Source of the DNA: a virus | UHGV virus genome: UHGV-0332040 | Direction: 5' to 3' (one strand) | DNA: 14,032 bases | Part shown: piece after piece, positions 1 to 14,032 of the stretch | Position numbering within the stretch: the first letter of the stretch is position 1 | How the letters are laid out: each line of letters starts with the position of its first letter | Notes under the pieces: generated by a model | What the model was told of the DNA's origin: nothing | The model's database searches: none | What the model saw: the letters and a program-made list of their open reading frames with translations, nothing else | Program-made: the position numbers and the translations under genes

Positions 1-1
1 A

Positions 2-415
2 TTAGTGCGCACTCATACGCGCCATGTTCAACACCTTCCGCACAGAGGTTTCAGACACGCCAACCTTACTTGCAATGTAACGATTCTTCTGGCCTTTTGC
101 AGAGCGCTCGATAATGTCAGCGCGTACTGCCTCAGTGATCACCTTGCGGGGTCTGGCTCGATTCTTCTCGTGCCGTTCACGTTCGCGCATCCGCTCGGCC
201 ATCTTCGGCGGCAGCACAGGGGAAAGCCCACGGCTAACGCCAGAGGTGCGGGTGTCGGACGTGGCAGCTCGGGCAACGATATAAACCACTTCGTCTGGAT
301 TGAAAACGTGCTGCACACGCTCAGGGTAAATGTGGTCGCATCTACCCAGCGGCAAGGCGAAATCCGGGCGCACGTCAGCGACACGCTCCACGGCATGGAA
401 ATTACAGGTACTCAT
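2..415 (-). CDS. DNA-binding protein with C-terminal helix-turn-helix (137 aa), function unknown
   Basis: Complete ORF with the stop at 2-4. A GAGG SD lies 6 nt upstream of the ATG at 415. The C-terminal segment RYIASKVGVSETSVRKVL looks like a resolvase/transposase-type HTH preceded by a basic RERERHEKNRARPRK stretch. The plus-strand ORF 5-418 is its antisense shadow. Confidence 0.6.
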   Translation of the reverse strand: MSTCNFHAVERVADVRPDFALPLGRCDHIYPERVQHVFNPDEVVYIVARAATSDTRTSGVSRGLSPVLPPKMAERMRERERHEKNRARPRKVITEAVRADIIERSAKGQKNRYIASKVGVSETSVRKVLNMARMSAH

Positions 416-554
416 TAGGAACCTCGGTTAATTAAAAACAGGCTTTTAGATGCCGCGCAGAATGCAGCTTGCGGGGACTCATGCGCTTAGATTGGTGTGG
501 TAGTACCGGGTTGGAGCGCACTCAGTCTTGCAGGGCGCATTCCACCGTTGGGCG

Positions 555-1241
555 TTAGCGACCAGCACGTTTGCCAGCGGAGCGCTGCGCAACCAGAGCG
601 CGGTATTGAATGTCGTACTGGCGATGGCCGGGGCCATACCCTGATTGCTGCGCCCACTGCGAAAGCTGATCATACGCTGCAATAAACTCAGCATGAGACA
701 TACCAACAGGTTGCGAGGCAGGCTGGCCGTATGGGTTCCCCTGTGATGGGACATAACCAGTCGCAGTGCCTGCGGCCATACGCTCTTGCAGATAATGAAC
801 CGCCCGCTGCATCTGCGCAGGGTCGCCAGACATAACCATCCGTTCAAGGGTTGATTGCGTCCCGGCGTCGAGCGTGCCAGCGTACTGCAACATCGCGTCA
901 ACTGTACCCTGCCCTAGCTGGCTTTCGACAGACTGGTGAAACTGCCCCATCAGCCCATGAAGTTCAGGAGTCAACTCAACAGTAGTGCCATCCTGTAATT
1001 GCAGTGTGTCGCCCACTTGTGCAGCAACATCAATCTGCTGGTCTTGCTGGTTGGCAAAGTTACTTTCGCTCCAGCTTTGATTAATGTTCGCTGGCTGCGT
1101 TTTCAGGAAATCAGCATCAGGTGTTGTCTGGTCGAATCGGCTAGCGCCGTTGTCAGCACCTACAGGTGCGGCCATGTACGGCGATTGCTGCGGCGCAGTA
1201 TCAGCGCCCGAAAGATATGGATTAACATTCTGGTCAGCCAT
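555..1241 (-). CDS. Hypothetical Q/N/D-rich acidic protein (228 aa)
   Basis: Long ORF in the same orientation as the operon. Its ATG lies 2 nt after the upstream stop (GCATAATCATG), and a GAGG sits about 10 nt upstream. I recognised no family motif. Confidence 0.6.
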   Translation of the reverse strand: MADQNVNPYLSGADTAPQQSPYMAAPVGADNGASRFDQTTPDADFLKTQPANINQSWSESNFANQQDQQIDVAAQVGDTLQLQDGTTVELTPELHGLMGQFHQSVESQLGQGTVDAMLQYAGTLDAGTQSTLERMVMSGDPAQMQRAVHYLQERMAAGTATGYVPSQGNPYGQPASQPVGMSHAEFIAAYDQLSQWAQQSGYGPGHRQYDIQYRALVAQRSAGKRAGR

Positions 1242-1243
1242 GA

Positions 1244-1483
1244 TTATGCAACCTCTTGTGATGTAACTCGGCGATGTGCCAGTTCAAGTAAAAGCATGTG
1301 TGCGTGTACGCAGCGTGGGGGAATCATCTTCTGACCGTGGTACGCCTTGCAGAGATCTTGTCTGTCAATTTGATACACACGAGCCAGATCGATTTGGCGT
1401 AGATTCAAGGCATCAGCAATGAATTTCAGTTGTTGCCCGCACTCCACCGCGCGGCGCGGCTCCATTAAAATGATGGTGCTCAT
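1244..1483 (-). CDS. Small HTH-like protein (79 aa)
   Basis: The start is trimmed to the ATG at 1483, which has GAGGA 7 nt upstream; the track ORF extends to 1525 without an RBS. The segment LNLRQIDLARVYQIDRQDLCKAYHG resembles an XRE/Cro-type HTH. Confidence 0.5.
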   Translation of the reverse strand: MSTIILMEPRRAVECGQQLKFIADALNLRQIDLARVYQIDRQDLCKAYHGQKMIPPRCVHAHMLLLELAHRRVTSQEVA

Positions 1484-1497
1484 GAAATAATCCTCAG

Positions 1498-1731
1498 TTA
1501 GATAAGGCCATGACGACGCAACCAACGTCGCTCGCCAACGGAGCCACGCGGTCGCTGCCTTGGGTTCTGGTTTGGTGCTTGGCCGGGATCAGTTCGTCCT
1601 TCCCCGGACAGGTTCTGTGTCAGCACATCCCAGCCGCGTGATTCAAACGGGGCGTATCCCTCGCGCTGTTCGTCAAGGTTCACATAGAGATCAGGGTTAA
1701 CGGCAGGGTGCAGCGGTTCGTTCTCTGCCAT
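1498..1731 (-). CDS. Hypothetical protein (77 aa)
   Basis: The ATG at 1731 overlaps the stop of the upstream gene (TGATG). It is co-oriented with the operon, and the next gene's SD lies in the 14-nt gap downstream. No recognisable motif. Confidence 0.45.
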   Translation of the reverse strand: MAENEPLHPAVNPDLYVNLDEQREGYAPFESRGWDVLTQNLSGEGRTDPGQAPNQNPRQRPRGSVGERRWLRRHGLI

Positions 1732-2291
1732 CACTTAGCCCCGAATCGCGTGTTAACATCTTCCAAAATATCGGGGTAGCTCCAGCGGTTACGCATCAGG
1801 CGCAGGACATGAGCAACAGCCTCAACAGAGATCCCAAGCTCTCCAGCGATCTCGGTTTGTTTCCAGCCGAAGCGCTCCAGCTTGTGCATCTGATCGAGGT
1901 CGGCGCTCAACAGGCGGCGCATCGTCTGAGGTTTCTCAGGCTTCGCTTTAACAGCTTTCGGCATCGGGTGGGTGTGGGCGTTGCTAAAGCGGGAATGTGC
2001 GATAGCCAGCACAGTCTCAGGGCGAATCAGCATATCGCGGGCAATCATAAACTCTGTATCGCGGTGCAGCTTGCCGGGCTTATAGCGGCTGCGGATGGCG
2101 TTGTACTCCGCCAGAGTGATATCAGCATCGTCTTTCCAATTTTCGGCCAAGTCATCGACATAGACGCCACGGATTACAGCATCAATATCGGTCAGGGTAT
2201 GACCTGTCTCCGCTGCAATCTCTTCATTGTTCTTTAGGTGCTTATGAGCCAGCGTGTTAATGCGCTGGATATCGGTAATGCTCAAAGTCAT
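1731..2291 (-). CDS. Putative DNA-binding protein with two HTH-like segments (186 aa)
   Basis: ATGA overlap with the upstream 58-codon ORF, and GGAG 8 nt upstream. The C-terminal WKQTEIAGELGISVEAVAHVLRL resembles a sigma-70 region 4 / LuxR-type HTH. The N-terminal NEEIAAETGHTLTDIDAVIRG is a second HTH-like stretch. Confidence 0.65.
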   Translation of the reverse strand: MTLSITDIQRINTLAHKHLKNNEEIAAETGHTLTDIDAVIRGVYVDDLAENWKDDADITLAEYNAIRSRYKPGKLHRDTEFMIARDMLIRPETVLAIAHSRFSNAHTHPMPKAVKAKPEKPQTMRRLLSADLDQMHKLERFGWKQTEIAGELGISVEAVAHVLRLMRNRWSYPDILEDVNTRFGAK

Positions 2292-2464
2292 ACATTAAAC
2301 TCCGAATCAAAATTGATCTGGTCAGTAACCAGCGAATGAATCAGCGCAAGGCTGGATGCGGTATGTGTGCCCGACTTGCGGGCGTTGTCGTACATGAAGC
2401 GGGCTACACGTTGATATTTCTCCGGCAGCGTGGCGAACCATTGCCGGAACTGTTCGGGGGTCAT
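2288..2464 (-). CDS. Small hypothetical protein (58 aa), absent from the ORF track because it is shorter than 60 aa
   Basis: Hand translation gives MTPEQFRQWFATLPEKYQRVARFMYDNARKSGTHTASSLALIHSLVTDQINFDSEFNV. It has ATGA overlaps at both ends (2461-2464 and 2288-2291). GGAGG lies about 10 nt upstream. It fills an otherwise unexplained gap in a tightly packed operon. Confidence 0.5.
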   Translation of the reverse strand: MTPEQFRQWFATLPEKYQRVARFMYDNARKSGTHTASSLALIHSLVTDQINFDSEFNV

Positions 2465-2670
2465 TGGTCGTCATCCTCCGGGAACACGTTGTTAAAGGTT
2501 GTATCAGGCGAGTCGGCGGCGTTCTGCTTGAGGAAGTTCACGCAGGATGACAACTCGGCAGCAGCCATGCGTGACTCTCCCGCCTCGTCCTCCTTAAGCC
2601 TGCGCGTCAACGCACCCAGCAGCAGGGTTTTTAGTTCCCATGCTCCGGCTTCAAATTCAGATTTCGTCAT
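2461..2670 (-). CDS. Small acidic hypothetical protein (69 aa)
   Basis: ATGA overlap with the upstream gene at 2667-2670, and GGAG about 10 nt upstream. There is a faint by-eye resemblance to small T7 gp18-like proteins (AAELSSCVNFLKQN versus PQLYNAINKLLDRH). That is not enough to name the product. Confidence 0.5.
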   Translation of the reverse strand: MTKSEFEAGAWELKTLLLGALTRRLKEDEAGESRMAAAELSSCVNFLKQNAADSPDTTFNNVFPEDDDQ

Positions 2671-3098
2671 TGGTGGTTATCTCCAGTTAGTCCCATTGCA
2701 CGCAAGTGTTGAATGACCTCGGCATGTACTGGTTTTGGTAAAAACAGGCGACGCTGCACGGATTGAAGTATCTCGTCGCGCGTCTTGTCGGCAGGGTGAA
2801 CAGTCCCATTAAAGACCTCACGAGCCATGCGATAGGTCGGCCAAAGGCGAGCGCCATCCTCCCTGCGACGGAATCTATTCAGCACAGCGGCCAGACACTC
2901 CCACGGCTCACAGTTATTGAGCAGGCAATACCGCTGTAGCGGTGTCGTTGCCCGGCGCATGATGGCTTCACGATTAAGGGTCTGAATATGACGTTCGGCC
3001 AGTCCGTCGAATGAATAGCCGTTCAAAGCAAAGGCGAGCTGCGCATTAAGCAGGGCGTCAGAACGCCCCGCACGATGCAGTGCGGTTTCATCAGGCAT
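2667..3098 (-). CDS. Hypothetical protein (143 aa)
   Basis: ORF with GGAG 8 nt upstream of the ATG at 3098. It is co-oriented with the operon and coupled to the downstream gene. No family motif recognised. Confidence 0.6.
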   Translation of the reverse strand: MPDETALHRAGRSDALLNAQLAFALNGYSFDGLAERHIQTLNREAIMRRATTPLQRYCLLNNCEPWECLAAVLNRFRRREDGARLWPTYRMAREVFNGTVHPADKTRDEILQSVQRRLFLPKPVHAEVIQHLRAMGLTGDNHQ

Positions 3099-3141
3099 AA
3101 GGATTCTCCAGAAAGGAATTTAAACAGGCGAGCTGGTCAGC

Positions 3142-5031
3142 TCAGAGGAAGCGGGAGATGTAACCCCAATTGCAGTTTTCAGGGCGGTACAACGCTGCCA
3201 GCTCATCAGGTACACCGGACGGCACCGGGGCAGAGTCGGCGTCATAGGTGATGGGGTCGCCATACAGAGCCAACGATGACCACAGCAGAAAAGCACGGGC
3301 AGGTTGACCGTCACGCCCGGCACGTCCGATCATCTGAACTAAATCGGGCAGGTCTTCGGGAACATAAGTGACAATTACGTTACGCACGCCAGAGATATCA
3401 GCCCCCAGCCCGAAGGCTTTAGTAGCAATCAGAACCGCGCCGGGCGTGCTGGCAAACCACGCAGCGTTAGCGTGACGCTGGTCGCGGCTCAGTCGCTCAA
3501 CGTCAGAATGGTAAGGCCGGGCGCGGTCTCCCAGTTCGTTGAGATACGCATACAGCATCTTGATACTGTCCACCATCACCAGCGTCTTCTCATCCAGCGG
3601 GAGGGCATCGACCAGACCAACGGCAGCCCGGCGCGTAGTTGCGCACTGCTGAACAGGAATAAGCTGGATGTTTTCACGGGCAGCACTGGCGCGGTAGGTG
3701 AGGAACTCGCCACGACAGCCAAGCTCTTTCATCAAGCCAGACTCATCACCTTTTCGCAGGGTCGCAGTAAACGCGCACCGCTGAGCATCCGGGAAGGCAT
3801 TTTTCAGGGTGTGTTTCATTGCAGGGAAAGCGTCCCGGAACTCCCATTCATCAACGGTATGAACCTCGTCAATGATAAATCTGTCCACACCAGCGGCCAT
3901 CAGCGCAGCCAGCACCTGATTGCCCGGCACCAGATGCTCAGGTGAAACTACGGCAACGTGGAAAGCGCCAGCAGCCAACCCCGCAAGCTGTTGCGCATTG
4001 CGTCGCCTCGGCAGCTTGTCGCCAAAGGCAACAGCGTGAACGCCAGTTTCTAGCAACTGCTGTAACACCTGCTGCTTGATGGTGTTTGTAGGCACAACAA
4101 TAACGGTCAGACCGTCATCAGAATCAGATTCAAATTGCAGGGCATAGGTGAATGCAGCCGTCTTTCCGTACCCGGTTGGCAGTACGGCCAATACATCGCG
4201 GTCACGGGCAAATACGGCGGCAGCTACGTCCTGCTGGCCGGGTCTCCAGTCTCTGCCATCTAGCGGTGGTAACGGTACGAATGCCGGGCGGTCGCATTGC
4301 TCCAGCTCGCGGAACCTGTACGGCGCGGTAACCAGCGGCGGGATGGACGGCGGCAGGCCAGCACCCCCAACGTCACAATGCAGATTCAGCGTATTGAATT
4401 TATCATCCGTGGGTTTCAGCTCACCGCACCACAACTGACGGAAAGCCGGGCAGTCACCCAGTCGCGTAAAGTCAGCATGGCGCATAGCTTCCAGCTTGCT
4501 CATGCCGCGACTGATACGACGCACGATCTTCTCATCGCAAATCAGAAACTCACGGCAGGCTTTGAGGAAGGCATTCTGCCCGGTTGTCGCTTCCGGGATG
4601 GAGTGCTCGCGCGGTTTAAGCGCAGCGTCATCAACGCGAACGCCGGGGAAATCTGGCGGCAGCGGCTCGGCGTACCGGGCAGGCTTTTTGTTTAGCCACA
4701 TCTCCAGCTCAGCGCGGCGGCAGTGGATTGCATCGCCCGGCTGGATAATCTGGCGCAACCCGGCATCAGCGCGGCGGGAATGTCGCTTGCGGCCAATTCC
4801 ATTCGCCTCTTTCCATTCACGGAACGACATAACTGAACCATCTGCATTGTAGAAATACTGCCCGGAAACGGTGTTAAGCGCTGCCTTCACTGGTCGCTGT
4901 TTAACAGGGCATAACTTGGAATGAGGTATAACGATCTTATCCGCAACCAGTTGCTGAGCATCCGCAGGCTCGGTGTTCAGCGGTTCGGCGTCAGCGGCCA
5001 GCGTAAGCAAGCGGTTTAAATTGGTTGGCAT
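3142..5031 (-). CDS. RecQ-family SF2 DNA helicase with an unassigned ~260-aa N-terminal domain (629 aa)
   Basis: Helicase motifs run in order: WRPGQQ (Q-motif-like), LPTGYGKT (motif I), IIDEVH (motif II, DExH) and FTATL (motif III). The end YHSD...LIATKAFGLGADISGVRNVIVTYVPEDLPDLVQMIGRAGRDG matches RecQ motifs V/VI (GRAGRDG). GGAG lies 9 nt upstream of the ATG at 5031. Confidence 0.85.
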   Translation of the reverse strand: MPTNLNRLLTLAADAEPLNTEPADAQQLVADKIVIPHSKLCPVKQRPVKAALNTVSGQYFYNADGSVMSFREWKEANGIGRKRHSRRADAGLRQIIQPGDAIHCRRAELEMWLNKKPARYAEPLPPDFPGVRVDDAALKPREHSIPEATTGQNAFLKACREFLICDEKIVRRISRGMSKLEAMRHADFTRLGDCPAFRQLWCGELKPTDDKFNTLNLHCDVGGAGLPPSIPPLVTAPYRFRELEQCDRPAFVPLPPLDGRDWRPGQQDVAAAVFARDRDVLAVLPTGYGKTAAFTYALQFESDSDDGLTVIVVPTNTIKQQVLQQLLETGVHAVAFGDKLPRRRNAQQLAGLAAGAFHVAVVSPEHLVPGNQVLAALMAAGVDRFIIDEVHTVDEWEFRDAFPAMKHTLKNAFPDAQRCAFTATLRKGDESGLMKELGCRGEFLTYRASAARENIQLIPVQQCATTRRAAVGLVDALPLDEKTLVMVDSIKMLYAYLNELGDRARPYHSDVERLSRDQRHANAAWFASTPGAVLIATKAFGLGADISGVRNVIVTYVPEDLPDLVQMIGRAGRDGQPARAFLLWSSLALYGDPITYDADSAPVPSGVPDELAALYRPENCNWGYISRFL

Positions 5032-5052
5032 GGTGCAAACTCCAGAGAAGGA

Positions 5053-5490
5053 TTAAATACTACGCGCCCAAGCTAAATCTTCGGGTGTCCGACTTTCGAT
5101 TAACGCTAACTGCCAGCGTAAGTAATCCTCATGTTCTTTGGTGTATCGGGGAATACCTATAGGATTTTTCACAGCGTCCGGGTTAGTCCTCGCGACTTCC
5201 CTGCAATCTCGGTCGAAAGCCCAGCGGGCAACTTCCACCGATTCGTAATCCGTAAATCGGTACGGCCTTGTGCGGGAACGTACACGCCAGACAACTTGCC
5301 CTAATTCGTGGATGTATATGCCGCAAAGTTCATCCGGGCTTGGGTGATACAATGGCTCCCCATAATTCTGGCGCATGAACTTCACAAACTTTTGATTGCG
5401 GCGGGCACGCCGTGCTTTTTCGCGTCGCTCCTCGGCTTCATACTCTTTTTGAATGGCGGCACGGTCTACCGGGATAAGTGTTTTGCTCAT
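5053..5490 (-). CDS. Hypothetical protein (145 aa), first gene of the helicase operon
   Basis: The start is trimmed to the ATG at 5490 (MSKTLIPVD...), which has GGAG about 8 nt upstream. The track ORF extension to 5667 runs through the iteron-like repeats and has no RBS. Basic EERREKARRARRNQK stretch; no family recognised. Confidence 0.6.
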   Translation of the reverse strand: MSKTLIPVDRAAIQKEYEAEERREKARRARRNQKFVKFMRQNYGEPLYHPSPDELCGIYIHELGQVVWRVRSRTRPYRFTDYESVEVARWAFDRDCREVARTNPDAVKNPIGIPRYTKEHEDYLRWQLALIESRTPEDLAWARSI

Positions 5491-5560
5491 ACAGTGATCT
5501 CCAGAAATTAATGTGAGTTTGGAACGGGGCGCAGGACGGAAGCGCCGGGAGTGTGGCAGT

Positions 5561-5914
5561 CTGTCCTCCTTAGTAGTTACCATCATTGCAATGGCGTCGG
5601 AGTTCTGTCTCTCTTTAGTAGTGATCTTCATCCAGTAATTTGGATTAAATGCAGACACGGCGGGCATTGCAGCGAGATGGAGAGTAGGCGGGCTTGCGGT
5701 TTCAGTCTGCCTTAGTACAAGTTTCTAGTGGTCGGTAGCCTTTCCCTTATTAGTAGCTCTCATTTATCCGGGGCTTGTCTTCCCACACAGTAGCCGTCTT
5801 CTAAAGCAACCACACCACAATCCACTACTGGCAAGGAGTTAGCAGACACGGTGATGTAGGCTACTCAAGTGTGGATTTGTAGGCGTTTTATAGTATCTGT
5901 CCTTCTTATTAGAC
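5561..5914. repeat. Array of six degenerate iteron-like repeats (plus-strand consensus about CTGTCYTCYTTAGTAG)
   Basis: Copies lie at 5561-5576, 5605-5621, 5705-5718, 5739-5756, 5774-5793 and 5897-5914, all in the same orientation. Three are spaced about 35 bp apart. A second perfect 10-mer, GCAGACACGG, occurs at 5651-5660 and 5842-5851. Confidence 0.6.
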
Positions 5915-5980
5915 ACCTTTAAATTTCATTAATAAATACAGTTAGTTAAACGGTTATCTTTATTACTTATAAATTTCACA

Positions 5981-6002
5981 GATCAATAAATTAAAATTGA
6001 TC
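5981..6002. repeat. Perfect 7-bp inverted repeat carrying two GATC sites (GATCAAT-N8-ATTGATC) inside an AT-rich block
   Basis: Read directly from the sequence. The surrounding region, about 5915-6050, is strongly AT-rich by eye. Confidence 0.7.
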
Positions 6003-6015
6003 GGAATTATCAGCT

Positions 6016-6044
6016 TTAATTTTCTTGACAGCTATTTGTATAAT
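6016..6044 (+). promoter_or_regulatory. Candidate sigma-70 promoter (perfect -10 TATAAT at 6039-6044, weak -35 TTAATT at 6016-6021)
   Basis: The TATAAT is preceded by TG at 6037-6038 in an AT-rich context. The TTGACA at 6025-6030 is only 8 bp from the -10, so it cannot be its -35. No plus-strand ORF lies downstream. Confidence 0.3.
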
Positions 6045-6050
6045 GGTTTT

Positions 6051-6190
6051 AAGAAGTTGTATCGGAGTGAGCGACTGGCAGTGAGCGTAGCGAACGATAA
6101 GCCAGTCGGCGAAGAACGAAGAGTATGAGATGACTTGTCATCGAATACGATGAGTGATTGAGCGGTACGAACGGAGATACGCTGTATAAC
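6051..6190 (+). ncRNA. Candidate structured purine-rich RNA downstream of the TATAAT promoter
   Basis: Stop-rich, with no ORF on either strand apart from the low-complexity 64-aa track ORF on the minus strand. There is an 8-bp perfect stem CGACTGGC/GCCAGTCG (6072-6079 / 6101-6108). There is a near-palindromic hairpin at 6123-6148 and a possible closing helix GTATC/GATAC (6059-6063 / 6176-6180). The motifs GAGTGAGCG and CGAACGA repeat. Ends and strand are not established. Confidence 0.3.
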
Positions 6191-6222
6191 AGTTAGAACA
6201 GTTAACAAGCTGATTAATGCTT

Positions 6223-6387
6223 TCAATGATTATCTGAATCAGTGTTATCAATTCCGAAATAACTCTTCCTCTCCTGTATTGATTCAATCATTTCTTTCAT
6301 TTCAAGAATCACTACCAGCTCAGCTAATAACCGTCTCAGTTCAACATTTGAATCATTAGCACGACACTTATTTTCTGAGTATTCCAT
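6223..6387 (-). CDS. Small charged helical protein (54 aa), below the ORF-track cutoff
   Basis: Hand translation gives MEYSENKCRANDSNVELRRLLAELVVILEMKEMIESIQERKSYFGIDNTDSDNH. GGGAG lies 8 nt upstream of the ATG at 6387. A candidate promoter lies upstream. The gene is AT-rich, moron-like in composition. Confidence 0.45.
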   Translation of the reverse strand: MEYSENKCRANDSNVELRRLLAELVVILEMKEMIESIQERKSYFGIDNTDSDNH

Positions 6388-6432
6388 ACGGTCAACTCCC
6401 TACGGTATAAGTCCATTCCAATCCGTTCACAG

Positions 6433-6460
6433 ATTACATTGCTGAATGATCATCAGACAA
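6433..6460 (-). promoter_or_regulatory. Candidate sigma-70 promoter for the 54-codon ORF (TTGTCT-16 nt-TGTAAT) with a GATC-centred near-palindrome in the spacer
   Basis: On the minus strand the -35 is TTGTCT (6455-6460) and the -10 is TGTAAT (6433-6438). The spacer overlaps the near-palindrome CTGAATGATCATCAG (6442-6456). The motif GTGAACGGATTG (6419-6430) sits at the predicted transcription start. Confidence 0.35.
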
Positions 6461-6479
6461 GTGGCAGTCATCATCACCA

Positions 6480-6920
6480 AGTTAGAGTCGTCTCGCTACA
6501 TATCCCCGCCGGATTGCCAGCGCGGCTAACACGGTTGTGAGGAGCGCCGAGCATCACAGCGGACGCAGGCCGATGAACGAGCCGTAGGTGAGTGAAAGCG
6601 GACTCGCGGACGCGAGAAGCGCAGCAGCAGGCGGCGACTGATAAACGAGCCAGACAGGTGAGTGCAAGCAGGCGTAAGCACTGCACCGTTGAGAGGTGTG
6701 GAGACGGCGGAACGTCTCCGCGTTAGGGAGGTGGATTTGGGGAGGATGTGCAAGGCACACCTCGCTCCACCCACGGGGTGTCGGTGGGTAGGGGTATAAC
6801 GCTAATTGGTTAAGTGTACACATGTACGCTGAAATCATTAAAAGCCTATAGAAACAGCATGTAACCCAGCACCACGACATAACCAATTATCGTTGAACCC
6901 CCTCCCCGGCCCCACCCGGA
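6480..6920. ncRNA. Candidate large structured non-coding element (GC- and purine-rich on the plus strand)
   Basis: There is no credible ORF; the three minus-strand frames are open only because that strand is pyrimidine-rich. Five strong hairpins lie at 6603-6616, 6657-6687, 6700-6719, 6742-6763 and 6769-6789. Two ~30-nt degenerate repeat units lie 68 nt apart (6572-6601 and 6640-6672). G-runs at 6726-6745 and 6775-6794 face a C-run at 6898-6919. AT-rich sequence flanks the island. Confidence 0.3.
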
Positions 6921-7089
6921 ATTTTTCAGTGATGAATCACTTCACAATCTGATCTCGATGTTCATCGTCTGGCACGGCTAAAGCCCCGCCATCTCTTCAC
7001 ATCGAGAGCCGCAAGTAATACGAAAATACATTATAAATCATAGCATTACGACATCGCGCATAACATAACGCTCTGAAATTAATACGAAA

Positions 7090-7207
7090 GCTGTAGGTCA
7101 TCCATCACCCACAGCCCAGTAACGGCCAGTGCTGGCACCTCATTTGGCTGTAGGTCAGCCCGACCCCACCGCCCAATAACCCCACCCGGCAGCAATGGCA
7201 CGGCACC
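7090..7207. repeat. Tandem pair of ~50-60 bp degenerate direct repeats starting GCTGTAGGTCA
   Basis: Unit 1 is 7090-7139 and unit 2 is 7147-7207. Both begin GCTGTAGGTCA and end ...GGCACC. TAATACGAAA is duplicated just upstream at 7016-7025 and 7080-7089. Confidence 0.65.
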
Positions 7208-7329
7208 AGACGCAGCGTAACGATCTCTGAGTTGATAAATCACTTAGGGCAGCGTAACCCACACCCAACGGCTCACATCCTCGCAGAGAGGCTCACAGAT
7301 CACCTCGTGACATTTCACAGCATCAACCC

Positions 7330-7953
7330 TCAGACGCTGGCAGCCAGCTCACGCTTAATGCGGTAGAACGTTGCCCGGCTTATCCCGGCAGCTTTCATGA
7401 TGCGCTCCGGTTTCACACCCTGCGCCAGCATTTCCCTGACGGTCTCGCGAGCGGCGGCATCCTTCTGACTCCCACGATAAAGCCCCTCAGCTTTGGCTCG
7501 TTCAATGCCCTGCCGCTGGCGCATCAGTCGCGTCTCGTAGTCCACGCGGGCCATTGTAGCGAGGATATCGATCAGCATTGCGTTAACGGCTCTGAGGATG
7601 CCGCTGGTTAGCTCTGACGCGGTTTCGTTCAGCAACTGCCACGAGGTTGGCAGGTCAACGGCGACGATCACCAGCCCCTTATCCTGAATCCTCTGTTTCA
7701 GTGTCGCCCATTCCTTTTGTGTCAGGCGGCTTAGCCTGTCTATGCTTTCGACAAGTAGAACGTCGCCAGCCTCCGCCTCACCCAGCAGGCGCATCAGTTC
7801 AGGACGCTCCAGCCGCGCACCGCTGGCGTTCTCGATGTATCGCGCAGCAATAGACCAACCACGCTCATTAGCGAAATCCTCCAGCGCAGGAACGGCACGG
7901 TCGGCGTGTTGCTCGGCGGTGGATGCCCTGGCATACAGACGAACGTTATTCAT
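7330..7953 (-). CDS. Small serine recombinase (resolvase/invertase family, 207 aa)
   Basis: The N-terminal RLYARASTAEQ carries the catalytic-serine motif. VLLVESIDRLSRL is the resolvase core motif. ISRATFYRIKRE is the C-terminal HTH. GGAGGG lies 6 nt upstream of the ATG at 7953. Confidence 0.9.
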   Translation of the reverse strand: MNNVRLYARASTAEQHADRAVPALEDFANERGWSIAARYIENASGARLERPELMRLLGEAEAGDVLLVESIDRLSRLTQKEWATLKQRIQDKGLVIVAVDLPTSWQLLNETASELTSGILRAVNAMLIDILATMARVDYETRLMRQRQGIERAKAEGLYRGSQKDAAARETVREMLAQGVKPERIMKAAGISRATFYRIKRELAASV

Positions 7954-8062
7954 GATTCACCCTCCAAATCTCAGTGAAGTATCACATCCCGACATGAAGG
8001 AGATCACACTTAAAAACCGTGGTCAATAGGGTATAAAATAAATTTGATTGCGACAGCTTAGG

Positions 8063-8210
8063 CACATCACAATGCGGTATACCCGGATGAGACAGAGACA
8101 GCCAGCGGCAGACTGGCACCGAGTCACAGCAAAACCCCGGCGCACCCAGCGAACGCAGCGCAAAGCGCACACAGGAGATCAGCACGGCACCGCCACGATC
8201 TCGAAATCAC
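8063..8210. repeat. Right-hand copy of a direct repeat that also occurs left of the recombinase gene (6938-7243)
   Basis: Shared motifs are collinear. CACWTCACAAT lies at 6938 and 8063. CGGCAG-N3-TGGCAC lies at 7187 and 8105. GCACGGCACC lies at 7198 and 8182. ACGATCTC lies at 7220 and 8195. AAATCAC lies at 7237 and 8204. Confidence 0.6.
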
Positions 8211-8536
8211 AAAGGCGTTGAATCAAACATTGCAACCGCAGCAGTAACCAGCCAGCATTTCGCGCCTGCAACGGTTGTCTCGGATGAGCAAAATCTTAGG
8301 GTTTTCTCAGCGACCCCTGACGCGCGGGCACGCACATGCGCACGGGGGCGCGGGCGAGCTATACAGTTGAGGGAGGGGCAACCATAAGCGTGCAATTTTT
8401 CAAGCCGGGACTTTTAACAGTGGGATTGTGAGGCTATTTTGCATTCAGAGAGTGAGGCTGTAGGGTAGCTCCCCTTGAACCAGATAACGCTAAGCTAACC
8501 ATTTTCCCCACTGCTTAAGCCACTTTGCGTTGACGT

Positions 8537-9037
8537 TCAGCACCCCACAGCAGCATTATCCGGCATCAGAAACGGAATCAGTTTAGTATCACCATGCACA
8601 TATAACGGGTGCATAGGCTCTCCCGTTGCGTTAATTTTAAAACACTTCGTATCTACAGGAAGGAACGCCCGTACTACGGCAGAGCGTTTCAGGTGCCGCC
8701 CTTCATTCCCCCACGCAGCAACAACGATACCAGCACCAGCTATCAATTCTGCCAGATACTTATCATTATCCGCCCCGACAGGCTCCGGGAATCTCATCAT
8801 CTCAAAGCGGTCAGTACACACATACGCGAACAGGTTCGCGATACGTACCCCCCCGAAGCCCCAGCTCTGCGCAAATGAGATACAACGTTTCAGTGTGGGG
8901 TCGTCAAGCTCTGCGTCCGCATACGATGGATTCAAACCGATGAAAAGAGCATAAGGCTTTGCAGCGTCCCACGTTCTGGAAATAGCGTAACGGTACTTCC
9001 CGCACACAGAGAAGATCGCGTCTTTGTTCACATCCAT
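8537..9037 (-). CDS. DUF1643-family protein (166 aa)
   Basis: From memory, this is the strong family pattern of DUF1643 proteins. It includes CGKYRY...R.W, LFIGLNPSYAD, DDPTLKRCISFAQSWGFGG, NLFAY, AAWGN and HPLY...TKLIPF. The start ATG at 9037 lies 2 nt after the stop of the upstream small ORF, with GAGGG as its SD. Confidence 0.85.
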   Translation of the reverse strand: MDVNKDAIFSVCGKYRYAISRTWDAAKPYALFIGLNPSYADAELDDPTLKRCISFAQSWGFGGVRIANLFAYVCTDRFEMMRFPEPVGADNDKYLAELIAGAGIVVAAWGNEGRHLKRSAVVRAFLPVDTKCFKINATGEPMHPLYVHGDTKLIPFLMPDNAAVGC

Positions 9038-9039
9038 GA

Positions 9040-9180
9040 TTAACCCTCTTCACTACGTTTATCATCCCGCATCGAGTCAATGAAGTCGCGTTGCTCCTGC
9101 GTCAGTTCCAGATTTTCTAACAACTTGTCTAATTCTATTTCGGCGGATTCTTGCTTCTGCAAACGCTCTTTGTCAGCCAT
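9040..9180 (-). CDS. Small highly charged coiled-coil-like protein (46 aa), below the ORF-track cutoff
   Basis: Hand translation gives MADKERLQKQESAEIELDKLLENLELTQEQRDFIDSMRDDKRSEEG. Its stop TAA (9040-9042) is followed 2 nt later by the ATG of the DUF1643 gene. An AT-rich promoter-like region lies upstream. Its own SD is weak. Confidence 0.5.
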   Translation of the reverse strand: MADKERLQKQESAEIELDKLLENLELTQEQRDFIDSMRDDKRSEEG

Positions 9181-9205
9181 GCCAAGCCCCACAAGATTAG
9201 GATTA

Positions 9206-9233
9206 ATCTTAGGCTACAAAATGATCAATACAA
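9206..9233 (-). promoter_or_regulatory. Candidate promoter of the small-ORF/DUF1643 operon (TTGTAT-16 nt-TAAGAT)
   Basis: On the minus strand the -35 is TTGTAT (9228-9233) and the -10 is TAAGAT (9206-9211). The motif CAATCCGTT (9238-9246, minus strand) abuts the -35. Confidence 0.3.
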
Positions 9234-9785
9234 ATGCAACGGATTGTTATTTATTACAGATACAAGAATTAAGGGGGAAATAATCAGGAGGGGATGCCCC
9301 GGACTGCCAGCACAGAACCGGGGCGAATGCGGACGGAGCCACCCATCAGCCGAATAACCATAGCCTATTTTCTGGCAATAGCAAGCCATAAGCGCCGTGT
9401 TGGGTACACTCAGCAGCAGCGCCATCGGCGCATCATCATCTCAATCTTGTACAATCATCCGTTCACTTATCGAGTACCGTTCATTTATGGCACGGTGAAC
9501 ACCACGGCAGAGCCAGCCCCTTTCCCGGACTGGTTAGGCTTCCCAACATCAGCTCGTTTATCCGTGGCGTGTCATCACGACAGGCGGGAACCGGACACCG
9601 CGCTAAGTGCGGAACAGATGAATGTTTCAGGGAATCATGCCGGGTGAACGGCTTTCAGTTCATGTTGGACTATCGCGGTATGACCAGTGGAACGACCGCC
9701 AGCGCTTTGCTAAACTCCCTGTTCACCGTTCAACAAATCGCGGCAACTATCAGGGTAAATAGCGGTACTTTGGTCACATCACCTT

Positions 9786-9875
9786 AGAGCTAACTCATTG
9801 AGTTATAAGGCTTTTAATGGGCTGGAGCGGGCGAAGGGAATCGAACCCTCATAGCTAACCCATTGAATTGTGAAC
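9786..9875. repeat. Imperfect 25-bp direct repeats bracketing the att core (AGCTAACYCATTGARTT)
   Basis: The copies at 9786-9810 and 9851-9875 match at about 18 of 25 positions by hand alignment. A further 9-mer, GCGGTACTT, lies at 9762-9770 and 9890-9898. Confidence 0.65.
9823..9850 (-). other. att core: 28-nt copy of the 3' end (T-arm, acceptor 3' strand, CCA) of tRNA-Gly(CCC), glyU type; not a complete tRNA
   Basis: The minus strand reads GAGGGTTCGATTCCCTTCGCCCGCTCCA. As I recall it, this matches the 3' end of E. coli glyU. Sequence 5' of it on the minus strand (9851 onward) cannot form the acceptor, D or anticodon arms. Confidence 0.85.
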
Positions 9876-9938
9876 CAAAATAAGTAATCGCGGTACTTAT
9901 CCCGGTAGTTGGTAGCGGTAGATTACAAGGTAATTACC

Positions 9939-11165
9939 ATGCCAATCAAGAAGACTTCTTATCTTTATGCAAACAAAGATGGGATATTCATCTTTCAAAT
10001 CTTTATCCCGGTGTACATGCGCCACTTATGGCACGGGCGGCGCTCACTCAAGAAATCGACAGGCACGCGGGACATCATGCAAGCTCGCATATTCCGTGAC
10101 CAATACTTATTAGAGTTCCGAAAGCTCCAGCTCATGATGAAACCGGATAACCCTATAAACCGGATTCATTCTGCTATTTCAGATCTTCACTTACTGGCGG
10201 GAATATCCAGCGACATTACCGCGCCCGTAACTACTCCAGCAGAACGAGGGAAACCAGCGTCGCCAAAATTGACAGATGTCAGTAAAGAATATGCAGAGCA
10301 ATACAAAGATCGGCGCTCTTATTCCACATTGAGTAAATCCGCTCGCGCTGTATCAGCATTCACTAAATCAACTAAGCGCCCAACAATTACAATAAACGGA
10401 ATCGGGCGGCGGCTCGTCTCTGACTTTCTGAAAGCGAACCAAGATAAGTTTTCCCGGCAGACGATGCAAAACTGGTTAACTTGCTTAGGTACGCTGTACG
10501 ACTTCGCCCGGCGTAAATATGACAATATCGCCCCTGATAATCCCTTTCACGGCCACAATCTGGAAGCCCGTCAGACAAACGAAAGTTACCAGCCGTTTGA
10601 ACCGCACCAGCTACAGACATTAACAAAAAAGGCAGGTGACGAAATAAGGGATGTAATAATAATCGGGCTGTATTCCGGGATGCGTCTTGATGAAATAGCC
10701 AGCATTAAACGGGATGAGGTTGTCACCATCGACGGCGTGCGGTGTTTCTATGTCAGTAAATCAAAAACAAAGGCGGGTATAAGGCATGTCCCTGTACACT
10801 CGCTGTTATTTGACATTGTTGATAAATACCTCGCGCAAAACAGCGGGGAGTACCTGCTCCCCCAATCCAACAAAATTAAACGCGCGGATGGTAAACGTGG
10901 GCCGTGGTATTCTCAGACATTTACCCGCTTACGTCGCCGGGTACTACCAACAGCCACAGAGCGCCAGTGTTTCCACTCCCTGCGTGGTCACTTCATCACC
11001 TGCTTAGACCGGGCAGGTGTACCAGAACAGCGCATAGGAGCTATTACCGGGCATACAGAGAAAAAGGCAAAGACGGAAGCATTTAAAACGTACAGCCAAG
11101 GGGCTGGGATGAAAGAACTATCTGAATACGTAGAGCTGGTAAGTTATCCAGAACTTGAATCATAA
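9939..11165 (+). CDS. int: Tyrosine recombinase / phage-type integrase (408 aa)
   Basis: The C-terminal catalytic pattern is present: GMRLDEI (Arg), HSLRGH (His-x-x-Arg) and GHTEK...FKTY (His and Tyr). It lies directly next to the tRNA-derived att core. The start is trimmed to the ATG at 9939; the track start at 9909 is a TTG. Confidence 0.9.
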   Translation: MPIKKTSYLYANKDGIFIFQIFIPVYMRHLWHGRRSLKKSTGTRDIMQARIFRDQYLLEFRKLQLMMKPDNPINRIHSAISDLHLLAGISSDITAPVTTPAERGKPASPKLTDVSKEYAEQYKDRRSYSTLSKSARAVSAFTKSTKRPTITINGIGRRLVSDFLKANQDKFSRQTMQNWLTCLGTLYDFARRKYDNIAPDNPFHGHNLEARQTNESYQPFEPHQLQTLTKKAGDEIRDVIIIGLYSGMRLDEIASIKRDEVVTIDGVRCFYVSKSKTKAGIRHVPVHSLLFDIVDKYLAQNSGEYLLPQSNKIKRADGKRGPWYSQTFTRLRRRVLPTATERQCFHSLRGHFITCLDRAGVPEQRIGAITGHTEKKAKTEAFKTYSQGAGMKELSEYVELVSYPELES

Positions 11166-11167
11166 TT

Positions 11168-11596
11168 TCAGGCAGGGTAAATAATCCCCAGCCCGCGATA
11201 CTGGCGGCGGTATTCTCTGACCAGAGCATCCGCCGTCGCCCTCGGCAGCTTCGCCATATGCCCGGTACGATAGCCACCCTCGGCAGAATTCGCTGCACGA
11301 TGTACAACAGCCCGCACGCGCCCGGTTCTGTGGTCGTGGTCGAGGGTCGTGCTGCTGAACGCAACAGCCCGCCCGGTAACGGCACACCGTCGATACTGAT
11401 AATTCCACAGAAAGCAACGCACCGCAGCCACGTCAGCACGGCGCAACTCCAGTCGCCCTGAACCATTCAACAGGAGGCGATACACATCGTCGAATGCAGC
11501 AGCGTTTCTAACGCGCTCAGCCAGCGGCATATTGCCAAGGAACTCCAGATAATCCCGCATTGCTTTTCTTAAAAGTTGGTCTGTCCGTGTAACCAT
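11168..11596 (-). CDS. Endonuclease VII-family (His-Me finger) protein lacking most zinc-binding cysteines (142 aa)
   Basis: CAVTGRAVAFSSTTLDHDHRTGRVRAVVHRAANSAEG aligns with the family pattern CxxCG...DHDHxTGxVRGLLCxxCNxxLG. The DHDH and Asn are retained but 3 of 4 Cys are replaced. GGAG lies about 10 nt upstream of the ATG at 11596. Confidence 0.7.
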   Translation of the reverse strand: MVTRTDQLLRKAMRDYLEFLGNMPLAERVRNAAAFDDVYRLLLNGSGRLELRRADVAAVRCFLWNYQYRRCAVTGRAVAFSSTTLDHDHRTGRVRAVVHRAANSAEGGYRTGHMAKLPRATADALVREYRRQYRGLGIIYPA

Positions 11597-11868
11597 GATT
11601 CAAAGTCTCCATTGTCAGACACAGCCCGCTTGCAGGCTTCGTATTCTTCGCGCTGGCGTTGGCATACCAGAGCATAAAGCTCATCAGCCACCGCATTTAC
11701 GCGCCTATCACTGATACCGTTGCGACGCATCTGCCCCAGCAGCTTACGAAATTCAGCCTCAAGCTCAGGCTCTCCTGTATCCATTACCCACTGTTTCAAG
11801 TCAGCGAGTGCGCCAGTCATTGGCGGCGGCTCGATGTACCGCCACCTTAATTTAATCGTCAAAGCCAT
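11569..11868 (-). CDS. Hypothetical protein (99 aa)
   Basis: The start is placed at the ATG at 11868, with GAGG 7 nt upstream. Alternative starts lie at 11874 and 11820. The gene overlaps both neighbours, as is typical of phage late clusters. No motif recognised. Confidence 0.5.
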   Translation of the reverse strand: MALTIKLRWRYIEPPPMTGALADLKQWVMDTGEPELEAEFRKLLGQMRRNGISDRRVNAVADELYALVCQRQREEYEACKRAVSDNGDFESWLHGQTNF

Positions 11869-12277
11869 AAGCATTCCTCTTTATATCGTTTGCTCTCGCT
11901 TCACTGGCTTGTTTAAGCGTCATTCCTTCGATAGCTATATCCAGCAGTTCCTTTTGCTTACCAGCCAATCGCAAGGCGCTGTCTCTCCAGCAAAGCAGAA
12001 AGAAGATTGTCAGCACCTGTTTACTCAATCCATCCAGAAGATCGCCAAGTCCTTGATCCAGCAGACAGGCACGCCATGCAGCAGCGTGCTGCGTCATAGC
12101 ACCGACTATCGGGATAGGTGCGCCAAGCATCGTCGCAAGCTGACTCATAACACTATTAGCATCGCCCGGATGCAGCCGGGGAATAGTCATGCGGCCAGCC
12201 TGCGCCAACAGCTCGGCGTACCTCTGGCGACGTGGGTCATCACATGCCAGCGGTTTAATTGGCTTTTCATCAGCCAT
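11852..12277 (-). CDS. Hypothetical protein (141 aa)
   Basis: GGAGG lies 8 nt upstream of the ATG at 12277. It follows the HNH gene after an 18-nt gap. No motif recognised. Confidence 0.6.
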   Translation of the reverse strand: MADEKPIKPLACDDPRRQRYAELLAQAGRMTIPRLHPGDANSVMSQLATMLGAPIPIVGAMTQHAAAWRACLLDQGLGDLLDGLSKQVLTIFFLLCWRDSALRLAGKQKELLDIAIEGMTLKQASEARANDIKRNAYGFDD

Positions 12278-12295
12278 ATATGGAACCTCCGAGGA

Positions 12296-12823
12296 TTAGG
12301 CAGCCTGCAACAAATCGGCTGGCGTTGAGGGATGGTATCTGGCTTTAGCTTTTAGATAGGCAGCACGCGCCGCCGCTTCGGTTGTGAACAAGCCAAGGTG
12401 ATGGCGTACACCATTAACGCGAATGTAAGCCTCCCATTTACCAGAACAAGAATGACGGCTATATCCCTTCGCTTTGCGGTAGTTGTGCTGATTCTCCTGC
12501 GGTGTAACAGCGCGGAGGTTGCCCGGTCGATTATCGGCACGTACAGCGTTAATGTGGTCGATTTGCAGACCGTCAGGGATACCACCATTAGCAATGATGA
12601 AGGCCACGCGATGCGCATAAATCGAGTGCGTCCTGCCGTCGATGCGGACAGACACGCGCCGATACCCGGCGCTGTCCGTTGCGGTGTCAGCCAGTTCCCC
12701 GGCCTCAGCATAAATCCGCTTGTTGATTCCAATTCGGTCTACTGCATGGAACAGGCGGCCAGTCTCCGCATCGTATCGAAATAAAGAGCGTAGCAGCTCA
12801 GGGGCGTAAGCATCATTAACCAT
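12296..12823 (-). CDS. HNH homing endonuclease with C-terminal AP2-like DNA-binding domain (175 aa)
   Basis: IDHINAVRADNRPGNLRAVTPQENQHN is the HNH_3-type motif. The N-terminal YDAETGRLFH...GYRRVSVRIDGRTHSIYAHRVAF is typical of this phage endonuclease family. GKWEAYIRVNGVRHHLGLFTTEAAARAAYLKA looks like an AP2 domain. Confidence 0.85.
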   Translation of the reverse strand: MVNDAYAPELLRSLFRYDAETGRLFHAVDRIGINKRIYAEAGELADTATDSAGYRRVSVRIDGRTHSIYAHRVAFIIANGGIPDGLQIDHINAVRADNRPGNLRAVTPQENQHNYRKAKGYSRHSCSGKWEAYIRVNGVRHHLGLFTTEAAARAAYLKAKARYHPSTPADLLQAA

Positions 12824-12839
12824 GACTCAGCCCCTCCAG

Positions 12840-13835
12840 TTACACAGCTTGTCGGAAATTGATAACGCAGTCAGGGCGGCGCAGTCCAACATTGAACAGG
12901 CGATATGAGTCCATCACCATCGTCATTTCGCGCTCATCATCCCACTGGCGATTGATAACGCTCTGCGCTTCGACTGTCACAAGTACAGACGCAGGCCGGA
13001 ACAGCGTCGCCCGCGTCAGCGCTTCCTCTGAGGTAACGTCATAATCAGCGCCCAGTTCATGCCCGGTAATAGCTTCCTGCGGGTAACTGTTCAGCTCAAT
13101 GACTCGTACCCCAGCGACATAGCCAACTCGACGCCATGCGTAATCGTTGCCACTATCCCGGCTGTAACGGACGTTCATCAGCTTCTTATGTTCCATCAGG
13201 ATGCTGAACCAAGCCGGGTCGATAAGCAGTACCAGCTCGGCCACCGGAATATCTTTCTCAGTGAGAAAGCGATTAGCAGCCGCTTTTACGACGTGAGCCA
13301 ATTCGTTTGCGGCGTCCTCTTCGCTCCCCGCTGTCAGGTCGAGCGATACAACGTTATCCGTTAGTGGGTTAAACGTTGGTTGCAGTGTCGGCGGCGGTAC
13401 AAAGTCAGTCGCTTTGATTAGCTGGATGGTGTGCGCTTCGTCGTAGAATTTAGCGTGAGCAGTACCCATATTGCGGCTCAGCTCTGCGCGAAAGGTGGGC
13501 GCTGTCCAGTCGTCCTGATAGTCAATCGGAATGCGGATATAGCTCAGCGTATCCACAGAGATAATCAGCTTATCCGACTTAACAGCGGTAGGCTCCAGCG
13601 ATTGCCCTGCGGTTCTGCCCTTCACCTCCAGATCACCACTCAGGCGATCAATGCGGTATTGGTTGCTGGCTTTCAGCGGCCTGTATGTAGACAGCCCCTC
13701 TGCCAGAAATACGGATTTGGACTCTAAACGGGTCTGGACATCCCGGTCATAAGCCTCGATGTGAATATCATTGTCGGATTCCACCCCGCCATAATGTGGG
13801 CGAAACAGATCGGGACTGTACGAAGTATCAGTCAT
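12840..13835 (-). CDS. Major capsid protein, T7 gp10-like (HK97 fold) (331 aa)
   Basis: By-eye alignment to T7 gp10A matches two blocks. FRAELSRNMGTAHA aligns with VRSEYTSQLGESLA. The C-terminal LFRPASVLVTVE...GLRRPDCVINF aligns with LFMHRSAVGTVK...GLRPEAAGAVVF. The start is trimmed to the ATG at 13835, with AGGAG 8 nt upstream; the track start at 13880 has no RBS. Confidence 0.75.
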   Translation of the reverse strand: MTDTSYSPDLFRPHYGGVESDNDIHIEAYDRDVQTRLESKSVFLAEGLSTYRPLKASNQYRIDRLSGDLEVKGRTAGQSLEPTAVKSDKLIISVDTLSYIRIPIDYQDDWTAPTFRAELSRNMGTAHAKFYDEAHTIQLIKATDFVPPPTLQPTFNPLTDNVVSLDLTAGSEEDAANELAHVVKAAANRFLTEKDIPVAELVLLIDPAWFSILMEHKKLMNVRYSRDSGNDYAWRRVGYVAGVRVIELNSYPQEAITGHELGADYDVTSEEALTRATLFRPASVLVTVEAQSVINRQWDDEREMTMVMDSYRLFNVGLRRPDCVINFRQAV

Positions 13836-13894
13836 AAACAAAACTCCTACGTAGGTTGATGAAGCCCGCGCCATCGTCATGGCACAGACGTGCG

Positions 13895-13919
13895 GAATCC
13901 TCCCGCCGAGGCAGGATTC
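13895..13919 (-). promoter_or_regulatory. Stable hairpin in the capsid gene leader
   Basis: The minus strand reads GAATCCTGCCTCGGCGGGAGGATTC, giving a 7-bp stem plus 2 further pairs. It lies about 60 nt upstream of the capsid ATG. No U-run follows, so it is not a typical intrinsic terminator. Confidence 0.35.
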
Positions 13920-14032
13920 AGAACGGTATCGATTAAAGGGATGAGGTGCCCCGAAATGGGCGTTTTGAGGCCAGAGCTGGCGCGGTTCTCAGAGGTTAGT
14001 GCGCGTGAAGTAAGGCGAACGTATTACCTTGC

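Follow-up and report, generated by a model that had tools for sequence, protein, structure and literature searches.

Known phage satellites include some with packaging sites that mimic those of the helper, such as P4, whose cos is that of P2, and the cos and pac SaPIs and PICIs, as well as the capsid-encoding cf-PICIs. The genomes of T7-like phages (Autographiviridae) end in direct terminal repeats, which measure 160 bp in T7, 259 bp in J8-65 and 260 bp in PGT2, and T7 relatives are described as having conserved terminal sequences and repeats of 100–300 bp (PMC5773715). No satellite of Bonnellvirus or of other T7-like helpers is described in the literature that we searched. Here we analyzed a stretch of 14,032 nucleotides (UHGV virus genome UHGV-0332040, the window), which is a circular permutation of an element of about 14 kb whose integrated copies occupy tRNA genes of E. 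coli (E2348/69 among others), Enterobacter and Trabulsiella and which apparently is an undescribed integrative phage satellite. Its positions 5491–9938 had been described as a cargo region of very low coding density. We think it likely that most of this interval is a gene-poor backbone acting in cis, which belongs to an integrative satellite of 14 kb that parasitises Bonnellvirus-like phages.

Results and Discussion

The interval is indeed gene-poor, with about 1.44 kb of coding sequence in 4.45 kb (32%, counted from ORF coordinates) compared to about 96% elsewhere in the window, and this low density is kept in every relative found. Four ORFs can be supported, all on the minus strand, and neither the NCBI annotation of a 99%-identical copy in E. 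coli nor independent gene calls in ten other assemblies add a further one. The alternation of AT-rich and GC-rich blocks noted before is also seen in the GC profile (0.35–0.39 at 5701–6450, 0.60 at 6451–6750, 0.59 at 8101–8400, 0.43 at 9001–9300 and 0.56 at 9301–9600); tandem repeats and tRNA genes were not found. That the whole 4.4 kb is cargo did not hold, as 5491–8409 is backbone common to the element family and the boundary is sharp, the sequence being unrelated from 8410 rightwards in all relatives. The features of the interval are as follows:

5491–5920, minus strand: leader without genes, lying upstream of the replication (helicase) operon and containing repeat family D3
5900–6225, plus strand: AT-rich module, nearly invariant in an alignment of 8 distinct relatives
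6223–6387, minus strand: 54-aa ORF, part of the E. coli 5735 annotation and of gene calls on other assemblies
6484–6625, no strand assigned: non-coding block that begins sharply on the left, present in most relatives whose flank is long enough
6626–6898, no strand assigned: variable insert with local hairpins, including inverted repeat I1 (6786–6815/6877–6906)
6899–7157, minus strand: conserved block directly 3' of the recombinase cassette, 27 distinct sequences aligned
7330–7953, minus strand: small serine recombinase of the resolvase/invertase type (Pfam Resolvase and HTH_7)
7954–8099, no strand assigned: upstream region specific for the recombinase type, with which it co-varies in the alignment
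8100–8370, minus strand: predicted equivalent of a terminal repeat, reading TCAACTGTATAGCTCGCCCGCGCCCCCGTGCGC from 8370; predicted inner end at about 8100
8371–8409, minus strand: pre-terminus sequence CCCGGCTTGAAAAATTGCACGCTTATGGTTGCCCCTCCC, near-identical in Bonnellvirus phages
8537–9037, minus strand: DUF1643 protein (Pfam DUF1643, E 2e-38)
9040–9192, minus strand: small ORF of 50 aa (GTG start) or 46 aa (ATG start)
9388–9568, plus strand: conserved structured element of five helices, including a long-range closing helix
9455–9908, no strand assigned: probable attP (approximate limits) with a tRNA-Gly 3' fragment as core (about 9818–9853)

The link to T7-like phages comes from the pre-terminus sequence. 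This core was found in 12 of 12 genome loci and in 42 metagenome loci (54 related loci), and the counterpart of 8331–8409 in eight phage records is a unique site that carries no annotation; six of these records are classified as Bonnellvirus or highly similar and two are from unclassified Enterobacter phages. In the phages the core site is present once per genome, starting about 45 nt past the endolysin gene, the last late gene. In J8-65 it is followed immediately by the right terminal repeat of the annotation, as the repeat_region (1–259 and 40723–40981; 259 bp) begins at the base that aligns with window position 8370 on the minus strand; the same start also aligns with position 40026 of phage megetsur. 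A terminus pattern TC..N22-25..CCCCC(A/G)T is common to T7, PGT2 and the satellite. Judged from these sequence matches, 8371–8409 is probably a packaging (terminase recognition) signal. The adjoining 8100–8370 is gene-free and GC-rich over about 270 bp (fold z about +0.4), and at about 8100 a motif resembles the post-repeat ..ATCTGTCTC, with only loose similarity. Direct phage homology within the window is confined to 8331–8409 and 5491–7329 gave no match at E ≤ 1e-3, so that the equivalence of the latter to the early region of the helper rests on position, composition and sister elements. Fourteen sister satellites carry a second phage segment, of 180–270 bp, with 82–97% identity to megetsur 40339–40584, the post-repeat region of the helper, and in them this segment lies in the gene-free stretch upstream of the replication operon, at the position that the AT-rich module has in the window.

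The satellite capsid protein shares 56% identity with the capsid of megetsur (Bonnellvirus; Autographiviridae, T7-like; E 7e-131) and is the sole clear protein match between satellite and phage, while terminase, portal and tail genes as well as a small-terminase mimic are absent from the element. Bonnellvirus-like T7-like phages are probably the helpers that it parasitises. The helper terminase would recognise 8371–8409 on satellite concatemers and cut at about 8370, and one 14-kb unit with a terminal repeat of about 270 bp would be packaged into small capsids for which the satellite supplies the capsid protein and a short scaffold-like protein. A scan of IMG/VR revealed no satellite DNA in virion form, all contigs with the capsid gene being integrated copies, and therefore we infer the cut site, the repeat length and the packaging. 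The gene-free 5491–7329 would be the counterpart of the gene-free early control region of the helper (about 1.2–1.4 kb), made up of post-repeat DNA, an AT-rich promoter block and a leader, and may hold the satellite origin; the serine recombinase would be a cassette inserted into it.

Across 5491–7157, where we infer the functions, the leader is partly conserved and occurs in two sequence types. Its CCTTAGTAG-like repeats (minus strand CTACTAAGG) lie at 5568, 5613, 5710, 5745 and 5904, matches with at most one mismatch numbering five in the whole window and four of these lying inside 190 nt, and the motif is also present in the leader of the E2348/69 satellite. The AT-rich module contains GATC sites and, according to a promoter scan, a plus-strand promoter-like site TTAATT-17-TATAAT (6016–6046), with a GACTGGC/GCCAGTC hairpin (6072–6108) downstream that shows one compensatory change; host-type promoter predictions were weak in the scans of the interval. 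The 54-aa ORF probably encodes a real small protein, since its motif LLAE(L/I)V.I.E is conserved at the protein level in the alignment despite diverged DNA; Pfam and PADLOC gave no match for it. The block 6484–6625 was found in 26 loci (18 distinct) with 74–87% identity and single-base indels, and the insert that follows is swapped for other sequence in most relatives. In 6899–7157 we found the recombinase terminator (stem 7090–7097/7108–7115 with a minus-strand T-run), an AT-rich stretch in which the promoter scan places a promoter-like site on the minus strand at about 7066, and a hairpin (6953–6961/6999–7007) with two compensatory changes in L011, L021 and L031, which in L033 is formed by unrelated sequence. 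The consensus fold of this block amounts to −65 kcal/mol on the minus strand versus −39 on the plus strand. One relative, L004, entirely lacks 5550–7330, showing that the module is not essential for the family.

The closest solved relatives of the recombinase are Sin/Bin3 and gamma-delta resolvase. Two recombinase types exist, being 28% identical to each other, and among 55 loci the recombinase start lies 312–550 nt left of the core end (8409) in 42 of the 42 with an upstream recombinase match. The type-specific region upstream of it contains a plus-strand promoter-like site in the promoter scans (8010–8039) and the near-palindrome CGGTATACCCG at 8075–8085 (repeat D2).

The true variable cargo is only about 0.9 kb (~8410–9290), comprising the DUF1643 protein, the small ORF and the AT-rich region upstream of both. 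A cargo hotspot next to integrase and att had been expected by the initial annotation, and at this position relatives do carry TIR, DUF3800, DUF4145, DUF1643 or other genes in exchange. PADLOC gave no match for the cargo including the DUF1643 protein, and the titles and abstracts read for most of the papers listed under DUF1643 mention no defence role.

Between cargo and integrase, 9388–9568 is found at 77–87% identity also in elements whose att sites differ and whose integrase is 38% identical. Its fold has 37 pairs with 97.7% of the cells paired and compensatory changes in 4 pairs, which only 2 of 500 shuffles reach, and its invariant G-U pairs occur in the plus-strand reading only; a divergent variant in L047 retains the outer helix and helix 5. 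In the circular form this element lies upstream of int, both on the plus strand, with attP between them, and in the integrated form they are located at opposite element ends. The assignment of attP is based on the match of its core to a tRNA T-arm and on the 93–96% identity that 9624–9853 shows in further elements with a tRNA-Gly insertion site; the integrase of integrated copies is located at the element end opposite this segment. Seven of the 23 GTTCAY copies of the window lie within 9461–9875, and from their sequence and clustering these GTTCAY/RTGAAC repeats look like integrase arm sites. Non-coding DNA that had seemed not assignable to any described system can be assigned to a considerable extent, 8100–8409 matching the terminal repeat and pre-terminus sequence of Bonnellvirus phages and ~9455–9908 probably being attP.

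Could the ORF-free blocks instead encode novel structured non-coding RNAs for regulation or defence, for example plus-strand RNAs starting at about 6050 and 8045? The promoter-like sites at 6016–6046 and 8010–8039 face purine-rich blocks, the hairpins at 6072–6108 and 6953–7007 show compensatory changes, type-B relatives have a UUCG-loop hairpin upstream of the core with CCCAGCC/GGCTGGG replaced by CCTCGCC/GGCGAGG, and 9388–9568 combines five helices, four covarying pairs and strand-specific G-U pairs. However, Rfam gave no match even at E ≤ 10, 9388–9568 included. The blocks had been called hairpin-dense, which applies to 6480–6925 only (z −2.3 plus strand, −3.2 minus strand), whereas 8090–8409 (z +0.5 and +0.4), 9290–9650 (z 0.05) and 6053–6225 (z −0.5) fold no better than shuffled sequence. 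Covariation is seen in the one block 9388–9568, the consensus fold of 6484–6625 is weak and unconvincing on both strands, and 8100–8409 is accounted for by homology to the phage DNA terminus. The short-motif vocabulary proposed to unite the blocks proved mostly due to chance in shuffle tests: GAGTGAG has 3 copies versus 1.3 expected (31 of 200 shuffles reach 3) and GCGGAM 11 versus 17.6. GCYGTAGG is mildly enriched (4 versus 0.78; 1 of 200 shuffles), two of its four copies being parts of one 34-nt direct repeat and the one at 7090 forming one arm of the stem in the minus-strand recombinase terminator. We regard it as unlikely that the blocks are RNA genes. Decayed protein genes are scarcely credible, even if long spurious ORFs of 110 aa (6554–6886) and 117 aa (9294–9647) exist, because none of the 22 ORFs of at least 40 aa that lie within or overlap the blocks matches Pfam, several independent annotations place no genes there and alignments across close relatives show frame-breaking indels of 1–2 nt. 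Moreover, the non-coding blocks are 84–98% identical in relatives with a gene identity of about 80%, a conservation that the initial annotation had proposed to look for and that speaks for conserved non-coding DNA.

A tentative alternative, compatible with the satellite backbone and somewhat less doubtful than RNA genes, is that 5491–6480 is mainly a replication origin and operator, with the remainder serving as transcriptional insulation. Iteron-like CTACTAAGG repeats beside an AT-rich unwinding element would putatively be bound by proteins of the helicase operon. The five clustered repeats (5568–5912) adjoin a block of about 130 bp that has 35–39% GC, an inverted repeat and GATC sites, satellites with a common helicase hardly vary in the AT-rich module, and PICI-type satellites have iteron/AT-rich origins beside rep. 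On the other hand, the repeat spacing is irregular (39–155 nt), the repeat region with its two types shows lower conservation than the AT-rich block does, and satellites of the L004 and E2348/69 types have homologous helicases without the AT-rich module of the window. It is improbable that the 39–79-bp core is a recombination scar or a shared transcription signal (late terminator, promoter or processing site) rather than a packaging signal. Its location past the last late gene would suit a terminator, but the core has neither a stable hairpin with T-run nor a sigma-70 match, and being single-copy in each phage genome it is not a general phage promoter. It also abuts the annotated terminal repeat to the base and is nearly invariant in the 54 satellite loci with its flanks swapped independently.

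Conclusion

In summary, the satellite resembles the ends of T7-like phages in several respects: the 39 nt that precede the repeat hardly differ from those of Bonnellvirus, the signature TC..N22..CCCCC(A/G)T starts from the aligned base, about 270 bp of GC-rich DNA without genes come next, and with the AT-rich promoter blocks beyond them the gene-free stretch exceeds 1 kb, similar to J8-65 with 1.46 kb before its first gene. In contrast to these phages, its predicted terminus belongs to an integrative element of 14 kb that has a tyrosine integrase and attP, the predicted repeat body is non-homologous past about 40 nt, the gene-free region is interrupted by a serine recombinase gene and two repeat copies are putative. 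Like P4, SaPIs and PICIs it carries a probable packaging sequence of its helper, and like known satellites it is integrative, has about one third of the helper size (14.0 versus 41–42.5 kb), its own replication module and a capsid homologue. Its putative helper, however, is a virulent T7-like podovirus with direct terminal repeats and not a temperate cos or pac phage; unlike cf-PICIs it has no portal, protease, terminase or head-tail genes and unlike P4 no P4-type primase, sid, psu or delta. The segment from the 8409 boundary to att is swapped between relatives as in the defence hotspots next to int in P4-like satellites, but covers only about 0.9 kb and not the 4.4 kb first read. Regulatory elements that extend across attP and act on int only in the circular form are known from lambda sib and from integration-dependent immunity of mycobacteriophages. 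The structured element 9388–9568 is similarly placed next to int across attP in the circular form only, and differs from sib, which lies downstream of int and acts through RNase III, in being upstream of int and in occurring also with a 38%-identical integrase.

Gene content and composition of the interval 5491-9938

The gene-poor interval 5491-9938 is best explained as the satellite's copy of the genome end and control region of a T7-like helper phage, into which a recombinase cassette is embedded and which is joined by a small slot of true cargo and by attP. The window is an attP-joined circular permutation of a ~14-kb integrative element, integrated copies of which are located at tRNA-Gly, tRNA-Thr or tRNA-Leu genes in E. 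coli, Enterobacter and Trabulsiella, and some match to it is present in 149 of 5426 complete E. coli genomes including EPEC E2348/69. Its genes encode a RecQ-like helicase operon, a tyrosine integrase, HNH and Endo VII-like nucleases, a major capsid protein and a scaffold-like protein. Nearly all relatives show an unannotated gap of 1.2-1.5 kb between the helicase operon and a small serine recombinase, which is followed by a short variable segment reaching the tRNA. The interval itself holds only four supportable ORFs, listed here together with the adjacent integrase:

6223-6387, minus strand, 54-aa ORF (six-frame ORF listing)
7330-7953, minus strand, resolvase-type serine recombinase (Pfam)
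8537-9037, minus strand, DUF1643 protein (Pfam)
9040-9192, minus strand, 50/46-aa ORF (six-frame ORF listing)
9909-11165, tyrosine integrase (Pfam)

Neither the NCBI annotation of a 99%-identical E. coli copy nor the gene calls of ten further assemblies add an ORF to the interval, in which ~32% of the sequence is coding vs ~96% elsewhere in the window, as counted from the coordinates. The initial annotation was therefore right about the low gene density with four ORFs, and the alternation of AT-rich and GC-rich blocks that it had described is also seen in the composition along the window. Its shared vocabulary of short motifs did not hold up, as GAGTGAG and GCGGAM occur at or below chance in shuffles. 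GCYGTAGG is mildly enriched (4 observed vs 0.78 expected, with one of 200 shuffles reaching 4), two of the four copies belonging to a single 34-nt duplication and the copy at 7090 being the stem of a terminator. The latter lies within TAATACGAAAGCTGTAGG at 7080-7097, which looks like a T7 promoter.

The same annotation had proposed one cargo region dominated by structured non-coding sequence of no assignable kind, and named decayed protein genes as an alternative. A high hairpin density was found for 6480-6925 (z -2.3 and -3.2 vs shuffles), whereas 8090-8409 and 9290-9650 fold no better than shuffles. Rfam 15 covariance models gave no credible match to a described RNA family, neither in the whole window at E<=1 nor in 5900-7330 and 9280-9700 at E<=10, and tandem repeats or tRNA genes were not found in the window. 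Decay of protein genes is not what we see either: the non-coding modules 5497-5764, 5910-6340, 6484-6625, 6899-7157 and 8261-8409 show 84-98% identity in relatives whose genes are ~80% identical, they differ by indels of 1-2 nt and they have no Pfam matches, all of which argues for selected non-coding DNA and against pseudogenes. The cargo proposal is only partly right, as it holds for ~8410-9290 alone, and most of the rest is better read as a genome-end copy and a control region. For the annotation of this satellite family it follows that long gene-free DNA should be regarded as functional backbone, neither as cargo nor as decay.

A core sequence shared with Bonnellvirus phages

A core of 44 nt (8366-8409) occurs in 12 of 12 genome loci and, according to an exact-pattern scan, in 42 metagenome contigs, and to the right of it the sequence switches abruptly between elements. 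In a comparison with 50,697 phage records, 8331-8409 was the sole phage match within the 4.4 kb besides short matches to the tRNA-Gly att fragment. The matching phages are 42-kb phages of the genus Bonnellvirus (Autographiviridae) or closely similar ones (megetsur, aldrigsur, altidsur, mellemsur, Kc261 and others), where the core site is unique and unannotated and begins ~45 nt past the endolysin gene, opening a gene-free region of ~1.5 kb. Since it is a single-copy sequence in each phage genome, we rejected the core as a general phage promoter. Likewise, GCTGTAGG was rejected as a promoter of the phage RNA polymerase, as it is neither repeated nor promoter-positioned in three Bonnellvirus genomes and the window's copy at 7090 is a terminator stem.

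The capsid protein of the satellite is 56% identical to that of megetsur (E 7e-131) and only 27% identical to that of PGT2, a more distant T7 relative. Shared core and capsid similarity together suggest that Bonnellvirus-like phages are likely the helpers of the satellite. As in other satellites the element combines an integrase with an att site, and the tRNA-Gly fragment and the permutation of the integrated copies point to excised and integrated forms. The recognised virion genes are restricted to the capsid protein and the scaffold-like protein, an incomplete set that would not build a particle by itself; portal, terminase and tail proteins were not found using PHROGs, Pfam and tblastn against three phage genomes, with several small ORFs receiving no assignment. 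The match of 8331-8409 to the pre-terminus/terminus site of Bonnellvirus would represent the packaging signal shared with the helper. Scanning IMG/VR for the core gave no matches, and a search for virion-form contigs via the capsid protein returned only integrated copies.

Three further observations concern the element as a whole. The scaffold-like protein (555-1241, minus strand, 228 aa) shows similarity (30% identity, E 5e-4) to the helper scaffold, which is 410 aa long, in the C-terminal ~110 residues only, and such a shortened scaffold could be a route to smaller satellite capsids. The RecQ-like helicase (3142-5031, minus strand) gives a full-length match of 1053 bits to the PADLOC 'DpdF' model PDLC02858 and only 108 bits, below the cut-off, with the NCBIfam DpdF model; replication helicases of satellites may have been the basis of PDLC02858, in which case false Dpd defence calls are possible. 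In E. coli 5735 (locus L001) a second island with its own integrase, DUF4145 and other genes is located in tandem at 14372-18877 between the satellite and tRNA-Gly, showing that the same att site is used repeatedly.

Predicted terminus and terminal repeat

Relatives of T7 possess conserved terminal sequences and repeats of 100-300 bp (PGT2 genome paper, PMC5773715). The type Bonnellvirus J8-65 has a linear genome record in which a 259-bp repeat_region is annotated at either end, and in a search with the megetsur sequence starting just past the core the first base aligned with position 1 of J8-65. A four-way alignment shows that the right repeat of J8-65 starts with TCGACCC directly after ..GGGCCTCCC, and at the same columns the minus strand of the window reads ..TTGCCCCTCCC followed by TCAACTG, which places the equivalent terminus at window position 8370 on the minus strand. 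A conserved terminal sequence at the repeat start is found at the left ends of J8-65, PGT2 and T7, with the pattern being TCTCAC..N..CCCCCATAG in T7, TCCAAC..N..CCCCCGTAG in PGT2 (verified repeat of 260 bp) and TCAAC..N..CCCCCGTG in the window from 8370 on the minus strand.

The repeat is followed by ATCT(A/G)T, immediately or within ~12 nt, in J8-65, megetsur, PGT2 and T7, and the window shows a looser post-repeat motif, GGCTG followed by TCTCTGTCTC, ~270 nt from 8370. From this loose similarity we infer a repeat length of ~270 bp, of which the integrated and the circular form of the satellite each carry one copy. On the basis of the homology to the phage ends, 8371-8409 is read as the pre-terminus recognised by terminase and ~8100-8370 as the terminal repeat of the satellite; the homology is observed, and cut, repeat length and packaging are predicted from it. 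The early promoters of the phage are four copies of TTGACA-N17-TGTAAT, and promoter scans of the satellite gave only weak promoter-like matches at 8010-8039 (plus strand), 6016-6046 (plus strand) and ~7066 (minus strand).

Serine recombinase and cargo slot

In all 42 of the 55 loci having an upstream recombinase match, a distance of 312-550 nt separates the start of the small serine recombinase gene from the core's end at 8409. The enzymes, distant kin of Sin and the gamma-delta resolvases, belong to two types with a mutual identity of only 28%, and the adjacent 100-150 nt vary together with the recombinase type. A repeat search around the recombinase did not reveal a convincing pair of flanking recombination sites: the repeats near it are short and imperfect (TCAGTGAWGWATCAC at 6926, 7971 and 8578; CGGTATACCCGGATGAG-like sequences at 8075 and 8272) and none is common to both types. 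Its constant position beside the predicted terminus would suit an enzyme that circularises or resolves linear repeat-ended DNA, which is speculative at this point.

A perfect 14-nt inverted repeat, CTACCGGGATAAGT / ACTTATCCCGGTAG, is located at 5466-5479 (5' end of a 145-aa ORF) and 9895-9908 (just upstream of int) and thus falls almost exactly at both borders of the interval, with a 13-nt near-copy inside the recombinase gene at 7379-7391. Chance alone would give the window ~0.4 pairs of this kind, so this may be a coincidence.

Variable genes between conserved flanks are confined to ~8410-9290, since the content to the right of 8409 differs among relatives: here it is DUF1643 and the small ORF, and one relative carries a TIR-domain gene. 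PADLOC did not assign the DUF1643 protein or the 50-aa ORF to a defence system.

The gap between helicase operon and recombinase

Fourteen sister satellites, that of E2348/69 among them, contain a stretch of 180-270 bp with 82-97% identity to megetsur 40339-40584, the junction of post-repeat GT-rich DNA and an AT-rich promoter block. In E2348/69, the single locus that was read through, this piece is flanked by the helicase operon on one side and the 6484-type block on the other, and its orientation with respect to the core matches that in the phage. The window is without this piece and has its own module 5900-6225 at that position, which is nearly invariant in eight distinct relatives and holds a plus-strand TTAATT-17-TATAAT site. 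Upstream of the helicase operon clustered CTACTAAGG-type repeats are present, also in E2348/69. The segment 6899-7157 next to the recombinase contains:

within 6899-7157, recombinase terminator (alignment)
within 6899-7157, minus strand, AT-rich stretch with a promoter-like site (promoter scan)
within 6899-7157, hairpin kept by compensatory changes (alignment)

One relative (L004) is the exception, as 5550-7330 is wholly absent and the recombinase is directly upstream of the helicase operon. From position, composition and the sister elements, and not from homology of the window itself, we infer that 5491-7329 is the counterpart of the gene-free early control region of the helper, possibly including an origin.

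The sequence TATCACTATAGACACTTTCAT from the sister satellites occurs in exactly two inverted copies per Bonnellvirus genome, in the left-end region and just past the RNA polymerase gene, and the E2348/69 satellite has one perfect copy. The copies are:

megetsur (L057), 40536 (plus strand) and 18877 (minus strand)
Kc261 (L059), 41473 (plus strand) and 19797 (minus strand)
locus L011, 8675 (minus strand)

An inverted pair with only two members per phage does not fit a general promoter, which we rejected. Both copies are altered in concert in Kc261, and TATCACTATAGACACTTTCAT has the appearance of a site for specific protein binding or of a promoter. In megetsur 635-2071 the early intergenic regions share an end made up of a hairpin, then GGCAAT(N)ATGCC and a ..GAGG.. 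ribosome-binding site, a repeated punctuation that is possibly a processing site. At the border of the gap, the ORF 5053-5667 (minus strand) is readable as 204 aa, but annotation pipelines start it at the ATG at 5490, which gives 145 aa. The additional N-terminal residues are encoded across the CTACTAAGG repeats, which appear in translation as repeated TTKE, and several relatives lack the gene, which makes the short form more likely.

Probable attP and the structured element 9388-9568

The 3' fragment of tRNA-Gly is located at ~9818-9853, surrounded by a cluster of GTTCAY repeats at 9461-9875 (7 of the 23 copies in the window), and 9624-9853 is common to other elements inserted at tRNA-Gly. 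Both features would fit attP. A separate conserved element at 9388-9568 is kept at 77-87% identity in elements that insert at other sites and have a 38%-identical integrase, which weakens integrase-specific arm sites as its sole explanation. It folds into five helices with 97.7% of cells paired and four covarying pairs; 2 of 500 shuffles gave as many. Invariant G-U pairs are compatible with the plus strand only, and a divergent variant retains the outer helix and helix 5. No Rfam family matches 9388-9568, and when 0.68 Mb of related loci were scanned with its own covariance model, nothing came up beyond the training set and a single weak, divergent copy. In the circular form attP separates the element from the int gene downstream of it.

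The conserved 3' flank of the structured element (9552-9568, GCTCGTTTATCCGTGGC) is 88% complementary to 6634-6650 (GCGACTGATAAACGAGC) and also similar to CTCATTTATCCGGGGC in the leader of the replication operon at 5759-5782, which could reflect RNA-RNA or shared protein recognition, or chance. NZ_CP074582.1 (L060) is listed as a Klebsiella pneumoniae plasmid and carries the chromosomal genes sodB and purR, so it is probably a misassigned chromosomal contig; beside sodB it harbours an element with a serine recombinase and a 9388-9568-type structured block, giving a related element at a non-tRNA insertion site.

Comparison with known satellites

Combining all parts into one model, the element would belong to an undescribed satellite family that encodes its own capsid protein, exploits virulent T7-like coliphages (Bonnellvirus) and occurs in E. 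coli, EPEC E2348/69 among them. The gene-free region would be a working T7-type genome end with packaging signal, ~270-bp terminal repeat and entry/early promoters; the recombinase would circularise or resolve the linear terminally repeated DNA after injection and thereby enable insertion by the tyrosine integrase, and 9388-9568 would gate integrase expression across attP in the circular form only. That every part of this model is correct appears rather unlikely to us. The sequence analysis as such predicts the helper genus, a cut at window position 8370 and an essential 39-bp signal. The literature searched, which was incomplete and gives no proof of novelty, did not describe a satellite of any Bonnellvirus or T7-like phage.

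The element differs from the known satellites in several respects. cf-PICI encode a full head module (capsid, portal, protease, head-tail connectors and terminase), whereas only the capsid, a scaffold-like protein and the HNH and Endo VII-like nucleases were found in the window. P4-like satellites are defined by an alpha primase-helicase, sid/psu/delta and a P2-type cos, which are not among the features recognised here; the replication protein is a RecQ-like DEAD/Helicase_C helicase, and capsid and packaging site show homology to Autographiviridae. To our knowledge the P4-like, PICI, cf-PICI, PLE and PICMI families all mimic cos or pac sites, and a satellite with a copy of the direct-terminal-repeat end of a virulent T7-like phage would exploit a new kind of helper. 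Satellite biology would then include a major group of lytic coliphages that are used in therapy and in biotechnology.

Follow-up and report, generated by a model that had tools for sequence, protein, structure and literature searches.

The window analyzed here, a 14,032-nt stretch of the virus genome UHGV-0332040, carries what appears to be a phage-satellite-like integrative island with genes for a tyrosine integrase, a major head protein, a scaffold-like protein, an HNH protein, endonuclease VII, a RecQ-like helicase, and a small serine recombinase. The recombinase gene is followed by a long cis-acting region and then by the helicase operon. Members of the family are found in Escherichia, Enterobacter, Citrobacter, Cronobacter, and Kosakonia (Enterobacteriaceae), where they lie adjacent to tRNA genes and carry their own head and scaffold genes together with variable cargo, possibly defense related. 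P4-like satellites are recognized by the gene set int-psu-delta-sid-alpha and PICI by int-alpA-pri, to which cfPICI add portal, protease, TerS, and TerL genes (PMC13612085). The island genes that we scanned included no alpA, pri, sid, psu, delta, portal, or recognized terminase gene and match none of the three hallmark sets; the family, capsid- and scaffold-encoding and phage-satellite-like, is apparently undescribed to date. A tRNA search found none, and Rfam returned nothing in the whole window at the gathering threshold or in 5400 to 7400 at E values up to 1.

The helicase finds its best PDB matches in RecQ and WRN, which cover residues 260 to 586 only; the NCBIfam recQ_fam match fell below the cut-off, and the N-terminal ~255 residues matched no family. 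An AlphaFold2 model built from a 17-sequence alignment was too poor for inspection of the fold (mean pLDDT of 56.6, with the N terminus below 50). We know of no initiator type that is a RecQ-like helicase, and a scan of 14 neighboring island open reading frames (ORFs) detected no Rep, initiator, primase, or replicative helicase family. Thus, where an earlier reading made from the sequence alone (the sequence-only reading) had placed "initiator/helicase genes" beside the region, the helicase is present, but it belongs to RecQ-family SF2, and the scanned neighbors hold no initiator family. The 145-aa protein encoded by the first gene of the operon had no match in Pfam, PHROG, NCBIfam, or PDB, and a search of genome contigs with it returned one locus only. 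Further island proteins include one of 143 aa, two HTH proteins of 186 and 137 aa, and small ones of 58 to 79 aa. Its gene is absent in half the family (L004, L005, L008, and L012 to L016), and the suggestion that this protein binds the array is not borne out, the gene being missing from L004, L005, L008, and other islands that retain the array. An in-frame extension of the ORF to 204 aa (5053 to 5667), which would cover repeat copies 1 and 2 as TTKER/TTKED, was judged not to be coding, because L005 and L006 carry large indels there, RefSeq places the start at 5490, and half the family lacks the gene.

Features of the helicase operon and its upstream region (positions in the window; strand left empty where none applies)
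Feature	Position	Strand	Description
629-aa helicase	3142–5031	−	RecQ-family SF2 core at residues 260–586 (Pfam DEAD, Helicase_C)
145-aa protein	5053–5490	−	First gene downstream of the array
Repeat copy 1	5561–5576	−	Plus strand CTGTCCTCCTTAGTAG; gene-sense CTACTAAGGAGGACAG; exact consensus match
Repeat copy 2	5605–5621	−	Plus strand CTGTCTCTCTTTAGTAG; gene-sense CTACTAAAGAGAGACAG; consensus plus one base
10-mer GCAGACACGG	5651–5660 and 5842–5851	+	Direct repeat
Four further (G/C)CTAC half-sites	5684–5882	− (gene-sense)	Plus-strand GTAG starts at 5684, 5735, 5856, 5879
Repeat copy 3	5703–5718	−	Plus strand CAGTCTGCCTTAGTAC; gene-sense GTACTAAGGCAGACTG; 3 mismatches to consensus
Repeat copy 4	5741–5756	−	Plus strand TTTCCCTTATTAGTAG; gene-sense CTACTAATAAGGGAAA
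Repeat copy 5 (weak)	5774–5793	−	Plus strand CTTGTCTTCCCACACAGTAG; gene-sense CTACTGTGTGGGAAGACAAG
AT-rich block	5891–6050		GC 20–25%, minimum of the whole window; adjoins the array
Repeat copy 6	5897–5912	−	Plus strand CTGTCCTTCTTATTAG; gene-sense CTAATAAGAAGGACAG; 2 mismatches; edge of AT-rich block
Perfect palindrome	5981–6002		GATCAAT-AAATTAAA-ATTGATC; two Dam (GATC) sites
TTGACA and TATAAT hexamers	6025–6044	+	8 bp apart
Purine-rich conserved block	6046–6210	+	Purine rich on the plus strand; small hairpins at ~6071–6108 and GATGAC-TT-GTCATC

A one-directional repeat array upstream of the helicase operon

The region upstream of the operon contains a one-directional repeat array that is real and conserved in the family. 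The sequence CTGTCYTCYTTAGTAG (gene-sense CTACTAAGGAGGACAG) recurs four to six times in one orientation between 5561 and 5912, four copies being solid and two weaker. An ungapped scan of the whole 14 kb for the 16-mer, allowing at most 3 mismatches, returned only three matches, at 5561 (0 mismatches), 5703 (3 mismatches), and 5897 (2 mismatches), all of them on the plus strand within the region; 0.20 was expected, and three or more were seen in 0 of 200 shuffles. The copies at 5605 (CTGTCTCTCTTTAGTAG) and 5741 (TTTCCCTTATTAGTAG) require an indel or a looser match. The hexamer TTAGTA occurs six times in the window, four times at 5570 to 5750 and there always on the plus strand, while the gene-sense core CTAC has 8 of its 39 window occurrences in 5550 to 5900 (binomial P = 5e-6), where these eight plus-strand GTAG sites face only two CTAC in the opposite orientation. 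The enrichment of the 16-mer and the clustering of TTAGTA and CTAC therefore establish the array, yet as a looser one than the six clean ~16-bp copies of the sequence-only reading, since just three match ungapped, two need an indel or a looser match, and the one at 5774 to 5793 is weak. The array probably also extends beyond six such 16-mers.

Start-to-start distances between copies are 44, 98, 38, 33 to 34, and 122 to 123 bp and thus irregular overall, although the ~35-bp spacing that had been noticed for three copies holds for those at 5703, 5741, and 5774 to 5775. A 10-mer (GCAGACACGG) had been reported as repeated 191 bp apart; both copies are present, at 5651 and 5842, but ~0.4 such pairs would be expected by chance in 900 bp by our own arithmetic. 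It is exact in 0 of 5 loci examined, where variants of it are seen, although L008 and L015 keep its first copy, and we regard the pair as probably a chance repeat rather than part of the feature.

The array adjoins the AT-rich block, and here the earlier description was accurate: the lowest-GC 100- and 150-bp segments of the entire 14 kb start at 5871 to 5961. The block contains a direct repeat, (T/A)TAAATTTCA, at 5915 to 5938 and 5965 to 5988. The palindrome GATCAAT-N8-ATTGATC was likewise found, in perfect form, at 5981 to 6002, and it has zero exact matches in IMG/VR. The TTGACA and TATAAT hexamers just beyond it do not constitute a canonical sigma-70 promoter, since the gap between them is only 8 bp, and a promoter scan of the gene-sense strand from 5300 to 7400 gave no site scoring at least 9/12. 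Weak −35/−10 candidates can be read from the sequence in the AT-rich block, one of them overlapped by copy 6. The purine-rich block farther on is 93 to 98% identical in four E. coli relatives, and shows one compensatory change in L004 (CGACTGGC/GCCAGTCG to CGATTGGC/GCCAATCG); the plus-strand RNA of 6046 to 6300 folds no better than shuffled sequences (z = −0.26). An invertible promoter segment bounded by 5996 to 6016 and 6207 to 6227, beside the invertase-like recombinase, was considered and rejected, as 14 of 14 relatives align in the same orientation.

The array and its surroundings in related islands

Two distant relatives, L011 and L017, whose helicases are 46 to 47% identical to that of the window and whose flanking DNA cannot be aligned with it, carry the motif ATACTAAGGAGGGTATAAC, in full form (C/T)ATACTAAGGNGAGTATAAC, upstream of the same operon. 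Their arrays comprise 11 and 9 copies, respectively, spaced by 32 to 41 bp save for one larger gap in each. A matrix built solely from the 20 copies of this distant clade ranked copies 4, 2, 3, and 1 of the window second to fifth among ~28,000 positions (10.6, 9.5, 8.9, and 8.8 bits), all in gene-sense orientation. Of 47 matrix matches over 15 loci, 23 fell on the sense strand in the 480 nt preceding the operon, where their density is raised 48-fold (P = 5e-27, the loci not being independent). No match of at least 7 bits was found in the region in L002, L005, L010, L013, and L014. The order of the repeats is similar, and their distance from the operon roughly similar, in module types that no longer align by blastn.

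Within the close relatives the individual copies differ in their persistence. Copy 1 is present in L002, L003, L004, and L008 and deleted in L005 and L006, and copy 2 varies in its middle (CTACAGTAGAGAAACAG, CTATATGGGAGAGACAG) around a constant CTA...ACAG. Copy 3 is degenerate across L002 to L005, where copy 4 retains TTAGTAG; the form GCTACTAATAAGGAG of copy 4 is seen again in the diverged loci L006, L007, L014, and L016. Copy 5 was missed by both the consensus scan and the matrix scan, and forms resembling it (CTACTGTGGGAAGAC) occur in L008, L013, L014, and L015. The best-conserved copy is copy 6, with a mean identity of 0.92; L006 has CTACTAATAAGGAGGACAG in its place. The repeats are thus conserved in the family, most conspicuously as the 9 to 11 copies of the distant clade, but across eight close relatives, motif columns and spacers are conserved to the same degree (0.738 versus 0.736).

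The invariant parts of the motif are CTAC...ACAG in the window type and ACTAAG...AAC in the distant clade. In L018 and L012, the motif takes the variant forms ACTATGG/ACTAGGG, which shift together within one element, as would fit a co-evolving protein-site pair.

The AT-rich block is 83 to 94% conserved among the eight relatives, and other module types have a different AT-rich block at the equivalent place; no sharp AT-rich block lies beside the arrays of L011 and L017. The palindrome is unchanged in L002, L003, L004, and L005, and both GATCAAT arms are present in L008 and L015, while L006, L016, and L007 have a different palindrome (AGCGATA-N2-TATCACT) at the equivalent position. In some sister modules, CTGTC clusters lie on the far side of the AT-rich region. 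L008 matches the window at 93% identity over the module at 5491 to 6340 but at only 70% in the helicase, which indicates that the control module has been exchanged independently of the helicase. The N terminus of the helicase tracks the presence of the 145-aa gene and not the module type. The L011 array is located between the pRha and HNH genes, and the nearest intergenic position for a promoter upstream of it is ~650 nt away.

When 5400 to 6300, 6300 to 7330, and the L017 array were compared by blastn with 50,697 phage records, nothing matched, and a plasmid search with the L017 array was equally negative; neither a helper-like nor a plasmid-like origin emerged. In IMG/VR, a pattern of three phased ACTAAG(G) copies occurred at 57 loci, all of them unrelated tandem repeats; most have periods that are multiples of three and are hence probably coding.

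Candidate functions of the control region

From the repeats, their orientation bias and family-wide conservation, the AT minimum, and the palindrome, all of which are observed, we infer protein binding, origin function, and autoregulation. The segment from 5561 to 6050 is most likely a putative protein-binding origin or control site acting at the DNA level, and among the specific readings we tentatively prefer an iteron-type vegetative origin with coupled control of the operon. The array would then consist of 16- to 20-bp sites (gene-sense CTACT-purine run-ACAG, or ACTAAGG-N8-AAC in distant relatives) adjoining the segment predicted to melt most easily, which holds a palindromic, operator-like site. 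Some island-encoded protein may coat the repeats and so help to open the AT-rich block for entry of the RecQ-family helicase, whose gene follows just downstream, or of enzymes from the host or a helper. Such binding would probably also throttle the helicase operon, as in the P1, F, and pSC101 replicons, since the sites separate the AT-rich, promoter-like block from the first gene.

In P1 (oriR/incC), F (oriS), and pSC101, an AT-rich unwinding region is followed by ~19- to 22-bp same-orientation sites and then by the replication gene, and the iterons, being located before that gene, also autoregulate it. The window shares the order of AT-rich region, one-directional array, and putative replication gene. 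However, the iterons of these plasmids are spaced by ~21 to 22 bp and accompanied by DnaA boxes and a winged-helix Rep, whereas the spacing is 34 to 122 bp in the window and ~32 to 41 bp in L011 and L017, there is no excess of DnaA boxes, and the adjacent gene encodes a RecQ-family helicase instead of Rep. With up to 1 mismatch, the DnaA box TTWTNCACA gave 19 matches against 19.4 expected, with none inside 5561 to 6002, and no strict IHF site (WATCAANNNNTTR) was found in the AT-rich block. Of the classic origin layout proposed by the sequence-only reading, the array beside the AT minimum upstream of the helicase operon stands, but an initiator is not supported. The succession of serine recombinase, cis region, and helicase operon is also like that of a plasmid replicon with a multimer-resolution system, such as those of F and other plasmids.

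An AT-rich region together with iterons is the accepted signature of origins in satellites and plasmids (PMC7145576). SaPI/PICI and PLE origins have repeats beside or around an AT-rich region near the element's own replication gene, and these are bound by a satellite initiator (PMC7145576). The window resembles them in having repeats beside an AT-rich region near its own putative replication gene. In SaPI, however, short repeats occupy both sides of the AT-rich region downstream of rep, while here they occupy one side, upstream of the helicase operon; two flanking repeat sets just downstream of a rep gene were not found in the module. The PLE initiator is a RepA_N protein, whereas no initiator family was detected among the scanned proteins of the island. 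P4 is, like this island, an Enterobacterial satellite residing at tRNA genes, with a helicase-containing protein, a same-strand operon, and a long regulatory leader. Its ori/crr system is served by the alpha primase-helicase, however, whereas the island scan revealed no primase and no SF3 helicase, the helicase being of the RecQ family. P4 ori/crr also has clustered TGTTCACC octamers, but in the window this octamer occurs at 2795, 9494, and 9720 only, outside the region, and no CI/C4-type RNA was matched in Rfam (E up to 1).

The close rival of an origin is a transcriptional operator array, which we consider doubtful as the full account. The AT-rich block would be the operon promoter, the palindrome the operator of a dimeric repressor, and the repeats in the ~400-nt leader regulator sites for an island or helper repressor or activator, whose binding would switch the operon on after helper infection, with no origin involved. 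P2 Cox boxes at P4 PLL offer a precedent, as one-directional short sites at a satellite replication operon that are read by a small DNA-binding protein; the window, too, has several one-directional sites upstream of its operon. Yet Cox boxes are 9 bp long with ~10.5-bp phasing, while the sites here are 16 to 20 bp long and at least 33 bp apart, and neither Cox nor AlpA has a detected homologue here. Control of transcription would account for an array that directly precedes the first operon gene in every case, for the weak −35/−10 candidates with copy 6 overlapping one of them, for a palindrome swapped for another at the same position in what looks like an immunity-type specificity swap, and for a module exchanged independently of the helicase, as fits a regulatory cassette; it also requires no initiator gene, and none was detected. 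It fits less well with a gene-sense strand that has no promoter scoring at least 9/12 and with surroundings in which no divergent or adjacent repressor gene was found. Nine to 11 sites every 33 bp would be unusual for operators, regular arrays of this kind being typical of iterons or centromeres, and the position of the L011 array between two genes, distant from an intergenic promoter, speaks more for an origin than for a set of promoter operators. Against an origin stand the lack of a detected initiator, the irregular spacing, the equal conservation of motif and spacers, the relatives without matrix hits, the missing sharp AT-rich block in L011 and L017, the missing DnaA-box excess and strict IHF site, a competing repeat cluster at 6786 to 6906, and the independent exchange of the module.

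Action of the repeats as RNA, in turn, is very improbable. Copies in the leader could serve as Shine-Dalgarno (SD)-like decoys for 30S subunits or as a CsrA-type sponge (AAGGA in small hairpin loops) that adjusts how well the operon mRNA is translated or how stable it is, or that titrates a host factor. Every copy at every locus is in the transcribed orientation, the sense strand of the leader is rich in C over G (GC skew), copy 1 reads UAAGGAGG, a perfect SD, and copies in L017 read AUAC-UAAGGAGG-GUAU, a 4-bp stem with an AAGGA loop. The SD-like AAGGAGG noted in the sequence-only reading is indeed perfect in copy 1, but it occurs only once; relatives have AAGAAGG (L002, L004, and L008), GTAGAGAAA, or CCGCTGCAAG at the same places, whereas CTAC and ACAG persist. 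GGA is present in about half of the L011 copies, in which ACTAAG and AAC are nearly invariant, and L018 and L012 carry UAUGG/UAGGG; such element-specific variants are not accounted for by an unchanging partner such as 16S rRNA. The same reading had noticed that no start codon follows the motif, and we found no ATG, GTG, or TTG at 5 to 9 nt after any copy, which would suit a decoy but not a functional ribosome-binding site. The sense leader (5491 to 5920) folds worse than shuffled sequences (z = +1.37), no Rfam family matched it at E values up to 1, and the combination typical of CsrB/RsmZ-type titrating RNAs, with GGA in every repeat, in loops of a structured RNA, is not present. With an unconserved SD core, no start codons, and an unstructured leader, the ribosome or protein titration considered earlier is disfavored. 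Pairing of a hairpin at 6505 to 6563 with the leader, as for P4 CI or P1 C4, was also evaluated and rejected, the energies lying within ~1 to 2 standard deviations of shuffles and the targets being inconsistent. Equally little probability attaches to a packaging signal, in which the repeats would bind a small terminase or an HNH-associated protein, as at pac or cosB, to direct DNA into capsids. Both cosB and pac sites are known to contain repeat arrays, and an island with major head, scaffold-like, and HNH proteins and no recognized terminase needs some site for packaging; in L015, a 68-aa protein weakly matches DNA_Packaging_2. The array, however, lies ~5 kb from the capsid and HNH genes, beside the helicase operon, and neither 5400 to 7330 nor the L017 array shows similarity to phage records, though a helper-matched cos should show some. 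Least probable of all is that the window copies have no present function and are what is left, in decay, of an ancestral array that only the L011/L017 clade has kept intact. Motif columns no better conserved than spacers, irregularly spaced and degenerate copies, and several relatives without a matrix match would be expected of remnants, but orientation bias and enrichment are still strong, the copies hold a similar order and roughly similar positions in otherwise unalignable modules, and the L008 module has stayed 93% identical beside a helicase only 70% identical.

Returning to the iteron-type origin, a bolder version, which we think unlikely, would make the RecQ-family SF2 helicase with its novel ~255-residue N-terminal domain, or a small partner, the origin-recognizing initiator, with the serine recombinase and a conserved structured RNA or single-stranded DNA hairpin (6505 to 6563) as parts of the same replication-control hub. 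The sequence motif of the repeats is new, while the cis-regulatory or origin design is ordinary and already known. If the region is an origin or a master control site, it provides a handle on an apparently undescribed satellite-like island family; it would define the cis element for replicating mini-islands and for finding the helper signal and would allow a RecQ-type helicase to be tested in origin-specific initiation. A second repeat cluster, with five copies in L017, lies closer to the recombinase at 6786 to 6906 and is a candidate for an alternative origin.

The repeat array and its flanking elements

The array upstream of the helicase operon is real and one-directional. The 16-mer described in the sequence-only reading, searched without gaps and with up to 3 mismatches, matched three times in the 14 kb (5561, 5703, and 5897), each time on the plus strand and inside the region; 0.20 matches were expected by chance, and three were reached in 0 of 200 shuffles. 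That reading counted six same-orientation copies, of which those at 5605 and 5741 match only with looser criteria or an indel, and the sixth (5774-5793) is weak. The start-to-start spacing is uneven (44, 98, 38, 34, and 122 bp). Four of the six TTAGTA occurrences in the window lie within 5570-5750, and plus-strand GTAG (CTAC in the gene sense, i.e., on the minus strand) is found within 5550-5900 at 8 of its 39 positions versus 2 in the opposite orientation (p = 5e-6). Half-sites are thus probably more numerous than first counted.

The AT-rich block proved more striking than described: the 100- and 150-bp windows with the lowest GC content of the 14 kb (20-25%) start at 5871-5961. The palindrome GATCAAT-N8-ATTGATC is likewise present. 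The repeated 10-mer, GCAGACACGG, does occur twice, but we discount it: chance alone would yield about 0.4 such pairs, and the five loci of one comparison carry variants and no exact copy, while its first copy is kept in the related island loci L008 and L015. As a whole, the original observation was largely confirmed and was strengthened by comparative data.

An SD-like AAGGAGG on the sense strand had raised the prospect that the repeats act on ribosomes or otherwise as RNA. This heptamer is confined to copy 1, where L002, L004, and L008 have AAGAAGG; the other copies in relatives read GTAGAGAAA, TATGGGAGAG, or CCGCTGCAAG, with flanking CTAC and ACAG kept. The most distant clade keeps ACTAAG and an AAC further downstream almost invariant, and only about half of the copies in L011, a member of that clade, contain GGA; L018 and L012 have ACTATGG and ACTAGGG variants. 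Such element-specific variants are accounted for by a co-evolving protein-DNA pair and not by a fixed partner like the 16S rRNA tail or by a GGA reader like CsrA. None of the copies is followed by a start codon, shuffled sequences fold better than the sense leader (z = +1.37), and Rfam returned no match. Given the core variation and these three negative results, we read the repeats as DNA sites; an RNA-level role is very improbable.

Conservation and exchange among related islands

We gathered 16 related loci, all of which share one layout: a serine recombinase, 1 to 1.9 kb of mostly noncoding DNA, and the helicase operon. By blastn, the noncoding DNA sorts into blocks. Those at 6899-7157 and 6484-6626 are kept in nearly all closer relatives and have no blastn match in L011, L017, or L018; the block that contains the array, 5491-6340, is common only to L002-L005, L008, and L015. 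The helicase of L008 is 70% identical to that of the window, while this block is 93% identical (L008 5163-5994). L006 has a helicase N terminus 95% identical to that of the window, yet it carries a different AT-rich/palindrome module, found also in L007, L014, and L016. The latter module has its own AT-rich block, a palindrome (AGCGATA-N2-TATCACT) at the equivalent position, and repeats of the forms GCTACTAATAAGGAG and CTACTAAGGAGAA, whose order resembles that in the window and whose distances from the start of the operon are roughly comparable. Judged from these alignments, the block at 5491-6340 behaves as an exchangeable control module.

L011, L017, and L018 form the most distant clade (helicase identity, 46 to 47%), which supplies the key evidence, and do not align to the window upstream of the operon. 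Comparison of repeat number across homologous elements, which the sequence-only reading had proposed, found the repeats kept: same-orientation copies of (C/T)ATACTAAGGNGAGTATAAC number 11 in L011 and 9 in L017, at intervals of 32 to 41 bp save for one larger gap per array. A weight matrix built from these 20 copies alone was scanned over both strands of the window, and copies 4, 2, 3, and 1 took ranks 2 to 5 of ~28,000 positions, on the gene-sense strand every time. Across 15 loci, matrix matches reach a 48-fold higher density in the 480 nt of sense strand preceding the operon than elsewhere; this zone holds 23 of 47 matches (p = 5e-27, a value that overstates independence, since the loci are related). 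From the matrix ranks and the upstream enrichment, we infer that the repeat family is ancestral and maintained in these islands. In L011 (3938-4860), a pRha-family regulator gene stands where the AT-rich block would be, and its called open reading frame (ORF) extends into the first four array repeats; L017 has the array without the gene.

Possible replication origin or operator array

An iteron-type origin is plausible, and we hold this reading tentatively. Satellite and plasmid origins are, by the accepted view, defined by iterons and an AT-rich region (PMC7145576). The site follows the classic order of AT-rich minimum, one-directional repeats, and replication-type gene, and the part of the proposal that stood is the placement of the repeats beside the AT-rich minimum before the operon, together with their retention in relatives. 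The regular 9- to 11-copy arrays of L011 and L017 also count in favor, as do the position of the L011 array, between two genes and far from a promoter, and the nearby small resolvase-type recombinase, which gives the island a plasmid-like neighborhood. On the other side, no Rep or primase was found among the island proteins scanned, and the helicase core (residues 260 to 586) matches RecQ and WRN, a type not known to act as initiator or replicative helicase. The first 255 residues of the helicase have no match, and AlphaFold gave no usable model of them. The 145-aa protein, suggested as a binder of the repeats, cannot be a general one, because half of the family keeps the repeats without the gene. 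Helicase residues 1 to 120 fall into two types, one 95 to 100% identical to the window in the three loci of this type that were compared (window, L002, and L006), all with the 145-aa gene, and the other 54 to 70% identical, in loci without it; L010 (64%) has a different 115-aa gene in its place. That these residues follow the presence of the 145-aa gene and not the module type counts against an origin, and hints that the helicase and the 145-aa protein may interact.

Several further results weigh against an origin. Conservation in eight close relatives is no higher in repeat columns than in spacers (0.738 versus 0.736), and five relatives have no strong matrix match. The block shows neither a DnaA-box excess nor a strict IHF site, and no sharp AT block lies beside the L017 array. 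A second candidate cis element, the repeat cluster at 6786-6906 nearer the recombinase, could equally serve as a res-like site or as an origin in place of 5561-6050. The main rival, a transcriptional operator array only, whose palindromic operator would lie in the promoter region, explains well both the module swapping and the palindromes that are conserved in position but different in sequence; on the sense strand, however, the promoter scan gave no site of 9/12 or better, and no gene for a repressor was found. We consider this rival somewhat less likely than an origin. The origin and operator readings are compatible: iterons before the rep gene act as both origin and regulatory sites in P1, F, and pSC101. 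Small shares of probability go to a packaging signal and to a decayed remnant.

The island and its other noncoding elements

A stretch identical to the window lies in the chromosome of E. coli strain 5735. The island is ~12 to 16 kb, adjoins a tRNA gene, and has nearly all of its genes on the minus strand of the window. No matches to portal, terminase, tail, alpA, primase, sid, or psu were found among the island genes scanned. The island resembles a phage satellite; none of the described hallmark sets (PMC13612085) fits it, and it looks like a family outside P4-like satellites, PICI, and cfPICI. Helicase homologues are present in Escherichia, Enterobacter, Citrobacter, Cronobacter, and Kosakonia, and in E. 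coli the island is a rarity, present in 5 of 5,426 complete genomes. We found no phage, plasmid, or Rfam match and no description of the motif or island family in the literature; both appear to be new, with a general design of a known kind. The insertion site differs by host (tRNA-Gly, tRNA-Thr, or tRNA-Leu). In strain 5735, the same DUF4145 gene and 545-aa integrase flank the island on both sides (identical at 1-2256 and 19001-21269 of L001, the locus record around it), which points to tandem or nested island insertion at tRNA-Gly.

Features of the island and its noncoding gap (window coordinates unless noted)
Feature	Position	Strand	Remarks
Small serine recombinase	7330-7953		Resolvase + HTH_7; PHROG DNA invertase
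Gap with almost no coding capacity	5491-7329		~1.8 kb
145-aa protein	5053-5490		No family match
629-aa helicase	3142-5031		
Several small proteins, then scaffold-like protein	Beyond helicase in gene order		Weak HTH signals in two small proteins
Major head protein, HNH endonuclease, endonuclease VII-like protein, tyrosine integrase	Outside window		Island = window 1-7953 + L001 2507-6403
Palindrome	5981-6002		
Purine-rich block	6046-6210	Plus	Small hairpins; 93-98% conserved in four E. coli relatives
54-aa ORF (MEYSENKC...)	6223-6387	Minus	Sole annotated gene of gap; no family match
Two-helix hairpin, ~60 nt	6505-6563	Minus	Gene-sense; conserved in 12 loci; inside block 6484-6626
Inverted repeat, 30 nt	6786-6815 / 6877-6906		80% complementary; 61-bp AT-rich spacer; downstream of recombinase
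Noncoding block, ~260 bp	6899-7157		76-99% conserved in 13 relatives of closer clade

In the two-helix hairpin, 94.7% of cells are paired, with compensatory changes at four pairs (13 cells); covariation scores 0.250 versus 0.139 for shuffles (0 of 500 reach 0.250) and at most 0.075 for slid controls. CG-to-UG changes make it strand-specific. It may act in cis as an RNA or single-strand DNA signal, has no Rfam match, and shows no convincing complementarity to the leader repeats. The core of the inverted repeat, GGGGT..GCTAAT..TTA, resembles by eye a 26-bp unit present in three direct and two inverted copies in L017 (3287-3535) and L018 (1696-1954). The ~260-bp block directly meets the recombinase stop codon in most loci; in the window, an extra 172 bp lies between.

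The purine-rich block has one compensatory double change in L004, CGACTGGC/GCCAGTCG to CGATTGGC/GCCAATCG, and its fold energy is not above that of shuffles. The 54-aa ORF has one substitution in L015; L004 and L008 have a 50-aa variant whose C-terminal half is similar, and L005 has a longer ORF with the same terminal sequence. The window contains three copies of the P4 type I iteron octamer TGTTCACC (2795, 9494, and 9720) versus 0.38 expected, and three were reached in 1 of 200 shuffles; two of these octamers, inverted and separated by 226 bp, lie in the cargo region to the right of the DUF1643 gene.

Follow-up and report, generated by a model that had tools for sequence, protein, structure and literature searches.

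A structured RNA encoded opposite to a replication or early operon is known from the plasmid counter-transcripts (CopA of R1, RNAI/II of pT181) and from the face-to-face promoters of coliphages 186 and P2. We analyzed a window of 14,032 nucleotides (the whole stretch of the virus sequence UHGV-0332040) that may contain a similar arrangement. As in the plasmid systems, the putative RNA gene adjoins a control region and has a promoter that is predicted to be constitutive; its alleles are patchy and the fold is kept. Unlike in the plasmids, the leftward promoter and the target leader are putative, the loop of the hairpin P2 has 21 nt compared to the 5-7 nt of a kissing loop, and the RNA is apparently far longer (0.5-0.9 kb), includes a pseudoknot and has no relation to the plasmid RNAs in sequence or in Rfam. 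The island RNA would also resemble the CI RNA of satellite P4, in that an RNA instead of a protein repressor would silence the replication operon, and both are found in the control region between integrase/accessory and replication genes. However, P4 CI is processed from a same-sense leader and termination depends on seqA/seqC complementarity, whereas the island RNA is antisense-oriented and has no internal complementary repeats, and protein-family searches found no P4 marker genes in the island.

Three other groups of systems should be mentioned. Similarly to ColE1 RNA II and the phage T4 origin transcripts, the promoter adjoins an origin-like region and the transcript is G/A-rich and structured (both predicted here); in composition it is presumably similar to the purine-rich stretch close to the ColE1 origin. 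In contrast to these systems, the island has its own helicase and iterons, its promoter is downstream of the unwinding-type AT block, and no RNase H/Pol I processing site can be inferred in the RNA. Type I toxin-antitoxin systems (hok/sok, par of pAD1, SprA1/SprA1AS) have in common with this mobile island a small open reading frame (ORF) convergent with a structured RNA; unlike the toxins, the island ORF is not hydrophobic and not conserved with the RNA, and its homologues are near-identical copies only. Finally, if the RNA domain (Block B) and Blocks C and D are one transcript, it would be comparable to ROOL and GOLLD, i.e., long multi-domain phage-related non-coding RNAs supported by covariation, with the difference that the island RNA has a narrower range (Enterobacteriaceae and Rosenbergiella) and matches neither their models nor other Rfam models. 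A search of the whole window with Rfam 15 at the gathering threshold (C4/P4-type antisense RNAs, STAXI, ROOL, GOLLD and ribozymes included) produced no matches, thus nothing could be borrowed from a known family; at E<=10 over positions 5400-7400, four chance-level matches only were found. A literature search by sequence and topic returned nothing relevant.

The island and its relatives

The window is a chromosomal island of E. coli 5735, encoding an integrase, an HK97-type capsid protein, an HNH protein, a RecQ-like helicase and a serine recombinase. The gene order is common to islands of E. coli, Enterobacter, Trabulsiella, Kosakonia, Cronobacter and Rosenbergiella, and we consider this family to be phage-satellite-like, in Enterobacteriaceae, with no assignment to a described type by the tools used. 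The helicase was matched by PADLOC to DpdF (1053 bits), which we took as family-level similarity only, because other Dpd genes are absent. All genes of the island run leftward, with an untranslated stretch of 1.8 kb ahead of the helicase operon. Among 20 related islands, the identity across 5920-6200 is 93-100%; the corresponding values are 70-100% for the helicase gene, 69-97% for the iteron region, and ~70-78% for the ORF region and flank in islands without an intact 54-aa ORF.

Compensatory changes in the RNA domain

Taken one by one, the sequence features that marked this locus are not above chance. A sequence-only reading had pointed to a perfect TATAAT in an A/T-rich context (6039-6044), an 8-bp stem CGACTGGC/GCCAGTCG (6072-6079/6101-6108) closing a 21-nt loop AGTGAGCGTAGCGAACGATAA, a 26-nt near-palindrome GTATGAGATGACTTGTCATCGAATAC (6123-6148), a possible closing helix GTATC/GATAC (6059-6063/6176-6180), and a 6-bp stem CTGATT/AATCAG (6210-6215/6237-6242) that spans the stop of a 54-codon ORF (stop at 6223-6225); all of these were found where it had placed them. 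Perfect 8-bp stems with loops of 3-30 nt are seen twice in the window versus 6.0 +/- 3.0 times in shuffles, folding z-scores (-1.4 to -2.4) are unremarkable, and TATAAT has one occurrence on each strand of the window. The suggested recurrence of internal motifs in a GC-rich island downstream did not hold, since the best matches of 6046-6200 elsewhere in the window score 21-23 versus 20-31 for shuffled queries; neither direct or inverted repeats nor complementarity of this segment within the window went beyond shuffled controls. What exceeds chance, judging from the alignments, is the extreme conservation of 5920-6200 together with the compensatory changes in P2 and P3. The element was judged to be real because of this comparative evidence, not because of single sequence features.

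The flagged stretch most likely represents the folded 5' domain of an undescribed non-coding RNA of the plus strand. In the RNAalifold consensus, the domain is a plus-strand three-way junction (6055-6183), beginning ~4 nt past the predicted start site, in which P1 (6055-6063/6176-6183) encloses P2 and P3. The hairpin P2 (6072-6108) consists of the 8-bp stem and its purine-rich 21-nt loop. P3 (6109-6163), into which the near-palindrome falls, is a long hairpin with Watson-Crick runs broken by tandem G.A/A.G internal loops (a layout read from the sequence) and with the apical loop CUUG at 6134-6137.

Two alleles of the domain (type 1 and type 2) differ at 10 sites within 6055-6185, and 8 of the 10 are in predicted pairs. 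According to the RNAalifold consensus, six of these eight paired sites make three compensated pairs: (i) 6075:6105 in P2, which is C-G and becomes U-A in type 2 alleles; (ii) 6117:6154 in P3, with C-G exchanged for U-A between alleles; (iii) 6114:6158 in P3, with G.U exchanged for U-A. In an alternative register, a pair is kept or created at 7 of the 8 sites, while 6158 breaks one, and the tandem G.A at 6114/6115 is replaced with U-A and G-C. The fraction of paired cells is 95%, versus 16-46% when the partners are slid. A full-length diverged copy was detected by the covariance model in Rosenbergiella (L008, E ~9e-4); its P2 is GCAAGGC/GCCTTGC, which adds three further double changes, and its P2 loop keeps the ends AGTGA...GAACGATAA. 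The alignments thus indicate that base pairs of the RNA domain are maintained by compensatory substitutions, in few independent contrasts (essentially two, i.e., type 1 versus type 2, and L008).

The minimum free energy architecture is the same in both alleles on the plus strand and differs on the minus strand. The plus strand of 6046-6200 is 64% purine, and the G.U pair 6114:6158, the tandem G.A pairs and the CUUG loop are sensible only on this strand. It had been stated that ~140 nt here contain no ORF; this is correct for conserved ORFs on either strand, although mechanical ORFs exist (5997-6128 on the plus strand, 6032-6226 and 6049-6141 on the minus strand). Type 2 alleles have shortened or lost the ORFs of either strand, and most of the substitutions are nonsynonymous. 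The compensated helices and the lack of a conserved ORF support the suggestion of a non-coding, structured, plus-strand element directly 3' of the -10 hexamer.

Promoter region and downstream part

The AT-rich block (5920-6045, ~79% A+T) is 94-100% identical in 20 islands and always accompanies the RNA. We take it for either a promoter-upstream/operator region or a site of origin unwinding; it contains a GATC palindrome, GATCAAT-N8-ATTGATC (5981-6002), as well as the A/T tract upstream of the -10 hexamer. Together with the iterons, the block and its palindrome suit a replication origin equally well. The plus-strand TATAAT at 6039-6044 is invariant in 20 copies, and transcription is predicted to start at ~6051-6052 from its position. 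A perfect -35-type hexamer TTGACA (6025-6030, plus strand) is located just 8 nt upstream of the -10, therefore it is not a working -35 for this -10; the hexamer at 17 nt, TTAATT (6016-6021), has 3/6 consensus positions, and a consensus scan did not call a promoter at 6039-6044. The proposed orphan promoter is plausible, but a canonical -35 at 16-18 nt is absent. In islands with non-homologous modules (L004, L008, L041), the same site is occupied by TATAGT, followed by 150-330 nt of purine-rich sequence (65-72% purine); a P1-like hairpin GUAUCG-CU-AGAUAC is found in L041 immediately 3' of the box.

Past ~6195 conservation falls off, and the variable plus-strand tail (6184-6242) has a weak hairpin CUGU-AUA-ACAG and, in some islands, a 9-nt indel. 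Further downstream, Block C (6508-6547, plus strand) can be folded into a pseudoknot with helix a (6508-6512/6531-6535) and helix b (6520-6522/6545-6547). Paired cells make up 90% in this block, with a covariation score of 0.41 versus 0.14 in shuffles (0/500 shuffles reach 0.41); two islands have both partners of an additional A:U pair inserted, and the pair 6508:6535 is G.U in 9/11 sequences. The pseudoknot probably belongs to the same plus-strand transcript as the 6055-6183 domain. A candidate for the 3' end of this RNA in the studied island is a long plus-strand inverted repeat (6730-6927), which has arms 6730-6753/6893-6916 and 6786-6815/6877-6906 followed by a U5 run (6923-6927); relatives have a plus-sense terminator-like AGGGGAAGAACCCTT-TTTTG past Block C. 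A scan for intrinsic terminators called none in the window, 6184-6242 and 6730-6927 included.

Proposed function of the RNA and alternative explanations

We propose, giving this an even chance, that 6051-6183 is the 5' domain of a plus-strand non-coding RNA gene that serves as a counter-transcript to the leftward operon. The sigma-70-type -10 (6039-6044) would start transcription at ~6051, and the 5' end of the RNA would fold at once into the three-way junction P1-P3, with P3 stiffened by the tandem G.A pairs. The transcript would run rightward across the variable region 6200-6480, into the 6508-6547 pseudoknot and to a U-tract terminator, producing an RNA with a length of ~0.5 kb for most islands and of as much as ~0.9 kb here. 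The predicted RNA is oriented opposite to every island gene and would start back-to-back with the control region of the helicase/packaging operon, and it is from this layout only that a counter-transcript is proposed. Such an RNA would be head-on and complementary to any leftward transcript across the 1.8-kb spacer, possibly one from a minus-strand -10 at 7035-7030 (this putative promoter amounts to a conserved TAnnnT box), and the replication/packaging operon would be held off while the island is quiescent. Control of that operon is our best guess for the function of the RNA. No significant trans target was found for 6046-6200 by complementarity at other sites of the window.

We consider it unlikely that the RNA is instead an origin-associated transcript. 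Under this explanation, the iterons (5565-5919) and the AT-rich GATC block (5920-6045) are the origin and the promoter fires away from it, so that a purine-rich RNA primes or opens the origin as a persistent R-loop, or acts via transcription-driven supercoiling. Five iteron-like repeats C(C/T)TT(A/C)TTAGTAG (families D1, D3 and D6) are located between the helicase operon and the AT-rich block, which has two GATC sites; they are retained where the helicase is merely 46% identical, and a distant island (L035) has ~9 CCTTAGTA copies at the corresponding place. The helicase is RecQ-like, RNA-DNA hybrids are favoured by purine-rich RNA, and the purine richness of the plus strand, seen also in the non-homologous modules, outlasts sequence conservation. 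However, the AT-rich block is upstream of the promoter, outside the transcribed part, and an R-loop needs no selection for a defined three-way junction and pseudoknot. Iteron and helicase sequences do not vary together: an identity of 98-100% in the helicase goes with 77% in the iterons, and one of 70% with 97%. Reading the sequence revealed no DnaA box, an AT-rich block is not marked in some islands (L036), and domain searches of the island proteins identified no initiator domain.

An extension of the proposal, as unlikely as the origin-associated transcript, is that Blocks B, C and perhaps D are one RNA of 0.5-0.9 kb (junction, pseudoknot, long hairpin) that is a maintenance or immunity determinant with exchangeable, specificity-setting 5' domains. 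The RNA would stand where a repressor gene is usually found, and diverge from a lytic-type operon; the exchangeable domains would be types 1 and 2 of Block B, its form in L008, and the purine-rich modules of L004 and L041, which are unrelated; and the bearer would be a previously unclassified family of capsid-encoding enterobacterial satellites.

If the RNA of the main proposal is transcribed, it represents an unannotated family that Rfam lacks; its fold is supported by covariation, and its gene is part of the control region in satellite-like islands. Approximately 13% of the island core would be non-coding and selected for RNA structure, suggesting RNA-based regulation or interaction with a helper phage, which among satellites is so far mainly represented by P4. 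One promoter, three helices and two natural alleles would make a cheap handle on silence and induction of the island.

A trans-acting RNA is a slightly less probable explanation: it could titrate a protein of the host or a helper phage as a decoy or sponge, or pair as a small RNA via the 21-nt P2 loop, with Block B as an exchangeable accessory module and helper-phage transcripts as targets. This would fit the patchy occurrence of Block B, which is found in some islands, while others with Blocks C and D lack it or have a replacement, and conservation far above that of the flanks is expected when an external partner must be matched; the large purine loop also retains its ends in L008. The explanation suffers from the absence of an Hfq-type terminator and of a nameable partner, and sequence searches for near and distant matches in 50,697 phage records and in plasmids, with three IMG/VR pattern scans, gave no match. 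Among specific candidates, a CsrA sponge was rejected, as there are just two GGA motifs, of which 6174 is lost in most copies and 6065 is lost in L018. Resemblances to a CRISPR repeat, a tRNA, the sarcin-ricin loop and lacO had no support and were dropped.

Two further explanations are improbable, to the same degree. The first is that the conservation is due to protein-binding sites or hairpins used as DNA (in an origin, packaging or recombination), without production of an RNA. Conservation of the AT-rich half (5920-6045) is as strong as that of the structured half, palindromes are found at 5981-6002 and 5988-6022, and the island encodes a serine recombinase and packaging genes, although a res site is expected upstream of the recombinase gene and the element is located 1.2 kb on its downstream side. 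Changes that compensate each other over 30-45 nt, the G.U to U-A exchange, tandem G.A replacing Watson-Crick pairs and the strand-asymmetric purines are all indicative of a single-stranded, strand-specific molecule, which argues against this explanation. The second is a long, C/U-rich untranslated leader of a leftward transcript, in which Rho would load or attenuation would occur before the helicase operon is reached. The leftward genes, the 1.8-kb untranslated spacer and the minus-strand TAnnnT box at 7035-7030 are consistent with it, and so is the composition of the minus strand of 6046-6200 (32% C, 15% G), since a C-rich, G-poor composition resembles a rut site. Such a leader accounts for the base composition, not for the covariation: G.U and G.A pairs turn into C.A and C.U mismatches on the minus strand, where the alleles have no common fold. 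It is compatible with the counter-transcript explanation.

The sequence-only reading had noted a resemblance to small-protein/antisense-RNA modules, as in type I toxin-antitoxin pairs, in the layout of the RNA and the 54-aa ORF (6223-6387, minus strand; annotated in RefSeq for this strain as WP_165689111.1). The ORF is convergent with the RNA and has a plausible Shine-Dalgarno sequence GGGAG 8 nt ahead of its ATG (read from the sequence); antisense overlap requires read-through of the RNA beyond 6223. The expected co-conservation of the segment and the small ORF is absent: the ORF is intact in 4/20 islands carrying the RNA block, and the remaining islands have an 11-nt deletion and divergence at its site, with no minus-strand ORF of at least 30 aa in its place in L002 and L005, and no counterpart beside the L008 copy of the RNA. 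Among 5.8 billion proteins, the ORF is represented by 3 near-identical clusters only, and it has no family match in Pfam, PHROG, NCBIfam or PADLOC. As noted in the earlier reading, the peptide is charged rather than membrane-like (19/54 charged residues, longest hydrophobic run ~9 residues). With an ORF intact in so few islands and without distant homologues, the toxin-antitoxin explanation fails and is very improbable; in this comparison of islands the ORF is an allele-specific passenger, not a partner of the RNA.

Two minor observations should be added. Short contigs bearing the ORF were considered as transcript assemblies and rejected, as their ends (5804-7090 and 6121-7329) miss the predicted 5' end; an ENA contig bearing the ORF has ~1x coverage. 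The 20-mer of the P2 loop was found at 22 metagenomic loci, of which 9 are homologous islands, and the remainder was treated as chance or low-complexity matches. These other loci form ~6 independent families (for example, 39-nt tandem repeats from termite gut, and soil/wetland contigs), in which the motif occurs in different structures and is insignificant by the covariance model; the chance expectation for the exact 20-mer is ~1-4 in roughly 10^12 nt.

Structure, covariation and strand of the element at 6055-6183

Block B, the conserved block at 5920-6200, is 93-100% identical to the window in twenty related islands; the corresponding ranges in these islands are 70-100% for the helicase gene, 69-97% for the iteron region and ~70-78% for the small-ORF region in islands without an intact ORF. 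Past ~6195 conservation collapses, with a 9-nt indel, an 11-nt indel and many substitutions. The block always lies between the helicase and the recombinase; in L004, L036, L037 and L040-L042 the other conserved blocks are kept and Block B is absent. No conserved reading frame was found in its RNA region on either strand.

All features listed by the sequence-only reading were found at the coordinates it gave, and taken alone they are not remarkable. There are 2 perfect 8-bp stems with loops of 3-30 nt in the window versus 6.0 ± 3.0 in shuffles, each strand has a single TATAAT, and the folding z-scores are -1.3 to -2.4; the recurrence of internal motifs in the GC-rich island is not above shuffled controls.

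The modeled fold of 6055-6183 is a plus-strand three-way junction of helices P1 (6055-6063/6176-6183, enclosing the other two), P2 (6072-6079/6101-6108, with a 21-nt loop) and P3 (6109-6163), a long helix of Watson-Crick runs broken up by five tandem G.A/A.G steps below a CUUG cap; the near-palindrome noted earlier is a portion of P3. The two Block B alleles differ at 10 sites in 6055-6185, 8 of them in predicted pairs. Covariation analysis, which the sequence-only reading had proposed as a check, revealed compensatory changes in P2 and P3, although it should be noted that the Block B comparison amounts to essentially two independent contrasts. In the RNAalifold consensus, C-G is replaced by U-A at 6075:6105 (P2) and 6117:6154 (P3), and G.U by U-A at 6114:6158. 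In an alternative register, tandem G.A/A.G at 6114/6115 becomes U-A and G-C, the A-U pair at 6113:6158 is lost to an A.A mismatch, and a pair is kept or created at 7 of the 8 paired differing sites. The named structure is paired in 95% of cells, compared to 16-46% after shifting the partners 1-3 columns. A diverged copy in a Rosenbergiella island (L008) was recovered at full length (E ~9e-4) by a covariance model built from enterobacterial Block B copies; its P2 stem, GCAAGGC/GCCTTGC, adds three more double changes, and the loop ends AGTGA...GAACGATAA are kept.

The minimum free energy fold of the plus strand is the three-way junction in both alleles, whereas minus-strand folds differ by allele, and the plus strand is 64% purine in this region. 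The functional strand is thus the plus strand, since the G.U and G.A pairs and the purine content would give C.A and C.U mismatches in a minus-strand RNA. The segment 6055-6183 is a strongly constrained, non-coding, structured plus-strand element.

Candidate promoters and conserved elements on either side

The sequence-only reading proposed an orphan TATAAT promoter. The -10 at 6039 is invariant, as is the surrounding sequence, and the structured domain starts 4 nt past the start site predicted from it. In L004, L008 and L041, where the module at this position is non-homologous, a TATAGT box precedes 150-330 nt that are 65-72% purine; L041 has GUAUCG-CU-AGAUAC, with the same arms as P1, directly after the box. 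These boxes support a family-wide rightward promoter at this position, which we can only infer because no -35 element is evident: TTGACA (6025-6030) is perfect, yet its distance to the -10 is just 8 nt, at a 17-nt spacing the sequence is TTAATT, and a consensus scan called neither promoter nor terminator in the flagged stretch (6016-6242). A perfect palindrome with two Dam sites, GATCAAT-N8-ATTGATC (5981-6002), lies 37-58 nt upstream of the -10 and overlaps a near-consensus IHF core, ATCAATAAATTA. Five iteron-like repeats of the CCTTAGTAG type lie within 5565-5919, their minus strand reading CTACTAAGGAG, which is Shine-Dalgarno-like; a distant island (L035, 3430-3830) has about nine such copies at the equivalent place.

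Downstream, the plus strand remains purine-rich through 6484-6780. Block C (~6495-6625) occurs in every island, even where Block B is absent, and contains a second structured element, an H-type pseudoknot at 6508-6547 (6508-6512/6531-6535 and 6520-6522/6545-6547). It is paired in 90% of cells, with low values when partners are slid, and its covariation score is 0.41 versus 0.14 in shuffles (0 of 500 reach 0.41). Multiple compensatory pair types occur, two islands have a co-inserted A:U pair, and 6508:6535 is G.U in 9 of 11 sequences, which points to the plus strand; neither of the motifs CGGCNARC and CCGAGCATC varies. In many relatives a plus-sense terminator-like AGGGGAAGAACCCTT-TTTTG follows Block C, suggesting an RNA of ~0.5 kb in such relatives. 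In the window this region is replaced by a long nested inverted repeat (6730-6753/6893-6916 and 6786-6815/6877-6906; a hairpin of ~190 nt whose 5' arm is G-rich and whose 3' arm is C-rich) and then U5 (6923-6927), which the terminator scan did not call. Other islands have a different sequence with the same purine-arm/pyrimidine-arm layout.

Further right, the covarying helix of Block D (6953-6961/6999-7007) reads UCUCGAUGU/ACAUCGAGA in the window; other islands have UCUUGA/UCAAGA or GAGGAUG/CAUCCUC instead. At 6930-6941, a small hairpin changes from GUGAU/AUCAC to GUGGU/ACCAC in L037. The sole minus-strand TATAAT of the window (7035-7030) makes a candidate promoter for leftward transcription towards the flagged RNA, ~1 kb away. 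Its counterparts are TATAGT, TATATT, CATAAT and TACAAT, TAnnnT being kept in most islands; no -35 is evident.

Possible functions of the RNA

We infer transcription from the -10 at 6039, continuity of the transcript and the function of the RNA. The RNA gene would lie back-to-back with the iteron-containing control region of the leftward helicase/packaging operon and point against all island genes, towards the candidate leftward promoter. Most economically, the RNA would act as a counter-transcript or a convergent-transcription switch and keep the replication/packaging operon switched off while the island is integrated. Plasmid ctRNAs and the face-to-face promoters of 186 and P2 offer parallels to it in layout, and P4 RNA immunity one in concept.

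The main alternative would tie the RNA to an origin, where it would serve as an R-loop primer or act through transcriptional activation. Speaking for this alternative are the iterons, the AT-rich block with its GATC sites and the purine bias, which is conserved; it is weakened because the AT block lies upstream of the promoter, selection is for a defined fold, and the iteron-like repeats do not track the helicase in sequence. A trans-acting role against a helper phage is conceivable; no phage match was found. P4-type immunity fails on each testable feature.

The sequence-only reading had likened the RNA and the 54-aa ORF (6223-6387, minus strand) to a type I toxin-antitoxin module, to be abandoned if the two were not conserved together. 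They are not, because the ORF is intact only in the window, L003, L027 and L031, and there is no ORF beside the L008 copy; type I toxin-antitoxin fails on each testable feature. Elsewhere the site has a frame-breaking 11-nt deletion and divergence. Homologues comprise only 3 near-identical clusters among 5.8 billion proteins, with no match in Pfam, PHROG, NCBIfam or PADLOC; the peptide is charged, as described (19 of 54 residues).

No Rfam family matched in the Rfam/Infernal comparison that had also been proposed. The element is best regarded as a new RNA family within a familiar class, the regulatory/structural non-coding RNAs of mobile elements; its interest would be considerably higher if Blocks B-D were one long RNA, the immunity determinant of the island.

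The host island and additional observations

The window is identical to the chromosome of E. coli strain 5735 (NZ_CP154887.1) and lies within an island. There, an integrase (408 aa) is followed by endonuclease, HNH, capsid and scaffold-like proteins, several small HTH/unknown proteins, a RecQ-like DEAD/DEAH helicase (629 aa, 3142-5031, minus strand), a 145-aa ORF (5053-5490, minus), ~1.8 kb without conserved genes (5500-7330), and a serine recombinase (207 aa, 7330-7953, minus) with accessory genes beyond; all listed genes except the integrase are leftward. Matching architecture occurs in other E. coli, Enterobacter, Trabulsiella, Citrobacter, Cronobacter, Kosakonia and Rosenbergiella, at tRNA-Thr, tRNA-Leu and tRNA-Gly, with variable cargo (TIR, DUF3800, R-M genes). 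We call the island phage-satellite-like, without placing it in any described satellite family.

The P2-loop 20-mer GGCAGTGAGCGTAGCGAACG occurs exactly in unrelated metagenome contigs (L013, L015, L020 and L032 from termite gut; L016/L030, L025/L028, L017/L026, L022), among them repeats of 39 nt, arranged in tandem ahead of a PspC-like gene. The ~6 independent families are close to the number expected by chance and the structural contexts differ, yet this recurrence is not fully accounted for. One PADLOC 'DpdF' model matches helicase residues 111-629 (1053 bits); no other Dpd genes are present, and the model probably stands for this family of island helicases. For the first ~250 residues of the helicase, Pfam gave no match. 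A 166-aa ORF (8537-9037, minus) that has no CDS in the RefSeq annotation strongly matches DUF1643 (E 2e-38), with a 98% identical copy in L005. An unannotated 418-aa TTG-start ORF (9909-11165, plus), opposite a RefSeq hypothetical protein, has Phage_integrase and SAM-like domains (E 8e-10) and may be a degraded integrase. In L001, identical copies of a 544-aa integrase and a DUF4145 protein lie on both sides of the window's island (1-1956 and 18701-20969), beside tRNA-Gly, which suggests that two elements were inserted in tandem or one within the other.

Follow-up and report, generated by a model that had tools for sequence, protein, structure and literature searches.

The satellite phage P4 places a long, untranslated and structured leader before its replication (helicase) operon, where an RNA stem-loop governs premature termination. 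Its immunity leader carries the CI RNA, with seqA, seqB and seqC, upstream of the α primase–helicase operon. The put element of the lambdoid phage HK022 is a cis-acting RNA of ~70 nt, located 0–270 nt downstream of phage early promoters, which suppresses terminators up to 10 kb away (PMC9378689). Here we analyse positions 6480–6920 of UHGV virus genome UHGV-0332040, a stretch of 14,032 nt referred to throughout as the window. A preliminary description had proposed this region as one large structured RNA, G+A-rich on the plus strand and perhaps titrating CsrA. Our own reading, to which we assign a probability of roughly 0.5, is that the island forms part of a leader or intercistronic region containing a cis-acting hairpin for elongation control.

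Positions 1–8243 of the window match 2601–10837 of an island in the chromosome of E. coli 5735 (L001; 98.9% identity), and 11433–14032 match 1–2600 of the same island (99.96%). The copy of the flagged region in E. coli 5735 is identical to that of the window. In this genome the two ends of the window adjoin each other, which makes the window a circularly permuted form of the complete ~14-kb element; on these alignments, it is an entire circular 14-kb phage-satellite-like island. Its integrase region comprises two features:

9909–11165: tyrosine integrase gene
9822–9853: 32-nt copy of the 3′ end of tRNA-Gly, just upstream of the tyrosine integrase

The minus strand carries nearly all other genes of the window, including all those near the flagged region, and is hereafter the gene strand. 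Its products are a major head protein, a scaffold-like protein, an HNH endonuclease, an endonuclease VII, an SF2 (DEAD/DEAH) helicase and a small serine recombinase of the invertase/resolvase type (its PHROG match is the ‘DNA invertase’ family); none of the genes was recognised as encoding a primase. Related loci were gathered in three ways (helicase alignment, an invariant 25-mer and protein look-ups), giving 28 distinct versions of the flagged region and four more distant loci. The relatives are inserted at tRNA-Thr, tRNA-Leu or tRNA-Gly and reside in Escherichia, Enterobacter, Citrobacter, Cronobacter, Kluyvera and Kosakonia. Among complete E. coli genomes, 58 of 5,426 (~1%) carry a relative, one copy each, EPEC E2348/69 being one of them. 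The EPEC relative is of the type II module described below, and its leader lies at NC_011601.1 4,850,885–4,852,149 on the plus strand. Cargo of the islands includes defence-type genes, for example TIR and DUF3800. In every relative the gene order is the same—recombinase, then 0.55–1.5 kb of non-coding DNA, then replication genes. Literature searches returned no paper describing this island family.

The replication origin is likely to lie at 5565–6050, to judge from five or six copies of CCTTAGTAG at 5565–5919 beside an AT-rich stretch (5915–6050). The iteron motif reads ACTAAGG on the gene strand, and the array recurs in L039 and L041, two of the more divergent loci. There are no iterons within 6480–6920, and their position together with that of the AT-rich stretch means that the flagged region is not the iteron origin.

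In composition, 6480–6800 is 37.4% G, 23.1% A, 24.6% C and 15.0% T (GC 62%, G+A 60.5%), between AT-rich flanks at 6223–6387 (GC 34%) and 6801–6897 (GC 38%). The island and flanks first described are therefore real, although ‘G-rich, T-poor’ fits better than ‘purine-rich’. All five hairpins listed in the preliminary description are present where it placed them and form in the plus-strand minimum-energy fold, the 9-bp example (6657–6687) having a 1-nt bulge; the two degenerate repeat units likewise exist, at 6586–6599 and 6656–6669 (93% identical). Relative to dinucleotide shuffles, the plus-strand fold of 6480–6925 scores z = −2.28 (equalled or bettered by 3 of 100 shuffles) and the minus-strand fold z = −3.23 (by 0 of 100). 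The claim of a structured non-coding region thus survives in reduced form: the region is more structured than chance, but the structure is smaller than proposed, forms on the opposite strand and occupies another part of the region.

The flagged region is also free of recognisable families, as had been supposed. The whole window yields no Rfam match at the gathering threshold, and E-value mode on 5500–8700 gives a sole match by chance (E = 3.7); no tRNA or tmRNA was found. The overlapping minus-strand reading frames had been dismissed as genes, correctly so: they have no Pfam match, and three 1-nt indels plus a 59-nt insertion among close relatives disrupt the frame of every one. Block A (below) is judged non-coding because of these 1-nt indels. 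Two further candidates were rejected, a small plus-strand reading frame in type II relatives (L005 has a stop at codon 2) and a decayed recombinase pseudogene, suggested by inverted matches I2 and I4 (tblastn E > 0.28).

Across relatives, the non-coding stretch between the helicase and recombinase genes is a mosaic of three blocks, given here in gene-strand order:

6899–7157, minus strand: block C, immediately 3′ of the recombinase gene and the best conserved of the non-coding blocks
7081–7115, minus strand: terminator-like hairpin and U-tract after the recombinase gene, GCUGUGGG-N10-CCUACAGC-UUUCGUAUU
7035–7030, minus strand: −10-like TATAAT in block C
6928–6941: 6-bp palindrome in block C
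Within block C: two direct repeats of TGACCTACAGC
6627–6898: module B, variable, containing listed hairpins 2–5 and an AT-rich spacer
6627–6685: lineage-specific 59-nt insertion or partial duplication, which creates the second repeat unit and hairpin 2
6484–6626, minus strand: block A, a conserved non-coding block

Even between loci with recombinase genes too different to align, block C is 89–93% identical; it is found in 58 of 5,426 E. coli genomes. Between blocks A and C, both conserved, module B exists in three unrelated versions. The module versions do not follow recombinase type: the window and L002 share module B with differing recombinases, and L010 has the window’s recombinase with a type II module. 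Copies of the window-type module are 96–100% identical wherever found, so that hairpins 2–5 (four of the five listed) are untestable by covariation. The 59-nt insertion is present in the window, L002, L008, L025, L029 and L034 and absent in L003 and L027. Hairpin 1 (6603–6616) is mismatched or absent in most relatives. Block A is 76–87% identical in L003–L011 and L013, though the flanking DNA has been replaced, and it is the only part of the flagged region conserved across the whole island family. The picture of one large RNA island is not supported, 6627–6898 being a replaceable module. None of the three blocks shows similarity to phage records.

Block A contains a structure that the preliminary description had not listed, found while the block was being aligned, from two sides of an inner helix that change together. 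The hairpin and its surroundings are as follows, in gene-strand order:

6760–6566, minus strand: C-rich, G-poor tract that precedes the hairpin
6625–6614, minus strand: pyrimidine-rich box GCUGCGCUUCUC, 5′ of the hairpin
6565–6507, minus strand: extended hairpin of 59 nt, three helical segments with small internal loops between them
6506–6496, minus strand: conserved 3′ flank, GGGGA-N-(A/G)UGUAG

RNAalifold on the minus strand predicts the 6565→6507 hairpin, enclosing the inner helix. In the window this helix pairs 6543–6546 with 6520–6523 and reads GCGC/GCGC; it is GCCAC/GTGGC, GCCC/GGGC or GTAC/GTAC in relatives, with two more versions (ACAC/GTGT and GTCT/AGAC) contributed by L039 and L041. 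All six are complementary, and one of them involves a paired A–T insertion. In an alignment of 18 sequences (A4), 94.4% of hairpin cells are paired and five pairs are changed on both sides, a result that 0 of 500 shuffles reach; sliding the partners out of register leaves just 25–56% of cells paired. A covariance model built from A4 finds the hairpin in 34 loci, every family locus included. It recovers the hairpin in L041 (41 bits, E = 1.6 × 10−6) and L039 (37 bits), neither of which was used in model building; in these two the helicase is ~46% identical and the rest of the non-coding DNA does not align. The best score in a negative control of 1.75 Mb of unrelated viral DNA (contigs preselected for two conserved motif words) is 21 bits. 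Extending the alignment by fitting to the model gave A5, whose 23 distinct rows fall into ~6 clades and represent few independent lineages, with 9 of 18 pairs double-changed (3.6 ± 1.2 in shuffles; 0 of 500 reach 9). Slid controls of A5 give at most four double-changed pairs and 24–59% of cells paired. Across A4 and A5, 91–94% of hairpin cells are paired, with five to nine compensatory pairs. A search of IMG/VR for wider homologues, using a two-word pattern, produced chance matches only, as judged by the covariance model.

On this covariation the block A hairpin is a new, well-supported RNA motif of a familiar kind, and its function is probably regulatory. The expectation of a conserved RNA-type structure with compensatory changes is thereby borne out, at 6507–6565 and not in any of the listed hairpins. 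The order of recombinase then hairpin persists even where all else is replaced.

The alignment also specifies the strand. Read on the minus strand, the hairpin contains 53 G·U cells and 5 A·C cells. A·C cells on the minus strand are wobble pairs on the plus strand, and G·U cells on the minus strand become C·A mismatches on the plus strand. Because of this 53-to-5 imbalance, we place the selected structure on the minus (gene) strand. The minus-strand fold is, in addition, the more stable in every block A variant and in most module B variants. The plus-strand, G+A-rich RNA originally envisaged is not supported in this respect, the conserved structure being on the strand that encodes all the neighbouring genes. 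The selected molecule could be RNA or, less simply, a minus-strand hairpin of single-stranded DNA, which also accommodates G·T pairs.

The flanks of the hairpin are conserved with it. Box GCUGCGCUUCUC varies little or not at all between the clades, L039 and L041 among them. The 3′ flank occurs as GGGGAUGUGUAG, GGGAGGUGUAG and GGGAGUUAUGUAG in relatives and resembles a weak ribosome-binding site with a start–stop pair after it. In 78-nt windows the preceding tract is 36–41% C and 21–26% G, and the C-rich, G-poor stretch spans about 150–280 nt; equivalents precede the hairpin in L004, L044, L042 and L039, with a weaker one in L041. A tract with more C than G precedes the hairpin in all clades, and in composition it resembles a Rho-loading (rut) site.

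Further upstream on the gene strand, block C and module B hold candidate start and stop signals. The terminator-like hairpin at 7081–7115 was missed by the terminator scan because the scanner limits loops to 8 nt. One of its pairs varies between G·U and A–U, and would be a mismatch on the plus strand. As this hairpin ends the recombinase gene, the genes downstream of it need a promoter of their own. Module B and its border with block C offer the following:

6842–6813, minus strand: promoter-like TTTAAT-18-TACACT in the AT-rich spacer, directed toward block A and the replication genes
6786–6815: left arm of a long inverted repeat (repeat I1)
6877–6906: right arm of the same repeat
6919–6898, minus strand: four G-tracts with 1–2-nt loops, GGGUGGGGCCGGGGAGGGGG, forming the 5′ arm of the long-range pairing

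A minus-strand promoter-like site is present in the AT-rich spacer of all three module versions, the best being that of the L029 type (TTGACT-16-TATCAT). These hexamers were scored with our own position weight matrix and are weak consensus matches; promoter predictions from tool scans were weak and no better than chance.

The preliminary description had also proposed that G-runs close a long-range helix with a C-run. A real inverted repeat underlies this in the window (arms of 30 nt, 80% complementary), and the long-range duplex beats shuffles in two module types: z is −2 to −3.8 in the window type and −4.4 in the L029 type, where another inverted repeat, GATAATTTATTCAAGA with TCTTGAATAAATTATC, occupies the equivalent place. 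In type II, the commonest, pairing of the G-tract with the pyrimidine tract is no better than in shuffles (z ~0), and long-range closure is accordingly not taken as a general feature. The C-run itself reads GGGTGGGGCCGGGGAGGGGG on the minus strand (6919→6898), which at the level of sequence matches the canonical G-quadruplex motif (four runs of at least 3 G, loops of at most 7 nt). Type II retains it as GGGATGGGGCAGGGGAAGGG; in L039 and L041 the G-tract is missing or different.

Assembling these elements, we propose that the flagged DNA belongs to a minus-strand untranslated leader or intercistronic region between the small serine-recombinase gene and the replication–capsid operon. Module B (6627–6898), with promoter-like hexamers in an AT-rich spacer bracketed by inverted repeats, would most likely be the promoter/operator region of this operon. 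Transcription would begin at a promoter in block C or in the module B spacer, and the block A transcript would then present, in order, the C-rich/G-poor tract, box GCUGCGCUUCUC, the 59-nt hairpin and GGGGA..UGUAG. Hairpin and flanks could act in cis on the nascent transcript, deciding the entry of RNA polymerase into ~11 kb of downstream genes. Possible modes are a Rho-dependent attenuator, or processive antitermination in the manner of HK022 put or lambda nut, unrelated to either. The hairpin probably controls transcription elongation or termination, and we infer that its action falls on elongation, termination or processing of the ~11-kb replication/capsid transcript.

Several other explanations address the same features. 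In one of them the region works as DNA: proteins acting as operators or activators would bind the inverted repeats and palindromes around the operon’s promoter, in an immunity-type region that differs between element lineages, and the RNA structures would be incidental. This would suit a module B with three unrelated versions between conserved flanks, as in phage immunity regions, and the promoter-like hexamers within the bracketed spacer; palindromes near the putative starts also fit (GTACA-N2-TGTAC in the window, TGCAT-N5-ATGCA in type II, TGTAT/ATACA in L010). It leaves the block A hairpin unexplained, with its wobble asymmetry and three stacked helices, while the paired 1-bp indel alters half-site spacing and module type does not follow recombinase type; we regard this explanation as unlikely. 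The same independence from the recombinase type counts against an invertible promoter switch, in which the invertase-like serine recombinase would flip the 61-nt spacer between inverted repeats. That idea draws on the PHROG family of the recombinase and on the bracketed promoter-like site. The spacer is very short, however, it lies in the opposite orientation in 0 of 28 distinct homologous sequences, and in type II, the commonest module type, the inverted repeat lacks significance, making a switch of this kind hardly credible. Only slightly less remote is the originally suggested plus-strand G+A-rich large RNA, titrating CsrA or another RNA-binding protein through GGA loops. The observations behind it are sound: GGA is in the loop of two hairpins, GCGGAC does occur three times (0.25 expected; 1 of 500 shuffles reaches 3), and the plus-strand fold beats shuffles, as given above. 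The CsrA-titrating architecture does not follow from them, since GGA (11 copies; 8.6 ± 2.1 in shuffles) and A(N)GGA (1; 2.0 in shuffles) are not above dinucleotide shuffles. The GGA-loop hairpin at 6603–6616 is not conserved, Rfam gives no match to the CsrB, CsrC or Rsm families, and the region has no plus-strand terminator while the strand evidence points the opposite way. The sponge model is in our view largely refuted in silico, and very improbable.

Other alternatives accept a role in replication or regulation but assign it to a different molecule or partner. The minus-strand hairpins could serve in single-stranded DNA as a priming or primosome-assembly signal, or a gene-strand G-tract R-loop or G-quadruplex could prime or activate the nearby iteron origin, as with ColE1 RNA II or mitochondrial CSBII. 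Every clade has the hairpin 0.6–0.8 kb upstream of its iteron origin. A canonical four-tract G motif lies on the non-template strand, G·T pairs are compatible with DNA hairpins, and the helicase gene is adjacent. Yet the iterons and AT-rich stretch are elsewhere (5565–6050), in L039 a whole gene (Phage_pRha) intervenes between hairpin and iterons, L039 and L041 keep the hairpin though the G-tract is missing or different, and the element has no recognised primase gene; such a role is unlikely too, and a shade more so than action as DNA operators. A cis-antisense countertranscript of ~190 nt, starting on the plus strand near 6490 and repressing the replication operon like plasmid copy-control RNAs, would account for a plus-strand −10-like hexamer at one conserved position upstream of block A (TAGAGT, CAGAGT or TAAAAT), for a plus-strand hairpin with T6 (AGGGGAAGAACCCTTTTTT) in type II relatives and for discrete module types that resemble incompatibility groups. 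Against this, selection for pairing concerns only the minus strand, such an RNA having C·A mismatches in place of the 53 G·U cells, and the −35 sequences match poorly. In the window type this region lacks a plus-strand terminator, and the one terminator-like site on that strand in 5400–9200 is inside the recombinase gene; the type II site is within chance (1 found, 1.1 expected) and its stem is lost in L043. We consider a countertranscript improbable. The hairpin and flanks might instead be a sensor or switch linking the replication–capsid operon to a helper phage, for example by capturing a helper antiterminator or RNA polymerase modifier, or might act with the always-adjacent serine recombinase; we hold this to be a long shot.

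If the preferred reading, a leader with a cis-acting elongation-control hairpin, is right, the hairpin is a conserved RNA motif not described before, placed at the control point of satellite-like islands that are themselves undescribed, a capsid-encoding family in Enterobacteriaceae. Compensatory mutants in the 4–5-bp helix would then give a handle on island silencing and induction. Biologically this would be nothing new in kind: phages, satellites and conjugative elements offer well-known cases of structured leaders and of RNAs that control elongation in cis.

Among the described systems, the CsrB/RsmZ sponge RNAs resemble the locus solely in having a few GGA loops within non-coding sequence rich in hairpins; unlike them, the flagged region is not enriched in GGA, has its structure on the wrong strand for a sponge, lacks a terminator and has no Rfam match. 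Two further elongation-control signals were sought by sequence. The gene strand from 7329 to 5668 has no match to a lambda-type nut boxA (CGCUCUUUA-like), and the minus strand of 6380–7160 has none to the RfaH ops/JUMPStart element GGCGGTAGNNTG at up to 2 mismatches. With the Rho-dependent leader attenuators of enterobacterial 5′ UTRs the locus shares a C-rich, G-poor tract, here of 150–280 nt, directly upstream of a conserved structure, and a C-rich, G-poor gene-strand stretch of at least about 80 nt, the rut length, is found in the window and in relatives. In such attenuators the tract is unstructured and termination depends on Rho; the window’s version of the leader is rich in hairpins, an atypical state for a Rho-loading site.

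Like P4, the element would place a long structured leader ahead of its replication operon, and its discrete sequence types recall immunity specificities. Unlike P1/P7 c4 and P4 CI RNA, the region has no match to the Rfam C4/CI family. The element also belongs to a different family from P4, encoding its own capsid and scaffold proteins and an SF2 helicase and having an iteron origin. HK022 put and the block A hairpin are both gene-strand, nascent-RNA elements of roughly 60–95 nt (put features from PMC9378689), with no dedicated protein partner evident for either. Placement is also put-like, up to a few hundred nucleotides past a putative promoter and ahead of a long (~10 kb) operon of a phage-like element. 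HK022 put consists of two adjacent stem-loops (~70 nt), whereas here there is a single extended 59-nt hairpin, the small hairpin 5′ of it (6616→6603) not being conserved; the two share no sequence similarity or Rfam match. Each family of analogues fails on at least one defining feature, and for this reason we say that the block A hairpin works like these elements rather than that it is one of them.

The window (1–14032) is a complete element of ~14 kb, circularly permuted, as shown by its two ends adjoining each other in E. coli 5735 when compared with that genome. Several Logan contigs with helicase homologues are also 14–15 kb long.

Features of the element and its distant relatives (window coordinates unless a locus is named)
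5565–5919: iterons, a direct repeat (C)CTTAGTAG present five or six times, reading ACTAAGG on the gene strand
5915–6050: AT-rich stretch with its own repeats, adjoining the iterons
6022–6045, plus strand: perfect TTGACA and TATAAT, the latter preceded by TG
6223–6387, minus strand: 54-aa ORF, the first past the leader
7018–7052: AT-rich imperfect palindrome in block C, with centre ATTATAAAT and inverted GTAAT flanks
7330–7953: serine recombinase gene
8537–9037: DUF1643 cargo gene
9822–9853: attP-like site, 32 nt duplicating the 3′ end of tRNA-Gly
9909–11165, plus strand: tyrosine integrase gene
L039 2617–2632, L041 2836–2852 and 2873–2888: perfect palindromes TTACCCTTAAGGGTAA and TAACCCCTATAGGGTTA, with three copies of CGATAACCTCTAGAG

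The tRNA-Gly copy lies directly upstream of the tyrosine integrase gene. Together, the iterons and the adjoining AT-rich stretch look like a replication origin, and the iteron motif is also arrayed in two distant relatives (L039 3574–3850 and L041 3577–3800). In its long form, ORF 5053–5667 shares sequence with the iterons, which favours the shorter 145-aa annotation. The plus-strand TTGACA and TATAAT are separated by only 8 nt and are therefore no standard promoter; the stretch that follows (6050–6222) is rich in purines and in hairpins.

The first ORF past the leader is preceded, at a distance of 8 nt, by GGGAG, a good ribosome-binding site. L041 carries a similarly placed ORF, likewise of 54 aa; the window and L041 products, when compared, are unrelated. 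In L039 and L041, the palindromes and CGATAACCTCTAGAG copies sit directly upstream of the conserved 59-nt hairpin and look like operator sites, one of which is also scored as a terminator on the gene strand.

From the recombinase to the tRNA attachment site runs a cargo hot spot whose gene content differs between islands. Its genes encode a TIR-domain protein, DUF3800 and DUF4145 (L002 8814–9953, L004 9644–10414, L001 15001–15642), alongside the DUF1643 gene of the window, a repertoire that suggests anti-phage defence.

The serine recombinase behaves like an exchangeable cassette: its flanks are conserved in relatives (block C, the conserved non-coding DNA directly 3′ of the gene, and a 45-nt block at 8363–8409), whereas the recombinases between them are mutually unalignable. 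Direct copies of GCTGTAGG(T/G) lie on both sides of the gene (7090–7100, 7147–7157 and 8456–8469). The block C palindrome resembles the crossover sites of resolvase/invertase-type recombinases and, read on the gene strand, also gives a −10-like TATAAT. That it would be a specific res site is made less likely by the lack of co-variation between block C and the type of recombinase.

Follow-up and report, generated by a model that had tools for sequence, protein, structure and literature searches.

In Tn3-type resolution systems, the res site is found upstream of the resolvase gene, runs to about 120 bp, and contains 3 dyad subsites, with sites I and II spaced 4 to 7 helical turns apart (PMC12217951). 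Crossover takes place in the distal site, at the 2 bp in its middle (PMC12217951; PMC2428073). The res of Sin is laid out in 86 bp with 2 subsites, of which site II is a direct repeat, and it needs HU or IHF (PMC2428073). SGI1 is an island that integrates and excises site-specifically. It has an active Tn3-like resolvase, and its res, located upstream of the resolvase gene, has 3 subsites; experimentally, this resolvase and res eliminate island multimers (PMC12217951).

The locus considered here lies in a 14,032-bp DNA, the whole of which was analyzed and is called the window. It is like Tn3 and gamma-delta in having a small serine recombinase with a C-terminal helix-turn-helix (HTH), a predicted res directly upstream with 3 dyad-symmetric subsites, a putative crossover site that is the most gene-distal of the 3, with AT in its palindromic center, and proximal subsites that overlap the likely promoter. 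The length is also similar, being 128 bp here and 114-120 bp there (PMC2428073, PMC12217951). The differences are that the window recombinase has only ~25% amino acid identity to those proteins, that the subsites are 30/37/39 bp instead of 28/34/25 bp, making site III much longer, that sites I and II are 42.5 bp apart center to center, or about 4 helical turns, which is inside the published span of 4 to 7 (PMC12217951) where 5 turns are usual, and that the half-site sequence found here, AGTCTCAATAGGGTA, is a different one. A transposase is not among the open reading frames (ORFs) of the 14-kb circle, and terminal inverted repeats are likewise absent from the element.

Among solved structures, the recombinase has its best match to Sin/Bin3, of staphylococcal plasmids and Tn552 (2r0q, E = 3.8 × 10−14), followed by gamma-delta resolvase at E = 1.4 × 10−12. 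The inner end GGGTA of the window half-site is presumably also that of Sin site I. The Sin/beta-type layout is not what we find, however, with 3 subsites in the predicted res and the site II half-sites inverted. SGI1 is similar in being integrative, in having a resolvase with an upstream three-subsite res, and in having variable cargo beside the res (PMC12217951), but it is a plasmid-mobilized island, where the present element is satellite-like and encodes a capsid; the res of SGI1 measures 107 bp and is centered on AC, and the sequences are unrelated. Plasmid multimer-resolution resolvases (parA-annotated, RP4-type) are a further comparison, as homologs of the window recombinase are on plasmids, whereas the replicon here is an integrative element. 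Invertases of the Hin/Gin/Cin/Pin group use 2 inverted crossover sites, and the window has a single site I, with no segment inverted in any of our comparisons.

The recombinase and the element that carries it

The features of the element outside the res region, named from ORF and domain scans where no other source is given, are as follows.

555-1241: weak scaffold-like match
3142-5031: DEAD-box helicase
7330-7953, minus strand: small serine recombinase of resolvase type, 207 amino acids (Pfam Resolvase + HTH_7)
8537-9037: DUF1643 protein
9822-9853 (about), no strand: attP core, identical to the tRNA-Gly 3' end
9909-11165, plus strand: tyrosine integrase (Pfam Phage_integrase, E = 8.3 × 10−10; phrog_1)
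11168-11596: endonuclease VII
12296-12823: HNH endonuclease
12840-13880: major capsid protein

The recombinase has the domain layout of its family, with an N-terminal catalytic domain matching PF00239 (Resolvase) over residues 6-157 (E = 3.9 × 10−25), a C-terminal helix-turn-helix matching PF02796 (HTH_7) over residues 170-202 (E = 1.3 × 10−6), and a length within the ~180-210 amino acids of the family. YARAST, with Ser11, aligns with the catalytic YARVST (Ser10) of gamma-delta, and IDRLSR (D72, R73, R76) aligns with its LDRLGR. Relatives are mostly plasmid genes, in ~5,000 plasmid records, some of them named resolvase or parA, and the plasmid homologs are at 39-70% amino acid identity. We think it probable, judging from sequence comparison, that the product of the 7330-7953 gene is a small serine resolvase whose sole cognate site is the predicted 128-bp res at 7967-8094.

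The same element is carried by E. coli 5735, integrated adjoining tRNA-Gly. That chromosome has window 9822-14032 followed by 1-8243 without interruption, and position 14032 joins position 1 exactly, which makes the window a complete circle of 14,032 bp. Both ends of the integrated copy overlap on window 9822-9845; in strain UTME-7, both att sites match the 9822-9853 stretch and one of them is within tRNA-Gly. A tRNA scan found none. The integrase homolog as annotated in E. coli 5735 has its start at the equivalent of 9939. The window is the circular form of a tRNA-Gly-integrating, satellite-like element. The phage collection has no DNA match to the locus, to the left-flank block described below, or to the whole window, and a description of a satellite-like family of ~14-kb, tRNA-integrating, capsid-encoding elements was not found in our literature searches. 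The sequence-only reading had pointed to the presence of 2 site-specific recombination systems as notable in itself; the integrase and the serine recombinase are both real, but the combination is not unusual, as SGI1 indicates (PMC12217951).

The predicted res site

The 260 nt before the recombinase start codon were aligned for 19 loci whose proteins are 62-100% identical in amino acids. About 150 bp of this is deeply conserved. Within it, the palindrome GGTATACC is invariant (19/19 loci) at 117-130 nt before the ATG, and the same core is present at −128 to −132 in 9/9 further metagenome loci. The repeated unit is a half-site of 15 nt with the consensus AGTCTCAATAGGGTA, and half-sites occur at offsets from GGTATACC of −11 (+), +4 (−), +28 (+), +49/50 (−), +76-78 (+), and +100-102 (−). 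In the window, these positions give the following layout.

7967-8094, minus strand: putative res, 128 bp, 3 dyad subsites made of 6 half-sites, immediately before the ATG at 7953
8065-8094, minus strand: site I, putative crossover site, 30 bp, centered between 8079 and 8080 within the invariant palindrome GGTATACC (8076-8083)
8080-8094, minus strand: site I half-site TGTCTCATCCGGGTA
8065-8079, plus strand: site I half-site CATCACAATGCGGTA
8019-8055, minus strand: site II, 37 bp, overlapping a conserved TTGAC
8041-8055, minus strand: site II half-site TGTCGCAATCAAATT, weak
8019-8033, plus strand: site II half-site GTGGTCAATAGGGTA, strong
7967-8005, minus strand: site III, 39 bp, adjoining the ribosome-binding site
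7991-8005, minus strand: site III half-site GATCTCCTTCATGTC, degenerate in the window
7967-7981, plus strand: site III half-site AATCTCAGTGAAGTA

The TTGAC overlapped by site II is likely the −35 of the recombinase promoter. By analogy with Tn3 and gamma-delta, cleavage would be at the central AT of GGTATACC. Each subsite in the window has one strong and one weak half-site, the 3 weak ones of the 6 scoring 7.7, 7.0, and below 5. At site III, the half-sites of relatives are clear, as in locus L015, where they are TGTATCATTTAGGTA and ATTCTCTTTTGAGTG.

A scan of the whole window with the half-site matrix gives 7967-8094 as the sole cluster, with no match in the left flank of the gene, and the exact GGTATACC has a single occurrence in the 14 kb. 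An independent matrix, trained on the distant loci L013-L020 only, has as its 2 best matches window-wide the expected half-sites 8019-8033 and 8080-8094; with this matrix, the three-hit cluster by itself is not significant (3 versus 2.3 in shuffles). The case for a res rests on positional conservation.

The layout recurs in 28 loci, among them the IncFIB plasmid pDSMZ13645, which has all 6 half-sites upstream of a recombinase gene 70% identical to that of the window. Alphaproteobacterial and plasmid homologs at ~50% identity have a near-identical site I, for example GTCTTTAGGGTATACCTTTAGAAGAC. The region upstream of a parA-annotated homolog gives no match to the half-site matrix. When viral contigs were scanned with a 16-nt pattern, 49 of the 50 stretches obtained were chance matches and only one, L037, was related. 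A literature search on GGGTATACC with resolvase found nothing specific. With these comparisons, exact coordinates and a half-site consensus are now given for an uncharacterized resolvase/res subfamily that is widespread on plasmids and integrative elements.

Proposed multimer resolution and its rivals

The reading we prefer is that the recombinase is a resolvase with a single three-part site, and that this res probably serves to resolve multimers of the circular satellite-like element to monomers. A single res on each circular monomer leads one to expect the resolution of dimers and multimers. Replication, homologous recombination, or packaging would give rise to a dimer or multimer, either free or integrated in tandem, in which 2 res copies stand in direct repeat. 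Three resolvase dimers would bind sites I, II, and III of each; the 2 copies would then synapse, and cutting and exchange in site I, at the AT in the middle of GGTATACC, would yield monomers. The resolvase probably also represses its own gene, which we infer because sites II and III overlap the promoter and ribosome-binding region. The sequence-only reading had offered multi-subsite res-like sites for multimer resolution as its second choice. That was right in kind, but what we find is one predicted res at 7967-8094 and not a copy in each flank. Counting against the reading are the 3 weak half-sites in the window and the long site III, and if a helper phage packages the element from concatemers, the need for monomerization is not self-evident.

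The comparison set comprises 39 related elements, of which 12 come from genomes or viromes and 27 are metagenome loci of sufficient sequence length. In all 39, a serine recombinase is encoded between a backbone block and a cargo region. The comparison of homologous elements for presence or absence of the cassette, suggested earlier, found neither an element without the recombinase nor a deletion junction (0/39). The recombinase occupying the slot is either of type A, like that of the window, or of type B, 28% identical, as in E. coli E2348/69. For each type, the conserved upstream block starts at its own first half-site, which for type B is the repeated half-site beginning GGTGTCATCAATCG, with a different sequence beyond. 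Between locus L006 and the E2348/69 element, the sequence is 94% identical on both sides, and the gene with its upstream array has been swapped. One boundary of the swap is just past GCTGTAGGTCA, at window 7157, and the other is on the far side of site I, at a distance of 10-20 bp. Gene and res are thus a cassette in the evolutionary sense, exchanged by recombination in conserved flanks, and not a self-excising one. That type A and type B are non-orthologous replacements of each other argues for a generic function consisting of a cis site plus its enzyme.

A different account is that the module is a passenger derived from a plasmid or transposon, with the array acting mainly as an autoregulatory operator, or with rare recombination between elements or with plasmids that shuffles cargo. 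The same module of gene and array is on Enterobacter plasmids, 3 of the window half-sites are weak, homology between related elements ends just outside site I (window ~8100-8111), and the cargo past site I varies among elements, being a DUF1643, DUF3800, or TIR-domain protein; each of these would suit a passenger. We nevertheless consider this account unlikely, since a slot filled in 39/39 by either of 2 unrelated recombinases argues for a selected function. As to the shuffling of cargo, the breakpoints are 10-30 bp outside the res and not at the center of site I, which resembles ordinary recombination in the flanks, and on this ground cargo swapping via crossover at site I was rejected as a candidate. 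The topological filter of resolvases also disfavors intermolecular fusion (PMC12217951).

The multimer-resolution reading also has to be set against the proposal that led to this analysis. The sequence-only reading had described 5 motifs in the same order and orientation on the 2 sides of the gene, taking the stretches 6938-7243 and 8063-8210 as direct repeats that are recombination sites, so that the recombinase would excise a ~1-kb circle carrying itself. All 5 pairs are present at the positions given, in direct orientation, when read directly from the sequence. They are listed here with the variable segment of the left flank.

6938 / 8063: motif pair 1, CACTTCACAAT / CACATCACAAT
7187 / 8106: motif pair 2, CGGCAG..TGGCAC
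7198 / 8182: motif pair 3, GCACGGCACC
7220 / 8195: motif pair 4, ACGATCTC
7237 / 8204: motif pair 5, AAATCAC
7158-7329, minus strand: variable 3' insert, 172 bp in the window, separating the recombinase stop codon from the element backbone

The similarity and common order of these motifs are at chance level. Gapped local alignment of 6900-7329 with 7954-8536 scores 21, compared to 20.4 ± 2.4 for dinucleotide shuffles (p ~0.4), and other standard scoring schemes are likewise at chance. Only with very lenient gap costs on the coordinates of the sequence-only reading itself is p = 0.003-0.01 obtained, in what is a post hoc test. The flanks do have more seven-mers in common than shuffles do (26 versus 14.6). 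The collinear chain at k = 7, however, scores 54, compared to 55.4 ± 7.9 after permuting positions and 50 for the anti-collinear chain; since the collinear chain does not exceed the permuted ones, the shared order carries no information. The common words come down to a small number of enriched oligomers (TCACA, ATCAC, GGCAC) whose significance is marginal; TCACA/ATCAC is found 10 times where 2.3 are expected, with an uncorrected p = 1.3 × 10−4 that becomes ~0.07 on correction. As extra weak half-sites, the TCACA/ATCAC words had no support from the matrix. The flanks had also been called A/C-rich, which is so on the left (62%) and barely so on the right (55%).

Among the sequences compared, all 5 pairs occur together in the window only. 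Locus L008, with a recombinase 100% identical in amino acids, has the left motif set only, locus L004 has the right set only, and in L001, L003, and L009 pairs are lost by one-sided substitutions. Four of the 5 left-flank motifs are contained in the variable insert 7158-7329, which L005/L006/L007 lack and in whose place L011/L012 have unrelated sequence. Its length is 0 bp in L109, where the recombinase is 99% identical in amino acids and the left segment is thus missing, and ~260 bp in L009/L112/L118; in L122/L126, the insert is ~390 bp long and its sequence is unrelated. In relatives, inheritance of the left motif set is independent of that of the right set. With no second site in the left flank by the matrix, GGTATACC unique in the window, and the cassette missing from none of the 39 elements, self-excision is highly improbable. 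The flank motifs are irrelevant apart from CACATCACAAT at 8063, which forms the half of putative site I nearer to the gene.

An invertase of the Hin/Gin type, flipping a segment that might include its own gene as in Salmonella Hin, had already been set aside in the sequence-only reading for want of inverted repeats, and it is equally hard to credit now: the best PHROG family (phrog_125, E = 6 × 10−42) is named 'DNA invertase' and weak inverted repeats can be drawn around the gene, at 6935-6949 / 8424-8438 (15 nt, 80% complementary) and as GGGTATAACGC at 6792-6802 with GCGGTATACCC at 8074-8084, but a second site I is absent in either orientation, the segment 6626-6899 with the GGGTATAAC look-alike is missing or unrelated in most relatives, ~40 loci are collinear in every blast comparison with no inverted segment, and 3 accessory-type subsites beside the crossover site are a resolvase feature.

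A folded element in the backbone

The left flank has structure of its own.

6895-7160, minus strand: conserved backbone block with strand-specific folded element
6953-6961 / 6999-7007, minus strand: core stem, enclosing the invariant hairpin 6971-6990

Elements with recombinase genes that are 76-77% identical or unrelated share ~84-93% identity in the block. Its presence next to recombinases of either type assigns it to the backbone, not to the recombinase. The left flank does contain internal repeats, with 4 exact direct repeats 10 nt or more in length where 0.10 are expected (0/500 shuffles). The exact repeat CCCCACCCGG (6910/7180) had been noted from the sequence at the outset, and TAATACGAAA (7016/7080) is likewise an exact repeat; GCTGTAGGTCA is repeated in the block at 7090 and 7147. 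What had been taken for an internal tandem duplication consists of two imperfect direct copies of 34 nt, at 7090-7123 and 7147-7180, with 79% identity; Tandem Repeats Finder does not report it and calls no array.

Compared with shuffles, the minus strand folds with z = −4.8 and the plus strand with z = −1.4. In the stem, over 25 distinct sequences, both partners vary in 7/11 pairs while 98.8% of cells are paired; in slid controls, pairing falls to 27-40%. An invariant G.U pair and U.G intermediates are compatible with the minus strand only. Rfam gave no credible match, either for the whole window or for 6400-7400 with lax filters, and with covariance model R1 there were no hits beyond the family of helicase-bearing elements. 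Candidate roles for the folded element are those of an origin, a packaging signal, or a satellite regulatory RNA. For the block, an origin from the cos or pac of a helper phage was also considered and is unsupported, the phage collection having no DNA match.

It is possible, although we hold this tentatively, that the locus goes beyond an ordinary resolvase, in that it combines a satellite-like family unmatched in the phage collection, a slot that always holds either of 2 unrelated resolvase-plus-res modules, and a covarying, strand-specific RNA or ssDNA fold of ~100-260 nt without an Rfam family. The folded element and the satellite-like family are more novel leads than the resolvase and res.

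For the recombinase itself, an attractive but unsupported self-excision model is replaced by an ordinary and testable one. The strict occupancy of the slot by 2 unrelated resolvases supports the need for a dedicated monomerizing system. These findings suggest that small integrative elements that are replicated or packaged as multimers may need such a system of their own, as is the case for SGI1.

Replacement of the recombinase module

The place between the backbone block and the cargo holds, in the window, a 207-aa small serine recombinase (type A), and in two related elements it holds an enzyme of another kind (type B).

L089 (E. coli E2348/69), 12037-12762; also L090: unrelated serine recombinase in the same slot
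L088 (E. coli O157:H7 EDL933), 11970-12596: recombinase homolog in a prophage remnant near argW

The L089 and L090 recombinases are 189-191 aa long with 28% identity to type A, in elements that are elsewhere 94% identical, and are accompanied in that slot by a separate upstream repeat array of their own. Recombinase and array together are a non-orthologous module replacement, and its boundaries are sharp. A homolog with about 67% nucleotide identity to the window recombinase is found in more than 500 E. coli genomes, its genomic setting being taken from one of them, EDL933.

The folded element and a neighbouring inverted repeat

6895-7160 (core 6932-7031), minus strand: conserved folded element, recognized by folding z-score and two-sided stem changes
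6786-6906: long imperfect inverted repeat, arms of 30 nt, 80% complementary, 61 nt apart

Folding of the conserved element scores z = -4.8 on the minus strand versus z = -1.4 on the plus strand, and in the core stem both sides have changed at 7 of 11 pairs among 25 distinct sequences. The element has no match in Rfam. It is found next to either of the two unrelated recombinase types; its possible roles are origin, packaging signal and regulatory RNA. The inverted repeat at 6786-6906, which is followed on the plus strand by CCGG..CCGG and AATTTTT, is confined to the closest relatives.

Variable slots and the integration site

7158-7329; same slot in L009, L109, L112, L118, L122 and L126: variable insertion slot separating the stop codon of the type-A recombinase from the backbone
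L002 (E. coli 5735), 1623-5653 and 20636-24666: identical island copies on either side of the integrated element
8095-9822; equivalent regions of L004-L007, L089 and L090: variable cargo from res to the att site

The insert behind the type-A stop codon measures 0, 172, about 260 or about 390 bp. Longer inserts begin with a promoter-like TTGACA-17-TTTTAT, and judging from this motif may therefore carry small transcripts.

The island flanking the E. coli 5735 element is 4-5 kb, differs from the integrated element and adjoins tRNA-Gly; its genes are those for a 544-aa integrase and a DUF4145 protein plus two hypothetical ones. The identical copies on both sides suggest either that the element inserted into islands arrayed in tandem or that the arrangement is an artefact of assembly.

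Within the cargo region, an 80-bp stretch (8330-8409) is matched at 100% in about 79 E. coli genomes in which the rest of the recombinase locus is absent. In E. coli ABWA45 (L091, 9001-9080) the stretch sits at tRNA-Leu (leuX), within what is left of a decayed element and next to IS elements. The cargo is a DUF1643 gene in the window and a DUF3800 or TIR-domain protein in other elements, which gives the interval between res and att the appearance of an accessory- or defence-gene hotspot.

Follow-up and report, generated by a model that had tools for sequence, protein, structure and literature searches.

Positions 8537-9233 of the window, i.e. the whole 14,032-nucleotide stretch of viral DNA that was analysed (UHGV-0332040), belong to the att-side variable accessory slot of a satellite-like element of about 14 kb, which encodes a capsid and integrates at tRNA-Gly in Enterobacteriaceae (gut bacteria). 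In this slot a small gene is resident, and the gene behind it, here encoding a DUF1643 protein, is exchangeable cargo; judging from profile alignments, DUF1643 is probably a distant and active relative of the uracil-DNA glycosylases (UDGs), the link being moderate. The whole chain, from the anatomy of the locus through glycosylase chemistry to a role in defence, is given a probability of roughly 0.45, while its anatomical part (element, slot, small ORF and cargo), taken by itself, is very probable. To find a DUF gene where a mobile element varies its content is not surprising in kind, and the two-gene system that had been proposed for the locus fails. The family itself, however modest its setting, is one of the three small conserved ORFs annotated without a function that make up part of the core of SCCmec, the element responsible for MRSA, and a concrete and cheap hypothesis can now be put forward for it, namely that DUF1643 is a glycosylase of the UDG superfamily in which N35 and H142 are catalytic. 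If true, this would define a new glycosylase family, relevant both to the way in which mobile elements handle uracil or modified bases and to the antiphage defences based on glycosylases, which are increasing in number. Of interest, secondly, is the architecture, in which the resident small gene is fixed and the cargo behind it is swapped.

The features of the locus, from the integrase side towards the serine recombinase, are:

9909..11165, + strand: tyrosine integrase (Pfam Phage_integrase) on the far side of attP; annotated as site-specific integrase in locus L001
9822-9850: attP core, CTGGAGCGGGCGAAGGGAATCGAACCCTC, identical to the 3′ end of tRNA-Gly; the matches to the left and right junctions overlap here
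9285..9301, - strand: GC-rich hairpin followed by a T-rich tail, terminator-like in a terminator scan, upstream of the AT-rich region
9181..9290, - strand: AT-rich upstream/leader region, 35.5% GC against 52.9% for the window
9040..9180, - strand: resident small leader gene, ATG at 9180 and TAA at 9042-9040; 46 aa, or 50 aa if started from the GTG at 9192
9035..9048, - strand: coupling junction, with GAGGG at 9048-9044, TAA at 9042-9040, TC at 9039-9038 and ATG at 9037-9035
9037 to 8537, - strand: DUF1643 gene, the exchangeable cargo; 166 aa, candidate UDG-superfamily DNA glycosylase
8410..8536: zone in which the variable module ends distally; relatives with other cargo cease to be homologous between 8409 and 8555
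8261..8409: non-coding conserved segment of 149 bp, separating the cargo from the serine recombinase gene
7330..7953, - strand: small serine recombinase of 207 aa (Pfam Resolvase and HTH_7), a backbone gene

The window is a circular permutation of the element, with attP at 9822-9850, about 640 bp from the small ORF. Alignment with the tRNA-Gly junctions shows the core duplicated at both ends of integrated copies, and a tRNA-Gly is annotated in locus L002. The gene pair had been described as integrase-proximal, which is correct for the circular form that the window shows but not for the integrated copies, where the pair lies at the end opposite int. The virion-type genes comprise those of a major head protein (phrog_267, 6.9e-70) and of a scaffold-like protein (phrog_1018), plus HNH, and a RecQ-like helicase and an endonuclease VII are also encoded; among the genes recognised in the 14 kb there is none for a portal, a terminase or a tail. 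The serine recombinase gene is the next one downstream of DUF1643, on the same strand, and its orthologues in related elements are 80-99% identical; when its product was used to search IMG/VR for related elements, only 5 loci were returned. A function of this recombinase as inverter of a segment or as cassette mover was considered and rejected, no convincing inverted repeats being present around the cargo. The 149-bp segment between the two genes recurs with 100% identity in about 96 genomes of E. coli, but beside a different serine recombinase. It was rejected as a structured RNA, the fold z-scores (+1.2 and -0.05) giving no signal, and an Rfam scan of the whole window, this segment included, gave no match.

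The original prediction placed DUF1643 next to att, in a cargo slot of a mobile element; the relatives bear this out and show the slot to be variable, its contents differing between conserved flanks. The flanks are conserved up to 8409-8555 and again from 9197 onwards, the blastn end points at the distal boundary being 8428 (L001), 8554 (L002) and 8409 (L096, L104), and the module 8556-9387 is common to other backbones (L011-13). Between the flanks are found DUF1643, a 136-aa gene, DUF3800 plus others, a pair of genes for 152 and 259 aa, or nothing. Among the five relatives examined, this slot holds only a candidate defence gene, DUF3800, which matches PDC-M04A of PADLOC (E 1.5e-21), and a second slot, beside int, contains a type II restriction enzyme (E 8e-123) together with a C5 methyltransferase. 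In the closest E. coli relative, which is 98.9% identical over 93% of the window, a homologous 50-aa ORF is followed by the unrelated 136-aa gene in place of DUF1643; a third variant of the small ORF, located where an unrelated island ends, leads a DUF6150 gene, with 5 nt between the two. Three unrelated genes (DUF1643, the 136-aa protein and DUF6150) are found behind homologues of the small ORF, the two combinations other than that with DUF1643 being represented by one genomic context each. The 136-aa gene is also present without the small ORF in about 39 genomes.

The small ORF is a real coding gene kept by purifying selection, since its dN/dS is 0.08-0.14 (calculated against variants that are 85-87% identical) and diverged homologues exist (loci L001, L106/L126, L011-14 and L112). 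The conserved core reads ELxxLLxxLxLTxEQRDFIxSM. It had been called an unannotated 46-codon ORF; the ORF is indeed there, but in several assemblies it has already been called as a 46-aa gene. The product is a charged and, by prediction, helical peptide, as expected, with 15 acidic and 8 basic residues (charge -7.5, pI 4.4) and one helix predicted by AF2 over residues 2-45 (pLDDT 94). Searching with the 46-aa query returned near-identical copies only, so short a query being unable to reach significance in 5.8 billion sequences, and of the 15 matches that a degenerate DNA pattern for EQRDFIxSM gave in metagenomes, 3 were true, while viral contigs yielded none.

The coupling of the two genes is as tight as first described: only 2 bases (TC, 9039-9038) separate the stop codon of the small ORF from the ATG of DUF1643 at 9037, and a GAGGG Shine-Dalgarno sequence sits within the end of the small ORF. 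The same junction is a recombination breakpoint between resident gene and cargo, because identity to L011 and L013 steps from 84-86% to 98-100% exactly at this point, and dS differs sevenfold (0.82 versus 0.12) on the two sides.

Upstream, a five-way alignment that includes the distant loci L001 and L106 reveals two conserved blocks, GTTGCA (9240-9235) and TAGCCTAAGATTAATCCTAA (9216-9197), and the pattern GTTGC...TAGCCTRAGAYTAATCYTAA is found in all the small-ORF variants aligned. With regard to the AT-rich promoter region that the pair was said to own, the base composition is as claimed, but a scan upstream of the small ORF found no sigma-70 consensus promoter; the region 9181..9290 is, for this reason, described as the probable promoter/operator of the slot. 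The hairpin at 9285..9301, which is conserved in L001, L011 and L112, may insulate the slot from att-side transcription. The motif CAATCCGTT, supposedly shared by promoters and the att arm, has instead two exact copies only, at 6419-6427 (+) and 9238-9246 (-), which are in opposite orientation relative to their respective downstream genes, and none in the att arm. With up to 1 mismatch allowed, it is no more frequent than expected by chance (45/200 shuffles), and in relatives the site reads CAACCCGTT (L011 and L112) or is absent (L106), so that a common regulatory site was rejected.

In at least two unrelated islands, the resident small gene stays at the att-side end while the gene behind it changes, which suggests a reusable expression slot. 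The slot is made up of the conserved AT-rich leader, a probable promoter, and of the resident gene for a 46-50-aa acidic protein predicted to be helical, with different cargos recombined in behind. Since the breakpoint lies at the stop/start junction, the cargo would inherit transcription from the leader region and, when placed at a gap of 2-5 nt, translational coupling as well.

The assignment of the cargo to DUF1643 is secure (Pfam PF07799, 131.9 bits with a gathering threshold of 22.5, E 2e-38), in agreement with the original prediction. Profile positions 1-134 of 134 cover residues 16-145, and phrog_3230 is matched at 1.4e-51; the protein is a full-length member of the family (PF07799, DUF1643; COG4333; PHROG 3230) that also includes the ORF of the ccr gene complex of staphylococcal SCC/SCCmec. 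All the residues that are invariant in 83 sequences are present here, namely R15, N35, P36, T47, N67, W108, G109, P140, H142 and L144, and DUF1643 was the sole match when 83 homologues were scanned against Pfam at E <= 10. The structure model is confident, and a structure search of BFVD returned only phage DUF1643 proteins. PADLOC and NCBIfam searches with the protein gave no match, and the literature retrieved for PF07799 and COG4333 consists of unrelated papers only, with no assigned function.

The relation to the UDGs emerges from profile-to-profile comparison. When aligned by hhalign with a deep 60-sequence MUG/TDG profile, DUF1643 obtained a probability of 64% and a score of 34.5 (P 6.4e-5), ten reversed or shuffled controls scoring 9-20 (P 0.018-0.77). 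Colinearity extends over residues 23-150, but only 16 columns of the alignment (motif A) are reliable at default confidence. Motif A (G-x-[D/N]-P-x, after strand 1) places FIGLNPS on FCGINPG of MUG in both hhalign runs, with the invariant N35 aligned to the catalytic N18 of MUG, and in the region of motif B (HPS-like, after strand 4) the invariant P140, H142 and L144 are at the expected place, in the low-confidence part of the alignment. The other run, against a shallow MUG alignment, recovered motif A only, at a probability of 6%, and is superseded by the deep profile. The hhalign result (P 6e-5) and motif A give a moderate link to the UDGs, whose fold had been attributed to the family; Foldseek found no UDG in the PDB and gave weak matches to alpha/beta hydrolases and GDH only. 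HMMER, run with the protein and with the 83-sequence profile, found no UDG and no significant match among PDB sequences, and no link of DUF1643 to Pfam UDG.

On these comparisons, glycosylase chemistry of DUF1643 is reasonably likely. N35 (in GLNPS, after strand 1) would position the attacking water, like N18 of MUG and the Asn of SMUG1, N67 (after strand 2) together with W108-G109 (after strand 3) would line the base pocket, and H142-P143 (after strand 4) would act as the HPS motif; in SMUG1 and Ung, too, a His is found in the last motif. Uracil or a pyrimidine substituted at position 5 would be flipped out and removed, so that abasic sites remain, and the enzyme would work without a partner. 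DUF1643 resembles MUG/TDG (family 2) and SMUG1 (family 3) in size (168 aa in MUG) and in the order of the motifs, i.e. G-[IL]-N-P-x at strand 1, N at strand 2, G at strand 3 and P-x at strand 4, but differs from both in having an extra N-terminal beta-hairpin (residues 3-21) and in a similarity that is detectable only from profile to profile.

It is improbable that DUF1643 is some other three-layer alpha/beta protein whose resemblance to the UDG motifs is convergent, e.g. a nucleotide/nucleoside N-glycosidase, a Toprim-like nucleic-acid enzyme or a non-catalytic binding module. The Foldseek outcome and a profile-profile probability of just 64%, with high confidence limited to one motif, would be in keeping with such a protein; however, the four strand-end motifs are colinear with those of the UDGs, the hhalign score is clear of all ten controls, and the invariant residues lack the acidic E / DxD set that Toprim needs. 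Even less credible is a two-component system in which the 46-aa acidic peptide would be the dedicated partner of DUF1643, as inhibitor, antitoxin or DNA-mimic regulator. The 2-nt stop-start gap with its internal Shine-Dalgarno sequence would suit a partnership, as would the acidic helical nature of the peptide, which recalls some DNA mimics and Ung inhibitors, the retention of the pair in all copies with 96-100% identical DUF1643 and the occurrence in SCC of a small acidic Ung inhibitor and DUF1643 in one cluster (PMC7581432). But a homologous or consistent small ORF lies upstream at 0 of 80 diverse DUF1643 loci, contrary to the expected conservation in homologues, and is missing also from enterobacterial homologues at 68-73% identity, while the homologues of the small ORF stand upstream of unrelated genes (136-aa, DUF6150). 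Furthermore, the two sides of the junction have different evolutionary histories, and the peptide has no match in Pfam at E <= 0.01, SAUGI/DUF950 included, nor in PADLOC or NCBIfam. The peptide as partner, inhibitor or antitoxin is, accordingly, disfavoured on the strength of the 80 loci and of the breakpoint between the genes. These 80 loci have no conserved neighbour of any kind, the largest cluster (8/80) being made of unrelated housekeeping and signalling genes.

Being exchangeable cargo of this element, DUF1643 would most likely act in conflicts between mobile elements, by damaging incoming phage DNA that contains uracil or modified bases; a defence role here is put forward tentatively. 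Precedents are the UDG-superfamily proteins Brig1, Brig2 and Brig3, which are antiphage effectors (PMC11078745; bioRxiv 10.1101/2025.10.29.685425; 10.64898/2026.02.25.707755). The distribution of the family (phage records, the SCC core, the neighbourhood of mfd and the identity across phyla) is explained no less well by a conserved enzyme of DNA maintenance than by defence. With the same anatomy and chemistry, DUF1643 could serve the mobile element's own DNA, which is somewhat unlikely. It could be a uracil/damaged-base glycosylase or a DNA-binding UDG-like accessory factor, keeping replicating element, phage or SCC DNA clean or processing it, and might act independently of host Ung or resist Ung inhibitors. 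Such a role agrees with the homologues of 144 phage records, virulent Pseudomonas phages and phiCbK-like ones among them, which lie inside DNA-metabolism gene blocks (in phage Purky, among RecT, RusA, DNA methyltransferase and DNA-repair genes), with the SCC cluster DUF950 (SaUGI)-DUF960-DUF1643 (PMC7581432), with 40-56% identity across phyla and invariant catalytic-type residues, with some bacterial chromosomal copies that adjoin housekeeping genes such as mfd, and with the absence of a match in the defence database (PADLOC). It is at odds with the position of DUF1643 outside the conserved backbone and in the variable slot, where an unrelated gene replaces it in a 98.9% identical relative, with the candidate defence genes that are its slot-mates in relatives, and with the location of several enterobacterial homologues in defence-type islands, e.g. 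a Klebsiella homologue (69% identity) in an island with SIR2/DUF4365 and Shedu-like genes, and an Enterobacter homologue near HsdR. Rather unlikely is the further proposal that DUF1643 is an unrecognised, active UDG-superfamily family with Asn-plus-His chemistry of the SMUG/MUG type, i.e. the mobile elements' own base-excision enzyme, which escapes Ung inhibitors (SaUGI being the example) and is carried on an expression platform. Its carriers would be this satellite, the 144 phages and the SCCmec core, and its targets either competitors' modified DNA or uracil-containing replication products of the element, while the platform, made of the conserved leader and the resident gene for the 46-aa helical protein, would drive any cargo behind it.

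For the preferred reading, in which DUF1643 is a defence cargo, the Brig proteins would be the mechanistic template, a modified base being excised and an abasic site left. They act as single-protein effectors, as DUF1643 would, belong to the superfamily presumed for it and are found on mobile DNA or in defence islands, but they are larger (at least 225 residues in Brig3, with catalytic residues numbered up to 147 in Brig1), and DUF1643, unlike them, is common in phages themselves and in housekeeping contexts. No specific link of DUF1643 to Brig1, Brig2 or Brig3 could be shown, and a relationship to Brig1, in particular, could not be shown beyond the superfamily level, PADLOC giving no match and the PDB matches including no Brig entry.

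SCC elements carry DUF1643 in their conserved core beside the Ung inhibitor SaUGI (DUF950) and DUF960, and keep the three next to recombinases and replication genes (PMC7581432). In both settings the protein is a stand-alone one of about 160 aa on a mobile element that also has a serine recombinase and a helicase; unlike in staphylococcal SCC, where it belongs to the core downstream of SaUGI and DUF960, it is here exchangeable behind an unrelated 46-aa gene, in a satellite-like element of a Gram-negative host. No SaUGI (DUF950) or DUF960 accompanying DUF1643 was found here with Pfam, and only the adjacency of serine recombinase and DUF1643 is shared with SCC.

The slot itself is reminiscent of the hotspots of helper-phage-dependent integrative elements (2022, PMC9122126), which likewise have variable genes between conserved flanks near the element end, the slots of the relatives here also holding restriction-modification and candidate defence genes. 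The present element belongs to a different family, with major capsid and scaffold-like genes of its own, a RecQ-like helicase, HNH, endonuclease VII and the serine recombinase, and its slot differs in that the small protein gene is retained when the cargo is exchanged. In class 1 integrons, ORF-11, a short ORF in attI1, enhances cassette translation by coupling. By analogy, the small ORF, also short, resident and directly upstream of an exchangeable position, may confer expression on incoming genes. Unlike ORF-11, its peptide sequence is under purifying selection (dN/dS ~0.1), and for this reason the product itself matters; unlike the attC/attI integration of cassettes, the exchange here appears to be ordinary recombination.

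The DUF1643 gene considered here encodes another member of a known family lacking an assigned function, in a typical accessory hotspot; what makes the locus worth keeping is, on the one hand, a catalytic hypothesis that can be tested, on proteins present in many phages as well as in the SCCmec core, and, on the other hand, what would be a small leader gene that stays in place while the gene following it is exchanged. The observation underlying the original prediction has mostly been confirmed, and its interpretation is partly supported. Both ORFs of the proposed operon are present on the minus strand, the second matching the full DUF1643 profile, with 2 bases between the stop codon of the small ORF and the next ATG, and the upstream region is indeed AT-rich (35.5% GC in the 110 bases preceding the small ORF versus 52.9% for the window).

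Features of the pair and of the element
9180-9040, minus: small ORF, from ATG 9180 to TAA 9042-9040, 46 codons (50 from an upstream GTG)
9048-9044: Shine-Dalgarno sequence GAGGG, within the last codons of the small ORF
9037-8537, minus: DUF1643 gene, 166 codons
9822-9850: attP core, matching the tRNA-Gly 3' end exactly, placed by comparing the window with integrated copies
12840-13880: major head protein (phrog_267, 6.9e-70)
555-1241: scaffold-like protein

In the alignment of relatives, the stretch GTTGC...TAGCCTRAGAYTAATCYTAA (9240-9197) upstream of the small ORF is kept in every variant, the most distant included, and we infer that this region is the promoter of the slot; a consensus scan found no sigma-70 promoter there. 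The sequence CAATCCGTT, which had been proposed as a motif shared with the promoter of a 54-aa ORF and with the att arm, had to be rejected as such, its two exact copies in the window facing opposite ways with respect to the genes downstream of them, the count with one mismatch being at chance level, the att arm having no copy and the sequence not being kept among relatives.

The window represents, in circularly permuted form, an integrative element of approximately 14 kb, with relatives in about 150 complete Escherichia coli genomes at tRNA-Gly, tRNA-Leu or other sites. Besides the capsid-related genes and the pair, it contains genes for a tyrosine integrase, an endonuclease VII-like protein, an HNH protein, a RecQ-like DEAD helicase and a small serine recombinase, and several small genes. 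Because no portal, terminase or tail gene was recognised within the 14-kb window, the element looks like a helper-dependent, capsid-encoding satellite; its family could not be matched to what is described for P4, PICI or cf-PICI, and a megablast search of the whole window against the phage collection gave no match. With the att core at 9822-9850, the pair lies about 640 bp from attP in the circular form, with int on the opposite side, and in integrated copies its genes are the first at the int-distal end of the element, reading inwards. The exact DUF1643 protein, for which the index lists 99 blocks of the collection, is found on at least 24 contigs, in every one in the same arrangement adjoining actS/tRNA-Gly. 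On either side of the att core lies one copy of a 22-nt direct repeat (9736-9757 and 9886-9907, 77% identity); the two copies are plausible candidates for arm-type binding sites of the integrase.

The proposed location in a cargo slot holds, the flanks being kept and the contents differing among relatives: homology to related elements stops at 8409-8555 on one side and restarts at 9197 on the other. The variable slots of this element family behave as an accessory or defence hotspot.

Contents of the variable slots
First slot, E. coli 5735 (backbone 98.9% identical): 50-aa ORF and an unrelated 136-aa gene
First slot, L097 type (a relative, about 39 genomes): DUF3800 gene (PADLOC candidate PDC-M04A), 190-aa gene, then the same 136-aa gene
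First slot, L002 (a relative): 152-aa and 259-aa genes
First slot, L096 (a relative): empty
Second slot, between int and the endonuclease VII gene, about 11166-11170: empty in the window
Second slot, L096 707-2858: C5 DNA methyltransferase and type II restriction enzyme (PADLOC REase_II, E 8e-123)
Second slot, L097 2204-2848 and L002 4235-4815: hypothetical genes

The small ORF is a real gene, with a dN/dS of 0.08-0.14 against variants 85-87% identical at the protein level and with the core ELxxLLxxLxLTxEQRDFIxSM retained in more distant homologues. Its product is strongly acidic (charge -7.5, pI 4.4) and is predicted by AlphaFold from the single sequence to form one continuous helix (residues 2-45, pLDDT 94). 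Conservation of the small ORF upstream of DUF1643 homologues was looked for and found in none of 80 loci from different species, which carry no consistent small ORF of any kind, nor is it present with enterobacterial homologues of 68-73% identity. Conversely, homologues of the small ORF precede unrelated genes, namely that of the 136-aa protein in E. coli 5735, after a gap of 39 nt, and, as a third variant of 48 aa, that of a 93-aa DUF6150 protein in E. coli A17 (L126 7123-7556), after a gap of 5 nt. Among backbones sharing the module 8556-9387, nucleotide identity rises from 84-86% over the small ORF to 98-100% from the first DUF1643 codons, and dS is 0.82 for the small ORF versus 0.12 for DUF1643. 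Taken with the non-association of the two genes, this step and this contrast show that their histories are separate and that their junction is a recombination breakpoint. The peptide as a dedicated partner or antitoxin of the DUF1643 protein is not supported, the same three lines of evidence being against it.

Since the upstream blocks are kept in all variants and the two genes differ in history, the small ORF and its upstream region are read as a front portion that stays in the slot; the gene that follows would be the exchangeable part, inheriting its transcription from the front portion and, where the gap is of 2-5 nt, gaining translational coupling as well. The 54-aa ORF (6223-6387, minus), annotated in RefSeq relatives, precedes the helicase block and shows weak paralogy to the 46-aa protein (E ~1e-3 in a very small search; 27-33% identity, equal length class, ELxxLL...IES pattern); two gene blocks of the element may thus each be headed by a small helical protein of one related type. 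The E. coli A17 pair, whose DUF6150 protein contains internal SRSVADLLVC-like repeats, lies beside yciO, where an unrelated island meets the host chromosome; that island carries YagK/YfjJ, DUF4238, a serine recombinase, a RelA/SpoT-domain protein and a tyrosine integrase.

The assignment to DUF1643 was fully borne out by the HMM search (Pfam E 2e-38 over the whole profile, 131.9 bits against a cut-off of 22.5; PHROG 3230, 1.4e-51). An alignment of 83 sequences gives ten invariant residues (R15, N35, P36, T47, N67, W108, G109, P140, H142 and L144) and a confident predicted model (pLDDT 94, pTM 0.89), in which a hairpin at the N terminus precedes a beta-alpha-beta core. A Toprim fold is disfavoured, the acidic set that it requires being absent from the invariant residues. 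The uracil-DNA-glycosylase (UDG)-like fold put forward originally is moderately supported: Foldseek with the model against the PDB gave nothing significant and no UDG, HMMER gave no link to UDG, and in hhalign a shallow MUG profile could be aligned at motif A alone, but a deep MUG/TDG profile (59 representatives clustered at 50% identity) gave a score of 34.5, a probability of 64% and P 6.4e-5, versus scores of 9-20 and P 0.018-0.77 for two reversed and eight column-shuffled controls. The alignment is colinear across residues 23-150, with only motif A confident at default settings; there, FIGLNPS falls on FCGINPG, placing N35 on the catalytic N18 of MUG. Below default confidence, ANLF aligns with the TNLV of the family, VVAAWG with the third strand and the P140/H142 region with the last motif. 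On these profile comparisons, DUF1643 is a fairly probable candidate for a distant member of the UDG superfamily, with Asn-type chemistry and a motif-B histidine, a combination known from SMUG1. Nothing tied the protein specifically to the antiphage glycosylases Brig1, Brig2 and Brig3: PADLOC 2023 gave no match and the PDB matches included no Brig entry.

The protein may act in conflict or for the element itself. For this particular copy, a role in conflict or defence is leaned to by a small margin (probability of about 0.4) because the gene is here slot cargo and not backbone. It is exchangeable, candidate defence genes are among those found in its place in the hotspot, the second slot of the element family carries a restriction-modification system, one homologue in Klebsiella has SIR2/DUF4365 and Shedu-like genes for neighbours and one in Enterobacter is near HsdR, and a type I R subunit is found nearby in 4 of the 80 DUF1643 loci. 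Furthermore, antiphage activity has been proven for enzymes of the UDG superfamily (PMC11078745; 10.1101/2025.10.29.685425; 10.64898/2026.02.25.707755). A function serving the element itself is only slightly less probable. In its favour, 144 phage records, a large part of them from virulent phages, contain homologues inside DNA-metabolism gene blocks; in SCC elements DUF1643 is kept together with SaUGI and DUF960, next to the recombinases and replication genes (PMC7581432); identity within the family is 40-56% across phyla; and some copies adjoin mfd or other housekeeping genes.

The phage homologues are distributed over 69 Pseudomonas and 30 Caulobacter phages, and also Mycobacterium, Stenotrophomonas and Bacillus phages (e.g. 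KPP10, L124 4010-4510, and Purky, L125 3962-4474); in mycobacteriophage Purky the gene lies between two DNA methyltransferase genes, near RecT, RusA and a DNA-repair gene. In Enterobacterales, a small serine recombinase adjoins DUF1643 (at least 68% identity) in five of six contexts (L015 5239-6468; L016 5248-6456; L122 6185-7471; L011 904-2627; window 7330-9037), the recombinases belonging to three clades with mutual identity of only 27-47%; the adjacency is found in only 2 of 80 diverse loci. Staphylococcal SCC elements likewise have DUF1643 near serine recombinases (ccr).

Just 3' of the serine recombinase gene of the window, two 34-nt direct copies, 79% identical and 57 bp apart (7090-7123 and 7147-7180), could form a putative iteron-like or res-type site. 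The non-coding segment 8261-8409 (149 bp) recurs with 100% identity in about 96 complete E. coli genomes lacking all other parts of the element. In those genomes it is part of a tRNA-Leu island, adjoining another small serine recombinase, of 27% identity, and other cargo follows (L104). It has no Rfam match and ordinary RNA folding, and may serve as a target of a recombinase or as a hotspot of recombination. In E. coli 5735, one set of four genes (DUF4145, a site-specific integrase and two hypothetical genes) is repeated at both borders of the element (L001 1-4000 and 18850-22583); therefore, either the element and neighbouring island DNA are tandemly duplicated or the element was inserted in a duplicated island. 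Its right junction there differs from the tRNA-Gly sequence. Finally, the 629-aa helicase of the element (3142-5031, minus) matches the PADLOC DpdF model PDLC02858 over its entire 504-position profile (E = 0), reaches only 108 bits against the NCBIfam DpdF cut-off of 550, and also resembles RecQ; since PDLC02858 probably describes the helicases of this element family, and not the Dpd deazaguanine system, false 'Dpd' calls are likely to arise from it.

Follow-up and report, generated by a model that had tools for sequence, protein, structure and literature searches.

The segment 9669–9920 of the DNA analysed here is very probably the attP site, composed of distal arm, core and proximal arm, of a roughly 14-kb element that targets the glyU gene, carries capsid genes and was captured as a closed unit. 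The DNA in question, referred to as the window, is the whole 14,032-nt stretch of the virus genome UHGV-0332040. An earlier sequence-only reading had proposed an attP on the grounds that the same repeats occur on both sides of a core derived from tRNA-Gly. These repeats are suggestive, but the assignment is supported mainly by comparison with integrated copies.

Integrated copies and closure of the unit

Related loci were gathered by look-up of the exact integrase protein and the DUF1643 protein, and every core in the fetched loci was classified. Eleven junctions are of the attL type, in which the left arm of the window is followed by the core, the rest of tRNA-Gly and then actS (L003 7538, L006, L014–L019, and L021–L023). 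At least eight are of the attR type, consisting of unrelated DNA, a displaced core, the right arm of the window and int (L001 12002, L004, and L007–L012). The window and L013 are the only sequences in which the two arms are combined; L003 511 is a partial case with a diverged left arm. Neither arm is present at L002 9801, where the core continues into the tRNA body in an attB-type configuration next to a different island. The identical 28 bp are found at every attL-type and attR-type junction examined. In integrated copies, each flank of the window forms the end of the element at one of the two junctions, which makes both flanks part of the element. The choice of attP over attL or attR is thus borne out, as each attL-type and attR-type junction carries one flank. 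Neither chromosomal genes nor an intact glyU, either of which would speak against an attP, was found to border one end. The right flank (9851 onward, together with int) is 100% identical in L001, L004 and L007–L012, a conservation that says little, since arm diversity is low among close relatives.

The chromosome of E. coli 5735 (NZ_CP154887.1, L001) holds a near-identical element integrated at glyU. Window positions 9822–14032 match positions 12001–16211 of this locus with 99.95% identity, and positions 1–8243 match 16212–24448 with 98.9% identity. Bases 14032 and 1 of the window are neighbours in integrated copies (14094/14095 in L007, and 16211/16212 in L001). The window thus comprises precisely one unit, 14,032 bp long and circularly permuted. 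Circularity of the contig had been named as a check on the attP proposal, and the window indeed closes on itself exactly at 14032/1.

Compared with the 5735 copy (L001/L002), the window is 99% identical except for the int-distal 1.5 kb. Positions 8243–9197 are largely unalignable, and positions 9197–9845 are only 77% identical. Judged by this alignment, the distal end of the element appears to be mosaic, with the DUF1643 gene lying within the replaced segment.

The other sequence with both arms, L013, is a gut metagenome scaffold of 14,140 bp deposited in ENA (WANG20-1_SAMN08918244 scaffold_1525, ERZ28663180). Over 11,565 bp it agrees with the window at 100% identity. The junction is internal to the scaffold, roughly 1.7 kb away from the closer end, and identical sequence extends for kilobases on either side of it. 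L013 leaves the window at 11504, inside the endonuclease VII gene, and its terminal 53 nt (L013 11566–11618) are unrelated. These 53 nt are absent from the other fetched loci, except for one chance 12-mer in L010, and they may represent a tip, a chimeric end or variation between strains. The size of L013 equals 14,032 + 55 + 53 nt, which fits one unit plus a k-mer overlap and a tip. L013 may be the window's own source and not an independent observation. A reading of L013 as a circle with a 108-nt terminal overlap was rejected, as its last 53 nt are unrelated sequence. The ~11–13 kb contigs of relatives (L053–L056) were also rejected as further circles, since each is either an integrated copy or a contig interrupted at the att repeat.

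The arm–core–arm junction is present in one of 24 contigs carrying the identical integrase, and none of 5,426 complete E. coli genomes contains it. No record with the junction was found among the PLSDB plasmids, exact-pattern scans of IMG/VR and of JGI metagenomes yielded no match, and neither did megablast against phage genomes. This rarity in databases fits a transient excised form, without proving it. A search for the attB, attL and attR counterparts had also been suggested. The attL-type and attR-type versions were found, as described above, but not an empty attB with the same flank. A search with the L007-type chromosomal flank plus tRNA gave L052 as its sole match, and this locus was rejected as an empty attB, being occupied by a related element whose int-side site has 53 nt of tRNA identity.

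Integration arrays at glyU and the origin of the junction

In E. coli 5735, the order at glyU is island A, the 14-kb element, and island A again. The two copies of island A (L001 7548–12029 and L002 5347–9874) bracket the element between glyU and ygeQ/ETT2. The island encodes a 544-aa integrase and a DUF4145 protein, and possesses a 23-bp core of its own that ends in GTATC. The presence of two copies is consistent with successive rounds of integration into the regenerated tRNA gene. Integrases that are 60–71% identical all target the identical glyU core (L024, L026, L027, L029–L034, and L052). On the int side of these relatives, the blocks of tRNA identity measure 23, 30, or 52–53 nt, and the arm motifs differ. 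The left flanks of L029, L030 and L032–L034 correspond to the distal arm of an unrelated 11–12 kb family, the TATACAC family (L036 and L040). From these varied sites and foreign flanks, glyU is therefore regarded as a hotspot where several lineages integrate and tandem arrays are frequent.

Such arrays bear on the origin of the junction. Two head-to-tail chromosomal copies would yield the identical arm–core–arm sequence and the exact closure, and a short-read assembler could have collapsed them to a circle, with no free circle involved. A tandem or nested arrangement had been named early on as the less simple alternative, and mixed arrays are indeed real at glyU: they occur in E. coli 5735, L003, L010, L026 and L029–L034, a distal-type arm lies left of the int-side core at L003 511 and in L026, and another island abuts the int side in L010 and L029–L034. 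However, a tandem of the same element is seen in no long contig. In the 24 longest contigs with the DUF1643 gene, the left arm adjoins the tRNA in every case (24/24), and the complete E. coli genomes lack the junction altogether. Collapse of a tandem is thus considered quite improbable, and a tandem junction would still be functionally an attP.

Hardly credible is an in silico artefact, in which an integrated copy was assembled as a contig bounded by the 28–29-bp att repeat, called circular, trimmed and rotated. Detectors of direct terminal repeats accept repeats of ~20 bp, and relatives do assemble as ~11–15 kb contigs that start at or near the core, exactly so in L027 and 92 bp before int in L054–L056. 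The window itself, however, neither starts nor stops at the core, and the junction in L013 is interior, with identical kilobases on either side. Moreover, the final k-mers of common assemblers are longer than a repeat of 28–29 bp, so that the junction k-mers would have come from reads.

Architecture of the probable attP site and its integrase

A core formed by a tRNA 3' end and flanked by arm repeats is the textbook layout for tyrosine integrases. Here, the core 9823–9850, TGGAGCGGGCGAAGGGAATCGAACCCTC, matches the 3' end of tRNA-Gly(CCC) on the minus strand in 28 of 28 nt, with the genes called by ARAGORN in four genomes (L003, L006, L014, and L020) serving as references. The identity to the tRNA ends at 9851, and ARAGORN detects no tRNA gene in the window. 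This agrees with the sequence-only reading, which had described the core as the 3' end of a tRNA-Gly(CCC) whose remainder is absent. Rfam gave no match, the tRNA fragment included, either at gathering thresholds over the whole window or at permissive E-values over 9000–10000. Once integrated, the core would provide the 3' end of the regenerated glyU gene.

Within the core, the T-loop is bordered by the imperfect inverted halves of the T-stem, AAGGG (9834–9838) and CCCTC (9846–9850), which are likely the core-type sites of the integrase. In L026 and L031–L034, tRNA identity comprises just 23 bp and ends exactly at the T-loop. Because the identity of these relatives stops there, the T-loop is the likely overlap region, and strand exchange probably takes place within it (Table 1). 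The hybrid cores of E. coli 5735 (CCCTC versus GTATC) were considered as bounding the crossover to 9823–9845. This bound was dropped because sequential integration of island A, the 14-kb element and island A explains these cores and sets no limit on where the 14-kb element crosses over.

Table 1. Features of the element and of its probable attP site, in window coordinates
Feature	Position	Strand	Description
Complete circularly permuted unit	1–14032	.	int, endonuclease VII, HNH, major head, scaffold-like, DEAD-box helicase, small serine recombinase, DUF1643
Int-distal arm of the probable attP	9640–9822	.	Directly adjoins intact tRNA-Gly in integrated copies
Further GGTA-type copy, ACTATCGCGGTA	9669–9680	+	Int-distal arm
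GGTA-type repeats, int-distal arm	9736–9770	+	AATCGCGGCAACTATCAGGGTA then AATAGCGGTACTT, ~11 bp spacing; candidate arm-type sites
R2, left copy, CCTTAGAGCTAACTCATTGAGTTAT	9782–9806	+	From arm repeat comparison
IHF-like site in left R2, ACTCAATGAGTTA	9791–9803	-	One mismatch to WATCAANNNNTTR
Core (O)	9823–9850	-	T-stem 5' strand, T-loop, T-stem 3' strand, acceptor 3' strand, CCA
Probable strand-exchange (overlap) region	9839–9845	.	7-nt T-loop AATCGAA
R2, right copy, CCTCATAGCTAACCCATTGAATTGT	9847–9871	+	Overlaps last 4 bp of core
IHF-like site in right R2, ATTCAATGGGTTA	9856–9868	-	One mismatch to WATCAANNNNTTR
GGTA-type repeats, int-proximal arm	9886–9920	+	AATCGCGGTACTTATCCCGGTA then GTTGGTAGCGGTA, 12–13 bp spacing
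int, 408-aa tyrosine recombinase	9939–11165	+	Adjoins att site

The motifs that the sequence-only reading had seen on both flanks are present and exceed the shuffle level. AGCTAACYCATTGARTT is found at 9788–9804 and 9853–9869, within the 25-nt segments given by that reading and with no further copy in the window, and GCGGTACTT at 9762–9770 and 9890–9898, its sole two copies in the window. The left arm (123 nt) and the right arm (88 nt) were compared through their best ungapped matches. For the first repeat, R2, the arms agree at 15 of 17 positions, a score that none of 300 dinucleotide shuffles reached. The second, in an extended form (9736–9757 versus 9886–9907), agrees at 17 of 22 positions, and one of 300 shuffles reached this score. 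Each R2 copy contains an IHF-like site; at up to one mismatch, the loose IHF consensus has 15 matches in the 14-kb window compared with nine expected. A series of the motif T[AC][ACG][CG]GGTA, which like the other arm motifs was defined after inspection of the data, comprises six plus-strand copies in 9673–9920, spaced 10–13 bp apart within clusters; 1000 Markov simulations gave a maximum of two copies per 260-nt span. The GGTA copies at 9673, 9738 and 9750 are kept in the diverged arm left of the L003 core at 511. The int-proximal repeats lie 19–53 bp upstream of the int start codon.

Further features of the arms were observed. An inverted repeat, GTTCACCGTTCAA (9721–9733) and TTGAATTGTGAAC (9863–9875), has one copy per att arm, with 11 of 13 bases complementary, and each member is located just upstream of the first GGTA-type repeat in its arm. 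Left of the att site, a conserved non-coding block at 9369–9720 matches unannotated DNA of other E. coli chromosomes (81.7%) and of Klebsiella plasmids (85%). The stretch at ~9640–9720 stays conserved in otherwise diverged arms (L020, L003 511, and L026), and Rfam gave no match for it. The block at 9369–9720 may have a regulatory role, encode a small RNA or serve as the platform to which a directionality factor binds. A scan for sigma-70 promoters and terminators over 9300–10000 returned nothing.

The integrase consists of an N-terminal domain with a beta-sheet and a helix, a SAM-like core-binding domain and a Phage_integrase catalytic domain. Pfam assigns the N-terminal domain a weak DUF6538 match and no arm-binding family, and no sequence-level similarity of the protein to any solved integrase was detected. 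In a structure model, the N-terminal domain matches a solved arm-type binding domain. The motif on the int side varies with the integrase lineage: SGGTA accompanies integrases of at least 71% identity, a TGTAC pair those of 60–66% identity, and a third lineage has neither. In L004, the 190 bp that run from the core into int (9823–10012) are 100% identical, while the rest of int is 75–97% identical. L026, whose integrase is 71% identical, has GGTA repeats upstream of int, and the remainder of its arm is unalignable. In the lineages with 60–66% identity, two TGTAC repeats 12 bp apart occupy the same position as the GGTA repeats. The conservation in L004, the retention in L026 and the replacement by TGTAC according to lineage point to a heterobivalent integrase acting on the GGTA repeats. 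The unrelated glyU element family of L036 and L040 has its own motif, TATACAC, on both arms. The left arm of L020 contains TGTAC, but its pairing with the TGTAC-type integrases was rejected, as the body of the L020 element is not close to L027.

Based on these assignments, in which the GGTA repeats are candidate integrase sites and R2 the candidate location of IHF binding, the following mechanism is proposed. The 408-aa integrase would be heterobivalent, with its N-terminal domain binding the helically phased GGTA-type repeats on both arms, while the core-binding and catalytic domains would contact the T-stem inverted repeat. IHF would bend the DNA at the two near-consensus sites within R2, joining arms and core, and strands would be exchanged within the 7-nt T-loop. 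The product would have the int-distal arm beside a regenerated, intact glyU, and the int-proximal arm beside the displaced 28-bp tRNA fragment. Among the ORFs of the element, Pfam and PHROG revealed no excisionase or AlpA-type gene; a novel small directionality factor is possible.

The R2 repeats might alternatively be decayed relics of tRNA-Gly, left by a longer ancestral core or by serial integrations, and not protein sites. This origin would be compatible with an attP. The 8-mer CCATTGAA is common to the right R2 copy and the D-arm region of the tRNA, in the right order and orientation, and 15 of 1000 shuffles reach this score, a marginal level. Since the int-side tRNA identity of relatives is longer, with 30 nt in L027 and 52–53 nt in L024, L029, L030 and L052, an ancestrally longer tRNA segment is plausible, and for the right R2 copy alone a decayed longer core is conceivable. 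The left copy, by contrast, lies beyond the CCA end, outside any tRNA sequence, and its score is not significant, being reached by 162 to 206 of 1000 shuffles. In addition, the two copies are far closer to each other (15/17) than either is to the tRNA, and the IHF-like sites coincide with both. The faint resemblance of the flanks to tRNA-Gly mentioned in the sequence-only reading is thus retained, marginally, for the right flank and not for the left. A relic origin of R2 as a whole is unlikely, and the assignment of R2 as the candidate IHF location is preferred.

Cargo and relation to known systems

Among the genes of the element are those for a major head protein (phrog_267, 6.9e-70) and a scaffold-like protein (phrog_1018, 5e-6). 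Together with a 69-aa ORF described below, they are located at 12840–13880, 555–1241 and 2461–2670, all on the minus strand. The major head protein is 55–56% identical to the capsids of virulent T7-like Autographiviridae, and its relatives include those of Escherichia phage Lidtsur and kin and of Cronobacter phage RZ4. The 69-aa ORF shows a weak match to the T7 gp18-type DNA packaging protein (PF11123). No portal, protease, head-tail connector, tail or lysis genes, and no clear terminase, were found in the element. It is thus a small integrated element with an integrase and morphogenesis genes and no full virion gene set, as is characteristic of a satellite, and the predicted cargo suggests a satellite of T7-like phages. 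The T7-like capsid cargo is a more unusual feature than the att site.

A bolder reading, which is possible but doubtful, holds that the circle is the mobilised form, be it excised, replicating or packaged, of undescribed, widespread enterobacterial satellites that have their own T7-like capsids and parasitise virulent Autographiviridae, or, secondarily, that R2 stems from a tRNA-Gly copy with an internal deletion, recruited as a binding site. The proposed satellite capsid would be built from the element's own major head and scaffold-like proteins, possibly with a gp18-like small terminase. In the papers searched on glyU islands and on satellites of T7-like phages, no description of this element family or of its combination of genes was found.

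A region of ~1.8 kb (5500–7330) contains almost no convincing ORFs and lies just upstream of the small serine recombinase gene (7330–7953). Part of it is AT-rich, with a GC content of 0.40–0.43 at 5500–6500. It includes 34-nt direct repeats at 7090–7123 and 7147–7180, 57 bp apart, and a 30-nt inverted repeat at 6786–6815 and 6877–6906. The region may be an origin or a resolution site.

In its layout the site appears to be a lambda-type attP, whereas its apparent choice of target resembles that of tRNA islands of the P4/HPI type. As in the attP of lambda, a site of ~250 bp has a short core between two arms, direct repeats on both arms, and near-consensus IHF sites on either side of the core, predicted here from sequence. 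In contrast to lambda, where the core is intergenic, the core is the 3' end of a tRNA, and no Xis gene was found in the element. The integrases of P4 (leuX) and of the Yersinia HPI (asn tRNA) also use an attP that carries a tRNA 3' end, so that the gene is regenerated. In those islands, as here, int is located beside the att site, and repeated use of one tRNA gene leads to island arrays. Differences from P4 and HPI are the N-terminal domain with its weak DUF6538 match, the cargo, and the position of int, which is found here on the side of the displaced tRNA fragment and not beside the intact tRNA.

The size of ~14 kb, the integrase and the fixed chromosomal site are shared with PICIs, P4-like satellites and capsid-forming PICIs. 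The last also resemble the element in having their own major head and scaffold-like genes together with an HNH endonuclease. The circular junction is the form expected of such satellites after induction, and it is the one indirect hint at induction, packaging and transfer by a helper phage. Unlike in capsid-forming PICIs, the capsid is T7-like and not of the kind described for them, and no AlpA was found.

The att site itself adds little to what is known, but the exact ends and the unit length of 14,032 bp are now defined for this mobile element, and at least one natural sample is shown to contain its circular junction. The compact map of core, candidate arm sites and candidate IHF sites can be used for integrase engineering or for excision PCR. 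The hotspot status of glyU matters for the delimitation of islands at this gene, including those beside the ETT2 secretion-system island. The element occupies glyU in E. coli, Enterobacter bugandensis and Rosenbergiella, as well as in several other assemblies from enterobacteria and in gut metagenomes. If the tentative satellite reading is true, the attP would let such satellites re-enter glyU after transfer.

Follow-up and report, generated by a model that had tools for sequence, protein, structure and literature searches.

Among the described phage satellites, the cf-PICIs are tyrosine-integrase islands of 10-15 kb in the Enterobacteriaceae which encode their own capsid protein and small terminase, have an HNH gene close to those for the head, lack tail and lysis genes and occur as near-identical copies across genera (bioRxiv 10.1101/2022.09.08.507074). 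They have 11 core components, of which SatelliteFinder requires at least nine (PMC10085698). In SaPIbov5, a Gram-positive cos-SaPI, the protein Ccm is a lone divergent homologue of the helper capsid protein which gives satellite-sized capsids and interferes with the helper, although it needs the helper capsid protein and scaffold to do so (PMC5052747). The classical PICI/SaPI elements and P4 encode no capsid protein and remodel that of the helper through scaffolds (CpmAB, Sid). PLE (of phage ICP1), which uses the scaffold TcaP, and PICMI, which has no capsid remodelling, likewise lack a capsid gene, both being islands of the Vibrionaceae with myophage helpers (PMC10803314). Finally, MiniFlayer/MulchRoom (PMC10690885) and Acinetobacter Aci01-2-Phanie (cited in 10.1101/2025.06.18.659913) are small (12-18 kb), helper-dependent elements with their own encapsidation proteins.

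Where within this range does the virus genome UHGV-0332040 belong, the whole 14,032-nt stretch of which is referred to here as the window? It resembles the cf-PICIs in all the respects listed above, including its own major capsid protein and the absence of tail and holin genes, but it has none of the portal, protease/decoration, head-tail adaptor, connector and large terminase (TerL) of their core. Membership of the cf-PICIs was rejected because portal, protease/decoration, TerL and further components by which SatelliteFinder distinguishes them were not found among the ORFs scanned with Pfam and PHROGs. Its capsid module is of the protease-independent T7-supergroup type (capsid plus scaffold), in keeping with the remark of an earlier note on this DNA that the module is not HK97-type, its replication gene is a RecQ-type helicase rather than an alpA/pri-rep module, and its presumed helper is a virulent podophage from which portal, core and motor would be taken besides the tail. 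With the classical PICI/SaPI elements and P4 the island shares integration at a tRNA/att site, a length near one third of that of the helper genome, a possible redirection of packaging by a satellite TerS, and defence cargo. Assignment to the classical Gram-negative PICIs was rejected, since an integrase is present but matches to AlpA and primase/pri-rep are absent; of the PICI packaging features there is a gp18-type TerS-like protein at profile level, the search for a homologue of the PICI morphogenesis gene was negative, and Pfam and PHROGs gave no match to ppi. A P4-like satellite was rejected as well, with psu, delta, sid, alpha (primase), epsilon and cos unmatched in Pfam and PHROGs. Unlike Ccm, the island capsid protein is full length and highly conserved, of the Autographiviridae lineage, and accompanied by a scaffold and a TerS-like gene. 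PLE and PICMI are similar in being chromosomal islands, the present one being presumed to depend on a strictly lytic phage for triggering and packaging, and its nucleases could attack helper DNA in the manner of NixI and Odn of PLE. The family markers are capR, repA, nixI and lidI for PLE and fis, alpA and terS of the Vibrionaceae for PICMI; the island appears to have no genes in common with them, and membership is implausible in view of its gene content and its host range in the Enterobacteriaceae. MiniFlayer/MulchRoom and Aci01-2-Phanie have other hosts and capsid lineages, a sequence relation is not expected, and MiniFlayer lacks replication genes and an integrated state. A search of the literature found no paper that describes this island family.

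Extent and integration of the island

The window is one complete tRNA-integrating island of enteric bacteria, of about 14 kb, in circularly permuted form. In E. coli 5735 (L001), window positions 9822-14032 correspond to 20001-24211 and positions 1-8243 to the adjacent 24212-32448; because the window ends are thus contiguous and the attP is internal, the window represents the whole element and no gene lies beyond it. The attP proposed in the earlier note was borne out by its identity with the 3' end of tRNA-Gly(CCC) (Table 1), and its core has a 29-nt exact match at L001 39014-39042, within a tRNA-Gly gene; the same 29 nt also border the copy that is integrated in this strain. Since the window contains the attP junction, its source is either a circle formed by excision or a tandem copy. 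In integrated relatives the att repeats lie 14.4-15.2 kb apart beside ordinary chromosomal genes, ygeQ/ETT2 flanking one end and actS-xdhA the opposite end. An integrase gene identical to that of the island is annotated as a site-specific integrase in RefSeq; in the window the integrase gene converges with the EndoVII-like nuclease gene with 2 nt between them.

Relatives of the island are found at tRNA-Gly, at tRNA-Leu and at a third tRNA site, with different integrases, across the Enterobacteriaceae, and two of them are labelled viral in IMG/VR. Nine elements measure 14,032-15,158 bp, gene order is constant in every relative retrieved, these representing over 10 genera or species, and the core genes are all under purifying selection (dN/dS 0.04-0.29) with no pseudogenes among those of the relatives.

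Table 1. Features of the island, with positions in the 14,032-nt window
Feature	Position	Strand	Basis and remarks
137-aa protein, C-terminal HTH	2..415	-	directly upstream of capsid gene; slot variable in family
Short head scaffolding protein, 228 aa	555..1241	-	phrog_1018 'head scaffolding protein' E 5.1e-6, C-terminal half
Four small conserved ORFs, 79, 78, 186, 58 aa	1244..2464	-	weak HTH matches only
Truncated T7-gp18-type small terminase homologue (moderate confidence), 69 aa	2461..2670	-	PF11123 DNA_Packaging_2 (sub-gathering), hhalign
Conserved 143-aa protein	2667..3098	-	dN/dS 0.12-0.20
RecQ-family DEAD/DEAH helicase, 629 aa	3142..5031	-	PF00270, PF00271; ~250-aa N-terminal extension; dN/dS 0.14-0.15
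Two conserved non-coding blocks	6484..7157 (about 6484-6626, 6891-7157)	-	upstream of helicase-to-capsid gene string
Serine recombinase, resolvase/invertase type, 207 aa	7330..7953	-	PF00239 E 3.9e-25; phrog_125 E 6.2e-42
DUF1643 protein, 166 aa	8537..9037	-	PF07799 E 2e-38; variable cargo slot beside attP
attP core, 29 nt	9822..9850		exact 3' end of tRNA-Gly(CCC) (glyU)
Tyrosine integrase, 408 aa	9939..11165	+	PF00589 E 8.3e-10; phrog_1 E 1.4e-32; mechanical ORF start 9909
EndoVII-like nuclease, 142 aa	11168..11596	-	PF02945 E 4.6e-6; phrog_423 E 1.4e-13; last gene of string
99-aa protein	11569..11868	-	kept in most relatives; dN/dS ~0.2; replaced in relative L034
141-aa all-helical protein	11852..12277	-	AlphaFold model helical, low confidence (pLDDT 56)
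HNH_3 + AP2 endonuclease, free-standing homing type, 175 aa	12296..12823	-	PF13392 E 2.2e-17; AP2 E 0.0011; phrog_99 E 1.1e-50
Major capsid protein, 331 aa, phiKMV/Bonnellvirus type	12840..13835	-	phrog_267 'major head protein' E 6.9e-70
Hairpin GAATCCTGCCTCGGCGGGAGGATTC	13895..13919	-	~60 nt upstream of capsid start; fold -13.4 kcal/mol

Gene content and its phage lineage

The description of the capsid protein as T7 gp10-like holds at the level of the family but not for T7 gp10A itself, with which BLASTP aligned a 24-residue stretch (E 0.043) and otherwise nothing. The homology itself was upheld by the profile match of Table 1 and by four solved podophage capsid proteins (E 1.8e-79 for PDB 23sf_I to 2.2e-55), and the type is that of phiKMV and Bonnellvirus. 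The nearest phage capsid proteins, those of the lytic Escherichia phages Lidtsur, glasur and J8-65 (Bonnellvirus, Autographiviridae), are only 56% identical, over 94% of the length; the island protein is full length and aligns with phage capsid proteins in all its regions, and it matches 761 phage records, of which those listed are phiKMV-like podophages. At the DNA level the capsid gene is the sole match between the island and Lidtsur, and the island had no near DNA match to any phage record. Within the family, conservation is higher for the capsid protein than for any other core protein compared (dN/dS 0.08-0.16; 92.7-97.3% amino acid identity). Its exact sequence has a MULTISPECIES listing in the Enterobacteriaceae, the identical protein is present both in Cronobacter sakazakii and in E. 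coli and has been met in three distinct chromosomal settings, and its cluster at 90% identity comprises 978 sequences. The ATG start at 13835 is preceded by a GGAG ribosome-binding site kept in 19 distinct upstream sequences, and the hairpin further upstream is kept in one of two upstream-region types (19 distinct relatives).

The earlier inventory of head and packaging genes was correct for the capsid but had overlooked the 228-aa scaffold and the 69-aa TerS-like gene, the homologies of which are seen at profile level, tblastn being null for both apart from a match of the 69-aa protein inside the Lidtsur terS gene. For the scaffold, phrog_1018 matches 9 of 13 family members (best E 3.1e-10), and in the hhalign comparison (E 2.1e-5) residues 124-228 pair with residues 310-410 of the scaffold of Lidtsur, which is 411 aa long and the N-terminal part of which is absent from the island protein; the structure model has a disordered N-terminus, a helical core and a C-terminal helix-turn-helix, and dN/dS is 0.12-0.22. 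The 69-aa protein, identical in L001-L003, can with moderate confidence be taken as a TerS homologue which keeps the N-terminal half only: PF11123 is matched by 11 of 12 family members, with every score under gathering (best E 1.8e-4), and hhalign puts residues 13-53 on 11-57 of the 101-residue Lidtsur TerS (E 3.1e-6, probability 88%). Judged by these comparisons, the capsid, scaffold and TerS-like genes are all of one phage lineage, that of the T7-family (phiKMV-like) lytic phages. The Bonnellvirus/phiKMV-like phages (Lidtsur, NC_048177) appear to be the lineage from which the capsid protein, the C-terminal domain of the scaffold, the N-terminal half of TerS and the types of EndoVII and HNH derive, and the scaffold-then-capsid order is alike in the two.

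Thirty ORFs were scanned, 20 gene ORFs with Pfam and PHROGs and 10 ORFs of non-coding stretches with PHROGs only, and among them there was no portal, large terminase, protease, connector, tail, holin, endolysin or head decoration family, such that a full tail or lysis module is absent from the whole element. RNAP, DNAP, tail tubular and internal core/virion genes were missing from Pfam, PHROGs and tblastn against Lidtsur, where the matches of all element proteins were confined to the capsid, TerS and EndoVII genes; nor was an excisionase, AlpA-like activator or helper-sensing repressor found. An Autographiviridae phage or T7-like prophage was rejected on account of the 14-kb bounds and because these searches gave no match to a single-subunit RNAP, a DNAP, a portal, tail tubular A/B, the internal virion proteins or TerL, all of which, along with fibre and lysis genes, are present in the 41-43 kb genomes of the lytic Bonnellvirus/phiKMV-like phages.

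Downstream of the capsid gene no tail gene occurs, and the HNH endonuclease, the 141-aa and 99-aa proteins, the EndoVII-like nuclease and the convergent integrase all lie where the earlier note had placed them. The HNH-AP2 protein has relatives (38-48% identity) which, among the matches listed, belong mostly to phiKMV-like podophages of Pectobacterium, Klebsiella and Acinetobacter, with Xanthomonas phages also present and one phage relative adjoining a scaffold gene; the EndoVII-like nuclease (dN/dS 0.18-0.28) has a weak match within the Lidtsur endonuclease VII gene, and both are kinds that phiKMV-like phages carry. The 141-aa protein forms 44 clusters exclusively in the Enterobacteriaceae (dN/dS 0.19-0.29), and neither it nor the 99-aa or 143-aa protein matched a family in Pfam, PHROGs or PADLOC. 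The 137-aa protein has weak matches to HTH_23 (E 7e-4) and to phrog_836 'late transcriptional activator' (E 0.0018), its slot being filled by 87- and 178-aa genes or a 115-aa gene in relatives, whilst the four small ORFs, the 186-aa one with a weak match to a ParB/sigma-type HTH, keep their order (dN/dS 0.04-0.25). Of the replication module described in the earlier note the helicase, which is presumed to be the replication protein, was found and the iterons were not supported: TRF reported no tandem repeats in the window, which has weak two-copy repeats at most. The helicase matches TIGR00614 recQ_fam at E 3e-38, below cutoff, and the PADLOC sub-model 'DpdF' (PDLC02858) with 1053 bits as against 108 bits for NCBIfam DpdF (cutoff 550); a Dpd (7-deazaguanine DNA modification) defence system was rejected, as the NCBIfam score is below cutoff and PADLOC found none of the partners that DpdF has in the DpdA-K set.

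The two non-coding blocks are 75-91% identical in all relatives in which the flanks have diverged, and they are a candidate promoter/leader, ori or pac. The stretch 6891-7038, downstream of a TATAAT box, is near-invariant, the RNA fold of 6885-7025 on the minus strand has a z of -2.7, and neither Rfam nor phage DNA gave a match. No phage-RNAP promoter could be defined in the island, no cis site common to it and Lidtsur was seen, and a pac or cos site was not identified. The serine recombinase is present in every relative inspected for which the corresponding part was retrieved. In relatives the attP-side cargo slot is occupied by DUF3800, by a 136-aa gene or by others, and AbiTii of relative L037 lies at the integrase end; the cargo slots carry defence-type genes such as AbiTii and DUF3800, as those of known satellites do.

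A proposed helper-dependent satellite and the alternatives

The capsid-encoding, satellite-like layout recognised in the earlier note is supported by the gene content, and satellite behaviour is indirectly suggested by the attP junction, by the sharing of one capsid sequence between genera and by the small spread in size. Equipped with a capsid, scaffold and TerS-like gene of its own but lacking those for portal, motor, tail and lysis, the island most likely rides on a T7-type phage. The reading to which we give somewhat better than an even chance is that it belongs to a satellite family of the Enterobacteriaceae which is probably helped by lytic phiKMV-like Autographiviridae and builds a small shell of its own. 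On infection by the helper the island would be excised by its integrase at attP/glyU and replicated by the RecQ-type helicase, and the long minus-strand string would be expressed, the final genes of which are those for the scaffold, HTH protein, capsid, HNH endonuclease, two small ORFs and EndoVII. No prohead protease takes part in the maturation of T7-type heads, so that capsid protein and scaffold would be enough for a shell. The satellite capsid protein and the shortened scaffold (228 aa as against 411 aa in the phage, with a similar C-terminal capsid-binding end) may assemble round the helper portal and core into a smaller shell, and a T=4 shell would hold 14-15 kb, one third of a helper genome of about 42 kb. 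The truncated TerS homologue would either steer helper TerL to satellite DNA or block helper TerS, EndoVII would debranch DNA for packaging and the HNH endonuclease may cut helper DNA; lysis would be left to the helper, from which the portal, internal core, tail and TerL would also be taken. In the pairs P4/P2 and SaPI1/80alpha the shells are T=4 and T=7, respectively. Candidate helper genomes of 40.8-43.0 kb give an element-to-helper ratio of 0.33-0.37, which agrees with these pairs and provides a size-constraint argument for a satellite. Against this reading, a trimer of units of about 14.5 kb would fill a full-size head as well, and T7-type phages kill fast and degrade host DNA, both of which a chromosomal satellite would have to outrun. 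Also against it are the negative search for a cis site common to the island and Lidtsur, the capsid identity of only 56%, the scaffold and TerS homologies seen at profile level, and the failure to find an excisionase, AlpA-like activator or helper-sensing repressor.

Alternatively, the island could be a satellite in which the capsid protein, instead of forming the whole shell, acts as a size-redirecting modifier through co-assembly or competition with the helper capsid, or one that makes no small capsid and is packaged as a trimer of about 43 kb in helper-size heads. Ccm of SaPIbov5 offers a precedent for a satellite capsid-protein homologue giving small capsids (PMC5052747). Mixed assembly is conceivable given 56% capsid identity and a conserved scaffold C-terminus, and three units of 14.0-15.2 kb come to 42-46 kb, near the helper genome size. 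Yet a pure modifier would have no need of the scaffold that the island carries, nor does a capsid protein of full length, aligned with those of phages in all regions, fit that role. T7-type packaging cuts at specific sites and is not headful, and unit-length DNA would under-fill a large head. This proposal is considered unlikely as a whole. Equally to be weighed is a defence island directed at phiKMV-like phages, in which capsid, scaffold and truncated TerS would be dominant-negative 'poison' subunits and the nucleases would be the effectors, with spread by ordinary transduction or other means and no dedicated packaging. A TerS cut to its N-terminal half and a scaffold without the phage N-terminal part are typical of interfering fragments, Abi-type genes are among the cargo, a PADLOC model matches the helicase, and the missing pac/cos site would be no surprise. 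Pure defence, however, leaves unexplained the tight range of 14.0-15.2 kb and the full-length capsid protein as the most conserved core protein compared, and against it stand an integrase, att site and helicase that are all the element's own and the sharing of an identical capsid protein by different genera. In known satellites interference and spread are normally coupled. Defence on its own is judged improbable.

Decay of an integrated T7-like (temperate podovirus) prophage would account for an integrase beside a few Autographiviridae-type genes, and for the IMG/VR labels, but one gene set and order in many genera, a pseudogene-free core, dN/dS of 0.04-0.29, constant size and the lack of any trace of RNAP, DNAP, portal, tail tubular and core genes make a remnant very unlikely. 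The earlier note had also allowed for a complete temperate podovirus with tail and lysis genes outside the window, for which the capsid gene is the only support; with contiguous window ends, an internal attP and att repeats and host genes within 15 kb, tail genes elsewhere are ruled out and the chance of such a phage is next to nil.

For a satellite with its own small shell, the likely helpers are the Bonnellvirus-type coliphages and their lytic phiKMV-like relatives, although with capsid identity of only 56% the actual helper may lie outside the described phages. The island family is most likely a previously undescribed kind of phage satellite.

Extent and gene content of the element

The region is matched at 100% identity in Escherichia coli 5735 (megablast), where local BLAST places window 9822-14032 at 20001-24211 of the chromosomal locus (L001) and window 1-8243 at 24212-32448. 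The first and last bases of the window are therefore adjacent in the chromosome, so that the window represents one unit, circularly permuted. Immediately upstream of the integrase gene, 29 nt at 9822-9850 are identical to the 3' end of tRNA-Gly(CCC), a core that recurs on both flanks of the integrated copy; this is the attP that the earlier note had placed in the window, and as the att junction lies inside, the window comes from either an excised circle or a tandem copy. Since the window is the whole permuted unit with attP within it, no part of the element can sit beyond its ends, which refutes the alternative raised in the earlier note of a temperate podovirus whose tail genes lie elsewhere. 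Judged by its sequence, the element is not a phage: among 30 ORFs scanned, ten of them from 'non-coding' stretches, there is no match to a portal, large terminase, protease, connector, tail, holin or endolysin gene. Neither an excisionase nor a helper sensor was identified in the element.

The related islands of Enterobacteriaceae, about 14 kb in size, integrate at tRNA-Gly, tRNA-Leu or a third tRNA, and their integrases differ. For instance, the copy in E. coli NCTC11023 has the ETT2 type III secretion cluster on one side, with IS421 and a glycoside hydrolase gene intervening, and tRNA-Gly/actS/xdhA on the other, and in LD26-1 the insertion is at tRNA-Leu(CAA) with ahr adjoining. The att-to-att span is 14,428-15,158 bp in eight integrated elements, and the window measures 14,032 bp; two element-sized Logan contigs, L034 and L037, are not circular and terminate at a tRNA-derived att copy at the integrase end. 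In E. coli 5735 a different glyU island, with a 545-aa integrase, DUF4145 and two hypotheticals, flanks the element on both sides in perfect copies of 4,482 bp (L001 15548-20029 and 34561-39042), which puts four att cores in a row. Either the islands form a tandem array, built up by repeated integration or by recombination, or the assembly contains a duplication.

From the large non-coding region, the minus strand reads through a 145-aa ORF, a 629-aa RecQ-family helicase, ORFs of 143, 69, 58, 186, 78 and 79 aa, the 228-aa protein, a 137-aa HTH protein, and the capsid gene with its four downstream genes. The layout from capsid gene to convergent integrase described in the earlier note is borne out by ORF listing and family scans, with 2 nt between the end of the nuclease gene and the integrase stop codon.

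Features of the element, in window positions
Feature	Position	Strand	Basis
137-aa HTH protein	2-415	-	
228-aa protein, putative scaffold	555-1241	-	
69-aa protein, putative small terminase	2461-2670	-	
RecQ-family helicase	3142-5031	-	
Serine recombinase	7330-7953		
DUF1643 cargo gene	8537-9037		
Tyrosine integrase	9939-11165	+	Convergent with nuclease gene
EndoVII-like nuclease	11168-11596	-	ORF listing and family scans
99-aa ORF	11569-11868	-	ORF listing
141-aa ORF	11852-12277	-	ORF listing
HNH_3 + AP2 endonuclease	12296-12823	-	ORF listing and family scans
Capsid protein	12840-13835	-	ORF listing and family scans

The genes downstream of the capsid gene are partly accessory, since in L034 (10651-12109) the capsid gene is followed by two HNH genes (175 and 302 aa) and a 70-aa ORF replaces the 141-/99-aa pair, and L037 has an AbiTii gene adjoining the integrase (12283-13200). 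The cargo slots beside att and beside the integrase are likewise variable, holding DUF1643, DUF3800, AbiTii or a 136-aa gene. Between scaffold and capsid genes the HTH gene of the window is replaced elsewhere by 87- and 178-aa ORFs or a 115-aa ORF (L017-L024, L034), and two unrelated regions occur upstream of the capsid gene in the family, which together suggest exchangeable regulatory cassettes.

The helicase matches all 504 positions of the PADLOC 'DpdF' sub-model PDLC02858 (1053 bits) and reaches 108 bits against the curated NCBIfam DpdF, for which the cutoff is 550; no other Dpd genes are present. PDLC02858 appears to derive from members of this island family, and PADLOC may therefore label such satellites wrongly as Dpd fragments. 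An invertible segment around the resolvase was considered and rejected, there being no convincing inverted repeats on its flanks.

Head and packaging genes and conserved non-coding DNA

Support for the capsid assignment is very strong, with matches to phrog_267 'major head protein' (E 6.9e-70) and to four podophage capsid proteins of solved structure (E 1.8e-79 to 2.2e-55). The protein is 56% identical over 94% of its length to those of Escherichia phages Lidtsur, glasur, forsur and J8-65, and about 55% identical to relatives from Kosakonia, Cronobacter, Pantoea and Enterobacter. Lidtsur, the reference phage here, is classified in the genus Bonnellvirus of the Autographiviridae. T7 itself was rejected as a relative, as neither the capsid protein against gp10A nor the scaffold against gp9 has significant similarity; the earlier label 'T7 gp10-like' thus holds at the level of the phage family and not for T7 gp10A. 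With the closest phage capsid protein just 56% identical, the true helper may be unsequenced. The capsid start codon is the ATG at 13835, preceded by a conserved GGAG ribosome-binding site. Stem-loops precede T7-type capsid genes, and a hairpin reminiscent of them, GAATCCTGCCTCGGCGGGAGGATTC at 13895-13919 (-), sits some 60 nt ahead of the capsid start codon and is kept in one of the two upstream types; an 11-mer that Lidtsur has in common with the satellite hairpin is within chance expectation.

Two further 'hypotheticals', of 228 and 69 aa, are by profile comparison putative head and packaging genes. The 228-aa protein matches phrog_1018 'head scaffolding protein' (E 5.1e-6), as do nine of 13 family members in all (best E 3.1e-10), and its C-terminal ~100 residues align with those of the 411-aa Lidtsur scaffold (E 2.1e-5). 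In its low-confidence AlphaFold model (pLDDT 54) the N-terminus is disordered, the core is helical and a helix-turn-helix forms the C-terminus, a combination typical of scaffolds; this model and that of the 141-aa protein (pLDDT 56) are consequently too poor for fold searches. The protein is a putative, shortened scaffold. The 69-aa protein is a putative truncated small terminase: in an alignment with the 101-aa small terminase of Lidtsur it covers residues 11-57 (E 3.1e-6), its tblastn match falls within the annotated terS gene of that phage, and 11 of 12 family members match Pfam PF11123, the T7 gp18-type small terminase, all below the gathering score. Neither protein has phage relatives at BLAST level, the relationship being visible to profile methods alone.

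The 69-aa gene is identical to the copies in two relatives, L002 and L003 (dN = dS = 0), and the 58-aa gene is nearly so (dS ~0.2), whereas the neighbouring 143-aa and helicase genes have dS values of 1.5-2.1 against the same loci. This sharp mosaic boundary, 2288-2670 against 2667-5031, therefore indicates recent recombination within the family.

Outside the genes, blocks at 6484-6626, 6891-7157 and 8363-8410 are 75-100% identical across the family, above the neighbouring genes. The stretch 6891-7038 (-), near-invariant in ten loci and preceded by a TATAAT box, contains the palindrome GTGATTCATCAC (GTGATTTATCAC in most relatives) and has an RNA fold with z -2.7; its candidate roles are those of a leader RNA, an operator, an ori or a pac site. 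Rfam gave no matches anywhere in the window, and the conserved non-coding region matched none of 50,697 phage records. The blastn match between window and Lidtsur is confined to the capsid gene, with no pac or terminal-repeat DNA in common, and no cis element common to the element and Lidtsur or any phage record was found. Repeat and k-mer searches of Lidtsur intergenic regions for phage-RNAP promoters gave no late-promoter consensus, and yielded nothing except an early-region hairpin followed by the ATGGCAATCATGCC motif. This GC hairpin with its ATGGCAATCATGCC-like sequence is repeated in at least five early gaps (Lidtsur 1055-2557 and 5965-6032); Bonnellvirus phages may use it as an early promoter or as a signal for RNA processing. 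Within the window, sigma-70 promoter and terminator scans gave counts not above shuffled expectation, and TRF detects none of the iterons that the earlier note had described.

Spread and selection of the family

Of 5,426 complete E. coli genomes, 61 carry a relative with the same gene order; such relatives are also present in Cronobacter, Enterobacter, Citrobacter, Klebsiella, Kluyvera, Kosakonia, Trabulsiella and Phytobacter, and the 90%-identity cluster of the capsid protein has 978 member sequences. In pairwise comparison with four diverged relatives, dN/dS ranges over 0.04-0.29 for the core genes as a whole and over 0.08-0.16 for the capsid gene, whose product is the most conserved among the core proteins compared (92.7-97.3% amino acid identity, against 71-86% for the helicase). 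The element thus belongs to a family and is not a relic. An identical capsid sequence is annotated in Cronobacter sakazakii and as 'MULTISPECIES ... Enterobacteriaceae', and besides E. coli it turns up in chromosomal contexts of two further kinds; identity across genera and contexts points to recent transfer between genera. IMG/VR holds two relatives, neither identical to the window, which is matched only in part in PLSDB and not at all in the phage collection.

Proposed mode of action and place among satellites

We are highly confident that the element is integrative, complete and functional, that it is not a phage, and that its capsid gene is under selection. What, then, would such an element do with a capsid protein of its own? 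Building on the observed anatomy, homologies, selection pattern, size constraint and spread, we infer each functional step as follows. T7-type heads are built from portal/core, scaffold and capsid protein (T7 gp8, gp9 and gp10) in the absence of a maturation protease, so that a capsid-scaffold pair is a sufficient 'shell kit'. The element carries exactly this pair, with a scaffold of 228 aa against 411 aa in the phage that retains the phage-type C-terminal end, and it is 0.33-0.37 times as long as the genomes (40.8-43.0 kb) of the phages whose capsid proteins are closest. The same size ratio is found in P4/P2 and SaPI1/80alpha, where T=4 heads take the place of T=7. It is from the pair, the short scaffold and the size ratio together that a small shell on the helper's portal and core is proposed.

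The satellite capsid protein and short scaffold would form this shell, the truncated TerS would either direct helper TerL to satellite DNA or block helper TerS, and the helper, presumably a lytic phiKMV-like phage, would provide core, tail, packaging motor and lysis. EndoVII, which Lidtsur has as gp30, is a regular enzyme of DNA maturation in phiKMV-like phages and may remove branches from satellite DNA. Free-standing homing endonucleases of the same kind as the HNH-AP2 enzyme occur in these podophages, in one case right beside a scaffold gene, and by analogy with PLE nucleases the element's enzyme may cut helper DNA. The chances of this specific mechanism tilt slightly in its favour, and those of the intermediate strategy, a small satellite-only capsid made from own parts on helper portal/core, are about even. 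The element may possibly serve defence only, by way of subunits that poison helper assembly, or its capsid protein may possibly act as a modifier like Ccm of SaPIbov5, the nearest conceptual precedent as a satellite homologue of a capsid protein (PMC5052747).

By kind the element appears to be a phage satellite, which supports the satellite-like reading of the earlier note and sharpens it into a complete 14-kb element with capsid, putative scaffold and TerS-like genes of phiKMV-type lineage. It falls outside the cf-PICI definition because portal, protease, adaptor, connector and TerL are all absent; the SatelliteFinder cf-PICI model requires at least nine of 11 core components (PMC10085698), and models of this type, judged from their published core components, probably miss the family. 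Unlike PICIs it has no counterpart of the alpA/pri-rep module, and all P4 markers are absent. In function, as proposed, it would stand between classical PICIs, which steal every part, and cf-PICIs, whose theft is limited to tails. No Autographiviridae-type capsid module in a satellite is described in the full-text literature and satellite surveys searched, subscription-only papers apart, so such a satellite appears new to the literature searched, and the family may conceivably have been described elsewhere.

No satellite in that literature builds its head from Autographiviridae-type parts, and this family is common and spans the clinically important genera Escherichia, Klebsiella, Enterobacter, Cronobacter and Citrobacter. 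The phiKMV-like and T7-like phages are favoured therapy candidates, and a resident element that hijacks or poisons helper head assembly would alter host range and therapy outcomes and would carry defence cargo between genera. With only two genes involved, it would also be a compact system in which to study how a capsid protein and its scaffold determine shell size on a portal from another source.
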